Shown one piece after another: positions 1 to 64,000 of a stretch of DNA of 64,000 bases. Position numbers and translations under genes: made by a program. Source of the stretch: Octopus vulgaris. Lineage: Eukaryota. The DNA is taken from the NCBI GenBank assembly GCA_951406725.2, contig OX597825.1, positions 39,742,001 to 39,806,000 on the forward strand, in the 5' to 3' direction. Position 1 is the first letter of the stretch; each line of letters begins with the position of its first letter. Under the pieces are notes generated by a model. That model had not been told where the DNA came from, did no database searches, and saw nothing but the letters and a program-made list of their open reading frames with translations.

Positions 1-480
1 GAGAAAAATATCTGAGAAAGTGTGTTAGAAAAATGTACAGACTGTAGAACTTGGAACGAGACAGTGGCACAAATTGTGGAAGAATGCTCCAACTTGGCAC
101 AGGAAGAAAATAAGAAATGGATGCATGACAAGTTTGTAAATGTTATATACTGGAAACTCTGACAGAAATACAGAAACAAATAGTACAATCATCGAGTTGA
201 AAGTGGACTGGAGTCGGAGAAATGAAAGAACTTATTGGACTTTAATATTCAAAGAAATTAGAAAATAAGAGACCAGACATAACAATTATACATAAGGAAA
301 ATCGAAAATGCTTACTAATTGAACCATCATACCCGTTTGATTCCAAGATCGTAAAGTAAGAGGACGATAAAGAAAAAGGATATAATCCCTAAAAGTTTTG
401 CATTGGAAGAATTTGGAGCACGGAAACCATAAAGAGCGTGACTATAATAATTGATGCGTTAGAAATGATTGAATGAGATT
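1..480 (+). mobile_element. Heavily decayed 3' fragment of an RLE (R4/Dong-like) non-LTR retrotransposon
   Basis: Broken-frame remnants of the CCHC zinc knuckle (C..C...ETVAQIVEEC), HD and RPDI endonuclease motifs. Confidence 0.6.
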
Positions 481-499
481 AGAATAGTATGCCTGATAC

Positions 500-1190
500 A
501 GTTAGAAAACTATTATAAAATAACCACCATAGGTCTACAGAAAAACCTACTTTAGAAGCAAGGAACATTAATAAAAGATATAGCCACAAAACATGAACAA
601 AACAACAAAAAAGTTTTTATGGACGCTGACATATGTAAAAAAAAGTTATAGTACTTAACAACTATAAAGAATAAAAAGAAACAAAATCCAAACTAAAACT
701 TGAACAGTAATAGATAATGATAAAACGACGGCAAGAAAAGTACCTTCATTAAAGTAAACAGAGAAAAATAGACAAAACATAATCCCAACAACGGCTGAGA
801 ATTTCATGCCGCAAAGCAGAGACTGAAAGATGTTTTAATTGTCGCACCAGAAATTACCAAAAACACTCAATAAAAAGAAATAAAGTAACAGCAGAATTTG
901 TGGAGATAGAGAAGGAACAATAAATCATATTGTTTCTGGCTGCCCCGTCCTGTCTATAAAGGAAAGAAGTATATTGACATACACGAACAAGTTGGGACCT
1001 ATATAAACTGGATGCTATGCCAACACTCTGAAATAATTACTGAAAGAATGGAGGTATAAGCCCATGCCAAAAAAGGGCGCTGAAAATGAGAAAGCAAACA
1101 TAAATTGGGATATTTATGACACAATGATGAAATTGACCTCGAGAAATGTGGAAAGCTACTTTTATCAAAGAAAATCTGACAGAAACATAC
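500..1190 (+). mobile_element. Decayed Dong-like fragment, same family as 2900-4860
   Basis: DNA similarity to 3735-4430, e.g. gaaaactattataaaataaccaccatagg and caataaatcatatt..tctggctgccc. Confidence 0.65.
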
Positions 1191-1229
1191 AATGTTAATC
1201 TTCACGTGCAGAATATCATAAGGTAGTTC

Positions 1230-2899
<1,670 letters not shown>

Positions 2900-4855
2900 T
2901 AAAAAGGCGTTTGATAGCATCCCCCACACATGGATCCTCGAAACACTAGCCATTAACAAAGTAGCATCAACAATCATAAAATTCATAGAGCACTCTATGA
3001 ATAAATGGCAAACAGTCCTACACCTCCAAACAAAAGAGGGACTCATGAAAACCAAAGACATCCCCATTAGAAGAGGAATATTCCAGGGAGACACGCTCTC
3101 TCCACTCCTTTTCTGCTTGGCACTGTCACCTCTATCTGATATGCTAAACAGAACTGGATGCGGATATAAATGTTACGGCAAAACGATCAGCCACCTTTTA
3201 TATATGGATGACCTAAAACTATACGCTGCAAATGACAAACAGCTGGAAACACTATTAAAGACAGTTCATGGATTTACTAAAGAAATAGATATGAAATTTG
3301 GATTAGAAAAATGCGCCAAAGTAACCATGAAAAGAGAAAACTAGTTAAGAGTAACAACATCACACTAGATAAAACCAATGAAATAAAAGAATTTGACCAA
3401 AGCCAAACTTACAAATACTTAGGAATCCATGAACTAGATAAGACACAACACACACAAATGAAAGAGAAAATAAAAAAGGAATATTATAGACGAGTTAGAT
3501 CAATACTAAAAACAGAGCTCAATGCTAAAAACAAGATAATAGGTATCAACACTTTAGCTGTCCCAGTTATAAGTTACAGCTACAATATCCTTAACTGGAC
3601 ACGAAATGAACTGTCCAAAATATATAGGAAAACAAGAAAAATACTGACAGGATCTAGGATGCATCACCCAAAATCTGACATAGAAAGACTATATATACAA
3701 CGTATAGAAGGTGGTAGAGGCCTTATACAGCTGGAAAACTACTATAAAATAACCACCATAGGACTGCAAAGATACCTACTTCAGAAGGAAGGAAAACTGA
3801 TCCAGATAGCAGCAAAACACGAGCAAAACAAAAAACTGTTCTCAGTATTTAAGGAAGCTGACAAATACAAACAAGAAATCATACCACCTAATAAACACAA
3901 AGAAGAAGAAGAAGATGATAAAGAAACAACAAAAGCTATAAAACAAATGAAATCCAAACTAAAAATAGAACAGAAACGAGCCATGATAAAACGATGGCAA
4001 GAAAAGCCCCTTCATGGTAAATACTGCACTAAACTAAACGCAAAAGAAATAGACAAAGAAAAATCCCAGCAATGGTTGAGAAGCTCAGGACTCAAAGCAG
4101 AAACAGAGGGATTTTTAATTGCAGCAGAAGACCAAAGCCTCCCCACCAGAAATTACCAAAAACATGTAATGAAAAGAAATATTACAAGTAACTGCAGAAT
4201 ATGTGGAGATGGACAAGAAACAATAAATCATATTATCTCTAGCTGCCCAGTCCTGGCTAAGAAGGAATATATTCACAGACATGACTGAGTTGGAACCTAC
4301 ATACATTGGAAGCTATGCCAACATTATGGAATAACAACAGAAAAAAGATGGTATAGGCACACACCAGAAAAGGTCACAGAAAACGAGAAAGCAACCATAC
4401 TCTGGGATATGCCGATACACACAGATAGAGAAATTAAGGCCAACAGACCATATATAGTTGTCAGAGATCATGAAGAAAAAAAATGCTTTCTAATTGATGT
4501 ATCAATACCGGCAGATGACAACGTGTCTCTAAAAGAAATGGAGAAACTCTCAAAATACAAAGACCTGGAAATAGAGGTAACTAGAATGTGGAACCTGAAA
4601 ACAGAAACAATTCCTATCATAGTAGGTGCATTAGGCATGATAAAAAATATTCAGACAAATACATAACAAAAACACCAGGACTTACAAACACATATAACAT
4701 ACAGAAAATTGCACTACTAGGCACTGCACACATCCTACGCAGAACACTTTCCATACAATAACCATCAGAGCATCACAACAAATCACAGCACATACCCAAG
4801 GCACACAGAGCTGCGCTCGGTAGTGAAGTGAAAGCACGCTATAAAAATAAAACTA

Positions 4856-4860
<5 letters not shown>
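2900..4860 (+). mobile_element. 5'-truncated Dong/R4-clade non-LTR retrotransposon (family A): RT + CCHC + RLE, pseudogenised
   Basis: KKAFDS, RGIFQGDTLSP, LYMDD, CRIC..HIISSC, RHD, IDVSIP, KYKDL; frameshift ~3335, stop 4286-4288, frameshift ~4645; 3' end ACTACTGAA followed by (TAA)n. Confidence 0.95.
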
Positions 4861-4947
<87 letters not shown>

Positions 4948-4974
4948 TAATAATAATAATAATGAAAATAATAA

Positions 4975-6835
4975 TATTCAAGGTGACATGCTCTCTCCAC
5001 TTCTTTTCTGCTTGGCACTGTCACCTCTATCGGATATGCTAAACAGAACTGGATGCGGATATAAATGTTACGGCAAAACGATCAGCCACCTTTTATATAT
5101 GGATGGCCTATAACTATACGCCACAAATGACAAACAGCTGGAAACACTACTAAAGACAGTTCATGGATTTACCAAAGAAATAGATATGAAATTTGGATTG
5201 GAGAAATGCGCCAAAGTAAACCTGAAAAGAAGAAAACTAGTTAAGAGTAGCAACATTACACTAGATAAAACCAATGAAATAAAATAATTAGACCAAAGCC
5301 AAACTTACAAATACTTAGGAATCCATGAACTAGATAAGACACAACACACACAAATGAAAGAGAAAATAAAGAAAGAATATTACAGACGAGTTAGATCAAT
5401 ACTGAAAACAGAGCTCAATGCTAAAAACAAGATGATAGGTATCAACACTTTAGCCATACCAGCTATATGTTCAAGCTACAATATCCTTAACTGGACACTA
5501 AATGAACTGATCAAAATAGATAGGAAAACATGAAAAATAATGACAGGATCTAGGATGCATCACCCAAAATCTGACATAGAAAGACTATATATACAACGTA
5601 TAGAAAGTGGTAGAAGCCTCATACAGCTGGAAAACTATTACAAAATAACCACCATAAGAGTGCAGAAGGAAGGAAAACTGATACAAATAGCGGCAAAACA
5701 CGAGCAAAACGAAAAAAATGTTTTCAGTATTTAAGGAAGCTGACAAATACAAACAGGAAATGATACCACCTAACAAATATGAAAAAGAAGAAGAAGAAGA
5801 AGAAGAAGAAAAAGAAGAAGAAGAAGAAGAAGAAGAAGTAGAAGAAGAAGAAGAAGAAGAAGAAGAAGAAGAAGAAGAAGAAGAAGAAGAAGAAGATAAA
5901 TAAACAACAAAAGCTATAAAACAAATGAAATCCAAACTAAAAATAGAACAGTAACGACCCATGATAAAACGATGGCAAGAAAAGCCCCTTCATGGCAAAA
6001 ACTGGACTAAACTAAATGCAAACGAAATAGAGAAAGAAAAATCCCAGCAATGGTTAAAAAGCTCTGGGCTCAAAGCAGAGACAGAAGCATATTTAATTGC
6101 AGCACAAGACCAAAGCCTCCCCACCAGAAATTACCAAAAACATGTAATGAAAAGATATATAACAAGTAGCTGCAGAATATGTGGAGATGGACAAGAAACA
6201 ATAAATCATATTATCTCTGGCTGCCCAGTCCTGGCTACGAAAGAATATATTCACAGACACGACAGAGTTGGGACCTTTATACACTGGAAGCTATGCCAAC
6301 ATTATGAAATAACAACAGAAAAAAGATGGTATAGGCACACAACAGAAAACGTCACAGAAAACGAGAAAGCAACCATACTCTGGGATATGCCAATACACAC
6401 AGATAGAGAAATTAAGGCCAACAGACCAGATATAGTTGTCAGACATCATGAAGAAAAAAAATGTTTTCTAATTGACGTATAAATACCAGCAGATGACAAC
6501 GTTTCTCTAAAAGAAATGGAGAAACTCTCAAAATACAAAGACCTGGAAGTAGAGGTAACCAGAATGTGGAATCTAAAAACAGAAACAATTCCTATCATAA
6601 TAGGTGCATTAGGCATGATAAAAAAATATTCAGACAAACGCATAACAAAAAAAAACAGGACTTACAAACACATATAACATACAGAAAATTGCACTACTAG
6701 GCACTGCACACATCCTACGCAGAACACTTTCCATACAGTAACCATCAGAGCATCACAACAAATCACAGCACATACCCAAGGCACACAGAGCTGCGCTCGG
6801 TAGTGAACTGAAAGCACGATATAGAAAATATACTA

Positions 6836-6840
<5 letters not shown>
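4975..6840 (+). mobile_element. Second 5'-truncated Dong family A copy
   Basis: Highly similar to 3078-4860; starts at the IFQGD codons; CRICGD..HIISGC, RHD, RPDIV; same 3' UTR then (TAA)n; internal (GAA)n expansion. Confidence 0.95.
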
Positions 6841-6934
<94 letters not shown>

Positions 6935-6959
6935 TATTATTATAATAATACTAATAATG

Positions 6960-7011
<52 letters not shown>

Positions 7012-7407
7012 CAACAACAATAATAATAATAATAACAATAATAATAATAATAATAATTATTATAATAATGATAATGTTAATCATACCATCTAACAAATCA
7101 CTGATGGTGATGGAGATGATGGTGATGATGATAATAATGATAGTAATTGTGCTGATAATCTATCTATCTATTTACACACACACACACAGAGTTCAGCCAA
7201 CACAAGCCTCACCTCGGCTTTTTAGATGTTAACCAAATATGAACGTATTATTTGACATGTAAGGATTCTGGCGTTGAAGGCAACCAGCCAGCCAACCACC
7301 CAGCCAGCCAACGAGACAGACAGACACTACTGTGATGGTGATAATGATAAAAAAGCAAAAATAACAATAATAAGATACTGCTGTAACTACACATAAAACA
7401 ATATCAT

Positions 7408-7451
<44 letters not shown>

Positions 7452-7534
7452 GTGATGGTGATGATGATAATGATGATAGTAATAGTGGTGATAATGATAA
7501 TAGTAATAATAATGGTGATAATAATAACAATAAT

Positions 7535-10500
7535 AAGCCGACTACGGCTGCTATAATGGTACGATTATAATTGTAACGGCAATGATGGCCGTCTCCCCAC
7601 GAGCCTATCAAAGCTCAAAAATGATAACATTATCGTAGCACCAAAATGTTTTTGGAAACTAAAAGGAAAACTAAATCAGCATATCAAATTACTTGTCCTA
7701 TGGTTAATCAGGAAGCGCGTCCCCCAGGGAAGAGCCAACCACCACAGAAAGAAAAATGTAAGCGAAACAATTGGACCCGAGAAGAGTATAAAGTAGTAAT
7801 ATACGCTTATTACTATGCATTAGGTAGGCCATCTCAAGAGAGACACACCGCAAACACTTACAGTATATGGAGAACACGGAAACAAGACAGTAGGCCGTAT
7901 TTGGACGAGAACAAATTGGCAAATGTGAGGAAGGATATCCTTAGAAATAACAGACTCACAGACAGTGAAATAAGCGCGATCAAGCACGCAACGGAAAATG
8001 ACATAAATATAAGACACAAAGGAAATGAAGAATCAGATGAACAGTATGGTCCGCCACGATGCTTAATTGAAAGACTGCCATCTGACCAAAGTACGCAAAG
8101 GCCTGAAGATAGAAGAAATTATATTGTACATGTTAAAGATAGCCAGGAAAATGATAAAACAACAGTAACTGAAGATCTCGCATTTGCTGAAGAACACAGA
8201 GAGTCTATGGCAGAAATGAGGCAGAAAATCCTGAATACGCTTGAAGTTGTAAGACATACAAGTATGGATGATAGAGAACCACTTCATAAACTCTCAAATA
8301 CAAACCAAAATAAAAAACAAATCCAAATTGGCAACTATGTAACAAATGAAATAATACAAGAATTAAAACCTGACTTTAATGAGTTAAATGAAATAATTAA
8401 CGCTTCTGCTAGGGCAATTGAAACCAGCTGTATGCCTCCGAAAAAACAAAGAAAACCAAACCTGGGAAGAAATCAAACCTGGAGAAGTAAAATTGAAAAA
8501 GCGATTGAATTTATGAGAGGGGAAATATCAATATTAAATGAACTAATATGTGGAAATGATGTAAGATCCAGAAGAGGAAGAAAGATGAAGAGAAAATGTG
8601 GATCCTCACCAACAGAAGAACTGATATCAATAAAAGAAACGCTGAAACAAAAAGTCCAAGCAAAATGACAAAGAATACGAAGATTTGAGAAGAGAAACAA
8701 GTTTTACAAGCAAAATAAGCTGTTCACATCCAACGCCAAAAAATTCTACAGAGAAATAGGGAAGGAGAACGTAACCGTTAAAGACCCCCCTCCCATGGAA
8801 GACGTTCAAAATTTTGGAAAAGGATTTGGAGTGACAAGAAGACGTACAACATAAATGCAGACTGGATTATACAAACTGAAGGATCCTACCAAAATTTACA
8901 ACAACAACATGGGAAGACATCACAATAGCAGACCCAAGAAAGGCACTCACGAAGGCCCATAATTGGAAATCCCCCGGTAAAGATAAGTTGCCGAATTTCT
9001 GGCTCGCATCGCACCCATGCGCACACGGTAAGCTAGTTCAGCTGCGCAATGGAATTATGAGAGACCCAAAGAAAACACCTGAATGGTTAGCAAGTGGTAT
9101 TACTTACCTACTCCCAAAGAATAACGAAACCAACCTTCCAAAAAACTATCGGCCTATAACCTGTCTATCCACTACGTATAAAATCCTAACATCTATCCTG
9201 GCGGAGAAAATATGTGCATTCATGGAGAAGAACGATATTTTCCCCATTGAACAAAAAGGATGCCGCCGAGGTTCATACTGATGCAAAGATCAACTGCTAA
9301 TTAATCGTATGATCCTTGAGAACTGTCACAACAAGCGCAGAAATCTCAGCTCCGCATGGATTGACTATAAAAAGGCCTTCGACAGTATACCGCATCCATG
9401 GATCTTGAGATCGCTGGATATCTTCAAAATTTTACCTGTGATTTCAAGCTTCCTGAAGCACAATATGTCGTTGTGGATTACGAATCTCCAATTACACCAC
9501 TATAATAGAGTACTTGCCTCAGAAAATATAAACATTTACTGTGGAATTTTTCAAGGTGACTCACTTTCACCTTTAATATTCTGCATAGCCCTAATACCCC
9601 TTAAAAGTCAAGAGGGTATGGGTATAAAATTGCCAATAAAAAAATGCCATCTATTTTATATGGATGACTTAAAACTTTATGGTAAAGACAATAATGAACT
9701 TGAAGGCCTATTGCGCAATGTGAAAGCATTCAGTGATGACATCGGGATGGAGTTTGGACTTGAGAAGTGTGTCAAAGCCACTTTCCAGAAAGGGAAAGTG
9801 AAGACCACAAATTCAGTCGTGTTAGATGTTGACACAGTCATAAGAGAGCTTGAGCAAGAACAAACATACAAATATTTAGGGATAAATGAAGGCTCTGGTA
9901 TTCAGCATGCAAGCATGAAAGAGAAGATCAGGAAGGAATGTTATAGGAGAGTTCGTGCAGTCCTGAAATCTGAACTAAATGCACGTAACAAGGTGTTAGC
10001 TATAAATTCCTTAGCAGTTCCAGTTGTTACTTATAGCTACAATGTGTTGAACTGGAATATGAGTGAAGTAAAGAATATATATTGGAACATACGCAAGCTG
10101 CTGAGTTGTAATATGATGCACCACCCAAAGGCAGACGTAGATCGCCTTTACCTTCCCAGAGCCCAAGGAGGTCGAGGCCTGATCCAATTTGAACTAGCTT
10201 ACAAAACAACCACAATTGGACTGGCCAAATATCTTGATATAACGCATGTCTGGATGCTAAAACTCGTGGAAAATCACGAGAGACGAAAGAAGCTTCATTC
10301 TATCATAAAGGAAAGCAACAAATTTACTATTGATCTTGTGCAGGATACCCAAACTGAACCACCCGAGGGAAGTACGGCAACTATTGTTGCAAAAAAGTTG
10401 AAAATAATGGCAACGAAAAAAGCGCACGAGCAATTGGCTGATAGGTGGGAGGAGAAACCTCTGCACGGCAAATATGTGGCCGGCAGCAAACAAGCTGATG

Positions 10501-11372
10501 TTGACCAGAAGCAAACCCATCAGTGGCTACGGAGCTCATGGCTAAAAGCAGAGTGCGAAGGTTTCATCCTGGCTGCTCAAGATCAAAGCCTATTAACCCG
10601 GAACTACCAGGCCAATGTGATGAATATTGGAGCAGACCCAAAATGCCGATTCTGCAACGACTTCATTGAAACAGTGGACCACCTAATCTCTGGATGTAAA
10701 GTCTTAACACCAGTGGAGTATAAATTAAGACATGACAGATTTGGCCAATATCTCCACTGGCTAATAAGTCGACATTGCAATATCAAAACTGCCGACAAGT
10801 GGTATAATCACCACCCTGAGGCTGTAACTGAAGGAGAAAATGTAACCATTCTGTGGGACTTTCCAGTACATACAGACCGAACCATCAAGGCCAATATACC
10901 AGATATTGTTGTGAAAGACCAAAACAATAAAGTTTGCTAATTGATCGACATGAGCATCCCCTGTGATCATAATATCTCAGCGAAAGAGTTCGACAAGCTC
11001 AGAAAATATAAAGACCTACACATTGAAATTGAGAAAATGTGGCATCTCAAGGCGGTTACAATACCAGTGATCGTAGGAGCACTAGAAATGATCAAGAAGG
11101 AAACCGAAAATTATATGAGAATGATCTCTGGCTTACCATCCCTGCAAGAAGTTCAAAAGATTGTCTTAACTGGTACATCACACGTATTGAGAAGAGTATT
11201 GTCGATGTGAGAACTATTACTACCCATGTATTTTAATTTAACTTAAAAAAAAAATGATCGAACTATTGAGTTTCGTTTAATGGCCTACCGATGTATACTA
11301 TGAGTTTCTCTGCCCTAGGAGTCGGGAAGATACTCGGCGAGAAATGGAAGCTAATTTGAAAGAAGAAAAAAA
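7535..11372 (+). mobile_element. Near full-length Dong/R4-clade element (family B), disrupted single ORF ~7646-11210
   Basis: N-terminal WTREE..YY region, NYRPITCL, EQKGC, WIDYKKAFDS, GIFQGDSLSP, FYMDD, CRFC..HLISGC, RHD, PDIV, KYKDL; in-frame stops at 8666, 9279 and 10938; (TAA)n at the 3' end. Confidence 0.93.
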
Positions 11373-11380
11373 TAATAATG

Positions 11381-11446
<66 letters not shown>

Positions 11447-11798
11447 GTATCAATACCGGCAGATGACAACGTGTCTCTAAAAGAAATAGAGAAACTCTCA
11501 AAATACAAAGACCTGGAAATAGAGGTAACTAGAATGTGGAACCTGAAAACAGAAAGAATTCCTATCATAGTAGGTGATAAAAAAATATTCAGATAAATAC
11601 ATAACAAAAACACCAGGACTTACAAACACATATAACATACAGAAAATTGCACTACTAGGCACTGCACACATCCTACGGAGAACACTTTCCATACAATAAC
11701 CATCAGAGCATCACAACAAATCACAGCACATACTCAAGGCACACAGAGCTGCGCTCGGTAGTGAAGTGAAAGCACGCTATAAAAATAAAACTACTGAA
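11447..11798 (+). mobile_element. Short 3' fragment of Dong family A in (TAA)n
   Basis: Nearly identical to 4499-4860 (VSIPADDNVSLKE...KYKDL plus 3' UTR). Confidence 0.95.
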
Positions 11799-11851
11799 TG
11801 ATAATAATAAGAATAATAACAATAATAATTATAATAATAATAGTAATAAAA

Positions 11852-12378
11852 AACCCTGATGCAGTACCAGTTAGTGGCTCTCATATTTTCTCATCTTAAC
11901 AGATTTGAATGATATCATGTACGTTGTTTGTCTTGGTATAAGTGATCGGCTCCAATAAATTTTCAGCTCAATACCACATATTTGGTTGTCATTTGTTTGA
12001 CCCTAACCAGTTGATTATATCCCTTAGTAGCTGACGATATGTGCATCTATAATTACGAGCATCACAGCCATATGCTGAGAGTAATTGCTTTAAGTTTGGT
12101 TAATTCAACTCTGGAACCATTGGTGTTATGTTCAGTATCCTTAAATATTCGTGACCTTTTTAGCAGGATAGGCTATTGAACCTGAAGAAAATTAATGTGC
12201 CACGCCTGCAAAGTCTTGCGCTGTTAATCTTGATATAAAATCCCTATGTCCTGCACATATTGCTGTGATGCATTTGCCTGGCGTACCCTTATCAGCCGGG
12301 TAGCCTTGATATATATACTGCGCTTCATATATTTTACTCCAGGTTCAATTTTAAGGCATGCACTGGTCCCTCACACAA

Positions 12379-12380
<2 letters not shown>
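11852..12380 (+). mobile_element. ~530-bp non-coding interspersed element next to a TAA-type tract
   Basis: Reverse-complement similarity along its length to 39533-40062 (cctgatgcagtaccag..agtggct; gtacccttatcagccgggtag). Confidence 0.75.
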
Positions 12381-12424
<44 letters not shown>

Positions 12425-12524
12425 GCTACAACTACTACTACTACAACTACTACAACTGCTACTACCACTACTATTACTAATACTACTACTACTACTAATA
12501 ATAATAAAAATAATAATAAAAATA

Positions 12525-12735
12525 AAACTGGATCTCTTCCTGTCAGGTGTCCCAGATGAACCAACTTCCCCGCAGGAGGTGCAGATGAGGGCAGCTGCAT
12601 CGAAATCTCTCATGCACCAAATGGCAATTGCTAAAAAGCATTCGTGAAGTAAAATTATGTAGCAACACCAAATGGCGGTTCCCCAGCATGGCCACAGCTT
12701 GGGAGCTGGAGCTAGATAAACTAAAAGTAAATAAG
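12525..12735 (+). mobile_element. 3' end fragment of a LINE (CR1/L2-group-like ORF2 C-terminus plus tail)
   Basis: KLDLFLSGVPDEP...RAAASKSL motif followed by the ggcggttccccagcatggccacag tail. Confidence 0.6.
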
Positions 12736-12771
12736 ATAAAATAAATAATAATAATAATGATAATCATAATA

Positions 12772-12889
<118 letters not shown>

Positions 12890-13799
12890 AAATAATAATA
12901 ATAATAACAACAACAACAACAGCAATAATAATAATAATCAGAATTATGATACCATGTATCTCTTACGGTAAAAGAGATACCTGAAATAATTTATAGAAAG
13001 TAAAAACAAAATAAAAATACCATCACATCTTCTTAATCTTTTTATTCATAAATATCTTCAAAGCATATATCTAATCAATATATATATATATATAAAGTTA
13101 ATCCAAACAAGAAAACAAAAAAAAACAAAAAACACAGCAACGCGAGGACGTGGAACAAATGAACACTACAGCCACATTAAATGATATTTTAGTATGCGGG
13201 CCTATATGGATTGGACTTGCAATTTCAAGACAATCAGATAGAAACAATATTTGCCACGACGTGTCCTTGGGAAAAACGTTTCAAAGGCAAGTGCTGGCTT
13301 TACATTTTAATTTGAACTTGTGAATATTGGTCGTACAATATTTGAACCACATATTTCAACTATAGGAAACTCGTGTTATACGATTACATTACAGAACATA
13401 TCCACTAATATTCCCAATTAGTATGAAATGGTTTGATAAGAAATAGTACCACTTTATTCAGTTACATTTTCCTTGTTTTTCTAATTTTGTACCTATATAT
13501 TTTGTTTTGTTATCCTTATCACTAAATTAATTAATACCGTTTCAGATGAAGAATTAAACCTTCACTAGTTTCAGCATAATCATGTAAGTAATAGATATAT
13601 TCAGGGGAGTGTAGTAAATCATGGCAGATAAGACTTTTTGGTTTAATATACTTGCTACCATCATCCACTCTCCATTATGAATTTGAAGTAAGGGATGTCC
13701 TTCATGAGCGAAAGAAGCCATAACAAATATAGATTACATTTTATTTTTCAGGATATTCTTAAGGAGGCAAGGTATAAATAACGAGTAACTGTAACAGCA

Positions 13800-13807
13800 T
13801 ATGCAGT

Positions 13808-13842
<35 letters not shown>

Positions 13843-13992
13843 GATCAACAGTAGCAGTAGTAGTTGTGGTAGTAGCAGCAGTAACAGCAGCAGTAGTAGT
13901 GGTAGTAGTAGTAGAAGCAGTAGTAATAGTAGTGGCAGTAGTAGTAGCAGCAGCAGTAGTAGTGATAGTAGTAGTAGTATTAGTAGTAGTAT

Positions 13993-14028
<36 letters not shown>

Positions 14029-14139
14029 TGGTGGTAGTAGTAGTAGTAGTAGTGGTAGTAGTAGTAGTAGTAATAGTGGTGGTGGTAGTAGATTAGTAGC
14101 AGTGGCAGTAGTCGCAGCAGCAGCAACAGCAGCAACAGC

Positions 14140-14205
<66 letters not shown>

Positions 14206-14210
14206 TGTAG
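13800..14210. repeat. (GTA/GCA)n compound microsatellite
   Basis: Seen directly. Confidence 0.95.
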
Positions 14211-14454
14211 TACATAGAATTCTTGTTGAAATATTCTTGGAATAAACTGTTGTTTTTATGTTTTTAGCATTCGTGTATAGTAGACAGCGAGCAAACCTCT
14301 TCCCTTGTGTTCATAAATGTTAATGAGATTCCGACTGAATTTAATAATTAATTATGGTATAATAAAAAAACAGACTTTCTTTGCTATTCACTATGACATT
14401 CGAGACCAAAATTATTAGCAATTCTTCTGTGGAACCGTTATGGAGATTTGGCGA

Positions 14455-15736
14455 TCTGTATATATAAAAGGCAGAATGTGTGTGTGTGTACGTGAATGTA
14501 GTTTATGCACGTCCACAAACTAACACGTTTATCGCTCCAATTTTAGGAGGATATTCATCACCATCCTACCTGTGTTTTGTCAACTTATTTTTTCCCAAGA
14601 CACCCGCGGATAGCGGTAAAAATCTATTTTAACCATAACTTTTCCCAATTTTGAAGTTTGCTAACAAGTGTTAAGTCCCTTCTTTCAATAGTCAAGTGTG
14701 TGTGTGTGTGTGAGGGAGAGAGAGAAATTGTGTGTTGATATATATGTGTGTGTGTGAGAGAGAGGGAGATATTGTGTGATGATGTATGTGTGTGTGTGAA
14801 GGAGAGAGAGAAGTTTTGTGTTGATGTATGTGTGTGTGTATGTGTCAGGGAGAGAGAGTGTTTGACAGCGTCTAATACAAAAGTAAAGAAAAAGTATGTA
14901 TAAGGGACAGAGGGAGACAGTTTAACAAAAAAGCTAAAGACAAAGTGAGAGAGAGTGAGAGAGAGAGGGAGAGAATCAGTGACAGCATTCATCAAAAATA
15001 TAAATGTAAAATGTTTTGTTTTTTCTAAAACATGAGATGTATATAGTCTTCAGATTTAGGATGTTTTTGAAAGACACTATATTTCCTGATCAGATTATAT
15101 ATATACTTTCTCGCACAACAATTAAAATATATCTTAAATCATTTACTTATTTTGTATTGTTCAGGTTTCTTCCCCCTCTCACACACATATACATTTGAGC
15201 GCGAAAGAGTTTTGTTTTTATTTTACGCCGCCGAAAAAAGTATTATGTTGAGAATCCATTTATTTAACAGCAAAGAAACAAAGTGGTAGGTGAATTTCAC
15301 AATAGATATGGGTACAATTTCCAAGGCTTCCACCACACCACACCTCGTTTTTCGGACCATAAAATGGATTTTGTAGCATATTAGGAGGCCAGAGTGGTTG
15401 ATTCCACGCAAAAAATCCGATCTTTTTCTTAGTGAAAATCGTACGAGTGTTGATCTACAAATGTACCAACATTTTTTTTCATTCATTTCTGTTTATGAAC
15501 ATGTATGCGTAAAAAAAACATATATGCAATAGGTATACGTACGTACGTGTGTGTATGTGTGTGTGTGTTTTGCCCATATATTTATATGATTTATAATATA
15601 TATGTATATACACATAAAACAAAATTTCCGGATTTCGTCCAAACTTGACGTCGATGTTACTTAGGTTTGAAATAAAGAACTTGATTAGCTTAACAATCCT
15701 AACTGAATCCCGAGCAAAGTCGGGTTATACTACTAG
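14455..15736 (+). mobile_element. Putative non-autonomous Helitron
   Basis: 5' A|TCTGTATATATAAAAG; 3' subterminal hairpin CCCGAGCAAAGTCGGG then CTAG|T; simple-repeat interior. Confidence 0.55.
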
Positions 15737-17154
15737 TATTATATAATTTACTGGTATGCAAGTTTGATGAGAATGCTGGGAAGTCAACAAATGTGAACTG
15801 CGTTCTGTGAACTCATACTGTAAAATAAAACCACATACATAACTTTCTCTTAAATAGGTTAAAATAAGCATTTGTAATATTGTTATTATTGTGCTACTGT
15901 TCGATAAAACGAACGGTATTTTCAGTGTTCAGCAAAATATTATTGAGGATGAACAAAAACAACGTATTAGATATCACAAGAAGTTTGTTGAGGTCGAGTG
16001 GAATAGATTTGATTATAACAGTATAAATATATATTGAATTAGTTATAAGGATTATTGCATCTCAATTTTTTTTTAACAAAGTAACTATCAGTTAATCACT
16101 TTAATAAAACGATCTACTTATTCTGAAGTTAAAAGCAATATAAATTTGAATAAATTAAATTAATCTTTTGTATCATCAGTTCTGCATTTTCACGCGATTT
16201 TCTTCTACATATGACATTGTACTTTATTTTGTTTATTTTTCATTGTTGCTGTACAACACCTATACGCAGTTGCAATCGACCGTTAGTGAAACAAAACTGT
16301 TATTGATTGCAGAAGGAGCAGGAAATGAGCAGTTGGGGCATCGGAAACTGGGCAATATACGAGACCAGGTAAACATTTAATTCAGGAAAGACTAGTGAAG
16401 GTCAACAAAACGACGTGAATTATGATATAAATACTCGAAAACAACACGGTACATGAAGCACTACATGATACACCAATGGAAAAACTTTTAGAGATATAAA
16501 ATTGACATTTTGAAAAAGGATCCAAAAAGCAGATATGTACAAAGAGTGACTCAAATGAACACTTAATCTTGCAATGGAAATGGCACTGGATAAAAAGTGA
16601 ATAGAAAGAAATGAAACTATTAAATTCCAAGTCTCAGAGTCAAGATATAAAATGTAAGCTCATTGATAATGAAATCTGCGTGAAATACACGAAAAATGCA
16701 AAAAAATCCAAGCAAAGCAATATTTCAAAAGTTTGTAAGGAGAAGTGCGAAATAGCGCTGAAACTTCTTTATAACTAGAGAACAACGCCACCGACTACAT
16801 TTAAAACTGTGAAACTGTTTTCAACTCGAACACACCTCCGTCAGTAATTTTTCTGAAAAGACGAAAATCTAAACACTACAAAGACTCATTTCTACAGAAT
16901 CAATCAAATACATCTTTTCGAGAAATGCCAGGAAAAAAAAAACTAGGACAACTCCATATAATTCTATGTAACCCATGCGATAAATTATAGAAACAGAAAT
17001 TACATTAATAATATCAGCTAGCCTCATCACTTTAAACATATTTTAGATCCTGTTTGCGTTATGTTAGTATACAGTCCAAAGGACTCAAAGTCTGACGAAA
17101 CACACAGAGACACAATGGCATTGAAATGAATGACGACATTTCTGAATTCTGAAG

Positions 17155-17292
17155 GTTCAAGCGCAACTGTGTGGTGAGAAGCTTGCCTACTAACAACACA
17201 GTTCTCAGTTCAGTCCCACTGCGTGGTACCTTCTGCAGATGTCTTCTAGTATAGACCAAACATTGGTAGACGGAAAATGTCAGAAGCCCGTC
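17155..17292 (+). mobile_element. tRNA-derived SINE 5' fragment
   Basis: gtgtggtgagaagcttgc...ttcagtcccactgcgtggtacc head; reverse copies at ~34640-34750 and ~46975-47080. Confidence 0.7.
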
Positions 17293-17343
17293 GTATATAT
17301 ATTTATATATACATAAATATATAAATATATATATATAAATATA

Positions 17344-17753
17344 ATAATTAATCAATATAGGGTGGCAAACAAATTTTGTAGAATTCTTTTGCCACCAGCG
17401 GCCTAGTGGGAAAAAATTAAATAGTCATAGACCATTTTTAAGTTCAACATCAACAATCAAGGAACGGCCATAATAGGCCATTCACCCACTAGAAATAACA
17501 GCCAAAGCTTCAACCGCAAATAAAAATTAATTCCGTAAACCAGGAGAAAATTTAAAAAACATTTACCTTGTCATTTCTTATACGATATACCGTTTCATCT
17601 GCTGATTAAACGGTATATCGTATAAGAAATTACAAGGTAAATGTTTTTTAAATTTTCTCTGGTTTACGAAAATTAATTTTTATTTGCGTTTGAAGCTTTG
17701 GCTGTTATTTCTAGTGGGTGAATGGCTCATTATGGCCGTTCCTTGATTGTTGA
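17344..17753. mobile_element. Fold-back (inverted) partial copy of the 492-bp ribozyme-repeat family in (TA)n
   Basis: Arms 17450-17595 / 17608-17753; similar to 35719-35985; contains only the 3' half of the hammerhead. Confidence 0.9.
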
Positions 17754-17776
17754 TATATATATATATATATATATAT

Positions 17777-20700
17777 ATTTCAACAATTGAGGGTAAAATT
17801 AATTAATTATTAATCAATTTCACCAAGTGTTCAGTATGCAAAGGGACCATTTAAGGCGAATTCAAATTATTACATTATATAAAAGGGCTTAGTAAAATAA
17901 ATTACTTTGCCGCATACTGAACTCATTAGAAATAGCAGCTAAAAAACTTTTTAAAGCTATTTCTAATACTTAAAGAAAATCTCTCTCATATAGTGTTTGC
18001 TTAACTCAACTCACAAAAGTTTGGGGGTAAGGACATCAAAAAATCAAATGCAAAGGTTATTTGAGAACGTACGTTTCAAGATTAGTCAAAACGACACTTC
18101 TATCATCAGCTCAGAAACTCCTTGGTTTGGATTTGAAAACACTGAAAGTAAGAACATACCCTTTCGGCTTCTCATCGCTTTCGAAGATCTGCTCGTAACT
18201 AACAGTGCCAACAAACTCAAATATGCAAGCGAAGAATTTCTGTTCTCCCCTTTCCACCAGCGTGGGTTAAGATCATCAAACACTATGCTTATTTCGGTAA
18301 AATCCGAAGCATTAATTAGAGGGAGATTAATTATAATTTCAACAATTGAGGGTAAAATTAATTAATTATTAATCAATTTCACCAAGTGTTCAGTATGCAA
18401 AGGGACCATTTAAGGCGAATTCAAATTCGTTTGTTGGCACTGTTAGTTACGAGCAGATCTTCGAAAGCGATGAGAAGCCGAAAGGGTATGTTCTTACTTT
18501 CAGTGTTTTCAAATCCAAACCAAGGAGTTTCTGAGCTGATGATAGAAGTGTCGTTTTGACTAATCTTGAAACGTACGTTCTCAAATAACCTTTGCATTTG
18601 ATTTTTTGATGTCCTTACCCCCAAACTTTTGTGAGTTGAGTTAAGCAAACACTATATGAGAGAGATTTTCTTTAAGTATTAGAAATAGCTTTAAAAAAGT
18701 TTTTTAGCTGCTATTTCTAATGAGTTCAGTATGCGGCAAAGTAATTTATTTTACTAAGCCCTTTTATATAATGTAATAATTTGAATTCGCCTTAAATGGT
18801 CCCTTTGCATACTGAACACTTGGTGAAATTGATTAATAATTAATTAATTTTACCCTCAATTGTTGAAATTATAATTAATCTCCCTCTAATTAATGCTTCA
18901 GATTTTACCGAAATAAGCATAGTGTTTGATGATCTTAACCCACGCTGGTGGAAAGGGGAGAACAGAAATTCTTCGCTTGCATATTTGAGTTTGTTGGCAC
19001 TGTTAGTTACGAGCAGATCTTCGAAAGCGATGAGAAGCGGAAAGGGTATGTTCTTACTTTCAGTGTTTTCAAATCCAAACCAAGGAGTTTCTGAGCTGAT
19101 GATAGAAGTGTCGTTTTGACTAATCTTGAAACGTACGTTCTCAAATAACCTTTGCATTTGATTTTTTGATGTCCTTACCCCCAAACTTTTGTGAGTTGAG
19201 TTAAGCAAACACTATACGAGAGAGATTTTCTTTAAGTATTAGAAATAGCTTTAAAAAAGTTTTTTAGCTGCTATTTCTAATGAGTTCAGTATGCGGCAAA
19301 GTAATTTATTTTACTAAGCCCTTTTATATAATGTAATAATTTGAATTCGCCTTAAATGGTCCCTTTGCATACTGAACACTTGGTGAAATTGATTAATAAT
19401 TAATTAGTTTTACCCTCAATTGTTGAAATTATAATTAATCTCCCTCTAATTAATGCTTCGGATTTTACCGAAATAAGCATAGTGTTTGATGATCTTAACC
19501 CACGCTGGTGGAAAGGGGAGAACAGAAATTCTTCGCTTGCATATTTGAGTTTGTTGGCACTGTTAGTTACGAGCAGATCTTCGAAAGCGATGAGAAGCCG
19601 AAAGGGTATGTTCTTACTTTCAGTGTTTTCAAATCCAAACCAAGGAGTTTCTGAGCTGATGATAGAAGTGTCGTTTTGACTAATCTTGAAACGTACGTTC
19701 TCAAATAACCTTTGCATTTGATTTTTTGATGTCCTTACCCCCAAACTTTTGTGAGTTGAGTTAAGCAAACACTATATGAGAGAGATTTTCTTTAAGTATT
19801 AGAAATAGCTTTAAAAAAGTTTTTTAGCTGCTATTTCTAATGAGTTCAGTATGCGGCAAAGTAATTTATTTTACTAAGCCCTTTTATATAATGTAATAAT
19901 TTGAATTCGCCTTAAATGGTCCCTTTGCATACTGAACACTTGGTGAAATTGATTAATAATTAATTAATTTTACCCTCAATTGTTGAAATTATAATTAATC
20001 TCCCTCTAATTAATGCTTCAGATTTTACCGAAATAAGCATAGTGTTTGATGATCTTAACCCACGCTGGTGGAAAGGGAGAACAGAAATTCTTCGCTTGCA
20101 TATTTGAGTTTGTTGGCACTGTTAGTTACGAGCAGATCTTCGAAAGCGATGAGAAGCGGAAAGGGTATGTTCTTACTTTCAGTGTTTTCAAATCCAAACC
20201 AAGGAGTTTCTGAGCTGATGATAGAAGTGTCGTTTTGACTAATCTTGAAACGTACGTTCTCAAATAACCTTTGCATTTGATTTTTTGATGTCCTTACCCC
20301 CAAACTTTTGTGAGTTGAGTTAAGCAAACACTATACGAGAGAGATTTTCTTTAAGTATTAGAAATAGCTTTAAAAAAGTTTTTTAGCTGCTATTTCTAAT
20401 GAGTTCAGTATGCGGCAAAGTAATTTATTTTACTAAGCCCTTTTATATAATGTAATAATTTGAATTCGCCTTAAATGGTCCCTTTGCATACTGAACACTT
20501 GGTGAAATTGATTAATAATTAATTAGTTTTACCCTCAATTGTTGAAATTATAATTAATCTCCCTCTAATTAATGCTTCGGATTTTACCGAAATAAGCATA
20601 GTGTTTGATGATCTTAACCCACGCTGGTGGAAAGGGGAGAACAGAAATTCTTCGCTTGCATATTTGAGTTTGTTGGCACTGTTAGTTACGAGCAGATCTT

Positions 20701-21571
20701 CGAAAGCGATGAGAAGCCGAAAGGGTATGTTCTTACTTTCAGTGTTTTCAAATCCAAACCAAGGAGTTTCTGAGCTGATGATAGAAGTGTCGTTTTGACT
20801 AATCTTGAAACGTACGTTCTCAAATAACCTTTGCATTTGATTTTTTGATGTCCTTACCCCCAAACTTTTGTGAGTTGAGTTAAGCAAACACTATATGAGA
20901 GAGATTTTCTTTAAGTATTAGAAATAGCTTTAAAAAAGTTTTTTAGCTGCTATTTCTAATGAGTTCAGTATGCGGCAAAGTAATTTATTTTACTAAGCCC
21001 TTTTATATAATGTAATAATTTGAATTCGCCTTAAATGGTCCCTTTGCATACTGAACACTTGGTGAAATTGATTAATAATTAATTAATTTTACCCTCAATT
21101 GTTGAAATTATAATTAATCACCCTCTAATTAATGCTTCGGATTTTACCGAAATAAGCATAGTGTTTGATGATCTTAACCCACGCTGGTGGAAAGGGGAGA
21201 ACAGAAATTCTTCGCTTGCATATTTGAGTTTGTTGGCACTGTTAGTTACGAGCAGATCTTCGAAAGCGATGAGAAGCCGAAAGGGTATGTTCTTACTTTC
21301 AGTGTTTTCAAATCCAAACCAAGGAGTTTCTGAGCTGATGATAGAAGTGTCGTTTTGACTAATCTTGAAACGTACGTTCTCAAATAACCTTTGCATTTGA
21401 TTTTTTGATGTCCTTACCCCCAAACTTTTGTGAGTTGAGTTAAGCAAACACTATATGAGAGAGATTTTCTTTAAGTATTAGAAATAGCTTTAAAAAAGTT
21501 TTTTAGCTGCTATTTCTAATGAGTTCAGTATGCGGCAAAGTAATTTATTTTACTAAGCCCTTTTATATAAT
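17777..21571. mobile_element. ~560-bp hammerhead-containing tandem array with internal inversion (retrozyme-like), flanked by (TA)n
   Basis: ~1.2 units ribozyme-minus (17777-18427), junction at 18428, ~5.6 units ribozyme-plus (18429-21571); units differ by only a few bases. Confidence 0.93.
18532..18583 (+). ncRNA. Type I hammerhead ribozyme motif, 560-bp family (also starting at 19092, 19652, 20211, 20771, 21331 on +; 18062-18113 on -)
   Basis: tgag CTGATGA [t aga..gtc gtttt gac..tct t] GAAA cgtacg TT ctca: 4-bp stem I, palindromic stem III, GUU triplet, U-U mismatch at the base of stem II. Confidence 0.72.
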
Positions 21572-22094
21572 TTATATATATATATATATATATATTGTTA
21601 TATTTCGGAATGGTCATATTGCCAGTTTAGCCAATATATATATATATATGTATACTTATAATAAGAGTAGATCGTATACGAGTGGGTATATATTTGTAAT
21701 AAAGAAATTTGAAAACGCCACTATATTAGTTAAATTTTAATTTTCTTATGAATTTTACATGTTTCGGTTCTTGAAAAAACGAACCTTATCAAAAATATTA
21801 TAAAAGGTAAAGTGTAATAGCAAAGTTCATAATTGTTTCTTACTGGTCTCAATAGAATCCATGTGGTTGTGTTTTGTCGGTAGTAGGTATAATAGCTATA
21901 AATTTCAAGTTGAGTGTAGTAAAGAAGTTCATTATTGTTTCTGAAATGGTAGCAGCAGTAGTGATTGTTGGTCGTAGTAGTAGTAACCTTGGTGGTGGTT
22001 GGGGTTGCAGCAGCTTATTGGTTGGAGCGGCTAAGTTGTGGCAGTCCTAGCAGCAGCAGTATGACCAGTGGCTTAAATGGCAGTAGTAGCAGTT

Positions 22095-23762
22095 ATTGTA
22101 TCCCTAAAGTCCACAAAAACCAAATAATTGGTGAAACATGCAAAACATATTCCGATATGCTCTTCAGAATCCCTTCACCAAATTATCTTAAACTTAGACC
22201 GATAATAGCAGGCCCAGCATGTGAAACTCACCGCCTCAGCAATTTCTTAGACACACTTCTTAAACCTTTCCTAAAGCACATCAAAAGCTACGTAAGAAAC
22301 GATATAGACATGCTTAACCACCTCCCAAAAACAGTCAATGAGAAAACCCGTGTTGTATCCTTCGACGTATTTAACCTTTATTCAAACATCCCACACACCC
22401 TAGGAATAGAAGCGATCACTTTCTGGCTAAATAACTACTCCTTTGAACTCCAAACTCGCATAAATAAAGAACTTATAATAGAAGAACTTAGATTTATTTT
22501 AGAAAAAAATTACTTTATTTTTGACAATAATTTCTACAGACAAAGATCGGGAACAGCGATGGGCACGCGTACAGCGCCTTCTTTTGCCAACCTAGAGATG
22601 GGATACCTCGAGAAAATACTCTACCAGAAAACACTCGAGAAATATGGAAACACCTTCTCCACCTATTTCCAGAACACCTGGAAAAGATGCCTCGACGACT
22701 GCTTTATCCTCTGGGATAAAGGTATAGAGAAACTTGAGGAATTTAAAATACTATTAAATGGAATAAATGATAATATTCAGTTAACGATGGATCATAACGA
22801 AGAAGAATTGCCATTTTTAGACATCATCATTAAGAAAGCCGGCAACAAAATAGAGACAGGTATCTATTATAAACCGACAGACTCCAAGCAGTACCTACCC
22901 TTTGATTCATGCCACCCAAGACACACTAGAATAAATGTCCCTTTTTCTTTAGCTAGAAGGATTTGCACCATAATATCAGACACAAACACCCGACACACAC
23001 GTCTAGGGGGAACTTAGAACTACACTCCTAAATAGAAATTATCCACAGCCCCTAATAGACAGGGCAATCCAACGAGCACTTAAATTAAGTATAGAAGACC
23101 TAAGACGAACAAAACCAAAAAAGAAAGAAAAATTAAAAACCCTTCCCTACTTCTCTACACACAACCCACTTAACAATGAGGCCTTCAGCACCATACTACA
23201 AAGCACAGCCCTACTAAAGGGAGACCCAAAGATGAACCGGATCCTCGAAACACACACCTTCATTAAAAGTAAACGGCTACCAAAAACCTTGAAAATGATT
23301 TTAACCCAAGCTAAACTGCACTAAACATCAACCATAAAACCAGCAGTTAGAAAATGTGGAAAGCCCAACTGCGGAATCTGTGTCATCTTGGTAGAAGGTT
23401 CAGAATTCACATTAGAACAAGGCCATCAGTTTACCATTAGAACAAACTTCACCTGTGCATCAGAAAACTTAATTTACGTCTTAACATGCGCATGTTGCAA
23501 TAGGCAGTATATAGGCCATACAAAAAGCAGCTTACGTAAAAGGATGGCAGTGCATAAATACCAAATTAGAAACCCTGAATACCGGAAAATACCAGTCATC
23601 GGACACATAGATAGTTTCGCTTCAAATAAAAATCCGAAATTTACAGCTTGCCCACTTTACAAATTGAGTGACAGCGTAACCTTCACTCAACGCCAAAATA
23701 AAGAACTTTACTTCATTAACAAATTTAGACCAAGTTTGAACACCATGGGCCAGGAATATTAA
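22095..23762 (+). pseudogene. Penelope-type reverse transcriptase + GIY-YIG endonuclease
   Basis: YCIPKVHK, LRPII, SFDVFNLYSNIP, YRQRSGTAMG, WKRCLDDCF, FLDI, YYKPT, SCHP; CGKPNCGIC; NLIYVLTC..C..YIGHT..LRKRM..H; premature stops near 23015 and 23322. Confidence 0.93.
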
Positions 23763-24268
23763 AACAAAACATTGGTCTTCCGAAAAGAAACATGAAATTC
23801 TACCACAACCACCACGATCACTACGACTGCTTCCACTGCTACTACAACCACTGTGGTCACTACTATTGCTGCTACGATCAACATTCCTCCACTACTGCTG
23901 CTGATACGGCCACAGCTTAACCGCTACAAACCCAACCACCATCACGGTTACCACTACTACGACCAACAGTAACTGCTACTACTGCCATTTAAGCCACTGG
24001 TCATACTGCTGCTGCTAGGACTGCCACAACTTAGCCGCTACAACCAATAAGCTGCTGCAACCCCAACCACCACCACGGTTACTACTACTACGACCAACAA
24101 TCACTATTGCTGCTAACATTTCAGAAACAATAATGAACTTCTTTACTACACTCAACTTGAAATTTATAGCTATTATACCTACTACCGACAAAACACCACC
24201 ACATGGATTCTATTGAGACCAGTAAGAAACAATTATGAACTTTGCTATTACACTTTACTTTTTATAAT

Positions 24269-24313
24269 ATTTTTGATAAGGTTCGTTTTTTCAAGAACCG
24301 AAACATGTAAAAT
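24269..24313 (+). ncRNA. Minimal hammerhead motif in the Penelope pseudo-LTR, U3-A8 core variant (inverted copy 21752-21796 on -)
   Basis: attt TTGATAA ggttc-loop-gaacc GAAA catg TA aaat. Confidence 0.78.
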
Positions 24314-24403
24314 GCATAAGAAAATTAAAATTTATCTAATATAGTGGCGTTTTCAAACTTCTTTTTTACATATATATATATTTGTATACGTATATATATA
24401 TAT

Positions 24404-24434
<31 letters not shown>

Positions 24435-24499
24435 TGTGTGTGTGTGTGAATGTACATGTGTATGTGTGTGAGTGTGTGTATGCGTGGTTGCCTTTATGC

Positions 24500-24732
24500 C
24501 TGTGTTTGTCCCCGTCACCGTTTGACAATCGTTGTTGGTCTGTTTACATCGCTGTACCTTAGCGGTTCGGTAAAAATGATCAATGGATTAAGTACTAAGA
24601 TTTAAAAAGTTGCCCTGTTGTTAGCTTATTCGACTAAAACCGTGGAAAGCATCGCTACACCATGCCACAGTCAAACGACTCAACCAAGTAAAAGAATAAA
24701 AGAATAAAAGAATAAAAGAATAAAAGAATAAA
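24500..24732 (+). mobile_element. SINE 3' half with (AAAAGAAT)n tail
   Basis: tttgacaatcgttgttggtctgtttacatc...cttagcggttcgg...ttcgactaaa; related pieces at ~30330-30450, ~47110-47270 (-) and ~55570-55715. Confidence 0.7.
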
Positions 24733-24739
24733 TGTATGA

Positions 24740-27700
24740 CTCACCGAAGACTTATACCTAAAAATGACGATGACGCGTTAGCAGTAAGAAAAAGCAGCAA
24801 GTACATCCCACTAAGATGTGACGACAAAACCATAGAATATTTCAATGAATACGTTTTAAATTAACCATAAAAACTCACAAAGAATATTACAAACTTAAGA
24901 GGATTGCCTCAGAAAATACAAAAAAATTATAAACAGATAAATAATAGTTAAGAAGGTTGATATAGAAAATGCAGTAGTCTGGAAGGACACAGAATAATAG
25001 TGTCGTATTCATAATAGGAGACAATCCATGCTATAGAAAGACGTAAAACTAAAGTAAAGAGAAAATGAGAAACACGAGGATATTAATAAACTTTTGCAGG
25101 GAAGAATTCATCAACAAAGATTACGTCAATATTACAAACTTCAGATGTACGTCTACAGTCTTGTGTGCCATACGGAAAGTACATAAACGTGGAAATATAT
25201 GTGAAACATGCAAAGAAGTCACTGACATAATACATTAATATCAGATTACCAACTGGTGTGAAACTGAAGATCGATAATAGCTTTTTTTCTAAATCACAAC
25301 CAAAAGATACTTCATAACATGACTAAGAGAAGCTAAAATTTCTCCCGAAAACACTGACCAAAATATCTTTGATAGACTCTATCGATGTAGTGAGATTTTT
25401 ATCCAAATGCTTCTTGCGACTTAACAATTGTGATCTTAAATTCTGTTTGAATAATTAAGTACGTGTTTTTCCAAAAAACGAAATACTTTATATTCAATGA
25501 CAACTTTTTAAACAAAAATCTATAGCTGCAACGTGGACGAAAACGATCCCTCTTTTGCGAATCTACTCATAGACTACCATGATATTACGTTATTGCATGA
25601 AAAATGGGAAGTTCTTTCCGCATAAGCATACAAGAAAAGTTGAAATTACCTTGAGAATTGGTTCATTCAATGGAAGGAAACACTGAGATGCTAAATGAAT
25701 TGCAAACACTTCTCACTGGAATTAATAATATTCAATTTAGTAGGAAATATAGCCCTAACGATCTCGCAATTGTTGGCATTCTAATAATGAAAGTCAATAA
25801 CCAAAAATGATAGAATCCAAACAATATCTTCCGTTCCGTTTATGCTATTCGAAACACACCAGAATAAATATCCGTTATATCCTTGCCAAAATTATTTGTA
25901 TGATAGTATTCGATACAAACATCCGTATTCTTTAATCTAGAATGACATTCAGCGAGTCAAGAAATCCAGTGCATATCTTTGTGAAAGTAAAGAGAACGAT
26001 CTAAAATAACATTGCTGGTCAACCAGGAAGTATATTGAAATTGCAAGACTCACCAAACAAGAGAACATCTTTCGAAATTTATACAGTATATTGACACGGA
26101 AACATATGGACGCATCTTAATCTGACGTCCTCATAGTCTCATAGTCTCACTACCAAGCTCATTCTACAAGAAGTTACTTCGCTGTAATTAATAAAAGAAA
26201 CCGCCAGAATTGCATATATGGAGAGGATAGTCAAAAAATTATATAAACAGGTCAAGTGTGTTCCAGTTCAAATATCGTTCAAATATTTCTTGCACATTTA
26301 AATTAAATTGTATTGCTTTCATCTAATATTTTTTATTTAGTCCATGCAATTATTTACATGGATTTCTTATTCTATTTACGTGTTAACGCATAACATTCTT
26401 CAACTACCGCATAACATTCTTCAACTATTCCAGTTGTTCTTGTTATAACACAGACGCTTCTATTTACTTTCTACGAACAAAAATGAAGCTATTTTGAATA
26501 TTTCTAATTCTCTGTAATCTGCAGGACTCATGTAGAATATACTATTTCTATGTTGTGTATTTTCGGTTATTTTTTATCATACCAGTGGCATTACTATATG
26601 ATGTGTGTTTACTGTTTGAAACTATTGCATAGATATGCACCAGAAATATTAAGATTAGTAACTGTTGTATCTATTCATCTGATGGACGTGTTTAACTGTA
26701 TATATTTTGAAATAGAAATAACATTTCACTATCACTATATAAAATAATCTGAAAAAACCCAGAACTAAAAAATGTATGAGGCATAAATGCTTCAATTATC
26801 AAAGCCCAAACAACTTACATATTCAGGTATGGACTCGGATTGTCTTCCAGCAAAAAATAATATTTTTTGTATCACTTCGTAATAATTCATGCAATAGAGT
26901 GTTACCAAACGAAATTCAAACTTGTATTTAGCATTAAAAAATCACCTTCTATGAATTGGTTATGGTATGGGTTGCATTAAATGTAGAGAATACACATTAA
27001 ATAGGTGTACGAAAATTGACAAATTATCAGTATTTACATATTAGAAATATACGATCAAACATGCAACCCCGAAGAAAATATAAAATGCTAAAATGCAAAG
27101 AGTAATTAAAAGAACCCTTATTCCTAACAGAGAAACCTTCCTGCAATCCGTTTGTCCTATAAACCTCTGACAAACAATAACCAATATATAATATTTATAA
27201 CCCATTAATAAGATTTGTTATTAAATCCAAAATTATTTTTAGATTATAATTAGAAAGTAGAAGCAATTTCATATCAAAATATTTCAAAAGATCAAGTCGT
27301 TATGAGAACATCGTTCAAGTATGTAGAAACCATAAATGGTAATTATAAAACCATGCCAGAGAGATTTGGCTGTAAACGAAGATTTATAAGACAAAGTTTC
27401 TTGAATTAAGGAGAAATAACGACATCAGATAAGTAGATCAGAGGTACCCATACTAATACTTTCCACTAGCAATTGAGGCTACAAAAGAAACAGAATTAAA
27501 TAGCAGAAATAAGATCATAACAAACTTCTCTATAATATATTTGAAGTTAAATGATAAGAAACTTGTACTTGTAAAGAAAATATGGAAACTTCTTACAAGC
27601 GTCTGTAAACACTATACCTATGTTATTATGAATAGACGATAACTAGCAAATGCAGTTTGATATCAGAGATGGATACTATGTCAACACTGTTTACCTTAGT

Positions 27701-28010
27701 AAGTGCAACCATATTTCAGTGTTGTAATAATTCCAGCAATATAGCAACAATACGAATAACATATAATTAGAAAAAAAATGAAAAGAATATTTATGTTACA
27801 GGGAAAAAAAGCAAAACATTTAATATATGGCGAAGTAATTTAAGATACACCTAACGTTAACTAGAATGCGAACAAAGTCAATAGAATTCTTGAAAAGTGA
27901 CAATGAAACAAGTTCGTAAAAATCATAACACAATGTAAGTGGAAATTGCCAAATCAAAACTGGAGAGAGGCATGAAGATATCACTAATAATTTGTAATAT
28001 AACATAGCTA
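24740..28010 (+). mobile_element. Very old decayed non-LTR (R4/Dong-like) remnants
   Basis: A-rich strand bias with faint zinc-knuckle-region resemblance near 27700; no intact frame. Confidence 0.3.
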
Positions 28011-29317
28011 GGATGATATCCTGGCTATGATATAGAAGGCCAAAATCCCTATACTGACTATATTATAGAAAACGAACATTGACCCATAAAAGTTGATTAA
28101 AATATCCTCAACAAATGGATGAAGTAGCTTGCACAGCGGTTGCAAATCCGCAAGTAAAGATTTTTGACGAAAACGTATGGGTAATTTGATGGAATATGTG
28201 CAGTTCTTTGGTGGAAGTATATAGAAAATTGATAACATCACCTGTCAACTATTGAAAATTTATTTATTAAATTTTATTTATGGCTTTATTGAGAAGCAGT
28301 ACTTGAAGAACGAGAATGTATGCATGACTTGAATGACGGCATGTGATTTCATGTGAGCTATATGACTAATAGAAAAGTTAAATAAGCATCTAATATAAGA
28401 TAAGGGGTTAAGATCAGCTACGATATGTTCGAGGATTTATGGGTGTCATCGTGCAACAACTAAATATATTTCAAGTTTTCATGCAGTTGATTTTGTATAT
28501 TATCTCTTTAGAATCGATGTTGTGAAATGTTCTAGAAGAAAATATTCCTTCAGTACAACCAAGGAACGTGGTCATAATTACAAACATTTCATCGTCTACC
28601 TACACACGGCAAGGCAATATGTGTATCTTAAAACGGTAGATAGCTTGAAAAGCTGCGTGATTGAATATGTTTGAAGGGAATAGTAAGCATTCTGCGCTTT
28701 TATATTGAAACCATATCTGTACTTAGATACATACGGAGAGTTGACATTACAATTGAAGGTGCAGAACGCAAATACGTTTTATGCAATGTGATATTAATGA
28801 TGTTAGCGCTAGAGATATACATGAAAAAGGTATCACCTAAGTATGTACAAGTAAGCTAGGCAATGACCGTTGGGTCTTAGAATTACCCTTGAGATATAAA
28901 CGAATAAGAGGACAAACAAAAGACATTACCAACAATTTTGGTAGGAATTTCATATATTTAATAAAAGTTTGACCTCTAGGTCAATTTCGCGGATTAATAT
29001 TATGAGCACGAAGATAGGTCAGAAAAAAATACAAACATACCTATCAACCTACCTTCCAAGCTACCTATATATATATAAATATATATATATAGGTGAATTG
29101 CGGAAACCATGGTTCGCTTTGTTTTCTGACTTTATAATCATTTCATAATAATGACTTTTATGACATTTATTACTACCTCAATCCATCTAAATGTATATAT
29201 TTGTCGTTACCTGTCAAAAAAAGCCTTTTTTTTTGCAATGTGCATTTTCGCTGATTTTTCATATTTTACCCTTACATATCCACGTGTAATGTTTCTTTTC
29301 TTTTTGTAACATATTTC

Positions 29318-29362
<45 letters not shown>

Positions 29363-29386
29363 CATACACACATGCATCCACCTATA

Positions 29387-30230
29387 TACAGGGCGCAATG
29401 GGTAAATTGACACTAATTTGCATTCTTAATTTTGCGCATGCGCATTGTTATTTTTTATGTTGTCGACTACAGAGCATAGTAATGTCAGTTGAAAACAGTC
29501 TGTGAGAAATACAGCACAATGACGCAATTCACTTTGCCCTAAATTTTGAAAGGACATGCTGTATTGCTTCGCTTTCGCGCCTGAAGATCCAATACGAACA
29601 CTTCCGAGTATTTGGGAGTCAACTTGAGAACAGTCCAATGTGAGAACATGTGCCTTGAGTGGTAAAAATATCCAATAAAGAGCATGGTGTTTTGAGTGAT
29701 CACTAGTGATAGCGACCTTATGCCTCCATTCATGTTCCTACACGGCCTCACTCTCCACACAGAGGCCCATATCAAGTGACTGGAGGAAGTAGCGTTGCCC
29801 TTGATCAAGTGAGTGACTGCTGAATGACACTATGTCTGGCAACAGGATTCTGCAAGATGCCATACAAACAGGGGAACCAACTCATGGCTATCAGATAATT
29901 TCTGCGACCACATCACCCCTAATATCTAGCCGCATAACTCACTAGACTGCAACCCCATTCATTATTATGAGCGAGTGACCAAGAAAATTCCGTAAAATAC
30001 CGAAGATAAATTGAAGGCTAGGATTATGGTAGCATTCACCAACTTAAACAAGGAGATCGTCCAGTAAAGTTGCAGGAGATCCCAAAGTCCTCTGAGGCCG
30101 TGGTTGAAGTGAATGTCGATTTTATTGAATAAATGTACTTTTTAGTTTTAGATATTTTTATGGAGATTTGGTAAAGATAGCTGTTAAAATGAGATGTCAT
30201 GTCATTTACAAACTTGCGTAACTTCTTATA
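29387..30230 (+). mobile_element. Decayed Tc1/mariner-superfamily deletion derivative
   Basis: TA|CAGGG terminus; WQQDSARCHT at ~29837 and an S.DCNP-like motif at ~29940. Confidence 0.7.
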
Positions 30231-30479
30231 CATGTGTGTATATATATATATGTGTGTCTGTGTGTATATGTGTGTGCGCGTGTGTATTTATGTGCTAGTA
30301 TTTATGTGTTTGTCTTTGTGTCTGTGTTTATCTCTCCAACCCTAGTTGGTGTGTTTACGTCCCCGTAAACTAGTGCTACGGCCGAAGAACCGATAGAATA
30401 AAAGCCAAGCTTAGAAAGAATTAGTCCAGGAATCGTTTTCTGCGACTAACGCGTAACCTATGATCATTTTTATGGAACA

Positions 30480-30720
30480 CCAGCAATTGTCCATGCAACC
30501 AACATTTCCTCTCCACGCCACCGATGTTATTCAAGGGAAAAACAACGGCCGGTACAGCTTATCACCAATGATGTTGCAAGTCATTTCTACAGCTGAGTGA
30601 ACTGGAGCAACATGAAAAAAAGAGGCGTGCTCAAGAACACAACACGCAGCGCTATCCGGGAATCGAACTCAACCTCAAGATCGTAAGTTGGACACTAACC
30701 ACTGAGCTATATTCCTTCAT
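30480..30720 (-). mobile_element. tRNA-derived SINE (different family)
   Basis: ctggagcaa...gctcaagaacacaac central domain and gggaatcgaactc / taaccactgagc B- and A-box complements. Confidence 0.7.
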
Positions 30721-30737
30721 TATATACATACATACAA

Positions 30738-30823
<86 letters not shown>

Positions 30824-31125
30824 ATATATCGTGAATTATATTTGCCACTTAAATGTGGCTAACCTTTAAGGGTGGATGCTACTGTAGCTTGTTGTCCCAG
30901 GAGGACACCGCCTCCAGCGGGCTATTGACACACTTTTCTGTGCCCTATGAGTATTTGCAAAGGGAAACCATTCTTCCCGTATATATATATATATATATAT
31001 AACGGGAAGCTTTATGAAAATAGACAAAAGACGAAGGTAGGTTTACGGAAATAAAGAAAAGACGAAGGCAGGTGGAATACAAACAAACAATTGTATTAGT
31101 ATGGCTTTCAGGAAATATAAATAAA

Positions 31126-31196
<71 letters not shown>

Positions 31197-31197
<1 letters not shown>

Positions 31198-31928
31198 GAG
31201 GGCATTATTACACATACATGCCACACGCTAAGAGGGACATTAGTCATTTCTACCAAAAAATTTTACTAATCATACCCAATGCAATTTTTCAAAGCAAGAC
31301 ATTTAAAAAATGAATTTAGTCTTGTATCACCTGTGATTTCGTACTTACCGCAGTTGCGACCGTACTCATCAGCAAGACTGATTCTGAACATATCATAAAT
31401 AAACGACCTCGCACCGTCAAAGCCGAACAGCTATCTGTTCTACTCTAACGAAGCACATGGGGAAGTTTACATATAATACATCCGGTAAATGGCAGGCTTC
31501 TTCGAATTGCATTTCGGATAGGAAAAGTTTTTTTGGAATATAATTATTTAACAATTAAGGATAACTTCTTAATAAGGAATCTTAACAAGAAATTATCAGG
31601 TAGATAGCGTGAAAAACCTCATAAGAGAAAACATTTCGAAAATAATTCTTTCTTATTGAACATATTACTTTATATATAGAGGGCATTATTACACATACAT
31701 GCCACACGCTAAGAGGGACATTAGTCATTTCTACCAAAAAATTTTACTAATCATACCCAATGCAATTTTTCAAAGCAAGACATTTAAAAAATGAATTTAG
31801 TCTTGTATCATCTGTGATTTCGTACTTACCGCAGTTGCGACCGTACTCATCAGCAAGACTGATTCATGCTATCTACCTGATAATTTCTTGTTAAGATTCC
31901 TTATTAAGAAGTTATCTGTAATTGTTAA

Positions 31929-31935
<7 letters not shown>
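31197..31935 (-). mobile_element. 481-bp hammerhead-containing tandem repeat (1.4 units) with a short terminal inversion, in (TA)n
   Basis: Direct repeat 31197/31678; 31864-31935 is the reverse complement of ~31541-31612. Confidence 0.9.
31318..31379 (-). ncRNA. Type I hammerhead ribozyme, 481-bp family (second copy 31799-31860)
   Basis: Minus strand: agtcttg CTGATGA gtac...gtac GAAA tca-cagg-tga TA caagact; 7-bp stem I, canonical core. Confidence 0.88.
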
Positions 31936-32000
<65 letters not shown>

Positions 32001-32003
<3 letters not shown>

Positions 32004-33013
32004 TAATACTAAGTAATTAAGGGTTTAGCAACGAATTGCCTCACCAACACACCGAATTTAGAAATAGCAGTCAAATAGATATAGCTATTCCTTCTACTAA
32101 AAGGGGGATCTCAGTAAAAACACAGCACTTGAAAGGCAAACACAGACAGGTAAGAAAGAAAGAATGAAATGACGGCAATCCATCATACAATTTTAAGTTA
32201 CCTACGGACGTACGTTTCGAAATCAAGTTTTAGGAGAGCATAAGAATTAGAAAATTCTACTTTACCCAAACTTCTTTTCTCATCGGCGCAGGATACCACA
32301 ATTATGAATAATTATATATTAAATTTTGAGATACTAGAAGGCATTATCTCAACTCAGTGTCAGAGCGAGCCAAAGCATGACCAGTACCACGAAATTCAAA
32401 GTTTGAATGAAAGTTTGTGTCACCAGCCCCCTTCCACCCGCGTGTAGCCAAGACAAAATGCTGCGGTCATTTACTGGGATAAAATATGGTTATCAGTAAT
32501 AATAAAGGGTGAAATTAATTAATTTGGAATAATTATCAATTACACCAAGTAGATTTCGGCATGTAAAAGCCCCATTCGAGGAAAATTTAAGTAATACTAA
32601 GTAATTAAGGGTTTAGCAACGAATTGCCTCACCAACACACCGAATTTAGAAATAGCAGTCAAAGAGATATAGCTATTCCTTCTACTAAAAGGGGGATCTC
32701 AGTAAAGACACAGCACTTGAAAGGCAAACACAGACAGGTAAGAAAGAAAGAATGAAATGACGGCAATCCATCATACAATTTTAAGTTACCTACGGACGTA
32801 CGTTTCGAAATCAAGTTTTAGGAGAGCATAAGAATTAGAAGATTCTACTTTACCCAAACTTCTTTTCTCATCGGCGCAGGATACCACAATTATGAATAAT
32901 TGTATATTAAATTTTGAGATACTAGAAGGCATTATCTCAACTCAGTGTCAGAGTGAGCCAAAGCATGACCAGTACCACGAAATTCAAAGTTTGAATGAAA
33001 GTTTGTGTCACCA
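32001..33013 (-). mobile_element. 588-bp hammerhead-containing tandem repeat (1.7 units) in (TA)n
   Basis: Direct repeat 32001/32589 with few differences; (TA)n on both sides. Confidence 0.9.
32201..32292 (-). ncRNA. Type I hammerhead ribozyme, 588-bp family, CCGAUGA core (second copy 32789-32880)
   Basis: Minus strand: cctgcg CCGATGA gaaa...tttc GAAA cgtacg TC cgtagg; 6-bp stem I with one G-U pair, long stem II, GUC triplet. Confidence 0.85.
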
Positions 33014-34509
33014 TATATATATATATATATATATATATTACACATTTGTAGAAACACACACACAAATATATATATGATGGCAATCTTTTCTACCATGAGG
33101 AATAGGCGCACGGCATCTGCTAGCTATGTAAACCACACCTTAAATGAAGGTTTAAGTTCAAATTTACCTAATATATCTCATGTATGATGACGATGGCCTT
33201 TATCTTTGGCCTTTATCGTCTACTGCAGTTTTAGTTCCTCTTGCTTTGTTAAAAATGCGATCTGGATGAAGTTTCGCTATACCTCCCTCTATTCCTCGAC
33301 TCCCTAATTACTTGAATTTGTTCAGCAAATATCCTTACATAAATATATTTCAGTGTAGTTTTCCAAATTTCTTTGGAGTTCAATATTACAGGATTTCTGG
33401 CGGTCTCTTTCAGGAAACATCTGACATTTGTTGTGACGTGTACTTAGGAAAATTGTCTTTGTTAGAGACTTGAGACTATTTCCTTATTTGAATGCTCACT
33501 TTTCGACAAATCTTTGAAACTTCTTGGTAAATAACTTGATATTTTATCATCGTCATTACTTTTGTTTAACTCAAGTCTGATAATTGAAAGTAAACTATTT
33601 ATTTTAAATATAAACAACATTATAAATCATATAAACTTGATCATATAAACATGCATTGATCACAAAATTAATCTTTCAAGAAAAGAAAAGTTATATGAAA
33701 GAAATAAAAAAAAAATTAAAGAAGACTTAGATAGACGCTGTGAATATTTTCTGATAAATTACTATATTAGTAATAACGGATATACAGTAGAAATTATGGA
33801 CATTATAAGCAGACAGAGAAAAATGTAAAGAATGTGTGCATAACTTAATTAGTAAATTAATGTTATCAGTTGAGCCATTGAATTTAGCAATAGAATTTAC
33901 GTAATAGAAAAGTATAAAATCTTCAATTAAAGCTCTGATAGGATAGTACATTGATTTATATTGAAAACAAAAAACGCATTTAAGCTTCTAGAATATTCAT
34001 ATTGTAGCTCAGTAATACCTCAATATTTCTCATCTGAAGAACAATTACACTTTACAAATTAAAACAAAATAAATTTCTCTCGTTAAATCGAGGCAAAAGT
34101 ATGGGAAAAGAAACAGTAAATTTACATGACCCCCGTATTTTCGTTCCATTTCGTTATTTTAGATCTTGAATTATAATGTAATGTATTAACGTAATCACAA
34201 CCCCAAATCATACACACCCATATAATGAATGATCCAACTTTTAATTTCTTTGGTTGTTATAGGTGGATAGAGTAATAACATATCGCAAAATGTGTACACC
34301 TTTATACTGAACTCAAATAAATAAAAAAAAGAAAGATAACATATACAAATAAATAAGTAATACTGTAGAAAGAGTTGTGTTCCGCAAGTAGATAGATATT
34401 GATGACAGCGCAAAGAAAACCAAAAGCAGCAACTAGGTGAGTCAAAATCCCGCGGTAGATGTTGGCATGTCATTTCATATAAAACCTACTCTAGCAAATA
34501 GTGTGAGTA

Positions 34510-34747
34510 TATACTCTTTTACTCTCTTGACTCTTTTACTTGTTTCAGGCATTTGACTATTGTCATGCTGGAGCACTGCCTTTAGTCGAGCAAATCGACC
34601 CCAGGATTTATTATTTGTAAGCCTAGTACTCACAAGGCTTTGGTCGGCCCGAGACTATAGTAGAAGACACTTTCAGAAGGTGCCACGCAGTGGGACTGAA
34701 CCCGGAACCATATGGTTGCTAAGCAAGCTACTTACCACACTCCTATG

Positions 34748-34750
<3 letters not shown>
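34510..34750 (-). mobile_element. SINE (internally deleted)
   Basis: Tail cttttacttgtttcag..catgctggagcac and tRNA-like head gtgccacgcagtgggactgaacccgg. Confidence 0.75.
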
Positions 34751-34796
<46 letters not shown>

Positions 34797-34798
<2 letters not shown>

Positions 34799-35612
34799 AT
34801 CACAACAGTTTGATACAAATTCATTGGTAATCTTGAGATTCAAACGCGATACTAGTCGTCAGCCATTGAGAATTTGAATTACTGAACTTGAATGTTATTA
34901 AGGTAAGATAGGGTGGAATTGGACTAGAAAGGTCGGAAATGGTGTCGTGGTTTGATGTTGGTATATGAGTAACAGGTAATTGGAAAACACAGCATGGCGA
35001 ACACGAAATTGACAAAGTGGAGAACAGGAAATAGATTAGAAGCCGGTCAGGTTGTTGGGGGAGTAGGACGGGGCGGCATATGCAAGTATATAGTTCTATA
35101 TTGTGGGTGTGCAGACGTGCCCGTATACTTTTGCATGCATGTATGCGAATATGCGAATGTACATATGAATGAATAAGCATGTGTGTATGAGCCTATGTAC
35201 GTACATGTGTGTATAAGCGTGTGTATGTGTGTGCAGACGCGCGTGTGCGTACAGATTCACACATGGGTATCAATATACACATGCACGAAAAATTATATTA
35301 GAGTCTGTGCACACCCAGATATATACTAGCAAATGCCCCCCTCCTACTTACATCCAACAACCTGACCGACTAATAGTCTATTTCTTGTCCACGTGGTCAA
35401 TATTCTGCTCTCTATGCATTATTTTCCAACTAACATTTACCCATTTACCAACATAAAACCACGATATCGCATAACCTTCCTCGACCAATCGCAGATCACC
35501 TTACGGTAATAATAATCAACTTCTGTCTTCGAAATTCGAAATAGCTGACGACTAGCATCACGCTTCCACCTACAGCGTACAATCGAAATTGAATCAAGCT
35601 GTTGTGATCCAT
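34797..35612. repeat. Diverged ~270-bp inverted repeat flanked by (TA)n
   Basis: Arms ~34797-35065 / ~35335-35612 (ggatcacaacag / ctgttgtgatcc; ggtcaggttgttgg / ccaacaacctgacc). Confidence 0.8.
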
Positions 35613-35665
35613 TCATGTAACTTCCAATACACTGGTTGTATGCCTTTCTTTCGTTCGACCACTCA

Positions 35666-35718
<53 letters not shown>

Positions 35719-35721
<3 letters not shown>

Positions 35722-38700
35722 ATCAATATAGGGTGGCAAAAAAAAAATTTTGTAGAATTCTTTTGCCACCAGCGGCCTAGTGGGAAAAAATTAAATAGTC
35801 ATAAACCATTTTTAAGTTCAACATCACAATCAAGGAACGGCCATAATAGGCCATTCACCCACTAGAAATAACAGCCAAAAGCTTTAACCGCAAAATAACA
35901 TCAATTCCGTAAACCAGGAGAAAATTAAAAAACATTTACCCTGTAATTTCTTAGACGATGCACCGTTTCATCTACTGTTTAATGGTAAACTAACCTGATT
36001 AAATTAAATCAAGCCAATCTACCATAGGCCCTTAGATTCATCAGTAAGAAATAGCCAAGTCGGAACAGATATTTTTCACGAGGCATTCCCGTTGCTACCT
36101 CGGCAATATCTGACCTAAAATTTTCAAATCGTCGCACTCGCGCCAAATTTATCGGCAGCAAATAAATATAAGCCGCCGATTCCATTACGGAATTAACCAG
36201 AAAATTCATAATTAATCAATATAGGGTGGCAAAAAAAAAATTTGTAGAATTCTTTTGCCACCAGCGGCCTAGTGGGAAAAAATTAAATAGTCATAAACCA
36301 TTTTTAAGTTCAACATCACAATCAAGGAACGGCCATAATAGGCCATTCACCCACTAGAAATAACAGCCAAAAGCTTTAACCGCAAAATAACATCAATTCC
36401 GTAAACCAGGAGAAAATTAAAAAACATTTACCCTGTAATTTCTTAGACGATGCACCGTTTCATCTACTGTTTAATGGTAAACAAACCTGATTAAATTAAA
36501 TCAAGCCAATCTACCATAGGCCCTTAGATTCATCAGTAAGAAATAGCCAAGTCGGAACAGATATTTTTCACGAGGCATTCCCGTTGCTACCTCGGCAATA
36601 TCTGACCTAAAATTTTCAAATCGTCGCACTCGCGCCAAATTTATCGGCAGCAAATAAATATAAGCCGCCGATTCCATTACGGAATTAACCAGAAAATTCA
36701 TAATTAATCAATATAGGGTGGCAAAAAAAAAATTTTGTAGAATTCTTTTGCCACCAGCGGCCTAGTGGGAAAAAATTAAATAGTCATAAACCATTTTTAA
36801 GTTCAACATCACAATCAAGGAACGGCCATAATAGGCCATTCACCCACTAGAAATAACAGCCAAAAGCTTTAACCGCAAAATAACATCAATTCCGTAAACC
36901 AGGAGAAAATTAAAAAACATTTACCCTGTAATTTCTTAGACGATGCACCGTTTCATCTACTGTTTAATGGTAAACTAACCTGATTAAATTAAATCAAGCC
37001 AATCTACCATAGGCCCTTAGATTCATCAGTAAGAAATAGCCAAGTCGGAACAGATATTTTTCACGAGGCATTCCCGTTGCTACCTCGGCAATATCTGACC
37101 TAAAATTTTCAAATCGTCGCACTCGCGCCAAATTTATCGGCAGCAAATAAATATATGCCGCCGATTCCATTACGGAATTAACCAGGAAATTCATAATTAA
37201 TCAATATAGGGTGGCAAAAAAAAAAAAAAAATTTTGTAGAATTCTTTTGCCACCAGCGGCCTAGTGGGAAAAAAATTAAATAGTCATAAACAATTTTTAA
37301 GTTCAACATCACAATCAAGGAACGGCCATAATAGGCCATTCACCCACTAGAAATAACAGCCAAAAGCTTTAACCGCAAAATAACATCAATTCCGTAAACC
37401 AGGAGAAAATTAAAAAACAGTTACCCTGTAATTTCTTAGACGATGCACCGTTTCATCTACTGTTTAATGGTAAACTAACCTGATTAAATTAAATCAAGCC
37501 AATCTACCATAGGCCCTTAGATTCATCAGTAAGAAATAGCCAAGTCGGAACAGATATTTTTCACGAGGCATTCCCGTTGCTACCTCGGCAATATCTGACC
37601 TAAAATTTTCAAATCGTCGCACTCGCGCCAAATTTATCGGCAGCAAATAAATATAAGCCGCCGATTCCATTACGGAATTAACCAGAAAATTCATAATTAA
37701 TCAATATAGGGTGGCAAAAAAAAATTTTGTAGAATTCTTTTGCCACCAGCGGCCTAGTGGGAAAAAATTAAATAGTCATAAACCATTTTTAAGTTCAACA
37801 TCACAATCAAGGAACGCCCATAATAGGCCATTCACCCACTAGAAATAACAGCCAAAAGCTTTAACCGCAAAATAACATCAATTCCGTAAACCAGGAGAAA
37901 ATTAAAAAACATTTACCCTGTAATTTCTTAGACGATGCACCGTTTCATCTACTGTTTAATGGTAAACTAACCTGATTAAATTAAATCAAGCCAATCTACC
38001 ATAGGCCCATAGATTCATCAGTAAGAAATAGCCAAGTCGGAACAGATATTTTTCACGAGGCACTCCCGTTGCTACCTCGGCAATATCTGACGTAAAATTT
38101 TCAAATCGTCGCACTCGCACTATATTGATTAATTATGAATTTTCTGGTTAATTCCGTAATGGAATCGGCGGCTTATATTTATTTGCTGATGATAAATTTG
38201 GCGCGAGTGCGACGATTTGAAAATTTTAGGTCAGATATTGCCGAGGTAGCAACGGGAATGCCTCGTGAAAAATATCTGTTCCGACTTGGCTATTTCTTAC
38301 TGATGAATCTAAGGGCCTATGGTAGATTGGCTTGATTTAATTTAATCAGGTTAGTTTACCATTAAACAGTAGATGAAACGGTGCATCGTCTAAGAAATTA
38401 CAGGGTAAATGTTTTTTAATTTTCTCCTGGTTTATGGAATTGATGTTATTTTGCGGTTAAAGCTTTTGGCTGTTATTTCTAGTGGGTGAATGGCCTATTA
38501 TGGCCGTTCCTTGATTGTGATGTTGAACTTAAAAATGGTTTATGACTATTTAATTTTTTCCCACTAGGCCGCTGGTGGCAAAAGAATTCTACAAAATTTT
38601 TTTTTTGCCACCCTATATTGATTAATTATGAATTTTCTGGTTAATTCCGTAATGGAATCGGCGGCTTATATTTATTTGCTGCCGATAAATTTGGCGCGAG

Positions 38701-39013
38701 TGCGACGATTTGAAAATTTTAGGTCAGATATTGCCGAGGTAGCAACGGGAATGCCTCGCGAAAAATATCTGTTCCGACTTGGCTATTTCTTACTGATGAA
38801 TCTAAGGGCCTATGGTAGATTGGCTTGATTTAATTTAATCAGGTTAGTTTACCATTAAACAGTAGATGAAACGGTGCATCGTCTAAGAAATTACAGGGTA
38901 AATGTTTTTTAATTTTCTCCTGGTTTACGGAATTGATGTTATTTTGCGGTTAAAGCTTTTGGCTGTTATTTCTAGTGGGTGAATGGCCTATTATGGCCGT
39001 TCCTTGATTGTGA
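35719..39013. mobile_element. ~492-bp hammerhead-containing tandem array with internal inversion (retrozyme-like), flanked by (TA)n
   Basis: ~4.9 units ribozyme-minus (35719-38118), junction at 38119, ~1.8 units ribozyme-plus (38120-39013). Confidence 0.94.
38292..38398 (+). ncRNA. Type I hammerhead ribozyme, 492-bp family (also 38785-38891 on +; 35946-36052, 36438-36544, 36931-37037, 37431-37537, 37923-38029 on -)
   Basis: atttctta CTGATGA atcta[58-nt hairpin insert]tagat GAAA cgg-tgca-tcg TC taagaaat: perfect 8-bp stem I, canonical core, GUC. Confidence 0.93.
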
Positions 39014-39053
39014 TATATATATACATATATACACACATATATACATATACACA

Positions 39054-39137
<84 letters not shown>

Positions 39138-39138
<1 letters not shown>

Positions 39139-39331
39139 CCAAGAAACGGAATAAGAACGTAACGGACGAAATATGGACAGATAGACGATACAAAGATTGA
39201 CAGGAAAAGGCATGGCGGTTCATTCGTGAACCTCTATTCATCAGTGAAGCTTCCAGTTATGCTGTCTTTGTATCGTCTGTCTGTCCGTGTGTTTTTATTG
39301 TCGTCAGTTATTGCTTATTCCGTTTCTTGGA
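39138..39331. repeat. Short inverted-repeat (MITE-like hairpin) element next to (TA)n
   Basis: tccaagaaacggaataag..ggacagatagacgatacaaaga versus its reverse complement ending at 39331. Confidence 0.8.
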
Positions 39332-39532
39332 TTTATGTATACACATAACTGCGTACATACACCTTAGCTCACCTTCAAAGTTTGTATATATATACACGTG
39401 TGTCTATCTTTTAAATTTCTTTAGGTAACGTTAGGGTCATGTAATTAAAGCTCACATTTCATTACTCCGGCTATTAATGAGTATGAAATATTCCTAAATT
39501 CCATCCTGGTATAATTGTTATTAGTACTATTA

Positions 39533-40062
39533 TTCAGTGAGAGAGCAGCGCATGCCATCAAAGTGACACTGGGGTAAAATATACTAAGCCCAACATACCC
39601 ATCACGACTACCCGTCCAGCAAGGGTACGCAAGGCCCCTGCATCACAACCAATGTGCTCGACATGGTGATCTTATATGAATATAAACAGTGCATGTCCTT
39701 GCAGGTGGGGTTCAGTTAGAATTCTCGACAGGTCGAGTAACACATCCCACTCAAAATATCCATCAATAAAGGCTGTTTAAGAATAAGGTGATTTAATCAA
39801 TCACCAAACATTCCTTTCAACACATGGCTATGATGCTACCCCACTATTTATGCTCGTGATCAGAGATGCACATATCATCAGCCACTAAATGAAAATCTTA
39901 ACTGGTCAATGTGAAATAACTGACGAGCGAATGTGTGGTATTGAGTAGAATATTTGCATTAGGCGATCTGTTAAACCAAGACGAAAGAATGTAAATGAAA
40001 ACTCTTCTATTCAGTTAAGATTAGAAGCCATGATAGCCACTGCCTGGTACAGCATCAGGCCA
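39533..40062 (-). mobile_element. Second copy of the ~530-bp non-coding TAA-associated element
   Basis: Reverse complement of 11852-12380; minus-strand 3' end ...ctcactgaataatag; (ATT)n at 40071-40140. Confidence 0.75.
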
Positions 40063-40068
40063 TTACTG

Positions 40069-40108
<40 letters not shown>

Positions 40109-40164
40109 CATCATCATCATCATCATTATTATTATTACTACTTAAAAAGGATTGACGTAACTCT

Positions 40165-43100
40165 TCACAAAGTTAAGCAGTGAAGACAAAGAGCGCGATT
40201 CGATTGTGATAGATAGATATTTTATTGGCTGCACAATATTTCAACAGTAAGACTCTCTTTGTGAAGTTCAAAATAAGAAGTGCTAAAACTTCAAAATTAT
40301 AGAAATTTAAATGTAAAGTATTAACGAGAGGAACCAGCGTCAACACGTTGATATAATGACATCATCGGGTTTTAAGTTTCAATTTTATTACAGGGAAAAA
40401 GAAAAAGTTAACAAGTGAAAAAAATTCAAAATTACAGAAATTCATATCTAAAGAATGAACGAGAGCTACCAGCATCCAAACGTTAATGGAATGACATCAT
40501 CGGTTTTTATGTTTTAAATAAAAGGAAAAGATAGAAAAGAGAGAAGAAAAGGCAACAAATATAAAAGGAAAAGAAGGACATTTAATCAAAAGTTTTGAAT
40601 ACATTTGATGATATTCTCCAGCCATATAAGTCATTCCTCCAGGGCTTGATATTAATAACTCGCAAACATATTTCTCCTCATGCATTTTGAATATTGAATG
40701 TGAAGCAGACTCAGAATATTTTCTGCGAATATGTACTTTCAAGTCTGTTTTAAAATTGCAACCATTTGAAGCAAAATATACTGCAAGTTCTCTCGAACTA
40801 CTGTTATTGTGCCTGACGTCATATCTGAGCCCATCGCATCTTTTGTTTAATTTTTCTATTGTACAATCAACATAAATCAACTGTTTCGTGTGTTCTGCCT
40901 CGTACACCAAATGGAAATCTCTGCATGCCTCACCTTCAGTATATATCATAACATTTGTGTTATGATTCCTGATGAAATACACTTGATTCATCTTGTACAA
41001 TGAATAGTCCTTGCAGTTGTTTTTCAAGGTACAGGCAGCAGGTAAGAGAATGTCAGTTTTCTTGGAGTCAGAAATACAGGTAAATCGTTCTCTTATATTT
41101 GTATTCCTTCTGAAGGCTGCGTAAGTATCTGTTTGAAATGAGAAATTTTTTCTGCAACATGCTGTAGGTTTCACTTTCTTTGCTAATCGTTGCTATATTA
41201 TATACTATTTCCCAAATGTTATCCAGACAATGTTAGGTGTGGATGTTCAAATGCACCTCTGGAATTTCTTGAATCCTGGCAGACAGGCATTATTGAGAGA
41301 CATGAATGAAATGGAAAGATGTCCTGGAATATAACCTTCTCAATCTTATGCCCTCCGACGTCTAGCTAATAAGGAATCTATTATTAAAATAACGGATATA
41401 TGTGATGCTATCATAATTATCGACTAAAAGGGAGTATATCTCAAATTGTGAAGAAGTCTTAAGCAACAAAATGTCTTATGAATAATTACATGTCAATTCA
41501 AACCCCAATTACAGAGAGGAACTTGACAAAATAATTCTGGAAATGGAGGAACAAAATTAAATTAAGAAGGCTGAATCCAGTATTTTTTCGGTCAGAAAGA
41601 CGAACACCTGTATTTTATAGTCTCCCTAAAATACACAAAAATTTCGAAAGATTTACTTCAATGCGCTCAGTTTACAGCAGATATGAATGTTGTAGAGCGA
41701 AGTTTTCGGAATGACTGGATGGCTTTCTACTCACTGTCACCAAAAGATCCAGTTCCTATATTAACGATACTGTTGATCTTGTGCCTAAAATCAACAACAT
41801 TCTTAAGTACCAAAGCCATGTCGAAAGCTGTTTTTTTTTGCTAACTATGAATGTTTCATGATGAAAGGATATATGAAAGGGTAAAAGCATGCCAAAAACG
41901 GCCAAAAAAGTATTCCATTAAATTTTCTCTGTAGGTTAATGAGGTTTGTGTCACAAGCTAACTCAATCAATGAAGTTTAGACGAATAGTTTACCACCAGA
42001 CGTGGGATTACGCCACGGGGAACCCAATGGCAGTTAATTTCGCTAATGTCATCATGACGAAATTCGAGACAGAGTTACGGAAGTCATTCAAATCATTACA
42101 TAGTCATGAAACAATACTCTGGTTACGGTCCATTGATGACGTCTTCTTTGTCTAGAAAGGATCCCATGATAGTTTAATTGACTTCTTGCATTTCTGTGGT
42201 TGTTATGCTAAAAAATATGGCTTTAAGTCCAATATGAGATTTGAGTCTAGTTTTCAAAAAGTAGCGTTGAATTGTTGAACACAAGATTTAAGATTTCTCG
42301 AACCAGAATAGTAACAATTATTTTGCAAGCCCACGTGATCCAAATTTTCTTCCACCATCACATATAATTTGGTCAAAACCGAAATCCCGATTTTTGAGGA
42401 TAGTACGGATTTGTACTGACATAGGGGATAACTGAAAATATGCAAATGCTTCTTATTCCATTATGTCAAACGCGGTTGCAGTGATTCATGATTAAATGAA
42501 ATAGAAAGTGACAGAGCGAAGATTAGGGAAGAAAGTCAAAACTCTACGCATAATTTTAGAAAACACAATACAGTATGTTACAGAATCCTTTCAGTGATAA
42601 ACTGGTACCGAAATTTCACTGGCATTTCATAAATGTTACATGAAAGTTATCAGCATGTTGCAGAAGAAATATCTTTGTTTCAAACAGATACTTCCTCGGC
42701 CGCCTACCGTAGACATTAGATGGAATAAAAATATAACTGAACGTTTTATCTGTATTTGTGACTTTAAAAGAAAATTAACATTGGATTATCTGCAACCTGT
42801 ATCTTGAAAAACAGCCGATGTAAGATGTAAGCCCGGTTCACTGTGCAACAATATGAGTCAAGTTTATTCCATCAGGTATCATAACAGAAATGTTATGATT
42901 TATAAAGAAGGTGTGACATGCACAGACTACTCTTTGGTGTACGAGGCAGAATACAAGAAACACAACTTGATTTATGTTGGGTGTACAACAGAACAATTAA
43001 ACAAAAGATTTAATGGGCAGAGATATGACATTAAGCACAATAACAGTAGTTCGACAGAACTTGCCGAACATTATGCTTCAAATGGCTGAAATTTTGACAA

Positions 43101-43510
43101 GAGACTTGACAATGCATATTCTCAGGAAAAATATTCTGAATCTGCTTCACTGTCAATGCTCAAAATGCACGGGAAGAAATATGTTTGCGGGTTATTAACA
43201 TCAGGCACTGGATGAATGATAAAAAATTACCGGACTTGATCATTAGTATTGAATGACCATAGTTTAATTATGGTAAAGATAATATTTTTCTTTTCGCCAT
43301 TTATAAAATTGAAACTTACAGACTGATGATGTCATTCGATGAACGTGTGGATATTGGTTGCTCTGCTTCATTCTTTAGATATTAATCTTTGTAATTTTGG
43401 AGTTTTATCACTTTTTATTTTGAACTCGACAAAGGCTTGCTGTGGAGATATTGTTGAACTAATACAATATCTATTGCAATCGAGTCGCGGTCTTCCTTTT
43501 CTGTTTACAA
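40165..43510 (+). mobile_element. Old Penelope-like element with an inverted copy of its GIY-YIG/3' region at the 5' side, between (ATT)n tracts
   Basis: FYSLPKIHK ~41613, ATGNPMAVNFAN, WLRSIDDVF, LVYEAE..LIYVGCTTEQLNKRF; 40165-41170 is a diverged reverse complement of ~42670-43510. Confidence 0.88.
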
Positions 43511-43519
43511 TTATTATTA

Positions 43520-43569
<50 letters not shown>

Positions 43570-43572
43570 TAT

Positions 43573-43611
<39 letters not shown>

Positions 43612-43830
43612 CAGTAATGCTTCGACTATCGCAGGTATTACGTTCCAAAACCCTCAGCGATAGGAGAAAATTCACGAAGTAGAAACACTGCTGTACTAGA
43701 ATTTGTTAATTATTTTCATACTTGGTACATATTTGCTTCATTATAAATACAGAACAACACTTCGTTGGAATCGACATAAGCTTCAGTAGTGAACCGCTAT
43801 AGGTGAACCGCGATAGCGTCAGGGATTACC

Positions 43831-43832
<2 letters not shown>
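43612..43832. mobile_element. Tc1/pogo-type MITE
   Basis: TA|CAGTAATGCTTCGACTATCGC ... GCGATAGCGTCAGGGATTACCG imperfect terminal inverted repeats. Confidence 0.65.
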
Positions 43833-43886
<54 letters not shown>

Positions 43887-44049
43887 CGAGAGAGAGAGAT
43901 AGAGAAATTATGAGTTAGAGCTTATGCAACAGTCTAAGTGATACATATATCCGTAGACACTACTGGTGTATAGGCCTTGCTGTAAGGATAATTGCAGTTG
44001 GTAATTTAAGGGTAAACCGTGGTTCAATATATTCAGAAAAGATACGAGA

Positions 44050-45250
44050 GGAAATAGAACCACATGTAACAATTCGAAGTTGATCATTAGTATTGAATGA
44101 TCATAGTTAATTATGGTAAAGATAACATTTACATCTCTTTTAGTTTGTTATTTTTTAGGTAAAATTGCGCTCCATTGAACAAACATAATCAGAATGATTT
44201 GAACTTTACCACAGGATTAAAAGGAGATCGAAGGAGGACAGGAAGAGAAAAGGAAAAAGAAAAGGAAAAAAACAACGGAAAAAGGAAAAGGTTCATTAGG
44301 TTGTTATGGTTACATTTTCGCATTCTTAAATTATGTCATATGTGTGTACAGTTGCTTCAAGTAGATGAGTGGAGCAGTGAGTGGAGTAAATGACCAGTTG
44401 ACCGGTGGTGTTTGTCGAAAGAGTTATACCTGGTAGTAATATCCATCATCATTAATCGTAACAAATAATGCTATTGGGGTCCTCTCGATGAGTTCCTACA
44501 AAACCTAGTTAAAAAATAAGGCCGCTTTTAAAAGTTTAATTGATTACCTCCCTTTGACACCCCATCCTTAACACATACCACGAAATAATATCATAGACCG
44601 CAATTGTATTAAATTTACTTCCGACTAACTGAATCATTTAATTTAGATGCACGATGTTGACCCGCAGCTGCAATCCTCTTTAATATATTCACATTAAAGT
44701 TAGATCACTGACCAACATACTAATTGCTAGTGCTACCATCAGCATATATGTGATTAAACGAGTGATTTACCATATTCTAGCCGAGTTCATTTGTTTAAAT
44801 TATATTCACGAGTAGTAAAACCTGGCCAAATATAACAACACTTTATTTATGCTGGATATTACTGTCGAATAACACCGCCGGTCAACTCGTCATTTTACGC
44901 ACTGAGCTATCCATCTACTTGAAGCAACTGTACACAAACATGATATCTTTTAAGGACGCAAAAATATACGCCTAACAACCTAATGAACCTTTTCCTTAAT
45001 TCTTTTTTCCTTTTCCTTTTCCTATTCTTTGTGGCCTTATTTTCACCTGTAAAATTCGAGTTTCTGTCAATATTCTTCTGTTAAATTTAAATCATTCCGA
45101 TGGTGATTGTTCTATGGAACGAGCGAAATAAACACAAGTATATCTCAAAAGTGAAAAACTAAAACATCTGTAAATGTTATCTTAACCATAATTCAATTAT
45201 GATCATTCATTACTAATGACCAATTTCTAATTGTTACCTGCTGCCCCATT
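44050..45250. repeat. Diverged ~380-bp inverted repeat with ~430-bp spacer
   Basis: gtaacaatt..tcattagtattgaatgatcata and agttgcttcaagtagatg..gttgaccggtggtgtt match reverse complements at 44865-45240. Confidence 0.82.
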
Positions 45251-45258
45251 ATATCTTA

Positions 45259-45320
<62 letters not shown>

Positions 45321-46358
45321 ACACACATATATATATATTATTTTACTTGCTTTAGTAATTTGACTGCGAAAATGTCTTAGTCGAAGGAATCGAACCCAGG
45401 ACTTATATATATATTGTAATATTATGCCTAACCATATTAAATCAATAGAAAATTAGTAGTATGTAGAGTTTAATTCAAGTGTGTATAGTTATTATTAATA
45501 TTCAATAAACCTGGAAGCCATTCCCTGCAATCTATTACTTATATGAAATATCGAAATGGTTCAAAGACTTAATAAGGTATGTTAACTTAATGCTAGGGTA
45601 CATCAAATTTTAAAATAAAATCAAGAATGAAATAAAACAAATAAAACAACGCAGAGTAAAAATTAAAATATAGACTAAAAATAAATAAATGGAAAAAGAC
45701 TTATAAAATATGGCCTTTCACCCCTTAAAATTTATCATTGAGCTAGACTAATATTGATAAGTAACTATTGGACAAAAAATTAAAATTTCAGATATGCAGC
45801 GTACCCTTGGTGAGAAACCGGATGTATAATTTGTTAAGGGGCTGAAGTAAAGAGAATTTGTGTTTAATATAAATAAATAAGAATGAAAGGGAGTAAATAA
45901 GGGCTTAAAATGGGTCAATTCCAAAAGGTAAACTGAAGCGTATTAATGAAATTATTTAAATAGTTAAATCTAATGCCCTCAAAACCGGAAATAAATAGTG
46001 ATATAGAGGTGAAGAGCTAAGGAGCAGCTGCGATTAATCTAAATTAGGGACATACCAAAGTGAAACCACATAGAAATATATATATGCATTATTTTACAGT
46101 GAGTAAGAATATAGCTTCAGGTGTGGTCCATGTAGTACAGTTAATTTAGAGATGAAGAACTAATTTAAAACTAGGAACAATCTAAATTAGGGACATACAA
46201 TTTGAGACCCGGTAAATGTAATCATGTGTATTTTACAGTGAATTAGAAAAGAGCTAAATGTTAGGTTCTTATAGTATAATTCATTATCAAATCTAATAAA
46301 CGTTATTATTTTAATAATAAAAACCTTTAAAAATGTGTTGTACATGAGATAGCAATAC

Positions 46359-46393
<35 letters not shown>

Positions 46394-46924
46394 GAGGGAG
46401 AGAGGGGGATACAGAAGAATAATAAAAGGAATTAATATGCTTGAGATATAGAATATCAATACAAAAAACAGTCAAGTTACTAGAAAAAGAGCAAATAAAT
46501 AATAAAAAGGGGCTAGATAAATAATGTGCAGGTTATAATCATAGGAGACATATACAAGATATGAAGTAAAAAGTTTGTTAAATAACTTAAGTAGGTTTTT
46601 AACTAAAAATATTAAAGCAATCAACTAAGAGATGGGAAGAAAATGTTGAAGTGAATCTAAAGGTTTTTTTGTGTTTTTAAATGGCTTATAAACACCATGG
46701 GAAGTACATCTCCGTAATAAAAAAATATAAATTATTTAATTAATTAAAGGCTGGAAGACAGATGAAATAATCGTGAGTGAGTTAGGAGATACGTAAAAGT
46801 AAACTATACTTATAGTATGTATATATAGTTGGTGATAGGACCAAATATGGAAAATCAATAAAATAAACAGTAAATGGTAGCTATTAATTAGGTTATTAAA
46901 GATTCTAAAAAATAGGTAATAAAT

Positions 46925-47085
46925 ATGACAGGCTTCTTTCAGTTATCGTGTACCAAATGAACTCATATAGCATTGGTCGGCCCGAGGCTATAGTAGAAGG
47001 TACCTGCCCAAAGTGCCACGCAGTGGGATTAAACCTGGGAGCATGCTCGGGAAGCAAGCTTCTTACCACACAGCCACGCAGGCGC
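46925..47085 (-). mobile_element. SINE 5' part
   Basis: ttggtcggcccgaggctatagtagaag..gtgccacgcagtggga..aagcaagcttcttaccacac, matches 34640-34740. Confidence 0.75.
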
Positions 47086-47277
47086 GTCCTTTTTTTAAAA
47101 AAGTGTTATCTCTTACTTGTTTCATTCATTAGACTTCTGCCATGCTGGTGCTCATCCTTAAGGAAATTTTGGTCGATAGAATCAATCCCGTTAATTTTTG
47201 TTATTTAAGTCTCGTACTGCTTTGAGTGTCTTTTGCCGTACCACTAAGTTACAGGGACATAAACACAAATGCAAAGA

Positions 47278-47322
<45 letters not shown>

Positions 47323-47326
47323 GCAC

Positions 47327-47392
<66 letters not shown>

Positions 47393-47513
47393 GTAGAAAA
47401 ATACAAACTGGGACAAGAACGTAAAAGATTTAGAAGACGATACAAAAAACACGGACGGGACATTCGAAGCCTTCAATCTTCAGTCAAGAACCGGATCATC
47501 CTTGCAATTTCGG

Positions 47514-47575
<62 letters not shown>

Positions 47576-48826
47576 ATGCGAAATCCGTTTCCATTTCATA
47601 TTTTGCTGCAGAAGTTGGACTGAACATTTCCATAACCCTTGAAAGTACCCCAGACTCAATCATCAAAATCGGGGTTCCACCATTTAGTTTCTCAATCTCA
47701 TTTCATATCTATTTCTACAGTATAGTCATAAGATATATTTCTGGTACCTATAACTGAGAAGTTCATTTCAAATTGTCATCGCCATGTTTGCGGCTACCTT
47801 TCCTCTATTTCCAACTTGGCACATCCAATACGTTAGAAAGTTTAAGTTACTGAATGACTCTGGAAATATTTACTTCTTTGCGCATCGTTTTTAGGGAGCT
47901 ATCATCTAGCAAATACGGCAGAAGGAAATGAGCCAATGGCTTATATGAGTACGGGTATTTCTTTAAGAAACACGAATGAAGCAAAAGAAACATTTGCTTT
48001 GTTCTTGTAATCAAATGTTTGTGGGATATTTCATACTGCACGCATAGTGTGTATAATAATTGTTAACGCTTTGTATGTGATCAATTGATTACCCAATGAT
48101 TTTTATCTCTTAAAAAAAAAAACGGTATTAGAAATGAAGGGAGAATGCGACGAATAATTAAATTTTTCATTTGCATTAGATATAAATGAAAGACATTTCT
48201 CGTTTAGTGGAGTAAACTCTGCAACAGAGTTCCAGGGTTTGGATTATATGGGCACAACAGCTCCGAATACTAGAAAGATTCTCGATACAATGAGGACAAA
48301 CTTCAGTATATCTACAACGGAATTGAAATATTATGTAGCAAATCCAGAAAATAATTCAACTAAACAAATAATTCAAACATCATCTAGCAAAAGGCACAGG
48401 TATATTTAAAACTCCTTTGAGGCGATTTAAGAATAATTAAGTTAAATTTCAGATAAGGTAGTAGCATAACGTAAAACATTTGTAGAACAAAACATACATT
48501 ATGTTCTATTAAGGTTTTCTGTGAATATTTTGGATAGGAAAACTATTTGATGATAAATAAATTGCTTTGTTCTTTACGAAAGAACGATAGAATATGTTCG
48601 AAAAATCTACGAAAAATGTGTTCGTGTGTGTGTTTGTGAGTATATGTGTACGCAGTTTCATGTGTTTAAAGATATATAATAAACACGTGCACGCACACAT
48701 AAACTTAGTAACGCACACAAATAACTGTGTATAAATATACATATATGGAGATATCAAATGATCATATACATACACGCATACCTAATGACGTATGTATGTA
48801 TGTATGTATGTATTAATATATGTATG

Positions 48827-48980
<154 letters not shown>

Positions 48981-51684
48981 CAAACATCTTATTTTCTATC
49001 AAACACAAAGCTCTAATATAGATACTTTGGTCATCTTAGTATTGCGAGCAGAGAAATAGCCAAAGGAAAATACTATTATAAGCAATGCACTTAGAAACAA
49101 ACAATTCAGAAACAAGACACTCTTCAATAGGAAATCTTGTGAAAACACATACGGAGATATACCGAACGCCGCAAAAATATAGAATAAATTTACAAAATAT
49201 TATAAATAACAAAATCTTTCTAATATGAATATTAGATATGGGAATATATGAAATGATATATTTTATAAGTATGCATACATATACACATAGATATAAGTTT
49301 GTACTATTGATAGAGTATATATATAATATATAATATATATATAATATACAAATGATTTTGTTTTTGAAGTTCTACTTATGATAATACTCGACAATTACTA
49401 TATACCTATATGTATTTACACACATACACATGTATATACACATGCGCATACACATGCAGACACATACACTCATATATACATACATGGATACGTACGTAAA
49501 AATATTCATATACACACACATATATATTTATGCTACGCACAGTGGACACGCGCAAAGCATGCGCACACTCACACCTGTGTGTGTGGGGGGGGGTTCACTT
49601 GGATTGTAATATTCCTGGTAGCAATGTGCATGTTCATTTCAACATTTACATTTGTTGATATTCATTTTCCCATCGATAACAAGTTTAGTATTTGCATTTA
49701 AAGCAGATTTATAGATTACATTCAAATGTTCATTTACATCACCAGTTATCAAACAAACTGTTTGCTAAATAAAGGAGGCTATTCCTTATTCAATTACTCG
49801 GCTTAATTGGCATTTCCAATGAGGTGCCACATTCTATGTATTATGATTTTCAGAAAATGAATTTTCTTATTTCTCTGTTATATCTAATATTTTTTCATCT
49901 GTGTAACAATATACATACGTATTTGTGCTAGTGTTCGTCCCTGATTCACATGACGGGGTGCTGAAGAGTTCCTGGCTGTAAGGCTGGGGCCGAAACTTCA
50001 AAGGTCTTTTAGAGGGCTTCGAAAATCTGAAGGAGTGCTGCAATAAATAAGAGAATCTGAGAGGAGAATCTGAGTGGGAAATAATTAGCTAATCTGTGTG
50101 CATTTTCTTTTACCTAACTCCAGCTTTCTGTACCGATTCCAATATATATTCATGAATTTTTATACGATGTAAATATAAGATTTGTGTGGGAAAAGAAAAT
50201 GTGACGTACTGAAATTCACCCAACACATTCTAAGTAACGGCACTGCACAAACAGAGCAATAACAGACAGTAGAGAATGGAAGCTTCGTCTTATAATTTCG
50301 TAAACAGCATAAACCGTGAAAGAGGTGACACTGTCCCTATAAGGATCATGCCACAATCGTAGATTCCTATACATTAAGAAAAATGAGTGAAGAATAGAAA
50401 CGCGTCAATTACATTATCTGCTGTATTCGGAGAATAGTTCGGTTTGCAATTAAATAAAAGAACAAATGAAAGAACAAGTGCCAAGCAATACGACATACTT
50501 CCGTAATTCTAACATTTTGCCATTGTGAAAGTAATCGATTTCGATTGGAAGGCTGCCCTCCCGACAAATAGTGACAGACGCAGAAAATATATTGCGTAAT
50601 CAAGTTCAAATTGCATATGTTAACTACAAACGCCAGGTTGATTTCTTGCAACTGCTTCGCAATTTGTCTTAATTATATGTAGCCAAACATCTTCAGCTTA
50701 TGCCTGTTATTATTGCATTCACATTAATACTCAAATAAACAATGTTCTCTTGTGAAAGAGTTTTATGCGATACGAAACAACCTACGTCTTACAAACTGTT
50801 ACAAACATCATATTGAACTGATTCCTTGTAATAGGCCTTACTCTAGGAAATGCAGTGGCTTGGAGCCTAGGAATAAAGCATTCAGACTTTTTTCTTTATT
50901 TCAGGTTAAAATACCCTTAATGTATTGCGTAATTGATTTTCATTTTGGAAATGAGATATCAGTTTTAATCATTATCTAAATATTTGGTAGGTCTAGTTTC
51001 AAACCACTGTACTATATTATCGTTGTTATATGAATATAATGCAAGTAAATATCATAAGACGTTCTCCAGTTACTCACGAATACATTGCATAAATAAAGTA
51101 CCAATATAATATTAAATATAATTTGTAGCTACAACCGTTACTAAAACGAGAAATAGTATGGATATATATTTAAGGGTGACAAATGGATTACCCATTGCTG
51201 TCGAAGTGATTGATTGCCTGACTTTTTGTGCAATATTACATAAATATGTAATAGATAAACATCAAATATTTTGTGTACAAGAAATAATTAAAATATTTTA
51301 TCGCGTGCGAGTCAGAAAACGGTACATATATTGCGAGAGAAATATATGTTTCTGCCCTCTTTCAAATGCAAAACTTTTCTGTGATTTTGAAAAACCAGAA
51401 ATTACATTGCATATAGCGAAATTGTTTCGCGTAAAATGTAAATATATAAAACGCTGCTGACATAGTTTCTTTGAAATTTGGATATAGGAATAAATGCTGA
51501 GAGCACACTGGTAGAAGTCAACGAAATACATTATATAAAATGAGATCATATATCGATTGATGATATTATCAAATTTCCCAACATAAATTCATTAAAATCT
51601 AACTATAAACATCATCAATGTTATTGTTTCTATGTTATCAAATGCTCATGTATATATACATATATGTATATATGTGTGTATGTA

Positions 51685-51731
<47 letters not shown>

Positions 51732-52299
51732 TTTTATATATATATATATATATAAGTGTGTGTGTGTGTGTGCGTGTGTGCGTGTATATATAGCGAACGA
51801 GTGGGGGTGGGTGAGATACCTTTCCTTATTTCTGATAGGTATGCTGCAGGCTTTCCTTACGTGAAACTAGATTGGATTTGAGTTTGTATAAATTTTGTTA
51901 ACGTCAAAAAGAATACAGACATCATGTAATTTGTTATATTATGCTTGGTAATGATAAGGGTTTGGTTTTCGAATTATATGAATAAATATATATATGTCTG
52001 TGTGCACGCGTGCTTTTGTCTCTGTATCAGTATGCATACAAACAAACGTGGGATCTTTACAGATAGTAAGATTTAAGTGGAAATAACATTTGTTAATAGA
52101 TTTTTGATAACGCTAGAGCACGTGATATTTGTTTTCTTGTGTTGGAGATATATTCCTCAGTAATTTTGTGTTGCTTCTCAAAAATAAAATCCATTTTGCT
52201 TTATCATATTAAGATTATTTAGAAACTTAAATATCAATTTTTCAATATTTCCGGTATTGTCACTGTATCTAAGGATAGATTTAGATTAATCACATGCAG

Positions 52300-53430
52300 A
52301 CCCATATAAGGAGTTTGATTCAGCTATGAGCACATAAGTTTTGAACATCATTTAAAGTAAGTTCGGCTACAAAGCTAAAAACGTTCCAGGAAAACTGACA
52401 TTTGACAGTTAAAGAAGACTTCAAAATTAAACAGTAAAGAAGTCTCTAAAAATTGGACAAAATCTGGCATCATTGTGTTGTCGAGTACCTGCAGGGAAAA
52501 GGGCTTAACTGCAAAGGTATTTCATTCTGATATGGTCCTTAGATAAATAGATAACGCGTCAGCTTTAATAATAGCCAAATGTAGGCACGAGAATTTAGGA
52601 GGAAAAAGTGAGAGTTTTGAAGATGATACAATGTCTGGACGACCCGACGAGAAACATTTTGATCGTTTTTCACCACATGATCTTGGATGACAAGTGATGA
52701 ACTATAAATGAAATACCCAATGCTATTAGCATATCCTGTGTGTGAGGTGAGAATATCATGCACACTGGATTTGGCAAAACGAATGTTTCTGTTCAGTGAA
52801 TGCTACGCCTCATTTTTTGACTTGGATTCCATGTAGGCAATATCTGTCGTTATGTAAGGCAGCTCCAGCTCGGTTCCTTCAACATCCCTCCGCCAGAATG
52901 TATGGGCTTCATCACTTTGAATCGCAGACACACAGACAAATCACGCAGTCGAAATACTCTTCCTCACCTGCTGCAAGACAGGCCAAAGTTGTTTTATCTG
53001 CGCGTAAGTTGATGGCTTCGTGATGGCTTTTGGATGCAAAAGGCATTTTGATTATTGACAATCCTTAAAAGGACAAAACCATCAATAAAGAGTAATATAC
53101 CAATATGCTGAGGGGCGAAGAAAAGGAAATAGAAAACAAATGTCCATTGAAACTGACTAATAAGACCCTGTTTCATCGGAACAAAGCGCCAGCTCACAAG
53201 ACCTAGATTTCACAACCTTTTGTGTGTAACTGCATCTGTGAACCGCCTGACTACCCTAACTATTCACCTGATGTTGCTACTTCTGATTATCACCTGTTCC
53301 CCAAAATGAGCAGATACATGGCTGAGAAGCAGTATAAAGGTGACATGATGTCGTAACTAGTAGTGGTTATATTTTTGACCAACAGGATGAAAGCTTCTTC
53401 ACCATTGAGATTCAGGTACTGCAACACTGT
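52300..53430 (+). pseudogene. Decayed mariner transposase
   Basis: LHHFESQT.RQ-like ~52905, V.L..FWDAKGI ~53030, LFH..KAPAH ~53170, YPNYSPDVATSDYHLFP ~53250 (YSPDLAP-type motif). Confidence 0.85.
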
Positions 53431-54029
53431 TAGAGCACGGCACAGCACACAAGGAAAGGTAAAGGGACACGCACAATTCCTTGTATTACATGTGTGTCTG
53501 TGCGCGCGTGTGTGCTTATCATCTTAGATGTTGTATCATCAAGAAATGCTTAGAAGTTCTGTTGACACACATTCGTTTACAAGTCTCAATTTTCTTAACG
53601 GCTATATTATTGCGTTGAATGTATAGAGATGATGAACAATGACTACTGTATCTACAGCTATGGTCTTATTAAATAAATTAATTTGGCTCTCAATCGCTTC
53701 GTTTATCTTTCGTAATTTAATGTTCTACATTCCAGTTAATTTCCTCCTTCCACTATTAGAGTTAGCACTTTGTTCTAGTCTCTCAAAGTTTTATTCTAAA
53801 AATATATTTAGTAAATTATTTCATCTACAGTCGTTTATCGCGTACATATTTTAAATAAGTGGTTAAAGACGAAATGGTTTATATATTCTTTATCTGACTT
53901 TGATAAACCCATGTATTTTCAACTGAGGACATTAATGATCTTTGTGTGCGTTTTCTACTCAAATCTGAGACGAATCTTTTCACGTACTTTAGTTATATAT
54001 TATATACCTCTACACCCACACTCTGCCTA

Positions 54030-54558
54030 CCCACATAGCCTACCTCAACCTCAGACCTCAGTCTAACCCACACCCCACCCGTATTTCCCCACTCTCGCCT
54101 CCCCACCTCCCAACACCATCACACCACAACGCACTACACCATACCACACAACACGTCACATCACAACACACAACCATGCACACACCAGCACTAACCAGTT
54201 CCTATTCTCGCATTTTCACTCCTACACATACACTTGCGCAGACGTCAAGATCACCAGCCCTCTTTCACATGCATATACATATTCTCTTACACGTACGCGT
54301 ACCTTCGTTTTGGGATCACTACTTCTTTGTTATCTCCCCTAATTCTTAGCTTTCCTGTGTGACCCTTCTGTCCGGCCTTCGCCTTGATAGATCGCTAGCC
54401 ACTACACATTACTTTCTCCCCTTGTTTCTTTCTATGTTCCTTTCTGTAGAAGAGCGTAGATTCGAAACATTAAATATATTTTTTTAATTCCCAAGCGTTA
54501 TACTAATACATCTGTTTGTTTTCTACACCACCGGTCTTCGTCTTTTGCTATTTTTTCG

Positions 54559-54560
<2 letters not shown>
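54030..54560 (+). mobile_element. Probable Penelope-type pseudo-LTR/3' fragment ending at (TA)n
   Basis: C/A-rich stretch then a T-rich end (ctaatacatctgtttgttttctacaccaccggtcttcgtcttttg) resembling the reverse complement of 31020-31110. Confidence 0.45.
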
Positions 54561-54606
<46 letters not shown>

Positions 54607-54807
54607 GTGTTAGTATCCGGAAGAACCAAAACGGCAGGTAAGGCTATGTATGTACTACGGACGGTCTTTAGTTAGACTCCCAGTTCAATGGTAGTATGAA
54701 TAACGAATCTAATGCGGGTCATGTGTGAGCATGTATATAATGAATAAAATGAGACAACAAAGCCAAGGCAGTGTTGAAGTTCTAGGACATTTACAAAACG
54801 AACGGTA

Positions 54808-54855
54808 GTATTACGGCCGTTTCAGGGATATGATGCATATCCCTTCATCAGAGAT
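54808..54855 (-). ncRNA. Hammerhead motif in a dispersed pLTR-like fragment (54745-54940); related decayed copy at 59079-59126
   Basis: Minus strand: CTGATGA agggatatg-cat-catatccct GAAA cggccg TA; perfect stem II and palindromic stem III, stem I decayed. Confidence 0.65.
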
Positions 54856-55340
54856 GATATCAGAAATTTAAATGGAAGTTATAATATAAGAAGATATTTT
54901 GGAAAGGGAGAGATATAGGACATATAAATGGAAATAGAAGAACTAAAAAAAAAAAAAGAAATATTTGCTGACTGTTGCAGATGCAATTCCATTAACCAAG
55001 AAAAGTGATGTGTAGAATGGGTACAAAGGCTTGTTATATGGTATATAAGTTCGAATAGAAATATTTTGTGATTACAGATGTCTAGTGTGGATAAATTAAT
55101 TTCATCTGCTGTCCAGAAAATTCCATCTGGAGACAGAAAAACGGGAAATGTCACATGTATTTGAAATGTCCCATGAATTAAAAAAAAAACATTTAATTTT
55201 TCCACAAATAAATTGTTTCTCATGCTTTAATCTAATTTGAAAAAAGTCGCAAAGTCTAAAACCGGTACTAAAATGTTCTCCATGAGAGTATTACTATAGA
55301 ATTTTCTATCTTGTCCTATTTTCCTGATATATTATATCTA

Positions 55341-55503
<163 letters not shown>

Positions 55504-56639
55504 ATATATGTATGTGTATATAGAAATGTGTATGTATATGTTTATATATATATATACATATATTTTATGTATGTGTTTGTGTGTGTTCCATCACTGATTG
55601 ACCACCGATGTTCATGTATTTACGTCCTCGTTACTTTGCGGTACGGCAAAGGAAACCGGCAGAATATGTACTAAGCCTGAAAAAATGTATTGTCGTCGAT
55701 TCGTCCGACTATGGTGTTAAGAATTCACATACTGTAAAATTACAACGTTTAATTCCGATAACCTTATAAGTAATTCCTCTCAGACTTTGTGTTTCATAGA
55801 ATTTATCTACACACTATAAAGTTTGTCCAAAATGAAATTTCCATTTATATACAGAGTCTTCTGATTACTTTGTATATGCTTACTAATCACCTTTGTAAAT
55901 GAAGTACTATATGTTCTGAACAAAGAGGTCTTCTGAAGATTGTATCTTTGTCACGTAATATATCTGGTCACAGTTTACCTAGTGGTTAACATTAACAATA
56001 GGAAATCGAATGTCAATGCTCCATATTAATTTATAAAACCACGTGATATTTATTATTATATTTCTCTGACAATTACCTAGTATCTCATATTCATTTGCAG
56101 AATTGCAAGTTCCTCAGTTATTACCAATCATCTTTATGAATTATACCAATAATATACAAAATGATATGCGAATAATTCTTGTAGTTGGTTTAATTTCGTT
56201 CAATGTTAGGAAATCGTGATTTTCTACAACCTAAATTATAGCATCTAACATCTTGTGCAGATATCACACAACTAATCGATGTGTACATAATTCGTAACCG
56301 GCGACAGACAATACGTATTTAATTGTTTGATCGATAGCATGTTAATAAATATCAGAACATATAATACGTTGAGTTGTCATCATTTGTTTTATTGTTATTG
56401 CTTTCGCCTTTATACATTAACTACACTAAATATATCGAAATATCATTTGCGTTATGTTTCCTTTCAATTAGCAACACATAATTGCAACAGTTATAAGCTA
56501 ACATCCCATATATATATATATATATATATATATACAAAAACGTACACTGTAGTGTTGATAATTCAATGAATATACTTGTCATGGCCTCATGCTCTGTTTC
56601 TGCCTGTCTCTTTTCTCTACCTTCACACATCAATATATA

Positions 56640-56685
<46 letters not shown>

Positions 56686-59256
56686 GTGTGTATGTATATA
56701 TAATGAGAGAAAAACATGAGCTTCAACTGAATTTGTCACTCATTATGTCATCTGTTACAGATGTTCCAGCATACGGTAACTCATGATGTCACACTATAAA
56801 TGCAACCAGTAGATTTACCACACAAGGGCAGCATGCATACTCAGAAACGTCTCTCAGACAGATAAATGGGAAGCGCGTTTACTGAATTTCATTAAGCGTA
56901 GGAACAGAAACTTGATCGCCAAAGATCTTACGATACTTTATACTAATGCTGTGTTCGTCATTCTTAGCGCCGTATTAATCATCTCTGTCAAAGACGACAA
57001 ACACTGACATTCTGATTGCATACTTGTTTCTGGTGAAAAGAAAATTTTGGTTTTTCCACCGAAGTTATATCATAAGATATATTTTTTTAAATGTCTTAGA
57101 AAGTGACTGTGCGACAAAGATGTGTGATATTTAGATCACTACGTTTTAAGAGACAGGGTAAAACTGAGAGAAACATTGTGTTCAGTTTTGGTATACTTAA
57201 TCACATTAAGTTTACTTATTCAAACTAAGTATTCCTCTCGATTAAAATTAGTTTTTTCTATGAAAACAGATATTAACGCATACTATGGTACAGAAAAAAG
57301 ATGACTGGAAACCCGCAAGTGGAAATTCAAATAATGAATATTTACAAAACGACAAATGTTTAATTACAAAATCCCAACTCTAAAACAAGTCATGGTGAGT
57401 ACGACTGAAAAAAATGCATTAGCAATAAATTCTAAAGGTTTATTTCTGCTATTGAATATAAGACAATATAACGTTTGTAGACAACATTTACAGACCCTTT
57501 ATATGATATTAGCATATTCAAACTGATCACATTACACTTGGAGATCAACCTTACGTAAAATTTTCATCTGTATTAGTCGTAGATAAAAGCATAAACAAAG
57601 CGGACTGAAAAAACTGTATATAACAGACATTAAAATGTAATTATCACTTAAAGCTCACGAGACTACTTTTAGTATAGCACAAACTACAAAATCGAATTGG
57701 AACGCCGCATTTAATTCCAGAGTTTAACCGTGATATCAGTGGAACGGAGAATGCAAAAAAATCCAAATAACAGTGATTGCGAGTATACTAGTAGTAAATG
57801 CGAACTGGGACAAAGAATATTGATAATGATATGTAATTGCGGAATATATTGTATATGTAGAAAAAATCCGGAATCTCGCATTTTCAAAAACTTTCTTCAA
57901 AAAACAAGTTTCTTATTTTTTTCAGTTAATTCCCAATGCTATATGATTATCTTTTATATATATATCTCACTAAATGTGTTGCACAATACCGAACCTTTCT
58001 TTCCTACGCTCAGAATATATACTCTATGAAAGCAATCACTTCACGAATGAATCCCCGCCCCCAAATTCACAAACATTGCGTTCGAAAATGAAATGAAGGC
58101 AAAGGGAACATAGGAATGGCATCGGACACGGTGATGAAATTAGAAAACTTTCCCAGAGCAACTTTTTACAAAATAATCATCCGTAGCCACCCACCACAGC
58201 TTGTCGATCAAAGTTAATGTCGTGGAACACCTAAAAGAATTTTTTTGTAAAATGAAAGAGAAATCGAAAAGTTCGATACTTGTGATTCCATATAAAAAAT
58301 TTTTTTCCAAATATGGACAGGATCAGAAAAGAATAAATAACTGTTAGAATGATTTATAAGTGACTATGTCTACAAAAATATAGAGAAATTTATGATACGG
58401 AATAAGGTTATGCATTCAGTAGAAGTGTTAATAGCTGAGATAAGTTGATTTAATATCAGTTGAATGTGGTATTTTTCGCTGGAAATAAACAGAATACAAA
58501 TTGTATGAAAACATATATCTGCAATAATACAAAAGCCGAAAACTCAAATTTATTTGAATAGAAGGTAAGATTTTCCTCATAAAGTGAGAGTTTATGTCAT
58601 TGAGAAAAGGCAACATTTTAAGGATGAATTAGTTGTAATGTTTCCTTCAATATGTAGCAACATCATTCAATATCCGATAAGAGGAAGACAATGAACATCT
58701 CAAGGTTTATGTAATTTCTGTGAAATATTTTGCAAACGATATAAACACAGCTAAAATAACTTCCATTCCCTAGATTCTTTTGAATATTCACTCCTAAATA
58801 ACATTTATACGTTTATGTACGCAACAAAAGAGAGTATGAAAGAGACCTATGGCGAAAATCTTGTAGATATTGATGAAGTTTGCTAAAAGAGACGAAAGTA
58901 TTGTCTAAAGTAAACTTGATTGACAAAACTAACACGGTACATTATATCACTTCAGATTTCTAGTTTAATAAAGTATATACACGCTCCCATCCCTCCCACA
59001 TGTGTGTGTGTTAGATAAAATAAGATAGCAAAGCCAAGGCAGTGTCAAATTTCTAGGACATTTATGAAGGGATAGATAGTTTTACTGCTGTTTCAGGCAT
59101 ATGAAAGACATCACTTCATCAGAGACGGTATGAGAGAGTCAAATAGAGGAATTTTGTAGAGTTCAATATAAGGAGTTATTTTGGAAAGGGAAAGACATAG
59201 AAAGTATATACATATCAACTCGTGTGTTACTTTCTAACTGCTACGTATATATATAA

Positions 59257-59302
<46 letters not shown>

Positions 59303-59304
<2 letters not shown>

Positions 59305-59597
59305 CAGTAAGGGAAATATATAAAGCATTTTTATTATAGCAAAAAAATAGCAAAAAATGGAAAAAAAATGATGGTATAGAGTTAAAAAAGGTGGAGTTGC
59401 GTCCCCTAGACGGTCTGTGGTTTGGGTTCCTGATTCTCGACCCCATGTCGAATATAGAACTGGGAGAACTATTTTCGCTGCGTTAGTATTATGACATTGG
59501 CTATATATCAGAATCGGTTGAAAGCCGTGGTCAGAGTGAGGGTACAGAAAACAGACACACAGAAAACGCACAGACACTTTTATATAGAGAGAGATAT
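59303..59597 (-). mobile_element. Helitron-like 5' fragment
   Basis: Minus strand ATCTCTCTCTATATAAAAG-tgtctgtgcgttttctgtgtgtctg start resembles the terminus at 14455. Confidence 0.4.
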
Positions 59598-59604
59598 ACA
59601 TTTA

Positions 59605-60331
59605 TGCTTACTCCGGTATATTATAAATATGTAATTTAAAATAGGATAAAATGTTTTTTAGAATTTATCAAGTTAGTAGTCAGCGTGAAAAACCACATAA
59701 GTGAAACCTTATTCCATTTAAATATATTTATTTGTGATAAGGGCATTACTATACATATATATCTCACGCTATGAGGGACTGAAAATAAAAACTACCATAA
59801 TAAATACAGTGTACCGAACACGGGGGAATGCACCTCTAGGAGCGAACTCGTTAAAAACAGATTCAGCCACAGATCATGGGATTTCATAATTAGTGCACAA
59901 AATGCAATTTTAAACGTCAGCGCAGGCATAATCAAGAAACATAAAAATGGACAAAAATCACCAAATGCATCAAGCTGAGCACAATAGGGTTGTTCACTCC
60001 TATATATCTAATTCAGAGGCGTGCTTTCGTATTGCATCTGGGTACATGTGTATAATCTGAATAATTCAATACTGAATATATTCCGGTTAAATTTAAAATT
60101 TAAAATAGGTTAAATTCTTTATAAGAATTTATCAAGTAGTCAGCGTGAAAAACCTCATAAACAAAAAATTATAATTATTCCCTTTAAGTATATTTATATA
60201 TAATAAGGGCGTTACTACACAGAAATCCCTCACCGAGATGCAATCCCTCACGTTTTTTACACTGTATTTATTATAGTAGTTTTTACTTTAAGAGTCCCTC
60301 ATAGGGTGAGGCATTTATGTGGAAGAATGCC

Positions 60332-60335
<4 letters not shown>
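59605..60335 (-). mobile_element. Older relative of the 481-bp family: ~465-bp partial tandem plus terminal inversion, ending in (TA)n
   Basis: Shares aatt.atcag..ag...agcgtgaaaaacc.cataa and agggcatta.t.....cacgcta.gagggac with 31197-31680; 60257-60333 inverts 59740-59813. Confidence 0.75.
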
Positions 60336-60395
<60 letters not shown>

Positions 60396-62569
60396 GCATC
60401 TGTACATATACGTATGTATTCTTTATTCTCTTACTAGTTTTATACATTTTGACTGCGGATAGCCATATTTAGTGATTTAATGATATCATGCTCAATGTAT
60501 GTGTATACACTCACAGGGGGATGAAAATGTGGATTTGTCTGCACCTAATTTGATTGCATGTGTTGAAAACAAAATATATATAAGAGCGAGAGAAAGGTGA
60601 CAGCAACAACTCATTAAAACATATGATTTTCAACATCCTTCAACATGCCATGCTATTGAAACAGCAATAACTTAAACGGCCCTTTGTGTACTGTTTTATA
60701 TGATATATGTAGGCTATTAGAATTCATGAAGCAGTGAACATGTCTGAGGAAAAATCTCGTCATCGACTTGTATTAGTAGTACAATATATATCGTAATGCG
60801 ACTAATACACATACACGCGCACATACACACACACACATACACACACACACGCACACATACACATACAGATGTCATAAATTAGTATATTACATTATAACAT
60901 TCATTATATGGAACATTTCTTCCGTTTCTACTATTGCAAATCATACCTGATACCTATCGTGTCTGCCTCAAATTTTTAATCTAAAATTATTGCTTTTTAT
61001 TTTTTATTCACACAGTTTGATATCAATAGATTTGGAATGATAGTGGAAAGCCAGCCATAAACAATAGACAATAGTAAAATACAACCAATTAATATTATTA
61101 TAAAATCTCGAAAAGTGTATTGAATTATAAAATTCAGTTAAATAATAATTCATGTAGAAAAGTCATATATTGTGCAAATACTGTTTCCCAAATATTTTAA
61201 AATTTATGTAAAACAATTTTTTCCGTTCAGTATATATAAAATGCAGCTTCAGCGACGGAAGACTTCAGATATTCGCATTATACAGTATTCATTAGACATT
61301 CGCCACTCTAACACAGCTATCCTTTACAGGAAGTTTATATTTTATGCACCTAATATATTATTTATATAAGAGTATATTATTTATATACGTGAGTGTATGC
61401 GTGGGTATACATACATTTTGTATGTGTCTGTTTGTGTGTGTGTCTGCTGTGTGTGTAAAATTAAAGCAAATGCTTTACTTTTTACTCACACAGGTAAGCG
61501 ATTTTATTAGAGATATTATTCGATTGCGTTCTCTCCAGCGATCAAACGGTACTTCTGTTATCGACACCGAAATGAGGAAAGGTAAAGACGATCTCAGTGG
61601 AATTTCAACGCAGAAGCTAGCGACAGAAGAAATGCCACAATTCATTTTGTCGGGTTTGTTAACGAATCTGCTAGTTAATGTTAATATTTCAGCACATTCC
61701 TTCTGCTAATATTGCTATTAGTCTTGTTGTGGCTGCTGTCATTGCTACAATTGTTCGCCTCAAATAGCAGTAATGCCGGTATTTTGGATTTGATCCTTCA
61801 AAGATTGAAAAACATTTCATCCCTTTACATGAGCATTTTGAAATAATGACGGAACGTTGATAGACGTGGCACTTATCTTTCAGAGTCACCTTCAGGTTCT
61901 TTCTTAACTTTCCTGACTATTGAAGCTGATACGCTAGTTGCCAAAAATGTGTTTCCGTAGGCCATTAAAAAAAAATCCGACAAATGGTCGCCACAAGTAG
62001 ATGAGAAACACAGTTGTTAAGAAGACCTATTTGTTATATGCTTCAATCATTTGACTACGGCTATGATGGGTGACCTCCTCGAAGGAATATAGTCAAGCAG
62101 ATCAACTCATCCCAGATTATGCTTGCTTTCTCATTTTCTGTGACCTTTTATTGCGTATGCTTATACCATCTTTTTTCTGTGTTATTTCATAGCGTTTTCA
62201 TAGTTTCCAGTGTATATAGGTCCGACCTCTGCGGTGTCAGTGAAATATGATTTTTTCTTTCTCCTCCCTCTCCACATATTCTGCAGTTACTTGTATTTAT
62301 GGTGGGAAGTCTTTCATGTTTTGCTACAATTAAAAATCCTTCAAACGCTGCTTTGAGTCTTGAGCTTCTCAGCCATCGTTAGGATTTTGCTTTTTCGATT
62401 AGTTTAACCATTCTGCTCCAAAATCGTGGGAGGTACGAAGCCACACCTGAAGTCTAAATCGCATCCTCAACATCAGCAACAGGAAGAACAGAGACATTTT
62501 AATAAAACGGTAGCCTCATCCCCAAAAGCAACAGAGGCACCTGAGCCCCATTTAGCTAGTGTTGCAGAG

Positions 62570-63540
62570 TTCTGCGAAATGCCGATAACAGCCGAATGTA
62601 TACGGTGAGTTGCGCAGAAGAGAAGTCTCCGGGACGCAATGTTCCACCCTTAGAGCTTTGTTTCTATAAGCCTGACTTGTTCAGTGGCCTTTGTCAGTAG
62701 TCTATCACAACTGGCAGCAGAACGGGAGAAATACCAATGCTGTTAGCCGTGTAATGTGGTACAGTTGATGGTGGATCCAATCAAGGGAGAGAATTTTGAT
62801 AATTTTGGGTCAATAATTCTGCTAAACGCAGATTATATCTCGACCAAGGTATTAGCAAAGAGGTTGGCGCAAACATGTGATATCTCAAATAGAACTATCC
62901 CTGACAAATTCCACCTCACGTGCTACATCATATAGAGGTTGGCGAAGGAACTTGGCATGGGTGGAGCCCTAATAACTTTGGTTCAGTCAGAAGCTTTTGA
63001 TTGGGTCGAGTATCAAAATATGGAGGCTGTTCTCGCGACAGCGAGATTCGGTCCCGTTTTCAAAGGCAGGATCGCTGCAATGTACAGTGCATCTGTTAGC
63101 TGGTCAAAGTAAATGGCCACCTATCGCTCGTTTGGACCGTCAAGGATACCCACTCCCACTTCCTCTGTACACACTGGCTCTCGTGCCATTGCTGCAGGAG
63201 CTGGATATTACGAATGGCATCCCGCGTGATGTAGGATAACGAAGGTTTGTGTCAGCTTACGCAGACCACGTCACCGTAAGAGTGTTGCGTATCTCACAAA
63301 CTGAGGTGATCGGCACTACTCTTAGTACGAATCGGTACAAGAGCAAAGATCGACCAGGAGATGTCTGTGTGCCTGCAGATCGGTAAATGGAGAGGTGGAT
63401 CCATGCCAGCCGAAAGTGTTGTGGGACGCTGGACGGAGGGACCGGTTGAATTCCTCGGGGCCTGGTTTGGTCAAACCTCCAGTTGGGGAGAACTTGTGAT
63501 AGGAGTGCTAACGCTATATATCTGTAATTCCTGAGCTGGG
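62570..63540 (+). pseudogene. Decayed L1/Tx1-type reverse transcriptase fragment
   Basis: KSPG..., I.LLNADY...KVLAKRL, Q.EAFD, RQGYPLPLPLY.L.L.P and YADHVT remnants of RT motifs. Confidence 0.75.
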
Positions 63541-64000
63541 AGAGTATTGCTAAATACATTTAAATATTATTTTTTATAACATCGTATCAATATTATGGGG
63601 TTTCTCTATGCATTGATTCCTACGCTATACTTATCACTAATCTTTAATATCCAATCATACATATTATTGCCTATGCTAGCATATCACATGCGGTTTACCA
63701 ATAATTTTTTAATGAAAATTTGATGTAGAACTATAAGAAAATAATCGTTATATTAATGATTGAATCAGAGCACGTAAAGCAAAATTGACAACATTGAAAT
63801 TGAAGTTAATTATGGGGATTATACATGCATTGCTTTTAGTCAGTATATGACTCCTTTAATACCATTTGATTCATCAAGACTTGATTTTTTGAGAATTCTT
63901 CACATATTACACTGATTTCCAACAAGCAAATCCAAATTCATTATTAGCATGGTCGGAACTTGCACTTGAATAATTCCATTACGTTTAGACACTGCTCTAC

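Follow-up and report, generated by a model that had tools for sequence, protein, structure and literature searches.

The question raised by this locus is how four tandem arrays of non-coding DNA, with a hammerhead ribozyme motif in every unit, came to lie between TA runs in an animal genome. The window, i.e. the whole stretch of 64,000 nucleotides that was analysed, covers positions 39742001–39806000 of its contig in the 2.8-Gb, microsatellite-rich assembly of Octopus vulgaris. In the first-pass annotation, each array was considered a single insertion made by a Penelope RT/GIY-YIG enzyme with a preference for TA microsatellites. The explanation that we favor is close to this one: the four families, A–D, are non-coding hammerhead-motif retrozymes which probably reached the TA microsatellites by being copied there with an RT/GIY-YIG borrowed from a Penelope-type element. 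Their back-to-back arms with two fixed ends would then be found most likely because an enzyme of this type copies one RNA from both sides of a break.

Comparison of the window with itself, together with reading of the sequence, revealed four repeat blocks lying between TA runs. The non-coding arrays and their periods (560, 481, 588 and 492 bp) agree with those described previously, as does the (TA)n boundary of each of them, the run to the right of D being merely 10 nt long. The arrays had also been described as largely dissimilar; this holds for the most part, but over 93 nt the identity between A and C is 69%, and A has 24 nt in common with D. GC content of the units is 0.34–0.37. The longest stop-free frames span 54–68 aa in B, C and D, and 123 aa, antisense and with no Pfam match, in A; in a protein comparison, no Penelope protein match was found in the A–D units. 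TA runs are dense across the window, which contains 50 of them. The features are given below, with end positions numbered from the predicted cut.

17344–17750, no strand: separate, diverged (91–92%) D fragment in two arms, tails outward, in which the ribozyme is missing its 5′ half; the end of the left arm is at the long site (+238) and that of the right arm at the short site (+128)
17753–17778, no strand: (TA)n common to the D fragment and array A
17777–21571: array A, unit of 560 bp
17777–18427, minus: left arm of array A, 651 bp in length, with its 3′ end at the long site (+290), one hammerhead core (18109) and a predicted cut at 18066
18429–21571, plus: right arm of array A, 5.6 units of 560 bp including a duplicated two-unit block; its 3′ end is at the short site (+193), and its cores are at 18536, 19096, 19656, 20215, 20775 and 21335
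19235–19433, plus: example of the common predicted RNA module (family A), in the order 5′ hairpin, long-range helix P1 around hairpin H1, then the short start site and, after hairpin H2, the long one
21573–21594, no strand: (TA)n to the right of array A
21650–24370, plus: decayed Neptune-type Penelope element with an inverted 5′ arm; ORF pieces at 22082–23759
31132–31197, no strand: (TA)n to the left of B
31190–31934: array B, unit of 481 bp, 1.6 units in all
31190–31865, minus: left arm of B, which has 1.4 units of 481 bp and stops at the short site (+135); its two cores, at 31372 and 31853, are canonical, with an AUA site
31863–31934, plus: right arm of B, 72 bp, ends at the long site (+264)
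31936–32001, no strand: (TA)n common to B and C
32000–33013, minus: C, a single arm with 1.7 copies of the 588-bp unit, which stops at the short site (+207); its cores, at 32286 and 32874, are of the U4C type, the stem II region has 61 nt, and stem III is palindromic
33013–33038, no strand: (TA)n to the right of C
35669–35718, no strand: (TA)n to the left of D
35719–39014: array D, unit of 492 bp
35719–38118, minus: left arm of D, which has 4.9 units of 492 bp and stops at the long site (+234); its cores are at 36044, 36536, 37029, 37529 and 38021, with an 8-bp stem I, a 68-nt stem II region and a GUC site
38120–39014, plus: right arm of D, which has 1.8 units and two cores (38300 and 38793) and stops at the short site (+131)

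A strand-symmetric hammerhead descriptor, applied to both strands of the whole window, matched exactly the 18 type I motifs, one per unit, that had been counted before (A 7, B 2, C 2, D 7). Its matches are confined to the four arrays, and 20 locally shuffled windows gave 0–1 loose matches and no strict one. In all four families, a complete type I hammerhead is present in at least two consecutive units. The hammerhead of B is canonical (stems of 7, 4 and 4–5 bp), as is the core of that of D. In A, stem I has 4 bp, there is a U-U mismatch at the opening of stem II, the site is GUU, and the MFE fold does not contain the hammerhead stem I; this ribozyme appears weak on paper. Stem III is palindromic in both A and C, i.e. 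of the dimer type described by Cervera & de la Pena (2014, PMC4209133). That paper and the work of Perreault et al. (2011, PMC3088659) cover all the core variants found here, which are the palindromic short stem III (A and C), U3:A8 (the Neptune element and a further family, G), U4C (C) and the U10.1-U11.1 mismatch (A), the U4C core and the U-U mismatch being known from the latter source. On the other hand, the stem II regions of C and D (61–68 nt) are longer than the examples in the available passages of these two papers. Rfam indicated no hammerhead at E ≤ 1 in the whole window; when 1.8 kb was searched, Hammerhead_1 (RF00163) gave 17.4 and 17.2 bits for B, the cut-off being 34, and C was not listed. 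Such sub-cut-off scores lower the model membership and leave the structural reading intact.

A–D are animal non-LTR retrozymes, and this class is already known. Tandem repeats of type I hammerheads, expressed as circles, were described under that name (PMC7229834), and the families of the octopus resemble them in being built of tandem, non-coding units, each with a single type I hammerhead, in having a GC content below 45%, in forming dispersed high-copy families in a PLE-bearing genome, and in unit size, which falls inside the published range of 51–972 bp. This range was reported together with a PLE origin of the units and their kinship with pLTRs (Li, Clavereau & Pollet 2026, bioRxiv 10.64898/2026.07.22.740005); mobilisation of retrozymes by PLEs was proposed as well, with the enzyme left hypothetical (PMC7229834). 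Thus, neither the larger unit size nor the Penelope link is undescribed, as the first-pass annotation had supposed, and inversion and TA targeting, which it also regarded as new, are known features of PLEs (PMC8557442). Retrozyme circles were demonstrated in coral, mussel and axolotl, whereas the families studied here are known from DNA. Moreover, Li et al. favor local tandem amplification, while many of our arrays look as if they were born multi-unit. Insertion ends, TA targets, two-armed inversions, paired starts and a conserved non-ribozyme fold do not appear in the available passages of the retrozyme papers, and the main text of an octopus repeat annotation (PMC13282606) mentions neither hammerheads nor ribozymes.

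A genome search with one query per unit returned, at first look, 1,494 candidates for A, 1,376 for D, 2,156 for C and 2,178 for B; in the best 40 per search, identity over full units was 97–100% for A, C and D, and 91–98% for B. A–D are young, dispersed, non-coding families. Our sample of 161 insertions was drawn from 80 loci of batch 1, 76 loci of batch 2 and the five insertions of the window and, because the loci were the best matches to the window units, it favors young copies with at least one full unit. Left out of the counts were L001–L030, which overlap fetched arrays, and 10 loci from a search with the 3′ part of D, two of which were fetched again in batch 2 as L279 and L291. That search, intended to provide unbiased 5′ ends, yielded mostly already-known loci.

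When a run of at least 10 nt was taken as the criterion, TA runs abutted 274 of the 322 ends (149/170 in batch 1 and 125/152 in batch 2). Among random 20-mers from the batch-1 loci, which served as a control, the figure was 979/17,927 (5.5%), and the enrichment is thus about 15-fold. This flank analysis, which had been suggested with the first-pass annotation, bears out the association of copies elsewhere with (TA)n. In none of the 156 loci outside the window does a unit run into a Penelope ORF; Penelope protein fragments were found in 6/80 and 1/76 loci of the two batches, each time separate from the array.

The most telling feature of these insertions is the position of their ends. In each family, 3′ ends occur at two sites, a short and a long one, about 100–130 nt apart (approximately +193/+292 in A, +205/+300 in C, +131/+236 in D and +135/+262 in B), and in the window families both lie just after hairpins of a predicted fold. 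Two arms, with both 3′ ends pointing outward, were seen in 116 of the 161 insertions. Among 69 such insertions in batch 1, 58 combined a long with a short end, one had two short ends, none had two long ends, and 10 had an unclassified end. For batch 2, the end-class windows were fixed in advance and were the same as before; the corresponding numbers, out of 47, were 34, 1, 0 and 12. The long and short ends were therefore paired in 92 of the 94 classifiable insertions (P ~5e-25 vs 50%). Within the window, A, B, D and the D fragment all follow this rule, C being single-armed. The joints between the inverted arms comprise 66 overlaps of 1–6 nt, 18 blunt junctions, 31 insertions and one longer overlap. 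The proposal that each array is one insertion is hence upheld, as these are dispersed insertions in (TA)n with Penelope-type anatomy. We found no account of the paired long and short ends, the 100–130-nt tail or the common fold in the main texts of the literature searched, which was mostly open-access. The insertion signature of these families is informative and apparently unpublished. The supplements of bioRxiv 10.64898/2026.07.22.740005 may contain end data.

The same anatomy is in large part that of EN+ PLEs (Neptune, Naiad, Hydra; Craig et al. 2021, PMC8557442), which have partial tandems, an inverted 5′-truncated arm, an optional tail at one end and a (TA)n bias linked to the CX2-5CxxC linker; non-autonomous Chlamys elements, arranged head-to-tail, were reported in that work too. 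Unlike EN+ PLEs, A–D are devoid of an ORF and have a tail of about 100–130 nt rather than 30–40, and the strict pairing of one long with one short end was counted in the present analysis. Another close parallel is Poseidon PAc of Anolis (Frangieh et al. 2024, PMC11167929), which has two start sites and AT-rich targets. Two internal RT starts downstream of the PAc hammerhead define its tail, the purified protein, predicted to dimerize, cuts the two strands of the DNA and extends each of them, and its insertion activity was not abolished when the ribozyme was mutated (PMC11167929). However, PAc is autonomous, which A–D are not; no difference in start site was observed between its strands, whereas the two arms nearly always differ here; and it starts in an AC-rich stem-loop, in contrast to the AT-rich single strands after hairpins in our families (PMC11167929).

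A second module shared by the families, postulated in the first-pass annotation, turned out to be real and, as a predicted fold, to reach family B too. When the four window families and a fifth one, E, were folded independently by MFE, all five agreed on a layout in which a long-range helix around a hairpin is followed by an AT-rich single strand with the short end, a long hairpin and the long end. The z-scores of the folds were −7.4 for A, −3.3 for C, −5.1 for D and −4.3 for B, those of the five families A–E ranging from −3.3 to −7.4; H gave −3.7, and two F-type copies just −0.6 and −1.3. A sixth family, G (556 bp), has the same fold, with ends at +196/+293. When A, C, two copies of E, and G were aligned, 46 pairs were kept, 6 of them with two-sided changes, and net covariation according to RNAalifold was slightly unfavourable (+0.53). 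Pair-breaking changes are rarer among inherited substitutions (10/168) than among single-copy ones (62/441; P = 0.005). From these predictions and comparisons we infer that the module may act as an RT-binding and start signal, which would be in line with the two internal starts and the two-strand extension of the Anolis element.

The mechanism that we favor would begin with self-cleavage of the transcript by its predicted ribozyme. A probably dimeric enzyme would bind the two hairpins and cut both strands of a (TA)n target, and one cDNA would be primed per DNA end, one of them at the long site and the other at the short site. Synthesis of each cDNA would then continue past the cut site over a length of between one and about twelve units, and the two cDNA ends would be joined at overlaps of 0–6 nt or with small insertions. 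Some arrays would later lengthen by block duplication at the DNA level. The template would most simply be a circularised monomer, a view to which we incline with modest confidence, and otherwise an uncleaved multimer.

Several observations bear on the template. At least one predicted cut site is crossed by 242 of 284 arms, and two cut sites by 121, in a sample that favors such copies; a cleaved linear monomer, therefore, cannot be the usual template. All 33 arrays of at least four units carry changes fixed in every unit, and 15 of them are star-like, with no change confined to some units; in D of the window there are 13 singleton changes, none common to several units. Star-like arrays with fixed subfamily changes need a single-unit bottleneck and then repeated copying. 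Multi-round copying of a monomer circle, as put forward in the first-pass annotation, fits these 15 arrays, D included, but not array A of the window or the 17 other long arrays in which changes are common to some units only. Such changes mostly form adjacent or periodic blocks in one arm and are missing from the same position of the other arm, which points to duplication after insertion. A later block duplication is what array A shows: four changes lie in one unit-length stretch, duplicated as a two-unit block, and three of them are absent from all 39 further A loci. The idea that the periodic variants stem purely from dimer or tetramer circles was rejected, as the flanking units break the period.

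The strongest competing account, which we nevertheless regard as unlikely, assumes the same enzyme and start sites, but takes as the template a linear RNA read through a donor array and either left uncleaved or cleaved in part, with no circle and with growth at the DNA level. It would agree with the dominant substrate of the purified PLE, which is unprocessed RNA (PMC11167929), and with the frequent one-arm block duplications, but the star-like arrays, with subfamily changes in every unit, speak against it. Heterogeneity of a linear donor is also seldom seen in both arms: where the same unit is covered by both, 180 differences are present in one arm and 20 in both, and 19 of these 20 rest on one other copy. 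In L058, L110 and L266, changes shared by both arms are found in the terminal unit only, and these loci suggest mixed templates. An excess of arm ends at the predicted cut, described below, would fit partly cleaved linear multimers as well.

Whether the RNA cleaves itself can be approached through two indirect hints in the genomic copies. The first is the absence of inherited changes from the 44 positions of the ribozyme core (0/168, with 3.5 expected; P = 0.03 vs uniform); for the core together with stem I, 3/168 inherited and 15/441 single-copy changes do not differ significantly (P = 0.42). The second is that 14 of 277 arm 5′ ends fall at +1 to +10 of the predicted cut, compared with 5.3 expected, and 5 just upstream. 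In batch 1, there were 6 such ends within 10 bases after the cut versus 2.9 expected (P = 0.08, not significant in a two-sided test; 4 upstream), and in batch 2, 8 versus 2.3 (P = 0.003; 1 upstream). This excess, for which four window sizes were tried, is small (roughly 3% of the arms); it hints at a predicted-cut terminus in some of the templates. Where arm 5′ ends cluster a little upstream of a query start, we attributed this to search bias and disregarded it. Among Xenopus retrozymes, just one of nine was cleaved in vitro (bioRxiv 10.64898/2026.07.22.740005). None of the sequence records listed as matching was registered as RNA; contigs from presumed-RNA runs cover D and C piecewise and, because they lack starts, ends and strand, count neither way.

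As to the enzyme, we infer that it is of the Penelope type. Mobilisation by a Penelope RT/GIY-YIG, as claimed earlier, is well supported by the anatomy and TA targets, but its partner element was not found in the groups inspected. Each partner search scored the best 129–150 of 6,136–16,725 candidates, and no autonomous element with a matching terminal repeat occurred among the Penelope groups inspected. There was no link between unit and ORF in the Neptune-type 781-/785-aa families (20 loci), the GIY-YIG loci (30), an old family resembling Poseidon, in which the hammerhead is short and TA ends are few (30), a 775-aa family of young age (20), or the families E and G considered as pLTRs (12 and 30 loci, respectively). 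Hammerhead elements abutting truncated Neptune copies in L113, L124 and L129 are best read as neighbours in one TA target.

The limited share of candidates scored is of importance for a further reading, in which an autonomous Penelope family outside the sample left the units behind as orphaned pseudo-LTRs and the arrays as truncated by-products. The anatomy matches PLE insertions (PMC8557442), and Xenopus retrozymes are sister to pLTRs (bioRxiv 10.64898/2026.07.22.740005); an origin of the unit from a pLTR is in fact likely. We consider the full reading improbable, however, since none of the 156 loci passes from unit into ORF and the PLE fragments in seven loci are separate, since arrays reach 12.7 successive units without an ORF, and since subfamily changes are inherited array-wide over the whole unit, so that the unit itself propagates. 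Ordinary satellite DNA, spread by recombination or produced by mis-assembly and bearing chance ribozyme-like motifs, is hardly credible in spite of the missing Rfam calls, the density of TA runs and the block duplications, because the shuffled windows gave no strict descriptor match and satellite turnover does not yield paired ends at fixed sites, inversion with the tails outward, or a TA enrichment that is 15-fold and extends over many contigs.

Both the return of retrozymes to DNA and the cause of the inverted arms and one-sided tail of Penelope elements are open problems in the field, and the PLE cycle was called undefined (PMC8557442). The families analysed here supply hundreds of young insertions with two mapped start sites and a candidate recognition fold common to dissimilar sequences, while intact TA-targeting Neptune-type ORFs are available in this genome too, so that the question can be put directly to an in vitro test. 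It is tempting to speculate, though we would put the chance somewhat below even, that small RNA circles parasitise Penelope-type enzymes, with a conserved, ribozyme-independent fold whose two start hairpins are offered one to each half of a dimeric RT; each half would prime from one end of the (TA)n double-strand break and travel around the circle. If so, the one-long-one-short rule would account in general for why PLEs have a tail and an inversion, and the 200-nt module would be a portable signal by which RNA can be written into TA repeats.

A separate matter is the ORF-bearing element at 21650–24370, which encodes RT and GIY-YIG domains with the CX2-5CxxC linker, a motif assigned to the Neptune type (PMC8557442), and has U3:A8 minimal hammerheads at 24273 (plus) and 21792 (minus), one per arm. 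Its sequence has no match to A–D, and it serves as a comparator rather than as a demonstrated partner; the module was not seen in the one Neptune end that was folded. Intact 781-aa relatives of this element are present in the genome. Its ends, at +60 and +106, obey the same long/short rule, as do those of all three two-armed Neptune-type elements in which both ribozymes are visible (this one, L127 and L130). Because these three follow it, the ORF-bearing elements of the genome have the same target, inversion and pairing rule as the retrozymes. The Neptune-type tail is about 35–45 nt long, not 100–130, and in L117 the start codon comes after the long site.

The TA runs of the window serve as repeated landing sites: in 17294-24433, five pieces, including a fragment of hammerhead repeat family D, array A, a 39-bp piece and the two-armed, decayed Neptune element, abut around such runs, and one TA run is common to families B and C. 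The 39-bp piece (21595-21633) was also found beside TA at four of the other loci retrieved for comparison (L061, L076, L123 and L168).

Additional repeats and domains of the window
9282-10937: RVT_1 and zf-RVT domains of a decayed LINE
34797-35668: two-armed, TA-bounded element, 3' ends of both arms outward (tail-out)
40189-41173 with 42641-43494: older inverted repeat pair
40497-41192 (-): 231-aa frame
44063-44421 with 44862-45240: older inverted repeat pair
54601-54960 (-): old repeat with hammerhead-like core
58981-59250 (-): old repeat with hammerhead-like core
59560-60335: old element resembling B, ~70% like B copies

Arm-to-arm likeness in the tail-out element is only 67%, and its ends comprise one short and one long, the two fixed 3' end sites of each family. 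A CUGACGA core is present, for which the type I scan, a hammerhead descriptor search of both strands, gave no call. The two old repeats with hammerhead-like cores are kin to each other; their stem III is palindromic or weak, and stem I failed the same scan. The B-like element is split in two pieces and adjoins a TA run.

Several decayed LINE copies with (TAA)n ends lie within 491-11800. The older inverted repeat pairs and the 231-aa frame, which had no Pfam match, are possibly DNA-transposon remnants (39537-45240).

At L116, L117 and L118, a separate frame of approximately 430-480 aa, starting directly after the long site, lies upstream of the 781-aa Neptune-type RT frame. Inversion joints at L034:6980-7394, L058 and L289 contain short reiterated unit pieces, resembling stuttered copying.

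Units of A (+362 from the predicted cut, window ~19501-19518) and C (+351) have in common an 18-nt GC-rich motif, a candidate internal promoter element, located outside the module, the predicted RNA fold common to A-D. An exact pattern search revealed none in B or D.

At least five more families of hammerhead repeats, characterised by a long stem II, were found in 1 Mb of retrieved DNA (loci L060:3002-3420, L343, L113, L124, L129 and L068:8951-9174). Among these, the module is present in E and G, the latter of 556 bp with a U3:A8 core, for which the genome search yielded 2,940 and 1,712 candidates, respectively.

Follow-up and report, generated by a model that had tools for sequence, protein, structure and literature searches.

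Two fixed internal end sites in hammerhead repeats of Octopus vulgaris suggest paired priming of reverse transcription on one RNA

The closest described systems are the EN+ Penelope-like elements (PLEs) and the metazoan non-LTR retrozymes. According to the available parts of an in vitro study, a PLE protein, predicted to form a dimer, cleaves both strands and extends them, and reverse transcription starts at two internal sites that bound a tail of 30–40 bp, with no difference between the strands in the start site that is used and with no requirement for hammerhead cleavage (PMC11167929). PLE copies are described as inverted and 5′-truncated, often with the tail at one end only, and as targeting (TA)n; the mechanism behind the inverted arms and the tail is called undefined in the sections consulted of that account (PMC8557442). 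A self-priming model for PLEs has also been put forward (PMC3846280). For retrozymes, circles have been reported, and a circular RNA template and mobilisation by PLEs have been proposed (PMC7229834), while a preprint relates retrozymes to pLTRs (bioRxiv 10.64898/2026.07.22.740005). In the accessible portions of the latter two accounts, insertion ends, start sites and two-armed structure are unmapped.

The window analysed here is a stretch of 64,000 nt of O. vulgaris DNA (GenBank assembly GCA_951406725.2, contig OX597825.1, positions 39,742,001 to 39,806,000 of the forward strand), and the genome that was sampled is the same 2.8-Gb assembly of 227 contigs. Self-comparison of the window revealed five insertions of four tandem families with units of 492, 560, 588 and 481 nt. 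A type I hammerhead pattern, with the core and cut triplet placed by motif, is present in every unit of the four families, and the repeat units gave no Rfam match at gathering score. They contain no reverse transcriptase (RT) or GIY-YIG open reading frame (ORF), stem-to-stem ORFs being at most ∼123 aa, and terminal direct repeats are absent from the arm maps of the four families. Such tandem, non-coding units of a few hundred bp, dispersed and multi-copy (39 separate loci were fetched per family), fit the criteria for metazoan non-LTR retrozymes. The resemblance extends, as far as the available text of PMC7229834 and bioRxiv 10.64898/2026.07.22.740005 describes them, to one type I hammerhead per non-coding tandem unit, a low GC content and a dispersed distribution alongside PLEs. 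Unit lengths of 481–588 nt are above the 150–450 bp given in the available parts of PMC7229834 and within the 51–972 bp given in those of the preprint. The four families are non-coding hammerhead repeats, that is, retrozymes, and their self-cleavage is predicted.

The ribozyme-sense 3′ ends of the arms fall at two positions of the unit, termed here site A and site B and counted from the base that follows the NUH cut. The 492 family is represented by an array with a minus-strand arm of 4.9 units (35719–38118; five hammerhead cut sites) ending at site B (unit position 235) and a plus-strand arm of 1.8 units (38120–39014; cuts at 38390 and 38883) ending at site A (131). An older copy of the same family (∼92% identity) has a minus-strand arm (17344–17609) that ends at site B (239) in a degenerate TA tract and an opposite, plus-strand arm (17608–17753) that ends at site A and joins (TA)n. 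In the 560 family, a minus-strand arm of 1.16 units (17777–18427; cut at 18066) ends at site B (290) and a plus-strand arm of 5.6 units (18429–21571; six cut sites, from 18579 to 21378) ends at site A (193); a two-unit block in the longer arm looks to have been duplicated after insertion. The 481 family has a minus-strand arm of 1.4 units (31190–31865; cuts at 31325 and 31806) ending at site A (135) and a short opposite, plus-strand arm (31863–31934) ending at site B (264). The 588 family is present as a single-armed, minus-strand insertion of 1.7 units (32000–33013; hammerhead core CCGAUGA; cuts at 32207 and 32795), the 3′ end of which is at site A (207) and the 5′ end of which likewise lies in (TA)n; its site B is known only from genome-wide copies. 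An old 481-like two-armed relic (59600–60335; 68–77% identity) has an A-type site at 60335 on its plus-strand arm and a minus-strand arm without a clean TA-joined end.

An earlier note on this DNA had listed junctions between sense 3′ ends and (TA)n for each of these copies. They were recovered beside (TA)n at 35719 (minus strand, B) and 39013 (plus, A) in the 492 array, at ∼17344–17348 (minus, B) and 17753 (plus, A) in its older relative, at 17777 (minus, B) and 21571 (plus, A) in the 560 array, at 32001 (minus) in the 588 array, and at ∼31190–31197 (minus, A) and ∼31932 (plus, B) in the 481 array. The relic junction also exists beside (TA)n; its position had to be corrected from 59.6 kb to 60.3 kb (60335, plus strand).

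Ends were mapped across the genome in a sample that comprised, for the four families, the 39 best-scoring loci from 1,210, 1,575, 2,079 and 1,830 first-look candidates; the sample is thus the best 40 of 1,210–2,079 candidates per family, window copies included, and it favours long copies. Arms were mapped on unit concatemers, clusters totalling <100 nt were dropped before ends were counted, and no pair of same-family insertions shared flanks (95% over 200 nt, segmental duplicates). Of the 286 outer 3′ ends in the 165 insertions of the four families, site A accounts for 138 and site B for 127, and the other 21 lie at different positions. A TA flank is present at 271 of the 286, and none lies within 14 nt of a hammerhead cut, in agreement with the claim that the ends avoid the ribozyme cleavage site. 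Peaks are found at 131 (A, 29 ends) and 234–239 (B, 35 ends) in the 492 family, at 193 (20 ends) and 290/294 (37 ends) in the 560 family, at 201/207 (34 ends) and 296–311 (21 ends) in the 588 family, and at 135/137 (26 ends) and 254–268 (31 ends) in the 481 family. The spacing of A and B is ∼97–126 nt (∼106 in 492, ∼99 in 560, 96–97 in 588 and 126 in 481). Two sharp peaks away from the cut in a histogram of junctions along the consensus, which the earlier note would have taken as support, are present among the 165 sampled insertions, with 265 of 286 ends in the peaks. The ±14-nt intervals around the sites make up 10–12% of a unit, and the binomial p is <1e-51 per family with interval centres set from the same data. 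Ten new 492 insertions were therefore of value as a hold-out with the intervals fixed (80-nt query; 12 of 30 loci used, the others overlapping known insertions), and 18 of their 18 outer 3′ ends fell inside. Five older relatives in flanks (73–88% identity) likewise have ends at B. Contigs of other public runs, the best DNA run of which may be the source sample, reproduce the TA joints at 38521, 38523 and 38629; contigs of four such runs yielded no transcript starts, ends or strand.

Because the sense 3′ ends on either side of an insertion point towards the TA target, they are read as the starts of reverse transcription. From this polarity, together with the in vitro PLE result in the available parts of PMC11167929, we infer that A and B are both RT start sites, which lends support to the earlier suggestion of two defined internal starts. 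The majority of insertions (121 of 165) are two-armed and head-to-head, with both sense 3′ ends directed outward to the target. They comprise 99 with A+B, one A+A, one B+B and 20 with an off-site end (11 A+other, 8 B+other and 1 other+other). A+B occurs in 99 of the 101 classifiable insertions compared with 50% under independent choice (p 2e-27); therefore, the two primings are coupled. The combination was also found in all eight two-armed insertions of the hold-out. Among 44 single-armed copies, 26 end at A and 18 at B. Among the 99 A+B insertions, the A arm is the longer one in 55 and the B arm in 44, and 37 have more than one unit in each arm. The central joint is ungapped in 59 of 87 simple two-armed insertions, and 31 of these 59 joints have microhomology of at least 2 nt, compared with 19% expected (p 1e-8).

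A trivial origin of the ends was also considered, whereby they would be uniform or would be set by AT microhomology, later recombination with TA tracts or assembly error. Sub-peaks within each site do follow TA steps, site A is very AT-rich in the 560 and 481 families, and a steep microhomology weighting alone puts 92–100% of the ends of these two families in the intervals; the identical weighting, however, puts only 39% there for 492 and 0.4% for 588. The A and B peaks have mostly 1–4 nt of alternating TA (8 at one 481 sub-peak and 5 at one other). In the 492 family, the 62 sites with at least 2 nt of TA outside the intervals take one end, whereas nine inside take 58, and the corresponding sites outside the intervals in the other families number 60 with no ends (560), 68 with five (588) and 60 with three (481). 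Even the best TATATA site of the 560 unit, 2 nt before A, takes 2 of 28 A ends. TA pairing fixes the exact base within a site and does not select the site. Microhomology also leaves A+B in 99 of 101 unexplained, and the recurrence of joints in contigs of other runs argues against assembly error. Uniform junctions or AT microhomology alone, named in the earlier note as grounds for abandoning its claim, are rejected, and TA sites outside the intervals that are as good or better go unused; we regard a trivial origin as scarcely credible. A single cDNA is an improbable source of the pairs. The inverted arm would then be the product of fold-back or of self-priming, with an antisense template as one possibility (PMC3846280, available parts), and the second end would be set by endonuclease resolution of an intermediate (PMC8557442, available parts). 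Arms that share a haplotype are predicted by this route too, a near-palindromic joint is seen repeatedly in the 492 family, and the two 5′ ends lie within 6% of a unit of each other in 15 of 87 joints. The latter number is to be compared with 10.4 expected (p 0.09), distant unit positions are paired in most joints, and fold-back as a general route is unsupported. In addition, either arm may far exceed the other in length, and the tail ends coincide with RT start sites in the available parts of PMC11167929.

Minimum-energy folds of all four units place A and B in a common arrangement: hairpin A and the AU-rich stretch with site A lie inside a long-range helix, after which come hairpin B and the likewise AU-rich stretch of site B. 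The bases of the predicted hairpins close with pairs ending CC, then CU or UU, and the main peaks lie 7–17 nt 3′ of the hairpins, with B sub-peaks farther away. That insertions end just after a CCT-containing motif, the central observation of the earlier note, is borne out: CC[C/T]T is found 6–17 nt upstream of eight of eight sites compared with 5–15% of positions. The motif occurs 2, 9, 8 and 4 times per unit (492, 560, 588 and 481, respectively), and in the 492 unit it occurs just twice, once ahead of each site. In these folds the ‘CCT motif’ would correspond to the base of the predicted hairpin. The predicted module is ∼165–185 nt long, an example being 492 unit positions 82–245 at 38472–38635 (plus strand; folding z −5.3), and the folding z of the four families is −5.3, −5.9, −1.65 and −3.7. 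Site A is weakly paired in the 560 and 588 folds and partly paired in those of 492 and 481. Consensus folds of 5 and 7 diverged sequences recovered parts of the module from imperfect alignments; 11 of 31 and 4 of 25 pairs had changed on both sides, and the covariation terms were unfavourable. For the 492 and 588 sequences, automatic alignment put the long-range helix in the wrong place, and because of this misalignment the covariation counts as weak support.

The two arms of an insertion carry one haplotype. With homopolymer runs and 5 nt at arm ends masked in the variant calls, arm-to-arm mismatches at family-polymorphic sites number 25 in 1,651 within an insertion compared with 34–42% between insertions. 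Variants private to one sampled insertion (unique among ∼40 sampled copies) are present in both of its arms in 52 cases, from 34 of 118 insertions, and six are fixed in one arm and absent from the other. Gene conversion between adjacent inverted arms could add to this likeness. Where sites are covered at least three times, 30 of the private variants seen in both arms occur in every unit and eight are partial, and units diverge by 0.40% within an arm and 0.48% across arms, a similarity that is expected if the arrays were mostly born multi-unit. The haplotype data favour a one-unit template. Some long arrays, including the 560 arm of the window, have variants in blocks or with periods of two to four units, patterns that show probable later duplication in these arrays. 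Taken with the eight partial variants, they show that in some arrays the templates were heterogeneous, or that gene conversion or duplication followed.

A further constraint on the template comes from the cut site. In a sample biased to long copies, 234 of the 265 A or B arms continue beyond the upstream cut by >25 nt, and 189 are longer than one unit; the cut was crossed in 9 of 10 hold-out 492 insertions. A cut monomer has only 131–300 nt upstream of A or B. Arms read through the cut site 504 times, and the 406 crossings that were scored have one indel in all and substitutions in 24, mostly in the 492 family. Since most arms read through the cut without a scar, a cut monomer is out as the main template. 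Judging from these sequences, either a circle or an uncut multimer served as the main template, as the earlier note had argued in preference to a linear monomer cut at the NUH site, and among templates other than cut monomers we think a circle quite probable. The 5′ ends are in excess 1–20 nt after the cut (25 of 287 compared with 10.9 expected; seven lie in the 20 nt before it), with 10 of the 25 contributed by the 588 family, and therefore a minority of templates were cut, or RT pauses there.

Template jumping is a property of R2-type RTs. Tandems might in this way be rebuilt from cut linear monomers if RT jumped from the 5′ end to the 3′ end of the same or another monomer, and both the over-represented 5′ ends just after the cut and one hold-out insertion (L270), in which both arms lie within one monomer, are consistent with this. 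It is nevertheless very improbable given one indel in 406 junction crossings and the near absence of haplotype switches between units when insertions differ at ∼35% of polymorphic sites. An unlikely, though not negligible, alternative retains paired PLE priming but takes as template an uncut linear multimer of an existing array, the length being regrown by post-insertion duplication. It can draw on the use of, and preference for, unprocessed RNA by an anole PLE in vitro, where the hammerhead was dispensable (PMC11167929, available parts), on the eight variants common to both arms in some units only, on block duplications, and on some arms of more than one unit that stop just after a cut site. 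However, arrays would shrink in every round if only linear arrays were copied, and the hammerhead cores are conserved in all four families. The near-uniformity of arrays at polymorphic sites, with private variants fixed in 30 cases compared with eight partial ones, and a within-arm divergence close to that across arms also argue against a linear multimer.

We propose, with somewhat better than even confidence, that a PLE RT-endonuclease writes the retrozymes by paired A/B priming on one RNA, probably a circle, from both nicked strands of (TA)n. A Penelope-like RT-endonuclease, as a predicted dimer, would nick a (TA)n tract on both strands. On a single RNA, probably circular, site A would be where one cDNA is primed and site B where the other is, with each hairpin docking one RT active site and the exact start base chosen by 1–4 nt of TA pairing. 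Both RTs would then copy upstream, over a fraction of a unit up to several units, and the two cDNA ends would be joined by microhomology. Single-armed copies would result where only one priming succeeds, and some long arrays were probably extended later by unit duplication. More tentatively, and with slightly less than even confidence, we envisage an RT dimer on one circular RNA that carries the twin hairpin module, such that each of the two cut strands is extended into a cDNA by rolling around that one circle. The spacing of the docking hairpins would then account for the PLE ‘tail’, and the repeats would be the genomic trace of a double rolling-circle target-primed reverse transcription with structure-defined, telomerase-like starts.

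L1 twin priming, in which one RNA is primed from two nicks at the target, yields an inverted insertion with a microhomology joint. Unlike L1, the retrozymes have both primers at fixed internal sites that are predicted to be structured, without poly(A) priming, and two-armed copies are the majority outcome among those sampled. The EN+ PLEs, as represented in the available parts of PMC11167929, PMC8557442 and PMC3846280, likewise have two internal end sites off the hammerhead cut, a one-end tail, an inverted arm and AT-rich or (TA)n targets, and a PLE extends both strands in vitro. In contrast to EN+ PLEs as described there, the present retrozymes lack an ORF, both of their arms are often multi-unit, their tail is 97–126 nt rather than 30–40, and a twin hairpin module is predicted for them; near-obligate A+B also differs from the absence of a strand difference in start site in the in vitro study (PMC11167929, available parts). 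The element class and the two-site principle (the PLE ‘tail’ signature) are already known from the accessible portions of this literature. The extension to non-autonomous retrozymes consists of near-obligate pairing, a single template lineage, a long tail and a predicted twin hairpin module, and retrozyme end maps, A+B pairing counts, a single template and a start module were not found in the literature outside subscription papers. Together, near-obligate A+B pairing and the common haplotype narrow the possible mechanisms to those in which priming is coupled and a single template lineage is used, and the predicted module of ∼165–185 nt offers a defined substrate to the in vitro assay that exists for PLEs. 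Should the RT start be set by a movable hairpin, that hairpin would serve a telomerase-related RT as a cis-element and could be used to write a chosen RNA into (TA)n tracts.

The window also contains a decayed autonomous PLE (21634–24427, plus strand) with an RT region at 22100–23014, below the Pfam cut-off, a GIY-YIG region at 23325–23759, above it, and an inverted pLTR arm at 21634–22099. Its two ends lie ∼45–50 nt apart in the pLTR, both on (TA)n. In the older sister family of the window, five insertions were read as A+B, one as B+B and two as B+other (30 loci, query biased to B). A GIY-YIG scan of the genome gave 6,136 candidates, of which 150 were scored, and many identical 781-aa frames. 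These belong to a young TA-targeting RT+GIY-YIG family, of which 20 long-ORF copies were fetched; identity to L280 is 99% or more in 16 of the other 19. The family end is present in all 20 copies, 18 ends are at an A site and five at a B site 35 nt away, and two-armed copies are A+B in three of three. The ORF has C-x4-C-x2-C ahead of the GIY-YIG motif, and this linker motif, by the definition in the available parts of PMC8557442, fits the Neptune/Nematis type. Its terminal repeat has no detectable sequence likeness to the four units, and its A/B region folds differently from the retrozyme module. Unit matches in 30 GIY-YIG loci were only upstream of the endonuclease and are read as neighbouring insertions, and no pLTR homology between the four units and the local PLE was found (150 of 6,136 GIY-YIG candidates scored; 20 long-ORF copies). 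The 3′ regions of three other PLE relics (L085, L032 and L184) were read by eye only. The 781-aa family is a candidate only for the helper.

The fixed variants carry no signature of RNA editing (A>G 9 compared with T>C 8; singletons 22 compared with 41, p 0.26). Two further features concern the 5′ ends of arms. In the 492 family, a cluster at 203–213 lies on the strand of a poly(T) hairpin and was treated as a pause or alignment effect, and in the 481 family, clusters at 397–399 and 453–459 track a subfamily indel and were treated as pauses or alignment effects.

The minimal hammerhead of the PLEs is found at 24280-24320 (+) and 21745-21790 (-) in the window and in the 20 long-ORF copies of the young Neptune-like PLE (L277-L296). 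Its core is UUGAUAA, in which C3 is replaced by U3 and G8 by A8, a combination that would keep the 3-8 pair. Since the hammerhead cut lies ∼60 nt upstream of site A, one of the two fixed internal 3' end sites of insertions, full-length PLE copies too must read through it. The dominant core variant in the 588 retrozyme family is CCGAUGA (window copy at 32200-32260 (-)), and CUGA is retained in three older relatives within flanks (L043, L046 and L056).

In the 492 family, 5' truncation recurs at unit position 297 and at positions 203-213, the latter on hairpin B's poly(T) strand, and the near-palindromic central joint is nearly identical in loci L036 and L038. In some arms (L147, L077, L075 and L146), several short fragments lie out of order, either close to the joint or ahead of the terminal site; this suggests template switching during end joining. 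Private variants recur with a period of 2-4 units over part of the arm in L037, L060, L083, L105 and the 560-family arm at window 18429-21571; either the arrays underwent higher-order duplication once inserted, or their templates were multimeric.

The young Neptune-like PLE, exemplified by L280:2531-7760 (element orientation), has an upstream ORF (466 aa in L280 and L290), whose overlap with the 781-aa frame for RT and EN falls at the heptamer T-TTT-TTA. The heptamer is present at the overlap in 16 of the 20 copies and is a candidate -1 frameshift site; in some PLE types ORF1 is set off by a frameshift, according to one figure legend (PMC8557442, Fig. 1). The 3' region of the older PLE contains low-complexity internal repeats (window 21941-22099 and 23801-24124), and the corresponding region of the young sister family contains different, CCAAT/TGACGT-rich repeats. 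We read the PLE 3' UTR as probably turning over fast, whereas the ORF and end are conserved.

Two related fragments with a short hammerhead motif (window 54744-54926 and 59015-59208 (-)), 75% identical to each other, apparently represent another PLE-type terminal repeat family. Window 491-12000 holds several decayed, putatively LINE-like RT reading frames, nested or tandem and separated by trinucleotide microsatellites.

Follow-up and report, generated by a model that had tools for sequence, protein, structure and literature searches.

Hammerhead retrozymes of Octopus vulgaris share a folded module that probably acts as an RNA signal, positioning both starts of a Penelope-type reverse transcriptase (RT) that primes on the two strands of a (TA)n target. 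We find the module in at least 17 hammerhead-retrozyme families, well beyond the three (560, 492 and 588) present in the window, the 64,000-nucleotide stretch of DNA analysed here.

A structured module downstream of the hammerhead

Every tandem unit of the 560, 492 and 588 families carries a type I hammerhead, as do further families; the Rfam gathering-score search of the window misses these ribozymes. The units are 553-618 and 493 bp long with a GC content of 0.33-0.37, and are non-coding apart from a stop-to-stop frame of 123 codons in 560, on the opposite strand. The unit is covered by four contig sets whose RNA status is a guess. The repeats are best read as non-autonomous hammerhead retrozymes, probably moved by a Penelope-like element (PLE).

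In each of the three families, a conserved 17-mer follows on the hammerhead strand, 123 (560), 74 (492) and 131 nt (588) from the cleavage site, which replaces the spacing of about 65-125 nt given in the initial annotation. It has 36,884 genome matches versus 5 for a reversed control, and the window holds 18 exact matches where 0.27 are expected. The 17-mer pairs with an upstream TAGAAATAGC arm to form stem P0. Behind it come a long-range stem and two hairpins, both of which end in CCT: hairpin 1 sits inside the long-range stem, and hairpin 2 is the TGGTG...ACCCT hairpin (Table 1). The modules fold far better than their shuffles (z -8.3, -4.9 and -3.0). In 492, the 17-mer also resembles hammerhead stem I, with which it could compete.

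Much of this had been anticipated from the letters alone. The 17-mer lies at all three places where it had been reported, and the three families do have the long-range stems and the TGGTG...ACCCT hairpin; the single hairpin described after the stem is our hairpin 2, while hairpin 1 and P0 had been missed. The 588 17-mer at 32059-32075 is real, but that copy breaks off after hairpin 1, missing both hairpin 2 and the partner strand of the stem. The families had been called otherwise dissimilar, with a stem sequence differing in each. This is correct for 492, whose unit is at background identity (39-45%), but overstated for 560 and 588, whose stems belong to one sequence family (TTCRGTRTG/CAYRYYGAA) and whose units are homologous and colinear (56% identity, against a mean of 39% and a maximum of 45% for shuffles).

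Table 1 Features of the retrozyme insertions and their neighbour in the window.
Feature	Position	Strand	Remark
Small head-to-head 492-type insertion	17338..17752	.	left end behind hairpin 2, right behind hairpin 1
560-family insertion, inverted arm	17779..18428	-	3' end 11 nt behind hairpin 2, adjoins (TA)n
560-family insertion, tandem arm, 560-bp units	18429..21572	+	3' end 11 nt behind hairpin 1, adjoins (TA)n
Type I hammerhead, one 560 unit	18532..18583	+	core CTGATGA 18536, cleavage after 18579, palindromic helix III
Stem P0	18680..18719	+	TAGAAATAGC arm 18680-18689 pairs with 17-mer 18703-18719
560 long-range stem	18724..18817	+	18724-18734 with 18807-18817
560 hairpin 1	18735-18762	+	ends GCCCT, enclosed by long-range stem
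560 putative start site 1 and variable hairpin	about 18763-18780 (site)	+	both enclosed by long-range stem
560 hairpin 2 (TGGTG...ACCCT)	18821..18856	+	putative start site 2 next, about 18857-18875
Neptune-type PLE, 5'-truncated, frameshifted	21634..24380	+	RT 22079-23014, GIY-YIG 23325-23759
588-family insertion	32002..33011	-	3' end 18 nt behind hairpin 1
588 hammerheads	32874 and 32286	-	
Complete 588 module	32663-32506	-	stem 32644-32635 with 32564-32555
492-family insertion, inverted tandem arm	35719..38119	-	3' end 11 nt behind hairpin 2
492-family insertion, + arm	38120..39012	+	3' end 8 nt behind last hairpin 1
492 + arm, hammerhead	38292-38398	+	
492 + arm, 17-mer	38465-38481	+	
492 + arm, long-range stem	38479-38486 with 38560-38567	+	
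492 + arm, hairpin 1	ends 38511	+	
492 + arm, hairpin 2	38573-38614	+	

Covariation supports the architecture. In pair counts over an alignment of 17 families, which are related by descent, 80.6% of cells are paired (slid controls 38-55%) and the stems hold 25 double changes versus 12.9 when shuffled. In the 492 clade alone (5 sequences), double changes occur in 14 of 34 predicted pairs, and in 4 of 9 pairs of the long-range stem. P0 shows one-sided changes only in the 17-family counts, the small middle hairpin fails the pairing test in that alignment (36.5% paired), and pair-type counts are no better than shuffles (115/500, 234/500). RNAalifold on the full alignment recovers only the long-range stem. 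Rfam covariance models gave no match at gathering score within the window, and in 10 loci gave only microsatellite-driven matches and one tRNA; a PDB sequence search returned no match. With covariation and no Rfam counterpart, the description of an unknown structured RNA motif holds.

Insertion ends lie behind the two hairpins, one at each

We mapped 148 ends in 74 microsatellite-bounded insertions, picked through the motif and nearly all from one chromosome arm: 117 were assignable 3' ends, 20 were 5' truncations and 11 were left unassigned. With hairpin offsets and end windows fixed after the data were seen, 112 of the 117 lie 1-31 nt behind hairpin 1 (60) or hairpin 2 (52), at a median of 11 nt for each hairpin. 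Two outward 3' ends, on head-to-head inverted arms, are present in 44 of the 74 insertions; 37 of these join a hairpin 1 end to a hairpin 2 end, 2 use the same site twice and 5 have one off-site end. Collapsing near-duplicates leaves 33 one-of-each and 2 same-site insertions (n=35, p 2e-8 against a coin toss), and three later insertions from other families (L247, L248 and L119) all fit by eye. A tail of 92-131 nt is present at one end only in 37 of the 44. (TA)n flanks, the AT-rich kind of target expected of a PLE, occur in the window and loci, the counted set itself having been chosen as microsatellite-bounded. Arm lengths within one insertion correlate (rho 0.67, n=33), as expected if copying is concerted.

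PMC11167929 describes a PLE RT that, in vitro, starts within its RNA at two sites 3' of the hammerhead and uses each strand of an AT-rich DNA as primer. By this analogy, the octopus insertion ends would be RT start sites. Because one end falls shortly behind each of the two hairpins, an RT recognition element is the option that we favour among those first put forward; the internal promoter finds no support.

The ends could instead be set by microhomology between AT-rich sites and (TA)n, the module being common descent from one ancestral pLTR and its folding serving hammerhead regulation or circular-RNA stability. The whole-unit homology of 560 and 588, the AT-rich, unpaired character of the end sites and the stem I resemblance of the 492 17-mer fit this account. 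However, dozens of other windows per unit are at least as (TA)-like as the two end sites, and many of them are never used, so AT-richness alone does not pick them, and TA-microhomology as their sole cause is not supported. Nor does microhomology predict one end per site, and 492 retains both architecture and end rule despite its background identity elsewhere. We regard this account as improbable.

An older explanation has the GIY-YIG nuclease read the module as DNA or cDNA and trim the intermediate at two places, leaving the tail. In PMC8557442 the tail is put down to resolution by the nuclease, PMC11167929 notes that tail DNA was required by the D. virilis nuclease, and the 17-mer is conserved by sequence, not covariation. 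The G-U-type one-sided and double changes in the stems nevertheless fit single-stranded RNA, and the two ends were RT start sites in vitro in PMC11167929; we consider trimming a very improbable origin of the ends.

The 17-mer outside the retrozymes

Among the first 30 unselected genome matches of the 17-mer, 16 lie in an older repeat without a hammerhead, and the word also occurs in a 107-bp minisatellite; both lack the hammerhead and the two hairpins. Together with the autonomous PLE ends, which have no 17-mer, this could mean that the 17-mer is a separate signal (a promoter, a host-protein site or splice-acceptor-like), leaving only the hairpins for the RT, or that a LINE-class enzyme is the mover. 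The 36 nt after the 17-mer in the old repeat resemble the 492 clade (0/2000 shuffles), and L364 is a bridging old copy that carries the stem and hairpin 2; the old repeat may therefore share the retrozyme lineage. A profile of it with the 17-mer masked found no match in retrozyme units, so the kinship rests on short alignments. The splice-acceptor reading is rejected, since the 17-mer ends in CTAA, not AG, in most families; a separate CACGCNGGTGGAA box is a better promoter candidate, and a tail on head-to-head arms is characteristic of PLEs. Taken as a whole, a separate role for the 17-mer, or a LINE mover, seems unlikely to us.

Autonomous Penelope elements follow the same end rule

A very young 775-aa Neptune-type family (the label covers Neptune or Nematis here) serves as a positive control: in 8 of 8 of its inverted insertions a short end is paired with a long one, and a 781-aa family does the same in the 3 observed. 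The difference between the ends is the tail known from PLEs, whose limits in vitro are two internal RT start sites (PMC11167929). The PLE of the window, a neighbour outside the module, likewise has inverted ends, one long and one short.

The initial annotation had suggested scanning the genome, above all the 3' UTRs and pLTRs of autonomous Penelope elements, for the module. It is absent from the 10 Neptune-type 3' ends searched, where motif scores are weak (best p 0.02-0.05, uncorrected); CTRYTATTTC-like words near some of them lose significance after 20 tests. In 94 PLE loci, an incomplete sample of PLE families, each HMM-profile match is a separate nested retrozyme or a single chimera (L128, in which a hairpin-2 end is seamlessly joined to a Neptune ORF), and no pLTR homology was found in these loci or the 10 ends. 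No module was found in the window PLE and its 781/785-aa relatives, in the GIY-YIG family search and the 775-aa family, or in an autonomous element in the flanks of L110 and L017. A protein homologue search returned PLE relatives only, and viral contigs gave 0 matches. A metagenome scan with a shortened pattern returned at least 115 stretches, with one 17-mer-like prefix and no profile match among the matches listed.

Discussion

In the reading that we prefer, the retrozymes would be moved by a PLE RT/GIY-YIG nuclease, and the module would be that enzyme's RNA signal. The 17-mer and the two hairpins, each closed GG.../...CCT and kept adjacent by the long-range stem, presumably are where protein binds (hairpins or 17-mer), and would set two internal starts, each some 11 nt past its hairpin. 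Probably acting as a dimer, the enzyme would nick a (TA)n tract on both strands, of which one would prime at site 1 and its partner at site 2; the insertion would thus have its arms head to head and a tail of 92-131 nt at just one of its ends, and tandem arms would come from copying of multimeric or circular RNA. More tentatively, and possible rather than probable, the module may serve a dimeric RT related to telomerase as a bipartite RNA origin, with one subunit per CCT-closed hairpin and concerted priming on a single, possibly circular RNA; here both the dimer geometry and the single template are presumed.

A close parallel is the internal RT initiation region of Poseidon_Ac, a PLE of Anolis, for which PMC11167929 describes two internal starts downstream of a hammerhead, an AT-rich target, priming of both strands, and a genomic tail equal to the stretch between the start sites. 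Poseidon_Ac has an AC-rich stem-loop within the autonomous ORF and a 30-40 nt tail, whereas the octopus module is non-coding, with two similar CCT-closed hairpins, a long-range stem, the 17-mer and a 92-131 nt tail, about three times the reported PLE length. EN+ PLEs (Penelope/Poseidon, Neptune, Nematis and Naiad) also share an inverted 5'-truncated arm, a one-end tail and a microsatellite bias (PMC8557442, PMC3846280); the same papers describe a pLTR that is enough for mobilisation in trans. The octopus tail is three times longer than theirs, and no autonomous pLTR matching the retrozymes turned up in the ends and loci searched.

Metazoan non-LTR retrozymes, as covered by the available portions of PMC7229834 and bioRxiv 10.64898/2026.07.22.740005, likewise consist of non-coding units in tandem, each with a single type I hammerhead, and have a GC content of 33-37% and a proposed PLE partner. 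The octopus units (474-618 bp) are above the 170-400 and within the 51-972 range given there, and differ in having arms joined head to head, two defined ends and insertion into (TA)n; those portions describe no common cis-element or end rule.

The module bears on RNA recognition by PLE RTs, on their double internal starts and on the mover of animal retrozymes, and its junctions support retrozymes as PLE cargo independently of sequence homology. In SINE-LINE pairs, a shared 3' stem-loop lets a non-autonomous RNA borrow an RT through conserved structure. There the start is at the RNA 3' end, whereas the putative starts of the octopus module are internal and double. If the bipartite origin is true, about 200 nt would suffice to turn any RNA into PLE cargo, and an eroded form of the signal would persist in the older hammerhead-less repeat. 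With a covarying structure, a hairpin before each putative start, thousands of copies and near-strict pairing of ends, mutagenesis and structural experiments become direct: a folded element appears to mark the two start places of a Penelope-type RT, which gives a testable picture of its signal.

The 17-mer and the families that carry it

The initial annotation placed a 17-nt motif, TTTRRCTGYTATTTCTA, downstream of the hammerhead in three retrozyme families, 560, 492 and 588, and the motif is present at all three positions. In every unit of these families a type I hammerhead shares the strand of the motif and lies upstream of it, as described; the spacing can be given more exactly, with cleavage falling 123 (560), 74 (492) and 131 nt (588) before the 17-mer. 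The 588 copy originally cited contains the 17-mer but stops after the first hairpin of the module; a complete 588 module lies elsewhere in the window.

Occurrence at background frequency is contradicted by the counts: the window holds 18 exact matches against 0.27 expected, and the genome (2.8 Gb, 227 contigs) 36,884, where the reversed pattern gives 5. A longer pattern of 17-mer and start of stem returned 12,728 genome matches and a 492-like variant 312, with 0 for each control.

The families had been considered otherwise dissimilar. This holds for 492, whose unit identity to the others is at background level, but not for 560 and 588, whose units are colinear and 56% identical (shuffled 39%, maximum 45%). 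On these comparisons we assign the three to one superfamily with two deep clades, rather than to three unrelated families. A second conserved box, a CACGCNGGTGGAA-purine run common to families 560, 588, 594, 208 and 002, is a promoter candidate. In 492, the 5' strand of hammerhead stem I resembles the 17-mer, so the 5' end left by cleavage could pair with the 17-mer instead.

The motif also occurs outside retrozymes: 16 of the first 30 unselected matches lie in an old dispersed repeat of ~250 bp, which also seeds a 107-bp minisatellite carrying the 17-mer. In these repeats (L159-L188, contigs C29 and C30) no hammerhead was detected and the 17-mer folds as a CTGCTA-TTTC-TAGCAG hairpin. The old repeat is likely akin to module-bearing retrozymes: over the 36 nt behind the 17-mer it matches the 492 clade (0/2000 shuffles), with no match to 560 or 588, and an old copy, L364, bridges retrozyme and hammerhead-less forms. 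A masked profile search for this kinship returned no matches.

Features of the window
Feature	Position	Strand	Remarks
17-mer, 560	18703-18719		
17-mer, 492	38465-38481		
17-mer, 588	32059-32075	reverse complement	
Complete 588 module	32663-32506		
CACGCNGGTGGAA-purine box	18943-18959		equivalents in other units
492 stem I, resemblance to the 17-mer	38282-38299, 38391-38403		
Broken RT + GIY-YIG PLE, Neptune-type	21634-24380		5'-truncated, frameshifted; same (TA)n tract as 560 array
Fourth hammerhead family	31184-31938	minus	type I, cores 31853 and 31372; inverted end; without 17-mer; relative in locus L126
PLE-like element, old, heavily decayed	40189-43494		inverted arm at the nuclease end; arms 74% identical
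Several truncated non-LTR copies, LINE-type (RVT_1 + zf-RVT)	491-12392		inserted in (AAT)n tracts

Structure of the module

The module is a real, structured and widespread cis-element. We folded a single copy per family for 17 families, and also the three window copies; for the latter the z scores against shuffles are -8.3, -4.9 and -3.0. An upstream arm pairs with the 17-mer in most families, weakly in the 492 clade. After the 17-mer a long-range stem opens and encloses hairpin 1 (GGY, a small internal loop, a stem-loop and RCCCT), then an AT-rich stretch without pairing, and a variable hairpin before closing; 3' of the stem come hairpin 2 (TGGT...ACCCT) and another AT-rich tract.

Sequence changes that keep the pairing are seen in the stems. 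In the 17-family alignment, double changes number 25 against 12.9 when shuffled (0/500 shuffles), and 80.6% of cells are paired against 38-55% for slid partners, a count biased towards the structure, which was derived from one member. In the same alignment covarying pairs and pair types are no more numerous than in shuffles, the middle hairpin is unsupported (36.5% paired), and the stem of the 17-mer shows one-sided changes only. RNAalifold recovers only the long-range stem from this alignment, in which both 492-clade rows are misaligned; for the 492 clade alone (5 sequences) the stem and both hairpins are recovered, with double changes in 14 of 34 pairs. Rfam returned no match to the module.

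Insertion ends behind the two hairpins

All microsatellite-bounded segments with the module, from the window and the sampled loci, were collected (74 segments, 148 ends); 20 ends are 5' truncations, 11 are unassigned and 117 are outward 3' ends. With end windows set after inspecting the data, and in a sample obtained through the motif, most of whose loci lie within the initial 17 Mb of a single chromosome, 60 of the 117 lie 2-31 nt behind hairpin 1 and 52 lie 1-25 nt behind hairpin 2 (median 11 in both), with five elsewhere. The tail between the two sites is 92-131 nt, and a CCT-closed hairpin stands 11 nt upstream of each end.

Two 3' ends are present in 44 head-to-head insertions: 37 of these place one behind each hairpin, two use the same site twice, and in five one end is off-site. 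The 37 include five near-copies that stem from a single event; with four removed, one-of-each exceeds same-site use by 33 to 2 (p 2e-8). The rule is followed by 3/3 such insertions in the window and by 3/3 further insertions from other families or chromosomes. Each unit has 32-204 other stretches at least as (TA)-like as the end sites. Arm lengths within an insertion correlate (rho 0.67), and the farther-reaching arm has no consistent side (16/33 after correcting for the tail).

Comparison with autonomous PLEs

The window PLE has a U3-A8-type hammerhead core, one long and one short end, and belongs to a family that has numerous intact copies of 781 aa and bears the Neptune/Nematis linker cysteine motif, as described in PMC8557442. 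Near-identical 775-aa copies form a second autonomous family. Both families lie in (TA)n, with variant hammerheads and a short and a long end; inverted insertions pair one of each in 8/8 cases for the 775-aa family (tail ~32 nt), as do 3/3 insertions seen for the 781-aa family (tail ~40 nt). The module is absent from both (10 autonomous 3' ends, best p 0.02-0.05 uncorrected), and its matches in a profile search of 94 PLE loci are separate retrozymes.

The 775-aa Neptune-type family (L229-L245) is very young: over 162 aa, all 150 copies scored show 99-100% identity. Beyond its long end lie (TA)7 and an upstream ORF; the tandem period is ~4.3 kb. The 781-aa 3' UTRs (L111-L121) carry repeated CCAAT and TGACGTC boxes ahead of a TATA-like word, an array that is likely the pLTR promoter.

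At locus L128, a hairpin-2 end is fused directly to a 781-type ORF, and its inverted arm carries further hairpin-1 ends. Positions 2153-6007 form a single composite insertion in which two retrozyme families and a Neptune ORF adjoin with no (TA)n between them; every junction lies at or close to a hairpin-1 or hairpin-2 end. Read as a template switch, this one case suggests that retrozymes and PLEs share machinery.

A proposed two-site start signal

PMC11167929 reports that a purified PLE protein, for which a dimer model is given, nicks both strands of AT-rich DNA and extends them; synthesis begins at two sites within the RNA, downstream of the hammerhead, and the genomic tail is the interval between these sites. 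According to PMC8557442 and PMC3846280, PLEs have an inverted arm, a tail of 30-40 nt at one of their ends, and pLTRs that mediate mobilisation in trans. The retrozyme end pattern matches this signature but differs in its longer tail. The best reading, which we consider probable, is that in retrozymes mobilised by PLEs the module is the start signal for two sites. The hairpins and 17-mer would load the RT, the long-range stem would set the spacing of the hairpins, and each nicked target strand would use one start site; protein binding, dimer geometry, one RNA serving both arms and circular templates are likewise presumed.

Non-LTR retrozymes (PMC7229834), their link to PLEs (bioRxiv 10.64898/2026.07.22.740005) and U3-A8 hammerhead variants (PMC4209133) have been described. 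Literature searches, with Repbase entries and subscription journals outside their scope, returned no description of the module or of the end rule in retrozymes. The pathway is known; the twin-hairpin structure, the long tail and the one-of-each rule in retrozymes appear to be new.

Follow-up and report, generated by a model that had tools for sequence, protein, structure and literature searches.

The 492-bp tandem repeat in this region of the Octopus vulgaris genome belongs to a young family of non-LTR retrozymes, most examined copies of which stand in (AT)n tracts as two divergent arms with fixed outer ends. The best reading of this anatomy is a non-autonomous element that was probably moved by an enzyme of the Penelope-like elements (PLEs), priming twice on self-cleaved linear and circular RNA. 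The window analysed is a stretch of 64,000 nucleotides of contig OX597825.1, in which the array spans positions 35719-39014 with a period of 492-500, is flanked by two microsatellites and carries 7 hammerheads (Table 1). The unit is non-coding: the longest ATG frame has 66 codons on the ribozyme strand and 11 on the opposite strand, and neither a reverse transcriptase (RT) nor a GIY-YIG open reading frame was found in its 492 nt. An overlap of 13-16 nt at the window locus suggested a DNA inversion of one array, which was ruled out because both ends are fixed genome-wide.

Table 1. Features of the retrozyme array, in window coordinates (circle positions are counted from the hammerhead cleavage site)
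Feature	Position	Strand	Remark
(AT)n target, left side	35669..35718		(AT)n adjoins nearly all loci examined
Arm B, 4.9 head-to-tail units	35719..38118	-	RNA-sense 3' end fixed at circle position ~235-239; 5' end at centre
Arm B hammerhead 5	35946..36052	-	
Arm B hammerhead 4	36438..36544	-	
Arm B hammerhead 3	36931..37037	-	
Arm B hammerhead 2	37431..37537	-	
Arm B hammerhead 1	37923..38029	-	
Head-to-head junction of both arms, variable 5' ends	38118..38120		
Arm A, 1.8 units	38120..39014	+	RNA-sense 3' end fixed at circle position 131
Type I hammerhead, predicted cut after 38390 (GUC)	38292..38398	+	
19-bp hairpin, five G-U pairs	38319..38362	+	prolongs stem II past an internal loop
One monomer, cut to cut, 493 nt	38391..38883	+	predicted linear/circular RNA
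108-nt 'tail' between putative priming sites A (38521) and B (38629)	38522..38629	+	contains strong GGUGGC...GCCACC hairpin
Arm A second hammerhead, cut after 38883	38785..38891	+	
(AT)n/(AC)n target, right side	39015..39123		

The first-pass annotation had described a canonical hammerhead with an 8-bp stem I and GUC, and this is what the array contains. Its remaining parts, as read from the sequence and the consensus fold, are CUGAUGA, a 5-bp stem II, GAAA and a 4-bp stem III with a UGCA loop, stem I being the open helix. A search of the hammerhead against Rfam gave 0 matches at the gathering score, probably owing to the long insert in stem II. The proposed hairpin of about 19 bp that depends on G-U pairs was recovered at its full 19 pairs, with an end 1 nt short of the one claimed; its folding energy is −22.2 kcal/mol (z −7.5) for the ribozyme strand, compared with −7.0 (z −3.3) for the opposite one. 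The three other hairpins named for the unit are all present in the window copy, though one subfamily has lost the outer pairs of cgaggta/tgcctcg, and the alignment fold shows a different pairing in place of atcggcggc/gctgccgat.

Folding the unit as a circle bears out that it is strongly structured and that the ribozyme strand folds better: all five complete monomers gave −143.6 to −148.0 kcal/mol on this strand versus −93.5 to −99.4 on the other, an advantage of about 50 kcal/mol, with 60-66% of bases paired. The hammerhead occurs on one polarity only. The consensus fold of 31 aligned monomers (the window copy and 30 of 50 non-redundant monomers) is the active hammerhead form, at −116 kcal/mol versus −63 for the other strand. 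The gap between strands, however, mostly follows from the 59% G+U content of the ribozyme strand, since shuffled strands are already 37 of 53 kcal/mol apart (−111.5 vs −74.1). The fold z-scores of the ribozyme and opposite strands are −5.3 vs −3.6 with G-U pairs and −3.9 vs −4.6 without them. The asymmetry alone thus shows skew, not selection.

Sequence variation across copies gives good support for selection on the RNA in the ribozyme and moderate support in the rest of the unit. Hammerhead core position 7 is free (U69/C14/G14/A5) and position 17 is C in 61 and A in 46 loci, the H of NUH being C or A in 107/107, while the other 11 scored core positions have at most one exception each (102-107 loci scored for position 7 and for these 11). 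Both sides have changed in 5 of 136 pairs among the 31 monomers, four of these pairs lying in stems I and II. The compensatory pairs are A-U in 19 and G-C in 12 sequences in stem I, and A-U in 15 and G-C in 14 in stem II, while two further pairs change in a single sequence; these counts use a fold derived from the same alignment and so lean towards it, and the shuffles for covariation ignore relatedness, so that the changes amount to a few events among related sequences, not 29. In 30 of 31 sequences loop III is a palindrome, either UGCA (20) or UAUA (10). Inherited variants are depleted at paired sites (54/156, versus 160/309 for single-copy variants; p = 5e-4).

The conclusion of the first-pass annotation, that RNA structure has been selected, therefore stands on the invariance of the core, compensation in stems I and II and the depletion at paired sites, whereas its argument from wobble pairs is weak. 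The G-U share among pairs is 18%, against 20 ± 3% in shuffles, and was discarded as proof of selection; the ratio of G-U to A-C among variants (inherited 14:11, single-copy 26:46, p = 0.10) is a trend only. Covariation across genomic copies is likewise found in stems I and II and is nearly absent outside the ribozyme: the 19-bp hairpin is conserved but without compensatory change, one of its positions being paired in only 8 of 31 sequences. A candidate compensatory pair in this hairpin (circle positions 426/461) was rejected, as its two changes belong to separate lineages and result in A-A or U-U.

The genome (2.8 Gb, 227 contigs) contains 1,329 candidate copies of the 492-nt retrozyme, 40 of them scored, dispersed over many loci and without an LTR arrangement. 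All the features of non-LTR retrozymes that can be tested in sequence are present, namely tandem type I hammerhead units, lack of coding capacity, lack of an LTR arrangement and a self-paired predicted circle. Variants of the unit also occur in contigs of four sequencing runs (organisms A-D, with relatives in B-D; four of 23 listed runs, none of them marked as RNA); the contigs that join the A end to (AT)n in one run guessed to be RNA fit DNA or read-through. We examined 140 loci: the 40 best-scoring ones, including the window; 60 A-anchored loci on two contigs, picked in the order of the list of 410 exact genome matches of the A end plus (AT)n; and 40 B-anchored loci on one contig, from B-end matches outside the other sets (610 forward rows, the reverse rows repeating the same sites). 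Fifteen short stretches of a diverged subfamily were added to the 140 loci.

Two divergent arms within (AT)n, with ends about 131 (A) and about 239 nt (B) past the cleavage site, make up 107 of the 140 loci, and the full form is absent in the other 33. One A-ended and one B-ended arm were found in 36/40 best-scoring, 46/60 A-anchored and 25/40 B-anchored loci, and an A+A or B+B combination in 0/140. Where an A-anchored locus has an opposite arm, this arm ends at 229-244 in 46 of 50 cases. Either arm may be the longer, and arm length ranges from 0.05 to 11 units. Any target-site duplication is masked by the (AT)n on both sides. In 40 loci, divergence is 0.62% between the arms of one locus and 0.51% between copies within an arm, versus 1.63% between loci. 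The 41 loci with at least three copies carry 33 haplotypes, and 9 of them have a locus-unique allele that is fixed in every copy (3-8 copies), indicating that arrays were rebuilt from single monomers through a bottleneck followed by multimerisation.

In the mechanism that we regard as probable, the ribozyme strand of an array would be transcribed and cut by its hammerheads into monomers of about 492 nt, as selection on the ribozyme and the stop sites described below suggest, and some monomers would be ligated into circles, by analogy with related retrozymes. A PLE protein with RT and GIY-YIG domains would nick both strands of an (AT)n tract, the target seen at the insertions. Each DNA end would then prime at its own internal RNA site, 131 or 239 nt past the cut, with 2-6 nt of AT microhomology, which would place the ends where they are observed. 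On a linear monomer both cDNAs would run off the 5' end made by the ribozyme; on a circle they would read through for up to 11 laps, and the two cDNA ends would be joined head to head, in most cases with an overlap or filler of a few bases. Selection would act on RNA structure because new insertions arise only from monomers that fold and can be cleaved. Among the points that speak against this reading, which remains the best one, are the tail of 108 nt, not 30-40 nt as described for PLEs, the loci without the full two-arm form (33 of 140) and the behaviour of the anole PLE described below.

Which templates were copied can be judged from where arms stop. Of 196 passages in the 100 pattern-anchored loci, 35 show an arm stop at most 26 nt inside the cut, whereas elsewhere the figure is 139 of 2865 (p = 3e-10). 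The excess lies at the first junction (30/130) and not at later ones (5/66, near background, p = 0.22), whereas a purely structural pause should act alike on every lap. The 40 best-scoring loci, which were chosen for full units, show no significant excess overall (7/184, p = 0.19); their stops fall at the second and third junctions (7/112, p = 0.012 versus background), which fits linear dimers and trimers as templates. These later stops, with the general excess at the cut, would also be expected if the same enzyme primed twice on linear templates only, that is, on cut monomers and on incompletely cut multimers transcribed from existing arrays, with no circle involved. Variants that recur along an array could then have been copied from source arrays. 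We consider this unlikely: the fixed locus-unique alleles in 9 of 41 arrays and the 33 haplotypes need repeated steps from monomer to multimer, although template jumping between linear monomers could still provide them, and in the pattern-anchored set the later junctions are read through at near background.

The variants in question are private variants that form period-2, period-3 and period-4 patterns along the arrays L063, L034 and L060. They fit later duplication as well as multimeric circles, and as proof of such circles they were rejected, L063 being better explained by nested duplications.

Among 72 arm pairs, 13 have both stops near the cut. Of the 52 pairs without a near-cut stop, 15 have arms whose 5' ends coincide to within 12 nt, where 3.0 such pairs would be expected, as though a single broken molecule had served both arms. 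Such pairs could also arise from a single priming followed by fold-back, in which one cDNA, or a self-primed antisense RNA of the kind proposed for PLEs (PMC3846280), serves as its own template and trimming of the second end by the endonuclease leaves the tail; in 11 of the 15, the length difference is 98-123 nt, equivalent to a palindromic centre. This explanation is improbable, because the other 37 pairs do not share a 5' end, because arm A frequently exceeds arm B in length by far (in L034, 7.9 vs 1.5 units), which is impossible by fold-back from B, and because stops accumulate at a cut that is present on the ribozyme strand only. Five independent insertions (L042, L061, L049, L110 and L124) have the same central junction at circle position 297, which suggests a sequence-favoured stop or join.

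Two further alternatives are less likely still. A satellite DNA that unequal crossing over and inversion have spread, with hammerhead and fold as relics or by-products of G+T skew, would agree with the mostly compositional strand gap, the scarcity of covariation beyond the ribozyme and the local duplication in some arrays, but it is highly improbable given the two fixed ends in (AT)n at hundreds of short loci dispersed in the genome, a core that is invariant around a free position 7 and inherited variants that avoid paired sites. An endogenised viroid-like RNA that replicates from RNA to RNA and is occasionally captured as DNA would resemble the unit in size, fold and hammerhead and would have lineages under RNA-level constraint, yet it is scarcely credible when the hammerhead occupies one polarity, all copies seen, with over a thousand DNA candidates, are PLE-type insertions, and ongoing insertion explains the lineages. 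The earlier suggestion of viroid-like or retrozyme circles thus holds for a retrozyme and is not supported for a viroid-like replicon, every copy seen being a DNA insertion with the anatomy of a retrotransposon.

For two primings by a PLE enzyme, the genome offers a candidate protein. A very young Neptune-type PLE (L115:300-3304, L182-L190) has a 4,270-bp unit with three overlapping frames (223, 266 and 775 codons) and encodes RT and GIY-YIG domains with a CxxC linker. Of its 150 scored copies, about 148 reach the top score, and every one is listed with 100% amino-acid identity across 250 residues. By eye, it carries a hammerhead-like motif with a CCGAAGA core in place of CUGANGA. Eight of its loci, picked for opposite-strand pairs, have divergent arms in (AT)n; the five that were resolved end about 140 and about 175-189 nt past the motif, while in the other three the alignments ran into AT. 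The retrozyme has no sequence likeness to this element in the one PLE unit compared (best E 1.2). Another young RT-like family (L067:5536-6953) is present, with 34 of 150 scored copies, those listed first, at the top score and 100% amino-acid identity; it has no informative Pfam match and only a weak match to the L115 protein, and its motifs look Naiad-like. With no shared sequence and this second family in the genome, the Neptune-type element is only a candidate for the enzyme. The window itself holds a PLE-type RT/endonuclease remnant at 22085-23741 (+) in two frames, which are 50% and 35% identical to the L115 protein.

A second retrozyme family lies in the window at 31200-31936 (-), with a 481-nt unit, two hammerheads (cores 31853 and 31372; GUA cut), a 68-nt inverted arm and (AT)n on both sides; it has 1,764 candidates in the genome and no sequence likeness to the 492-nt retrozyme. 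Its ends are likewise fixed at two points, about 125-137 and 268 nt beyond the cut, and its ribozyme strand folds at −125 kcal/mol vs −93 for the other. In the Neptune-type element, as in both of these unrelated retrozyme families, the first site is thus found about 125-140 nt beyond the cut, and this distance hints at a common spacing rule by which the RT is loaded without sequence homology. It is an evenly balanced judgement, in our view, that the genome records two primings by a PLE RT on one RNA processed by the ribozyme, once from either end of a cut (AT)n tract and at fixed RNA sites that lie 108 nt apart, by run-off on linear and by rolling circle on ligated monomers. If true, this would be insertion-level evidence for the link between PLEs and retrozymes, for hammerhead cleavage in vivo within the PLE cycle and for a sense-strand template.

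The element is of a known kind, and its insertion record, with the two-armed fixed-end anatomy, is the new part. With the metazoan non-LTR retrozymes in the accessible text of Cervera and de la Pena (2020; PMC7229834), it shares tandem non-coding type I hammerhead units, a low GC content, a circle that pairs with itself and leaves the ribozyme free to fold, and co-occurrence with PLEs; mobilisation by PLEs on a circle was proposed there. The present family differs in unit size (492 nt versus 150-450 bp), in the 19-bp hairpin added to stem II and in its two divergent fixed-end arms in (AT)n, the words 'inverted' and 'microsatellite' occurring 0 times in that text; expression was demonstrated for those retrozymes, whereas this one is known from DNA. 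A preprint by Li, Clavereau and Pollet (2026; 10.64898/2026.07.22.740005), in the portion available, treats animal retrozymes as non-autonomous PLE derivatives with units of 51-972 bp, on the evidence of co-occurrence and pLTR homology, and has arrays grow by unequal crossover. In that portion 'tail', 'orientation' and 'priming' occur 0 times; here, the one PLE unit compared gives no pLTR homology, and there is PLE-like anatomy instead.

Inverted copies, tails and a (TA)n bias are described as hallmarks of PLEs in the sections consulted of PMC8557442. Work on a PLE protein has shown nicking of both strands in AT-rich DNA and initiation at two sites inside the RNA (PMC11167929); for the anole PLE, initiation takes place without homology to the DNA that is cut, and ribozyme cleavage is dispensable in vitro (PMC11167929). 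As far as the sources at hand describe them, EN+ PLEs (Neptune/Naiad, PMC8557442; Poseidon PAc, PMC11167929; rotifer Penelope, PMC3846280) share with the retrozyme an inverted 5'-truncated head-to-head copy, a tail at one end, (TA)n targets and two internal RT starts downstream of a hammerhead. Unlike them, it has no ORF, a tail of 108 nt, many laps of a short unit and a visible footprint of ribozyme cleavage at its arm ends. It is not a PLE, yet it inserts like one. In L1 twin priming, two target-primed cDNAs are joined head to head by microhomology; here, in contrast, the two-arm form is the usual outcome, both starts are fixed and there is no poly(A).

Related observations have been recorded in the partly available literature: minimal hammerhead pairs on opposite strands in schistosomes, ascribed to truncated PLEs (PMC4209133), non-autonomous elements with head-to-tail insertions in Chlamys (PMC8557442), and the lack of any motif in animal retrozymes that would reveal their partner (PMC7761336). 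Two-armed, fixed-end retrozyme insertions were not found described in the literature searched, with supplements and subscription papers outside its scope. The enzyme that moves animal retrozymes, the circle as a template and the origin of the inverted arms and tails of PLEs are named as open questions in the accessible parts of PMC7229834, PMC7761336, PMC8557442 and PMC11167929. For the present family the predictions are exact: the substrate should have 492 nt, the target should be (AT)n and synthesis should start at 131 and 239. With a very young candidate enzyme encoded in the genome as well, the PLE-retrozyme model becomes directly testable in vitro. It also provides a simple anatomical test for the retrozymes of other animals, and its insertion footprint points to how self-cutting RNAs are copied into DNA.

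Two further families of type I hammerheads stand near (AT)n with stem II arms of about 55-70 nt (L043:4699, L044:4564, L045:1364 and L116:3963; L050:7669, L057:1740 and L080:2004), and long stem II arms seem common in this genome. Left of the array, between (TA)n tracts at window positions 34795-35612, lies an older two-armed palindrome with arms 67% identical and with relatives in L073, L079 and L132, which is probably a decayed insertion of like anatomy.
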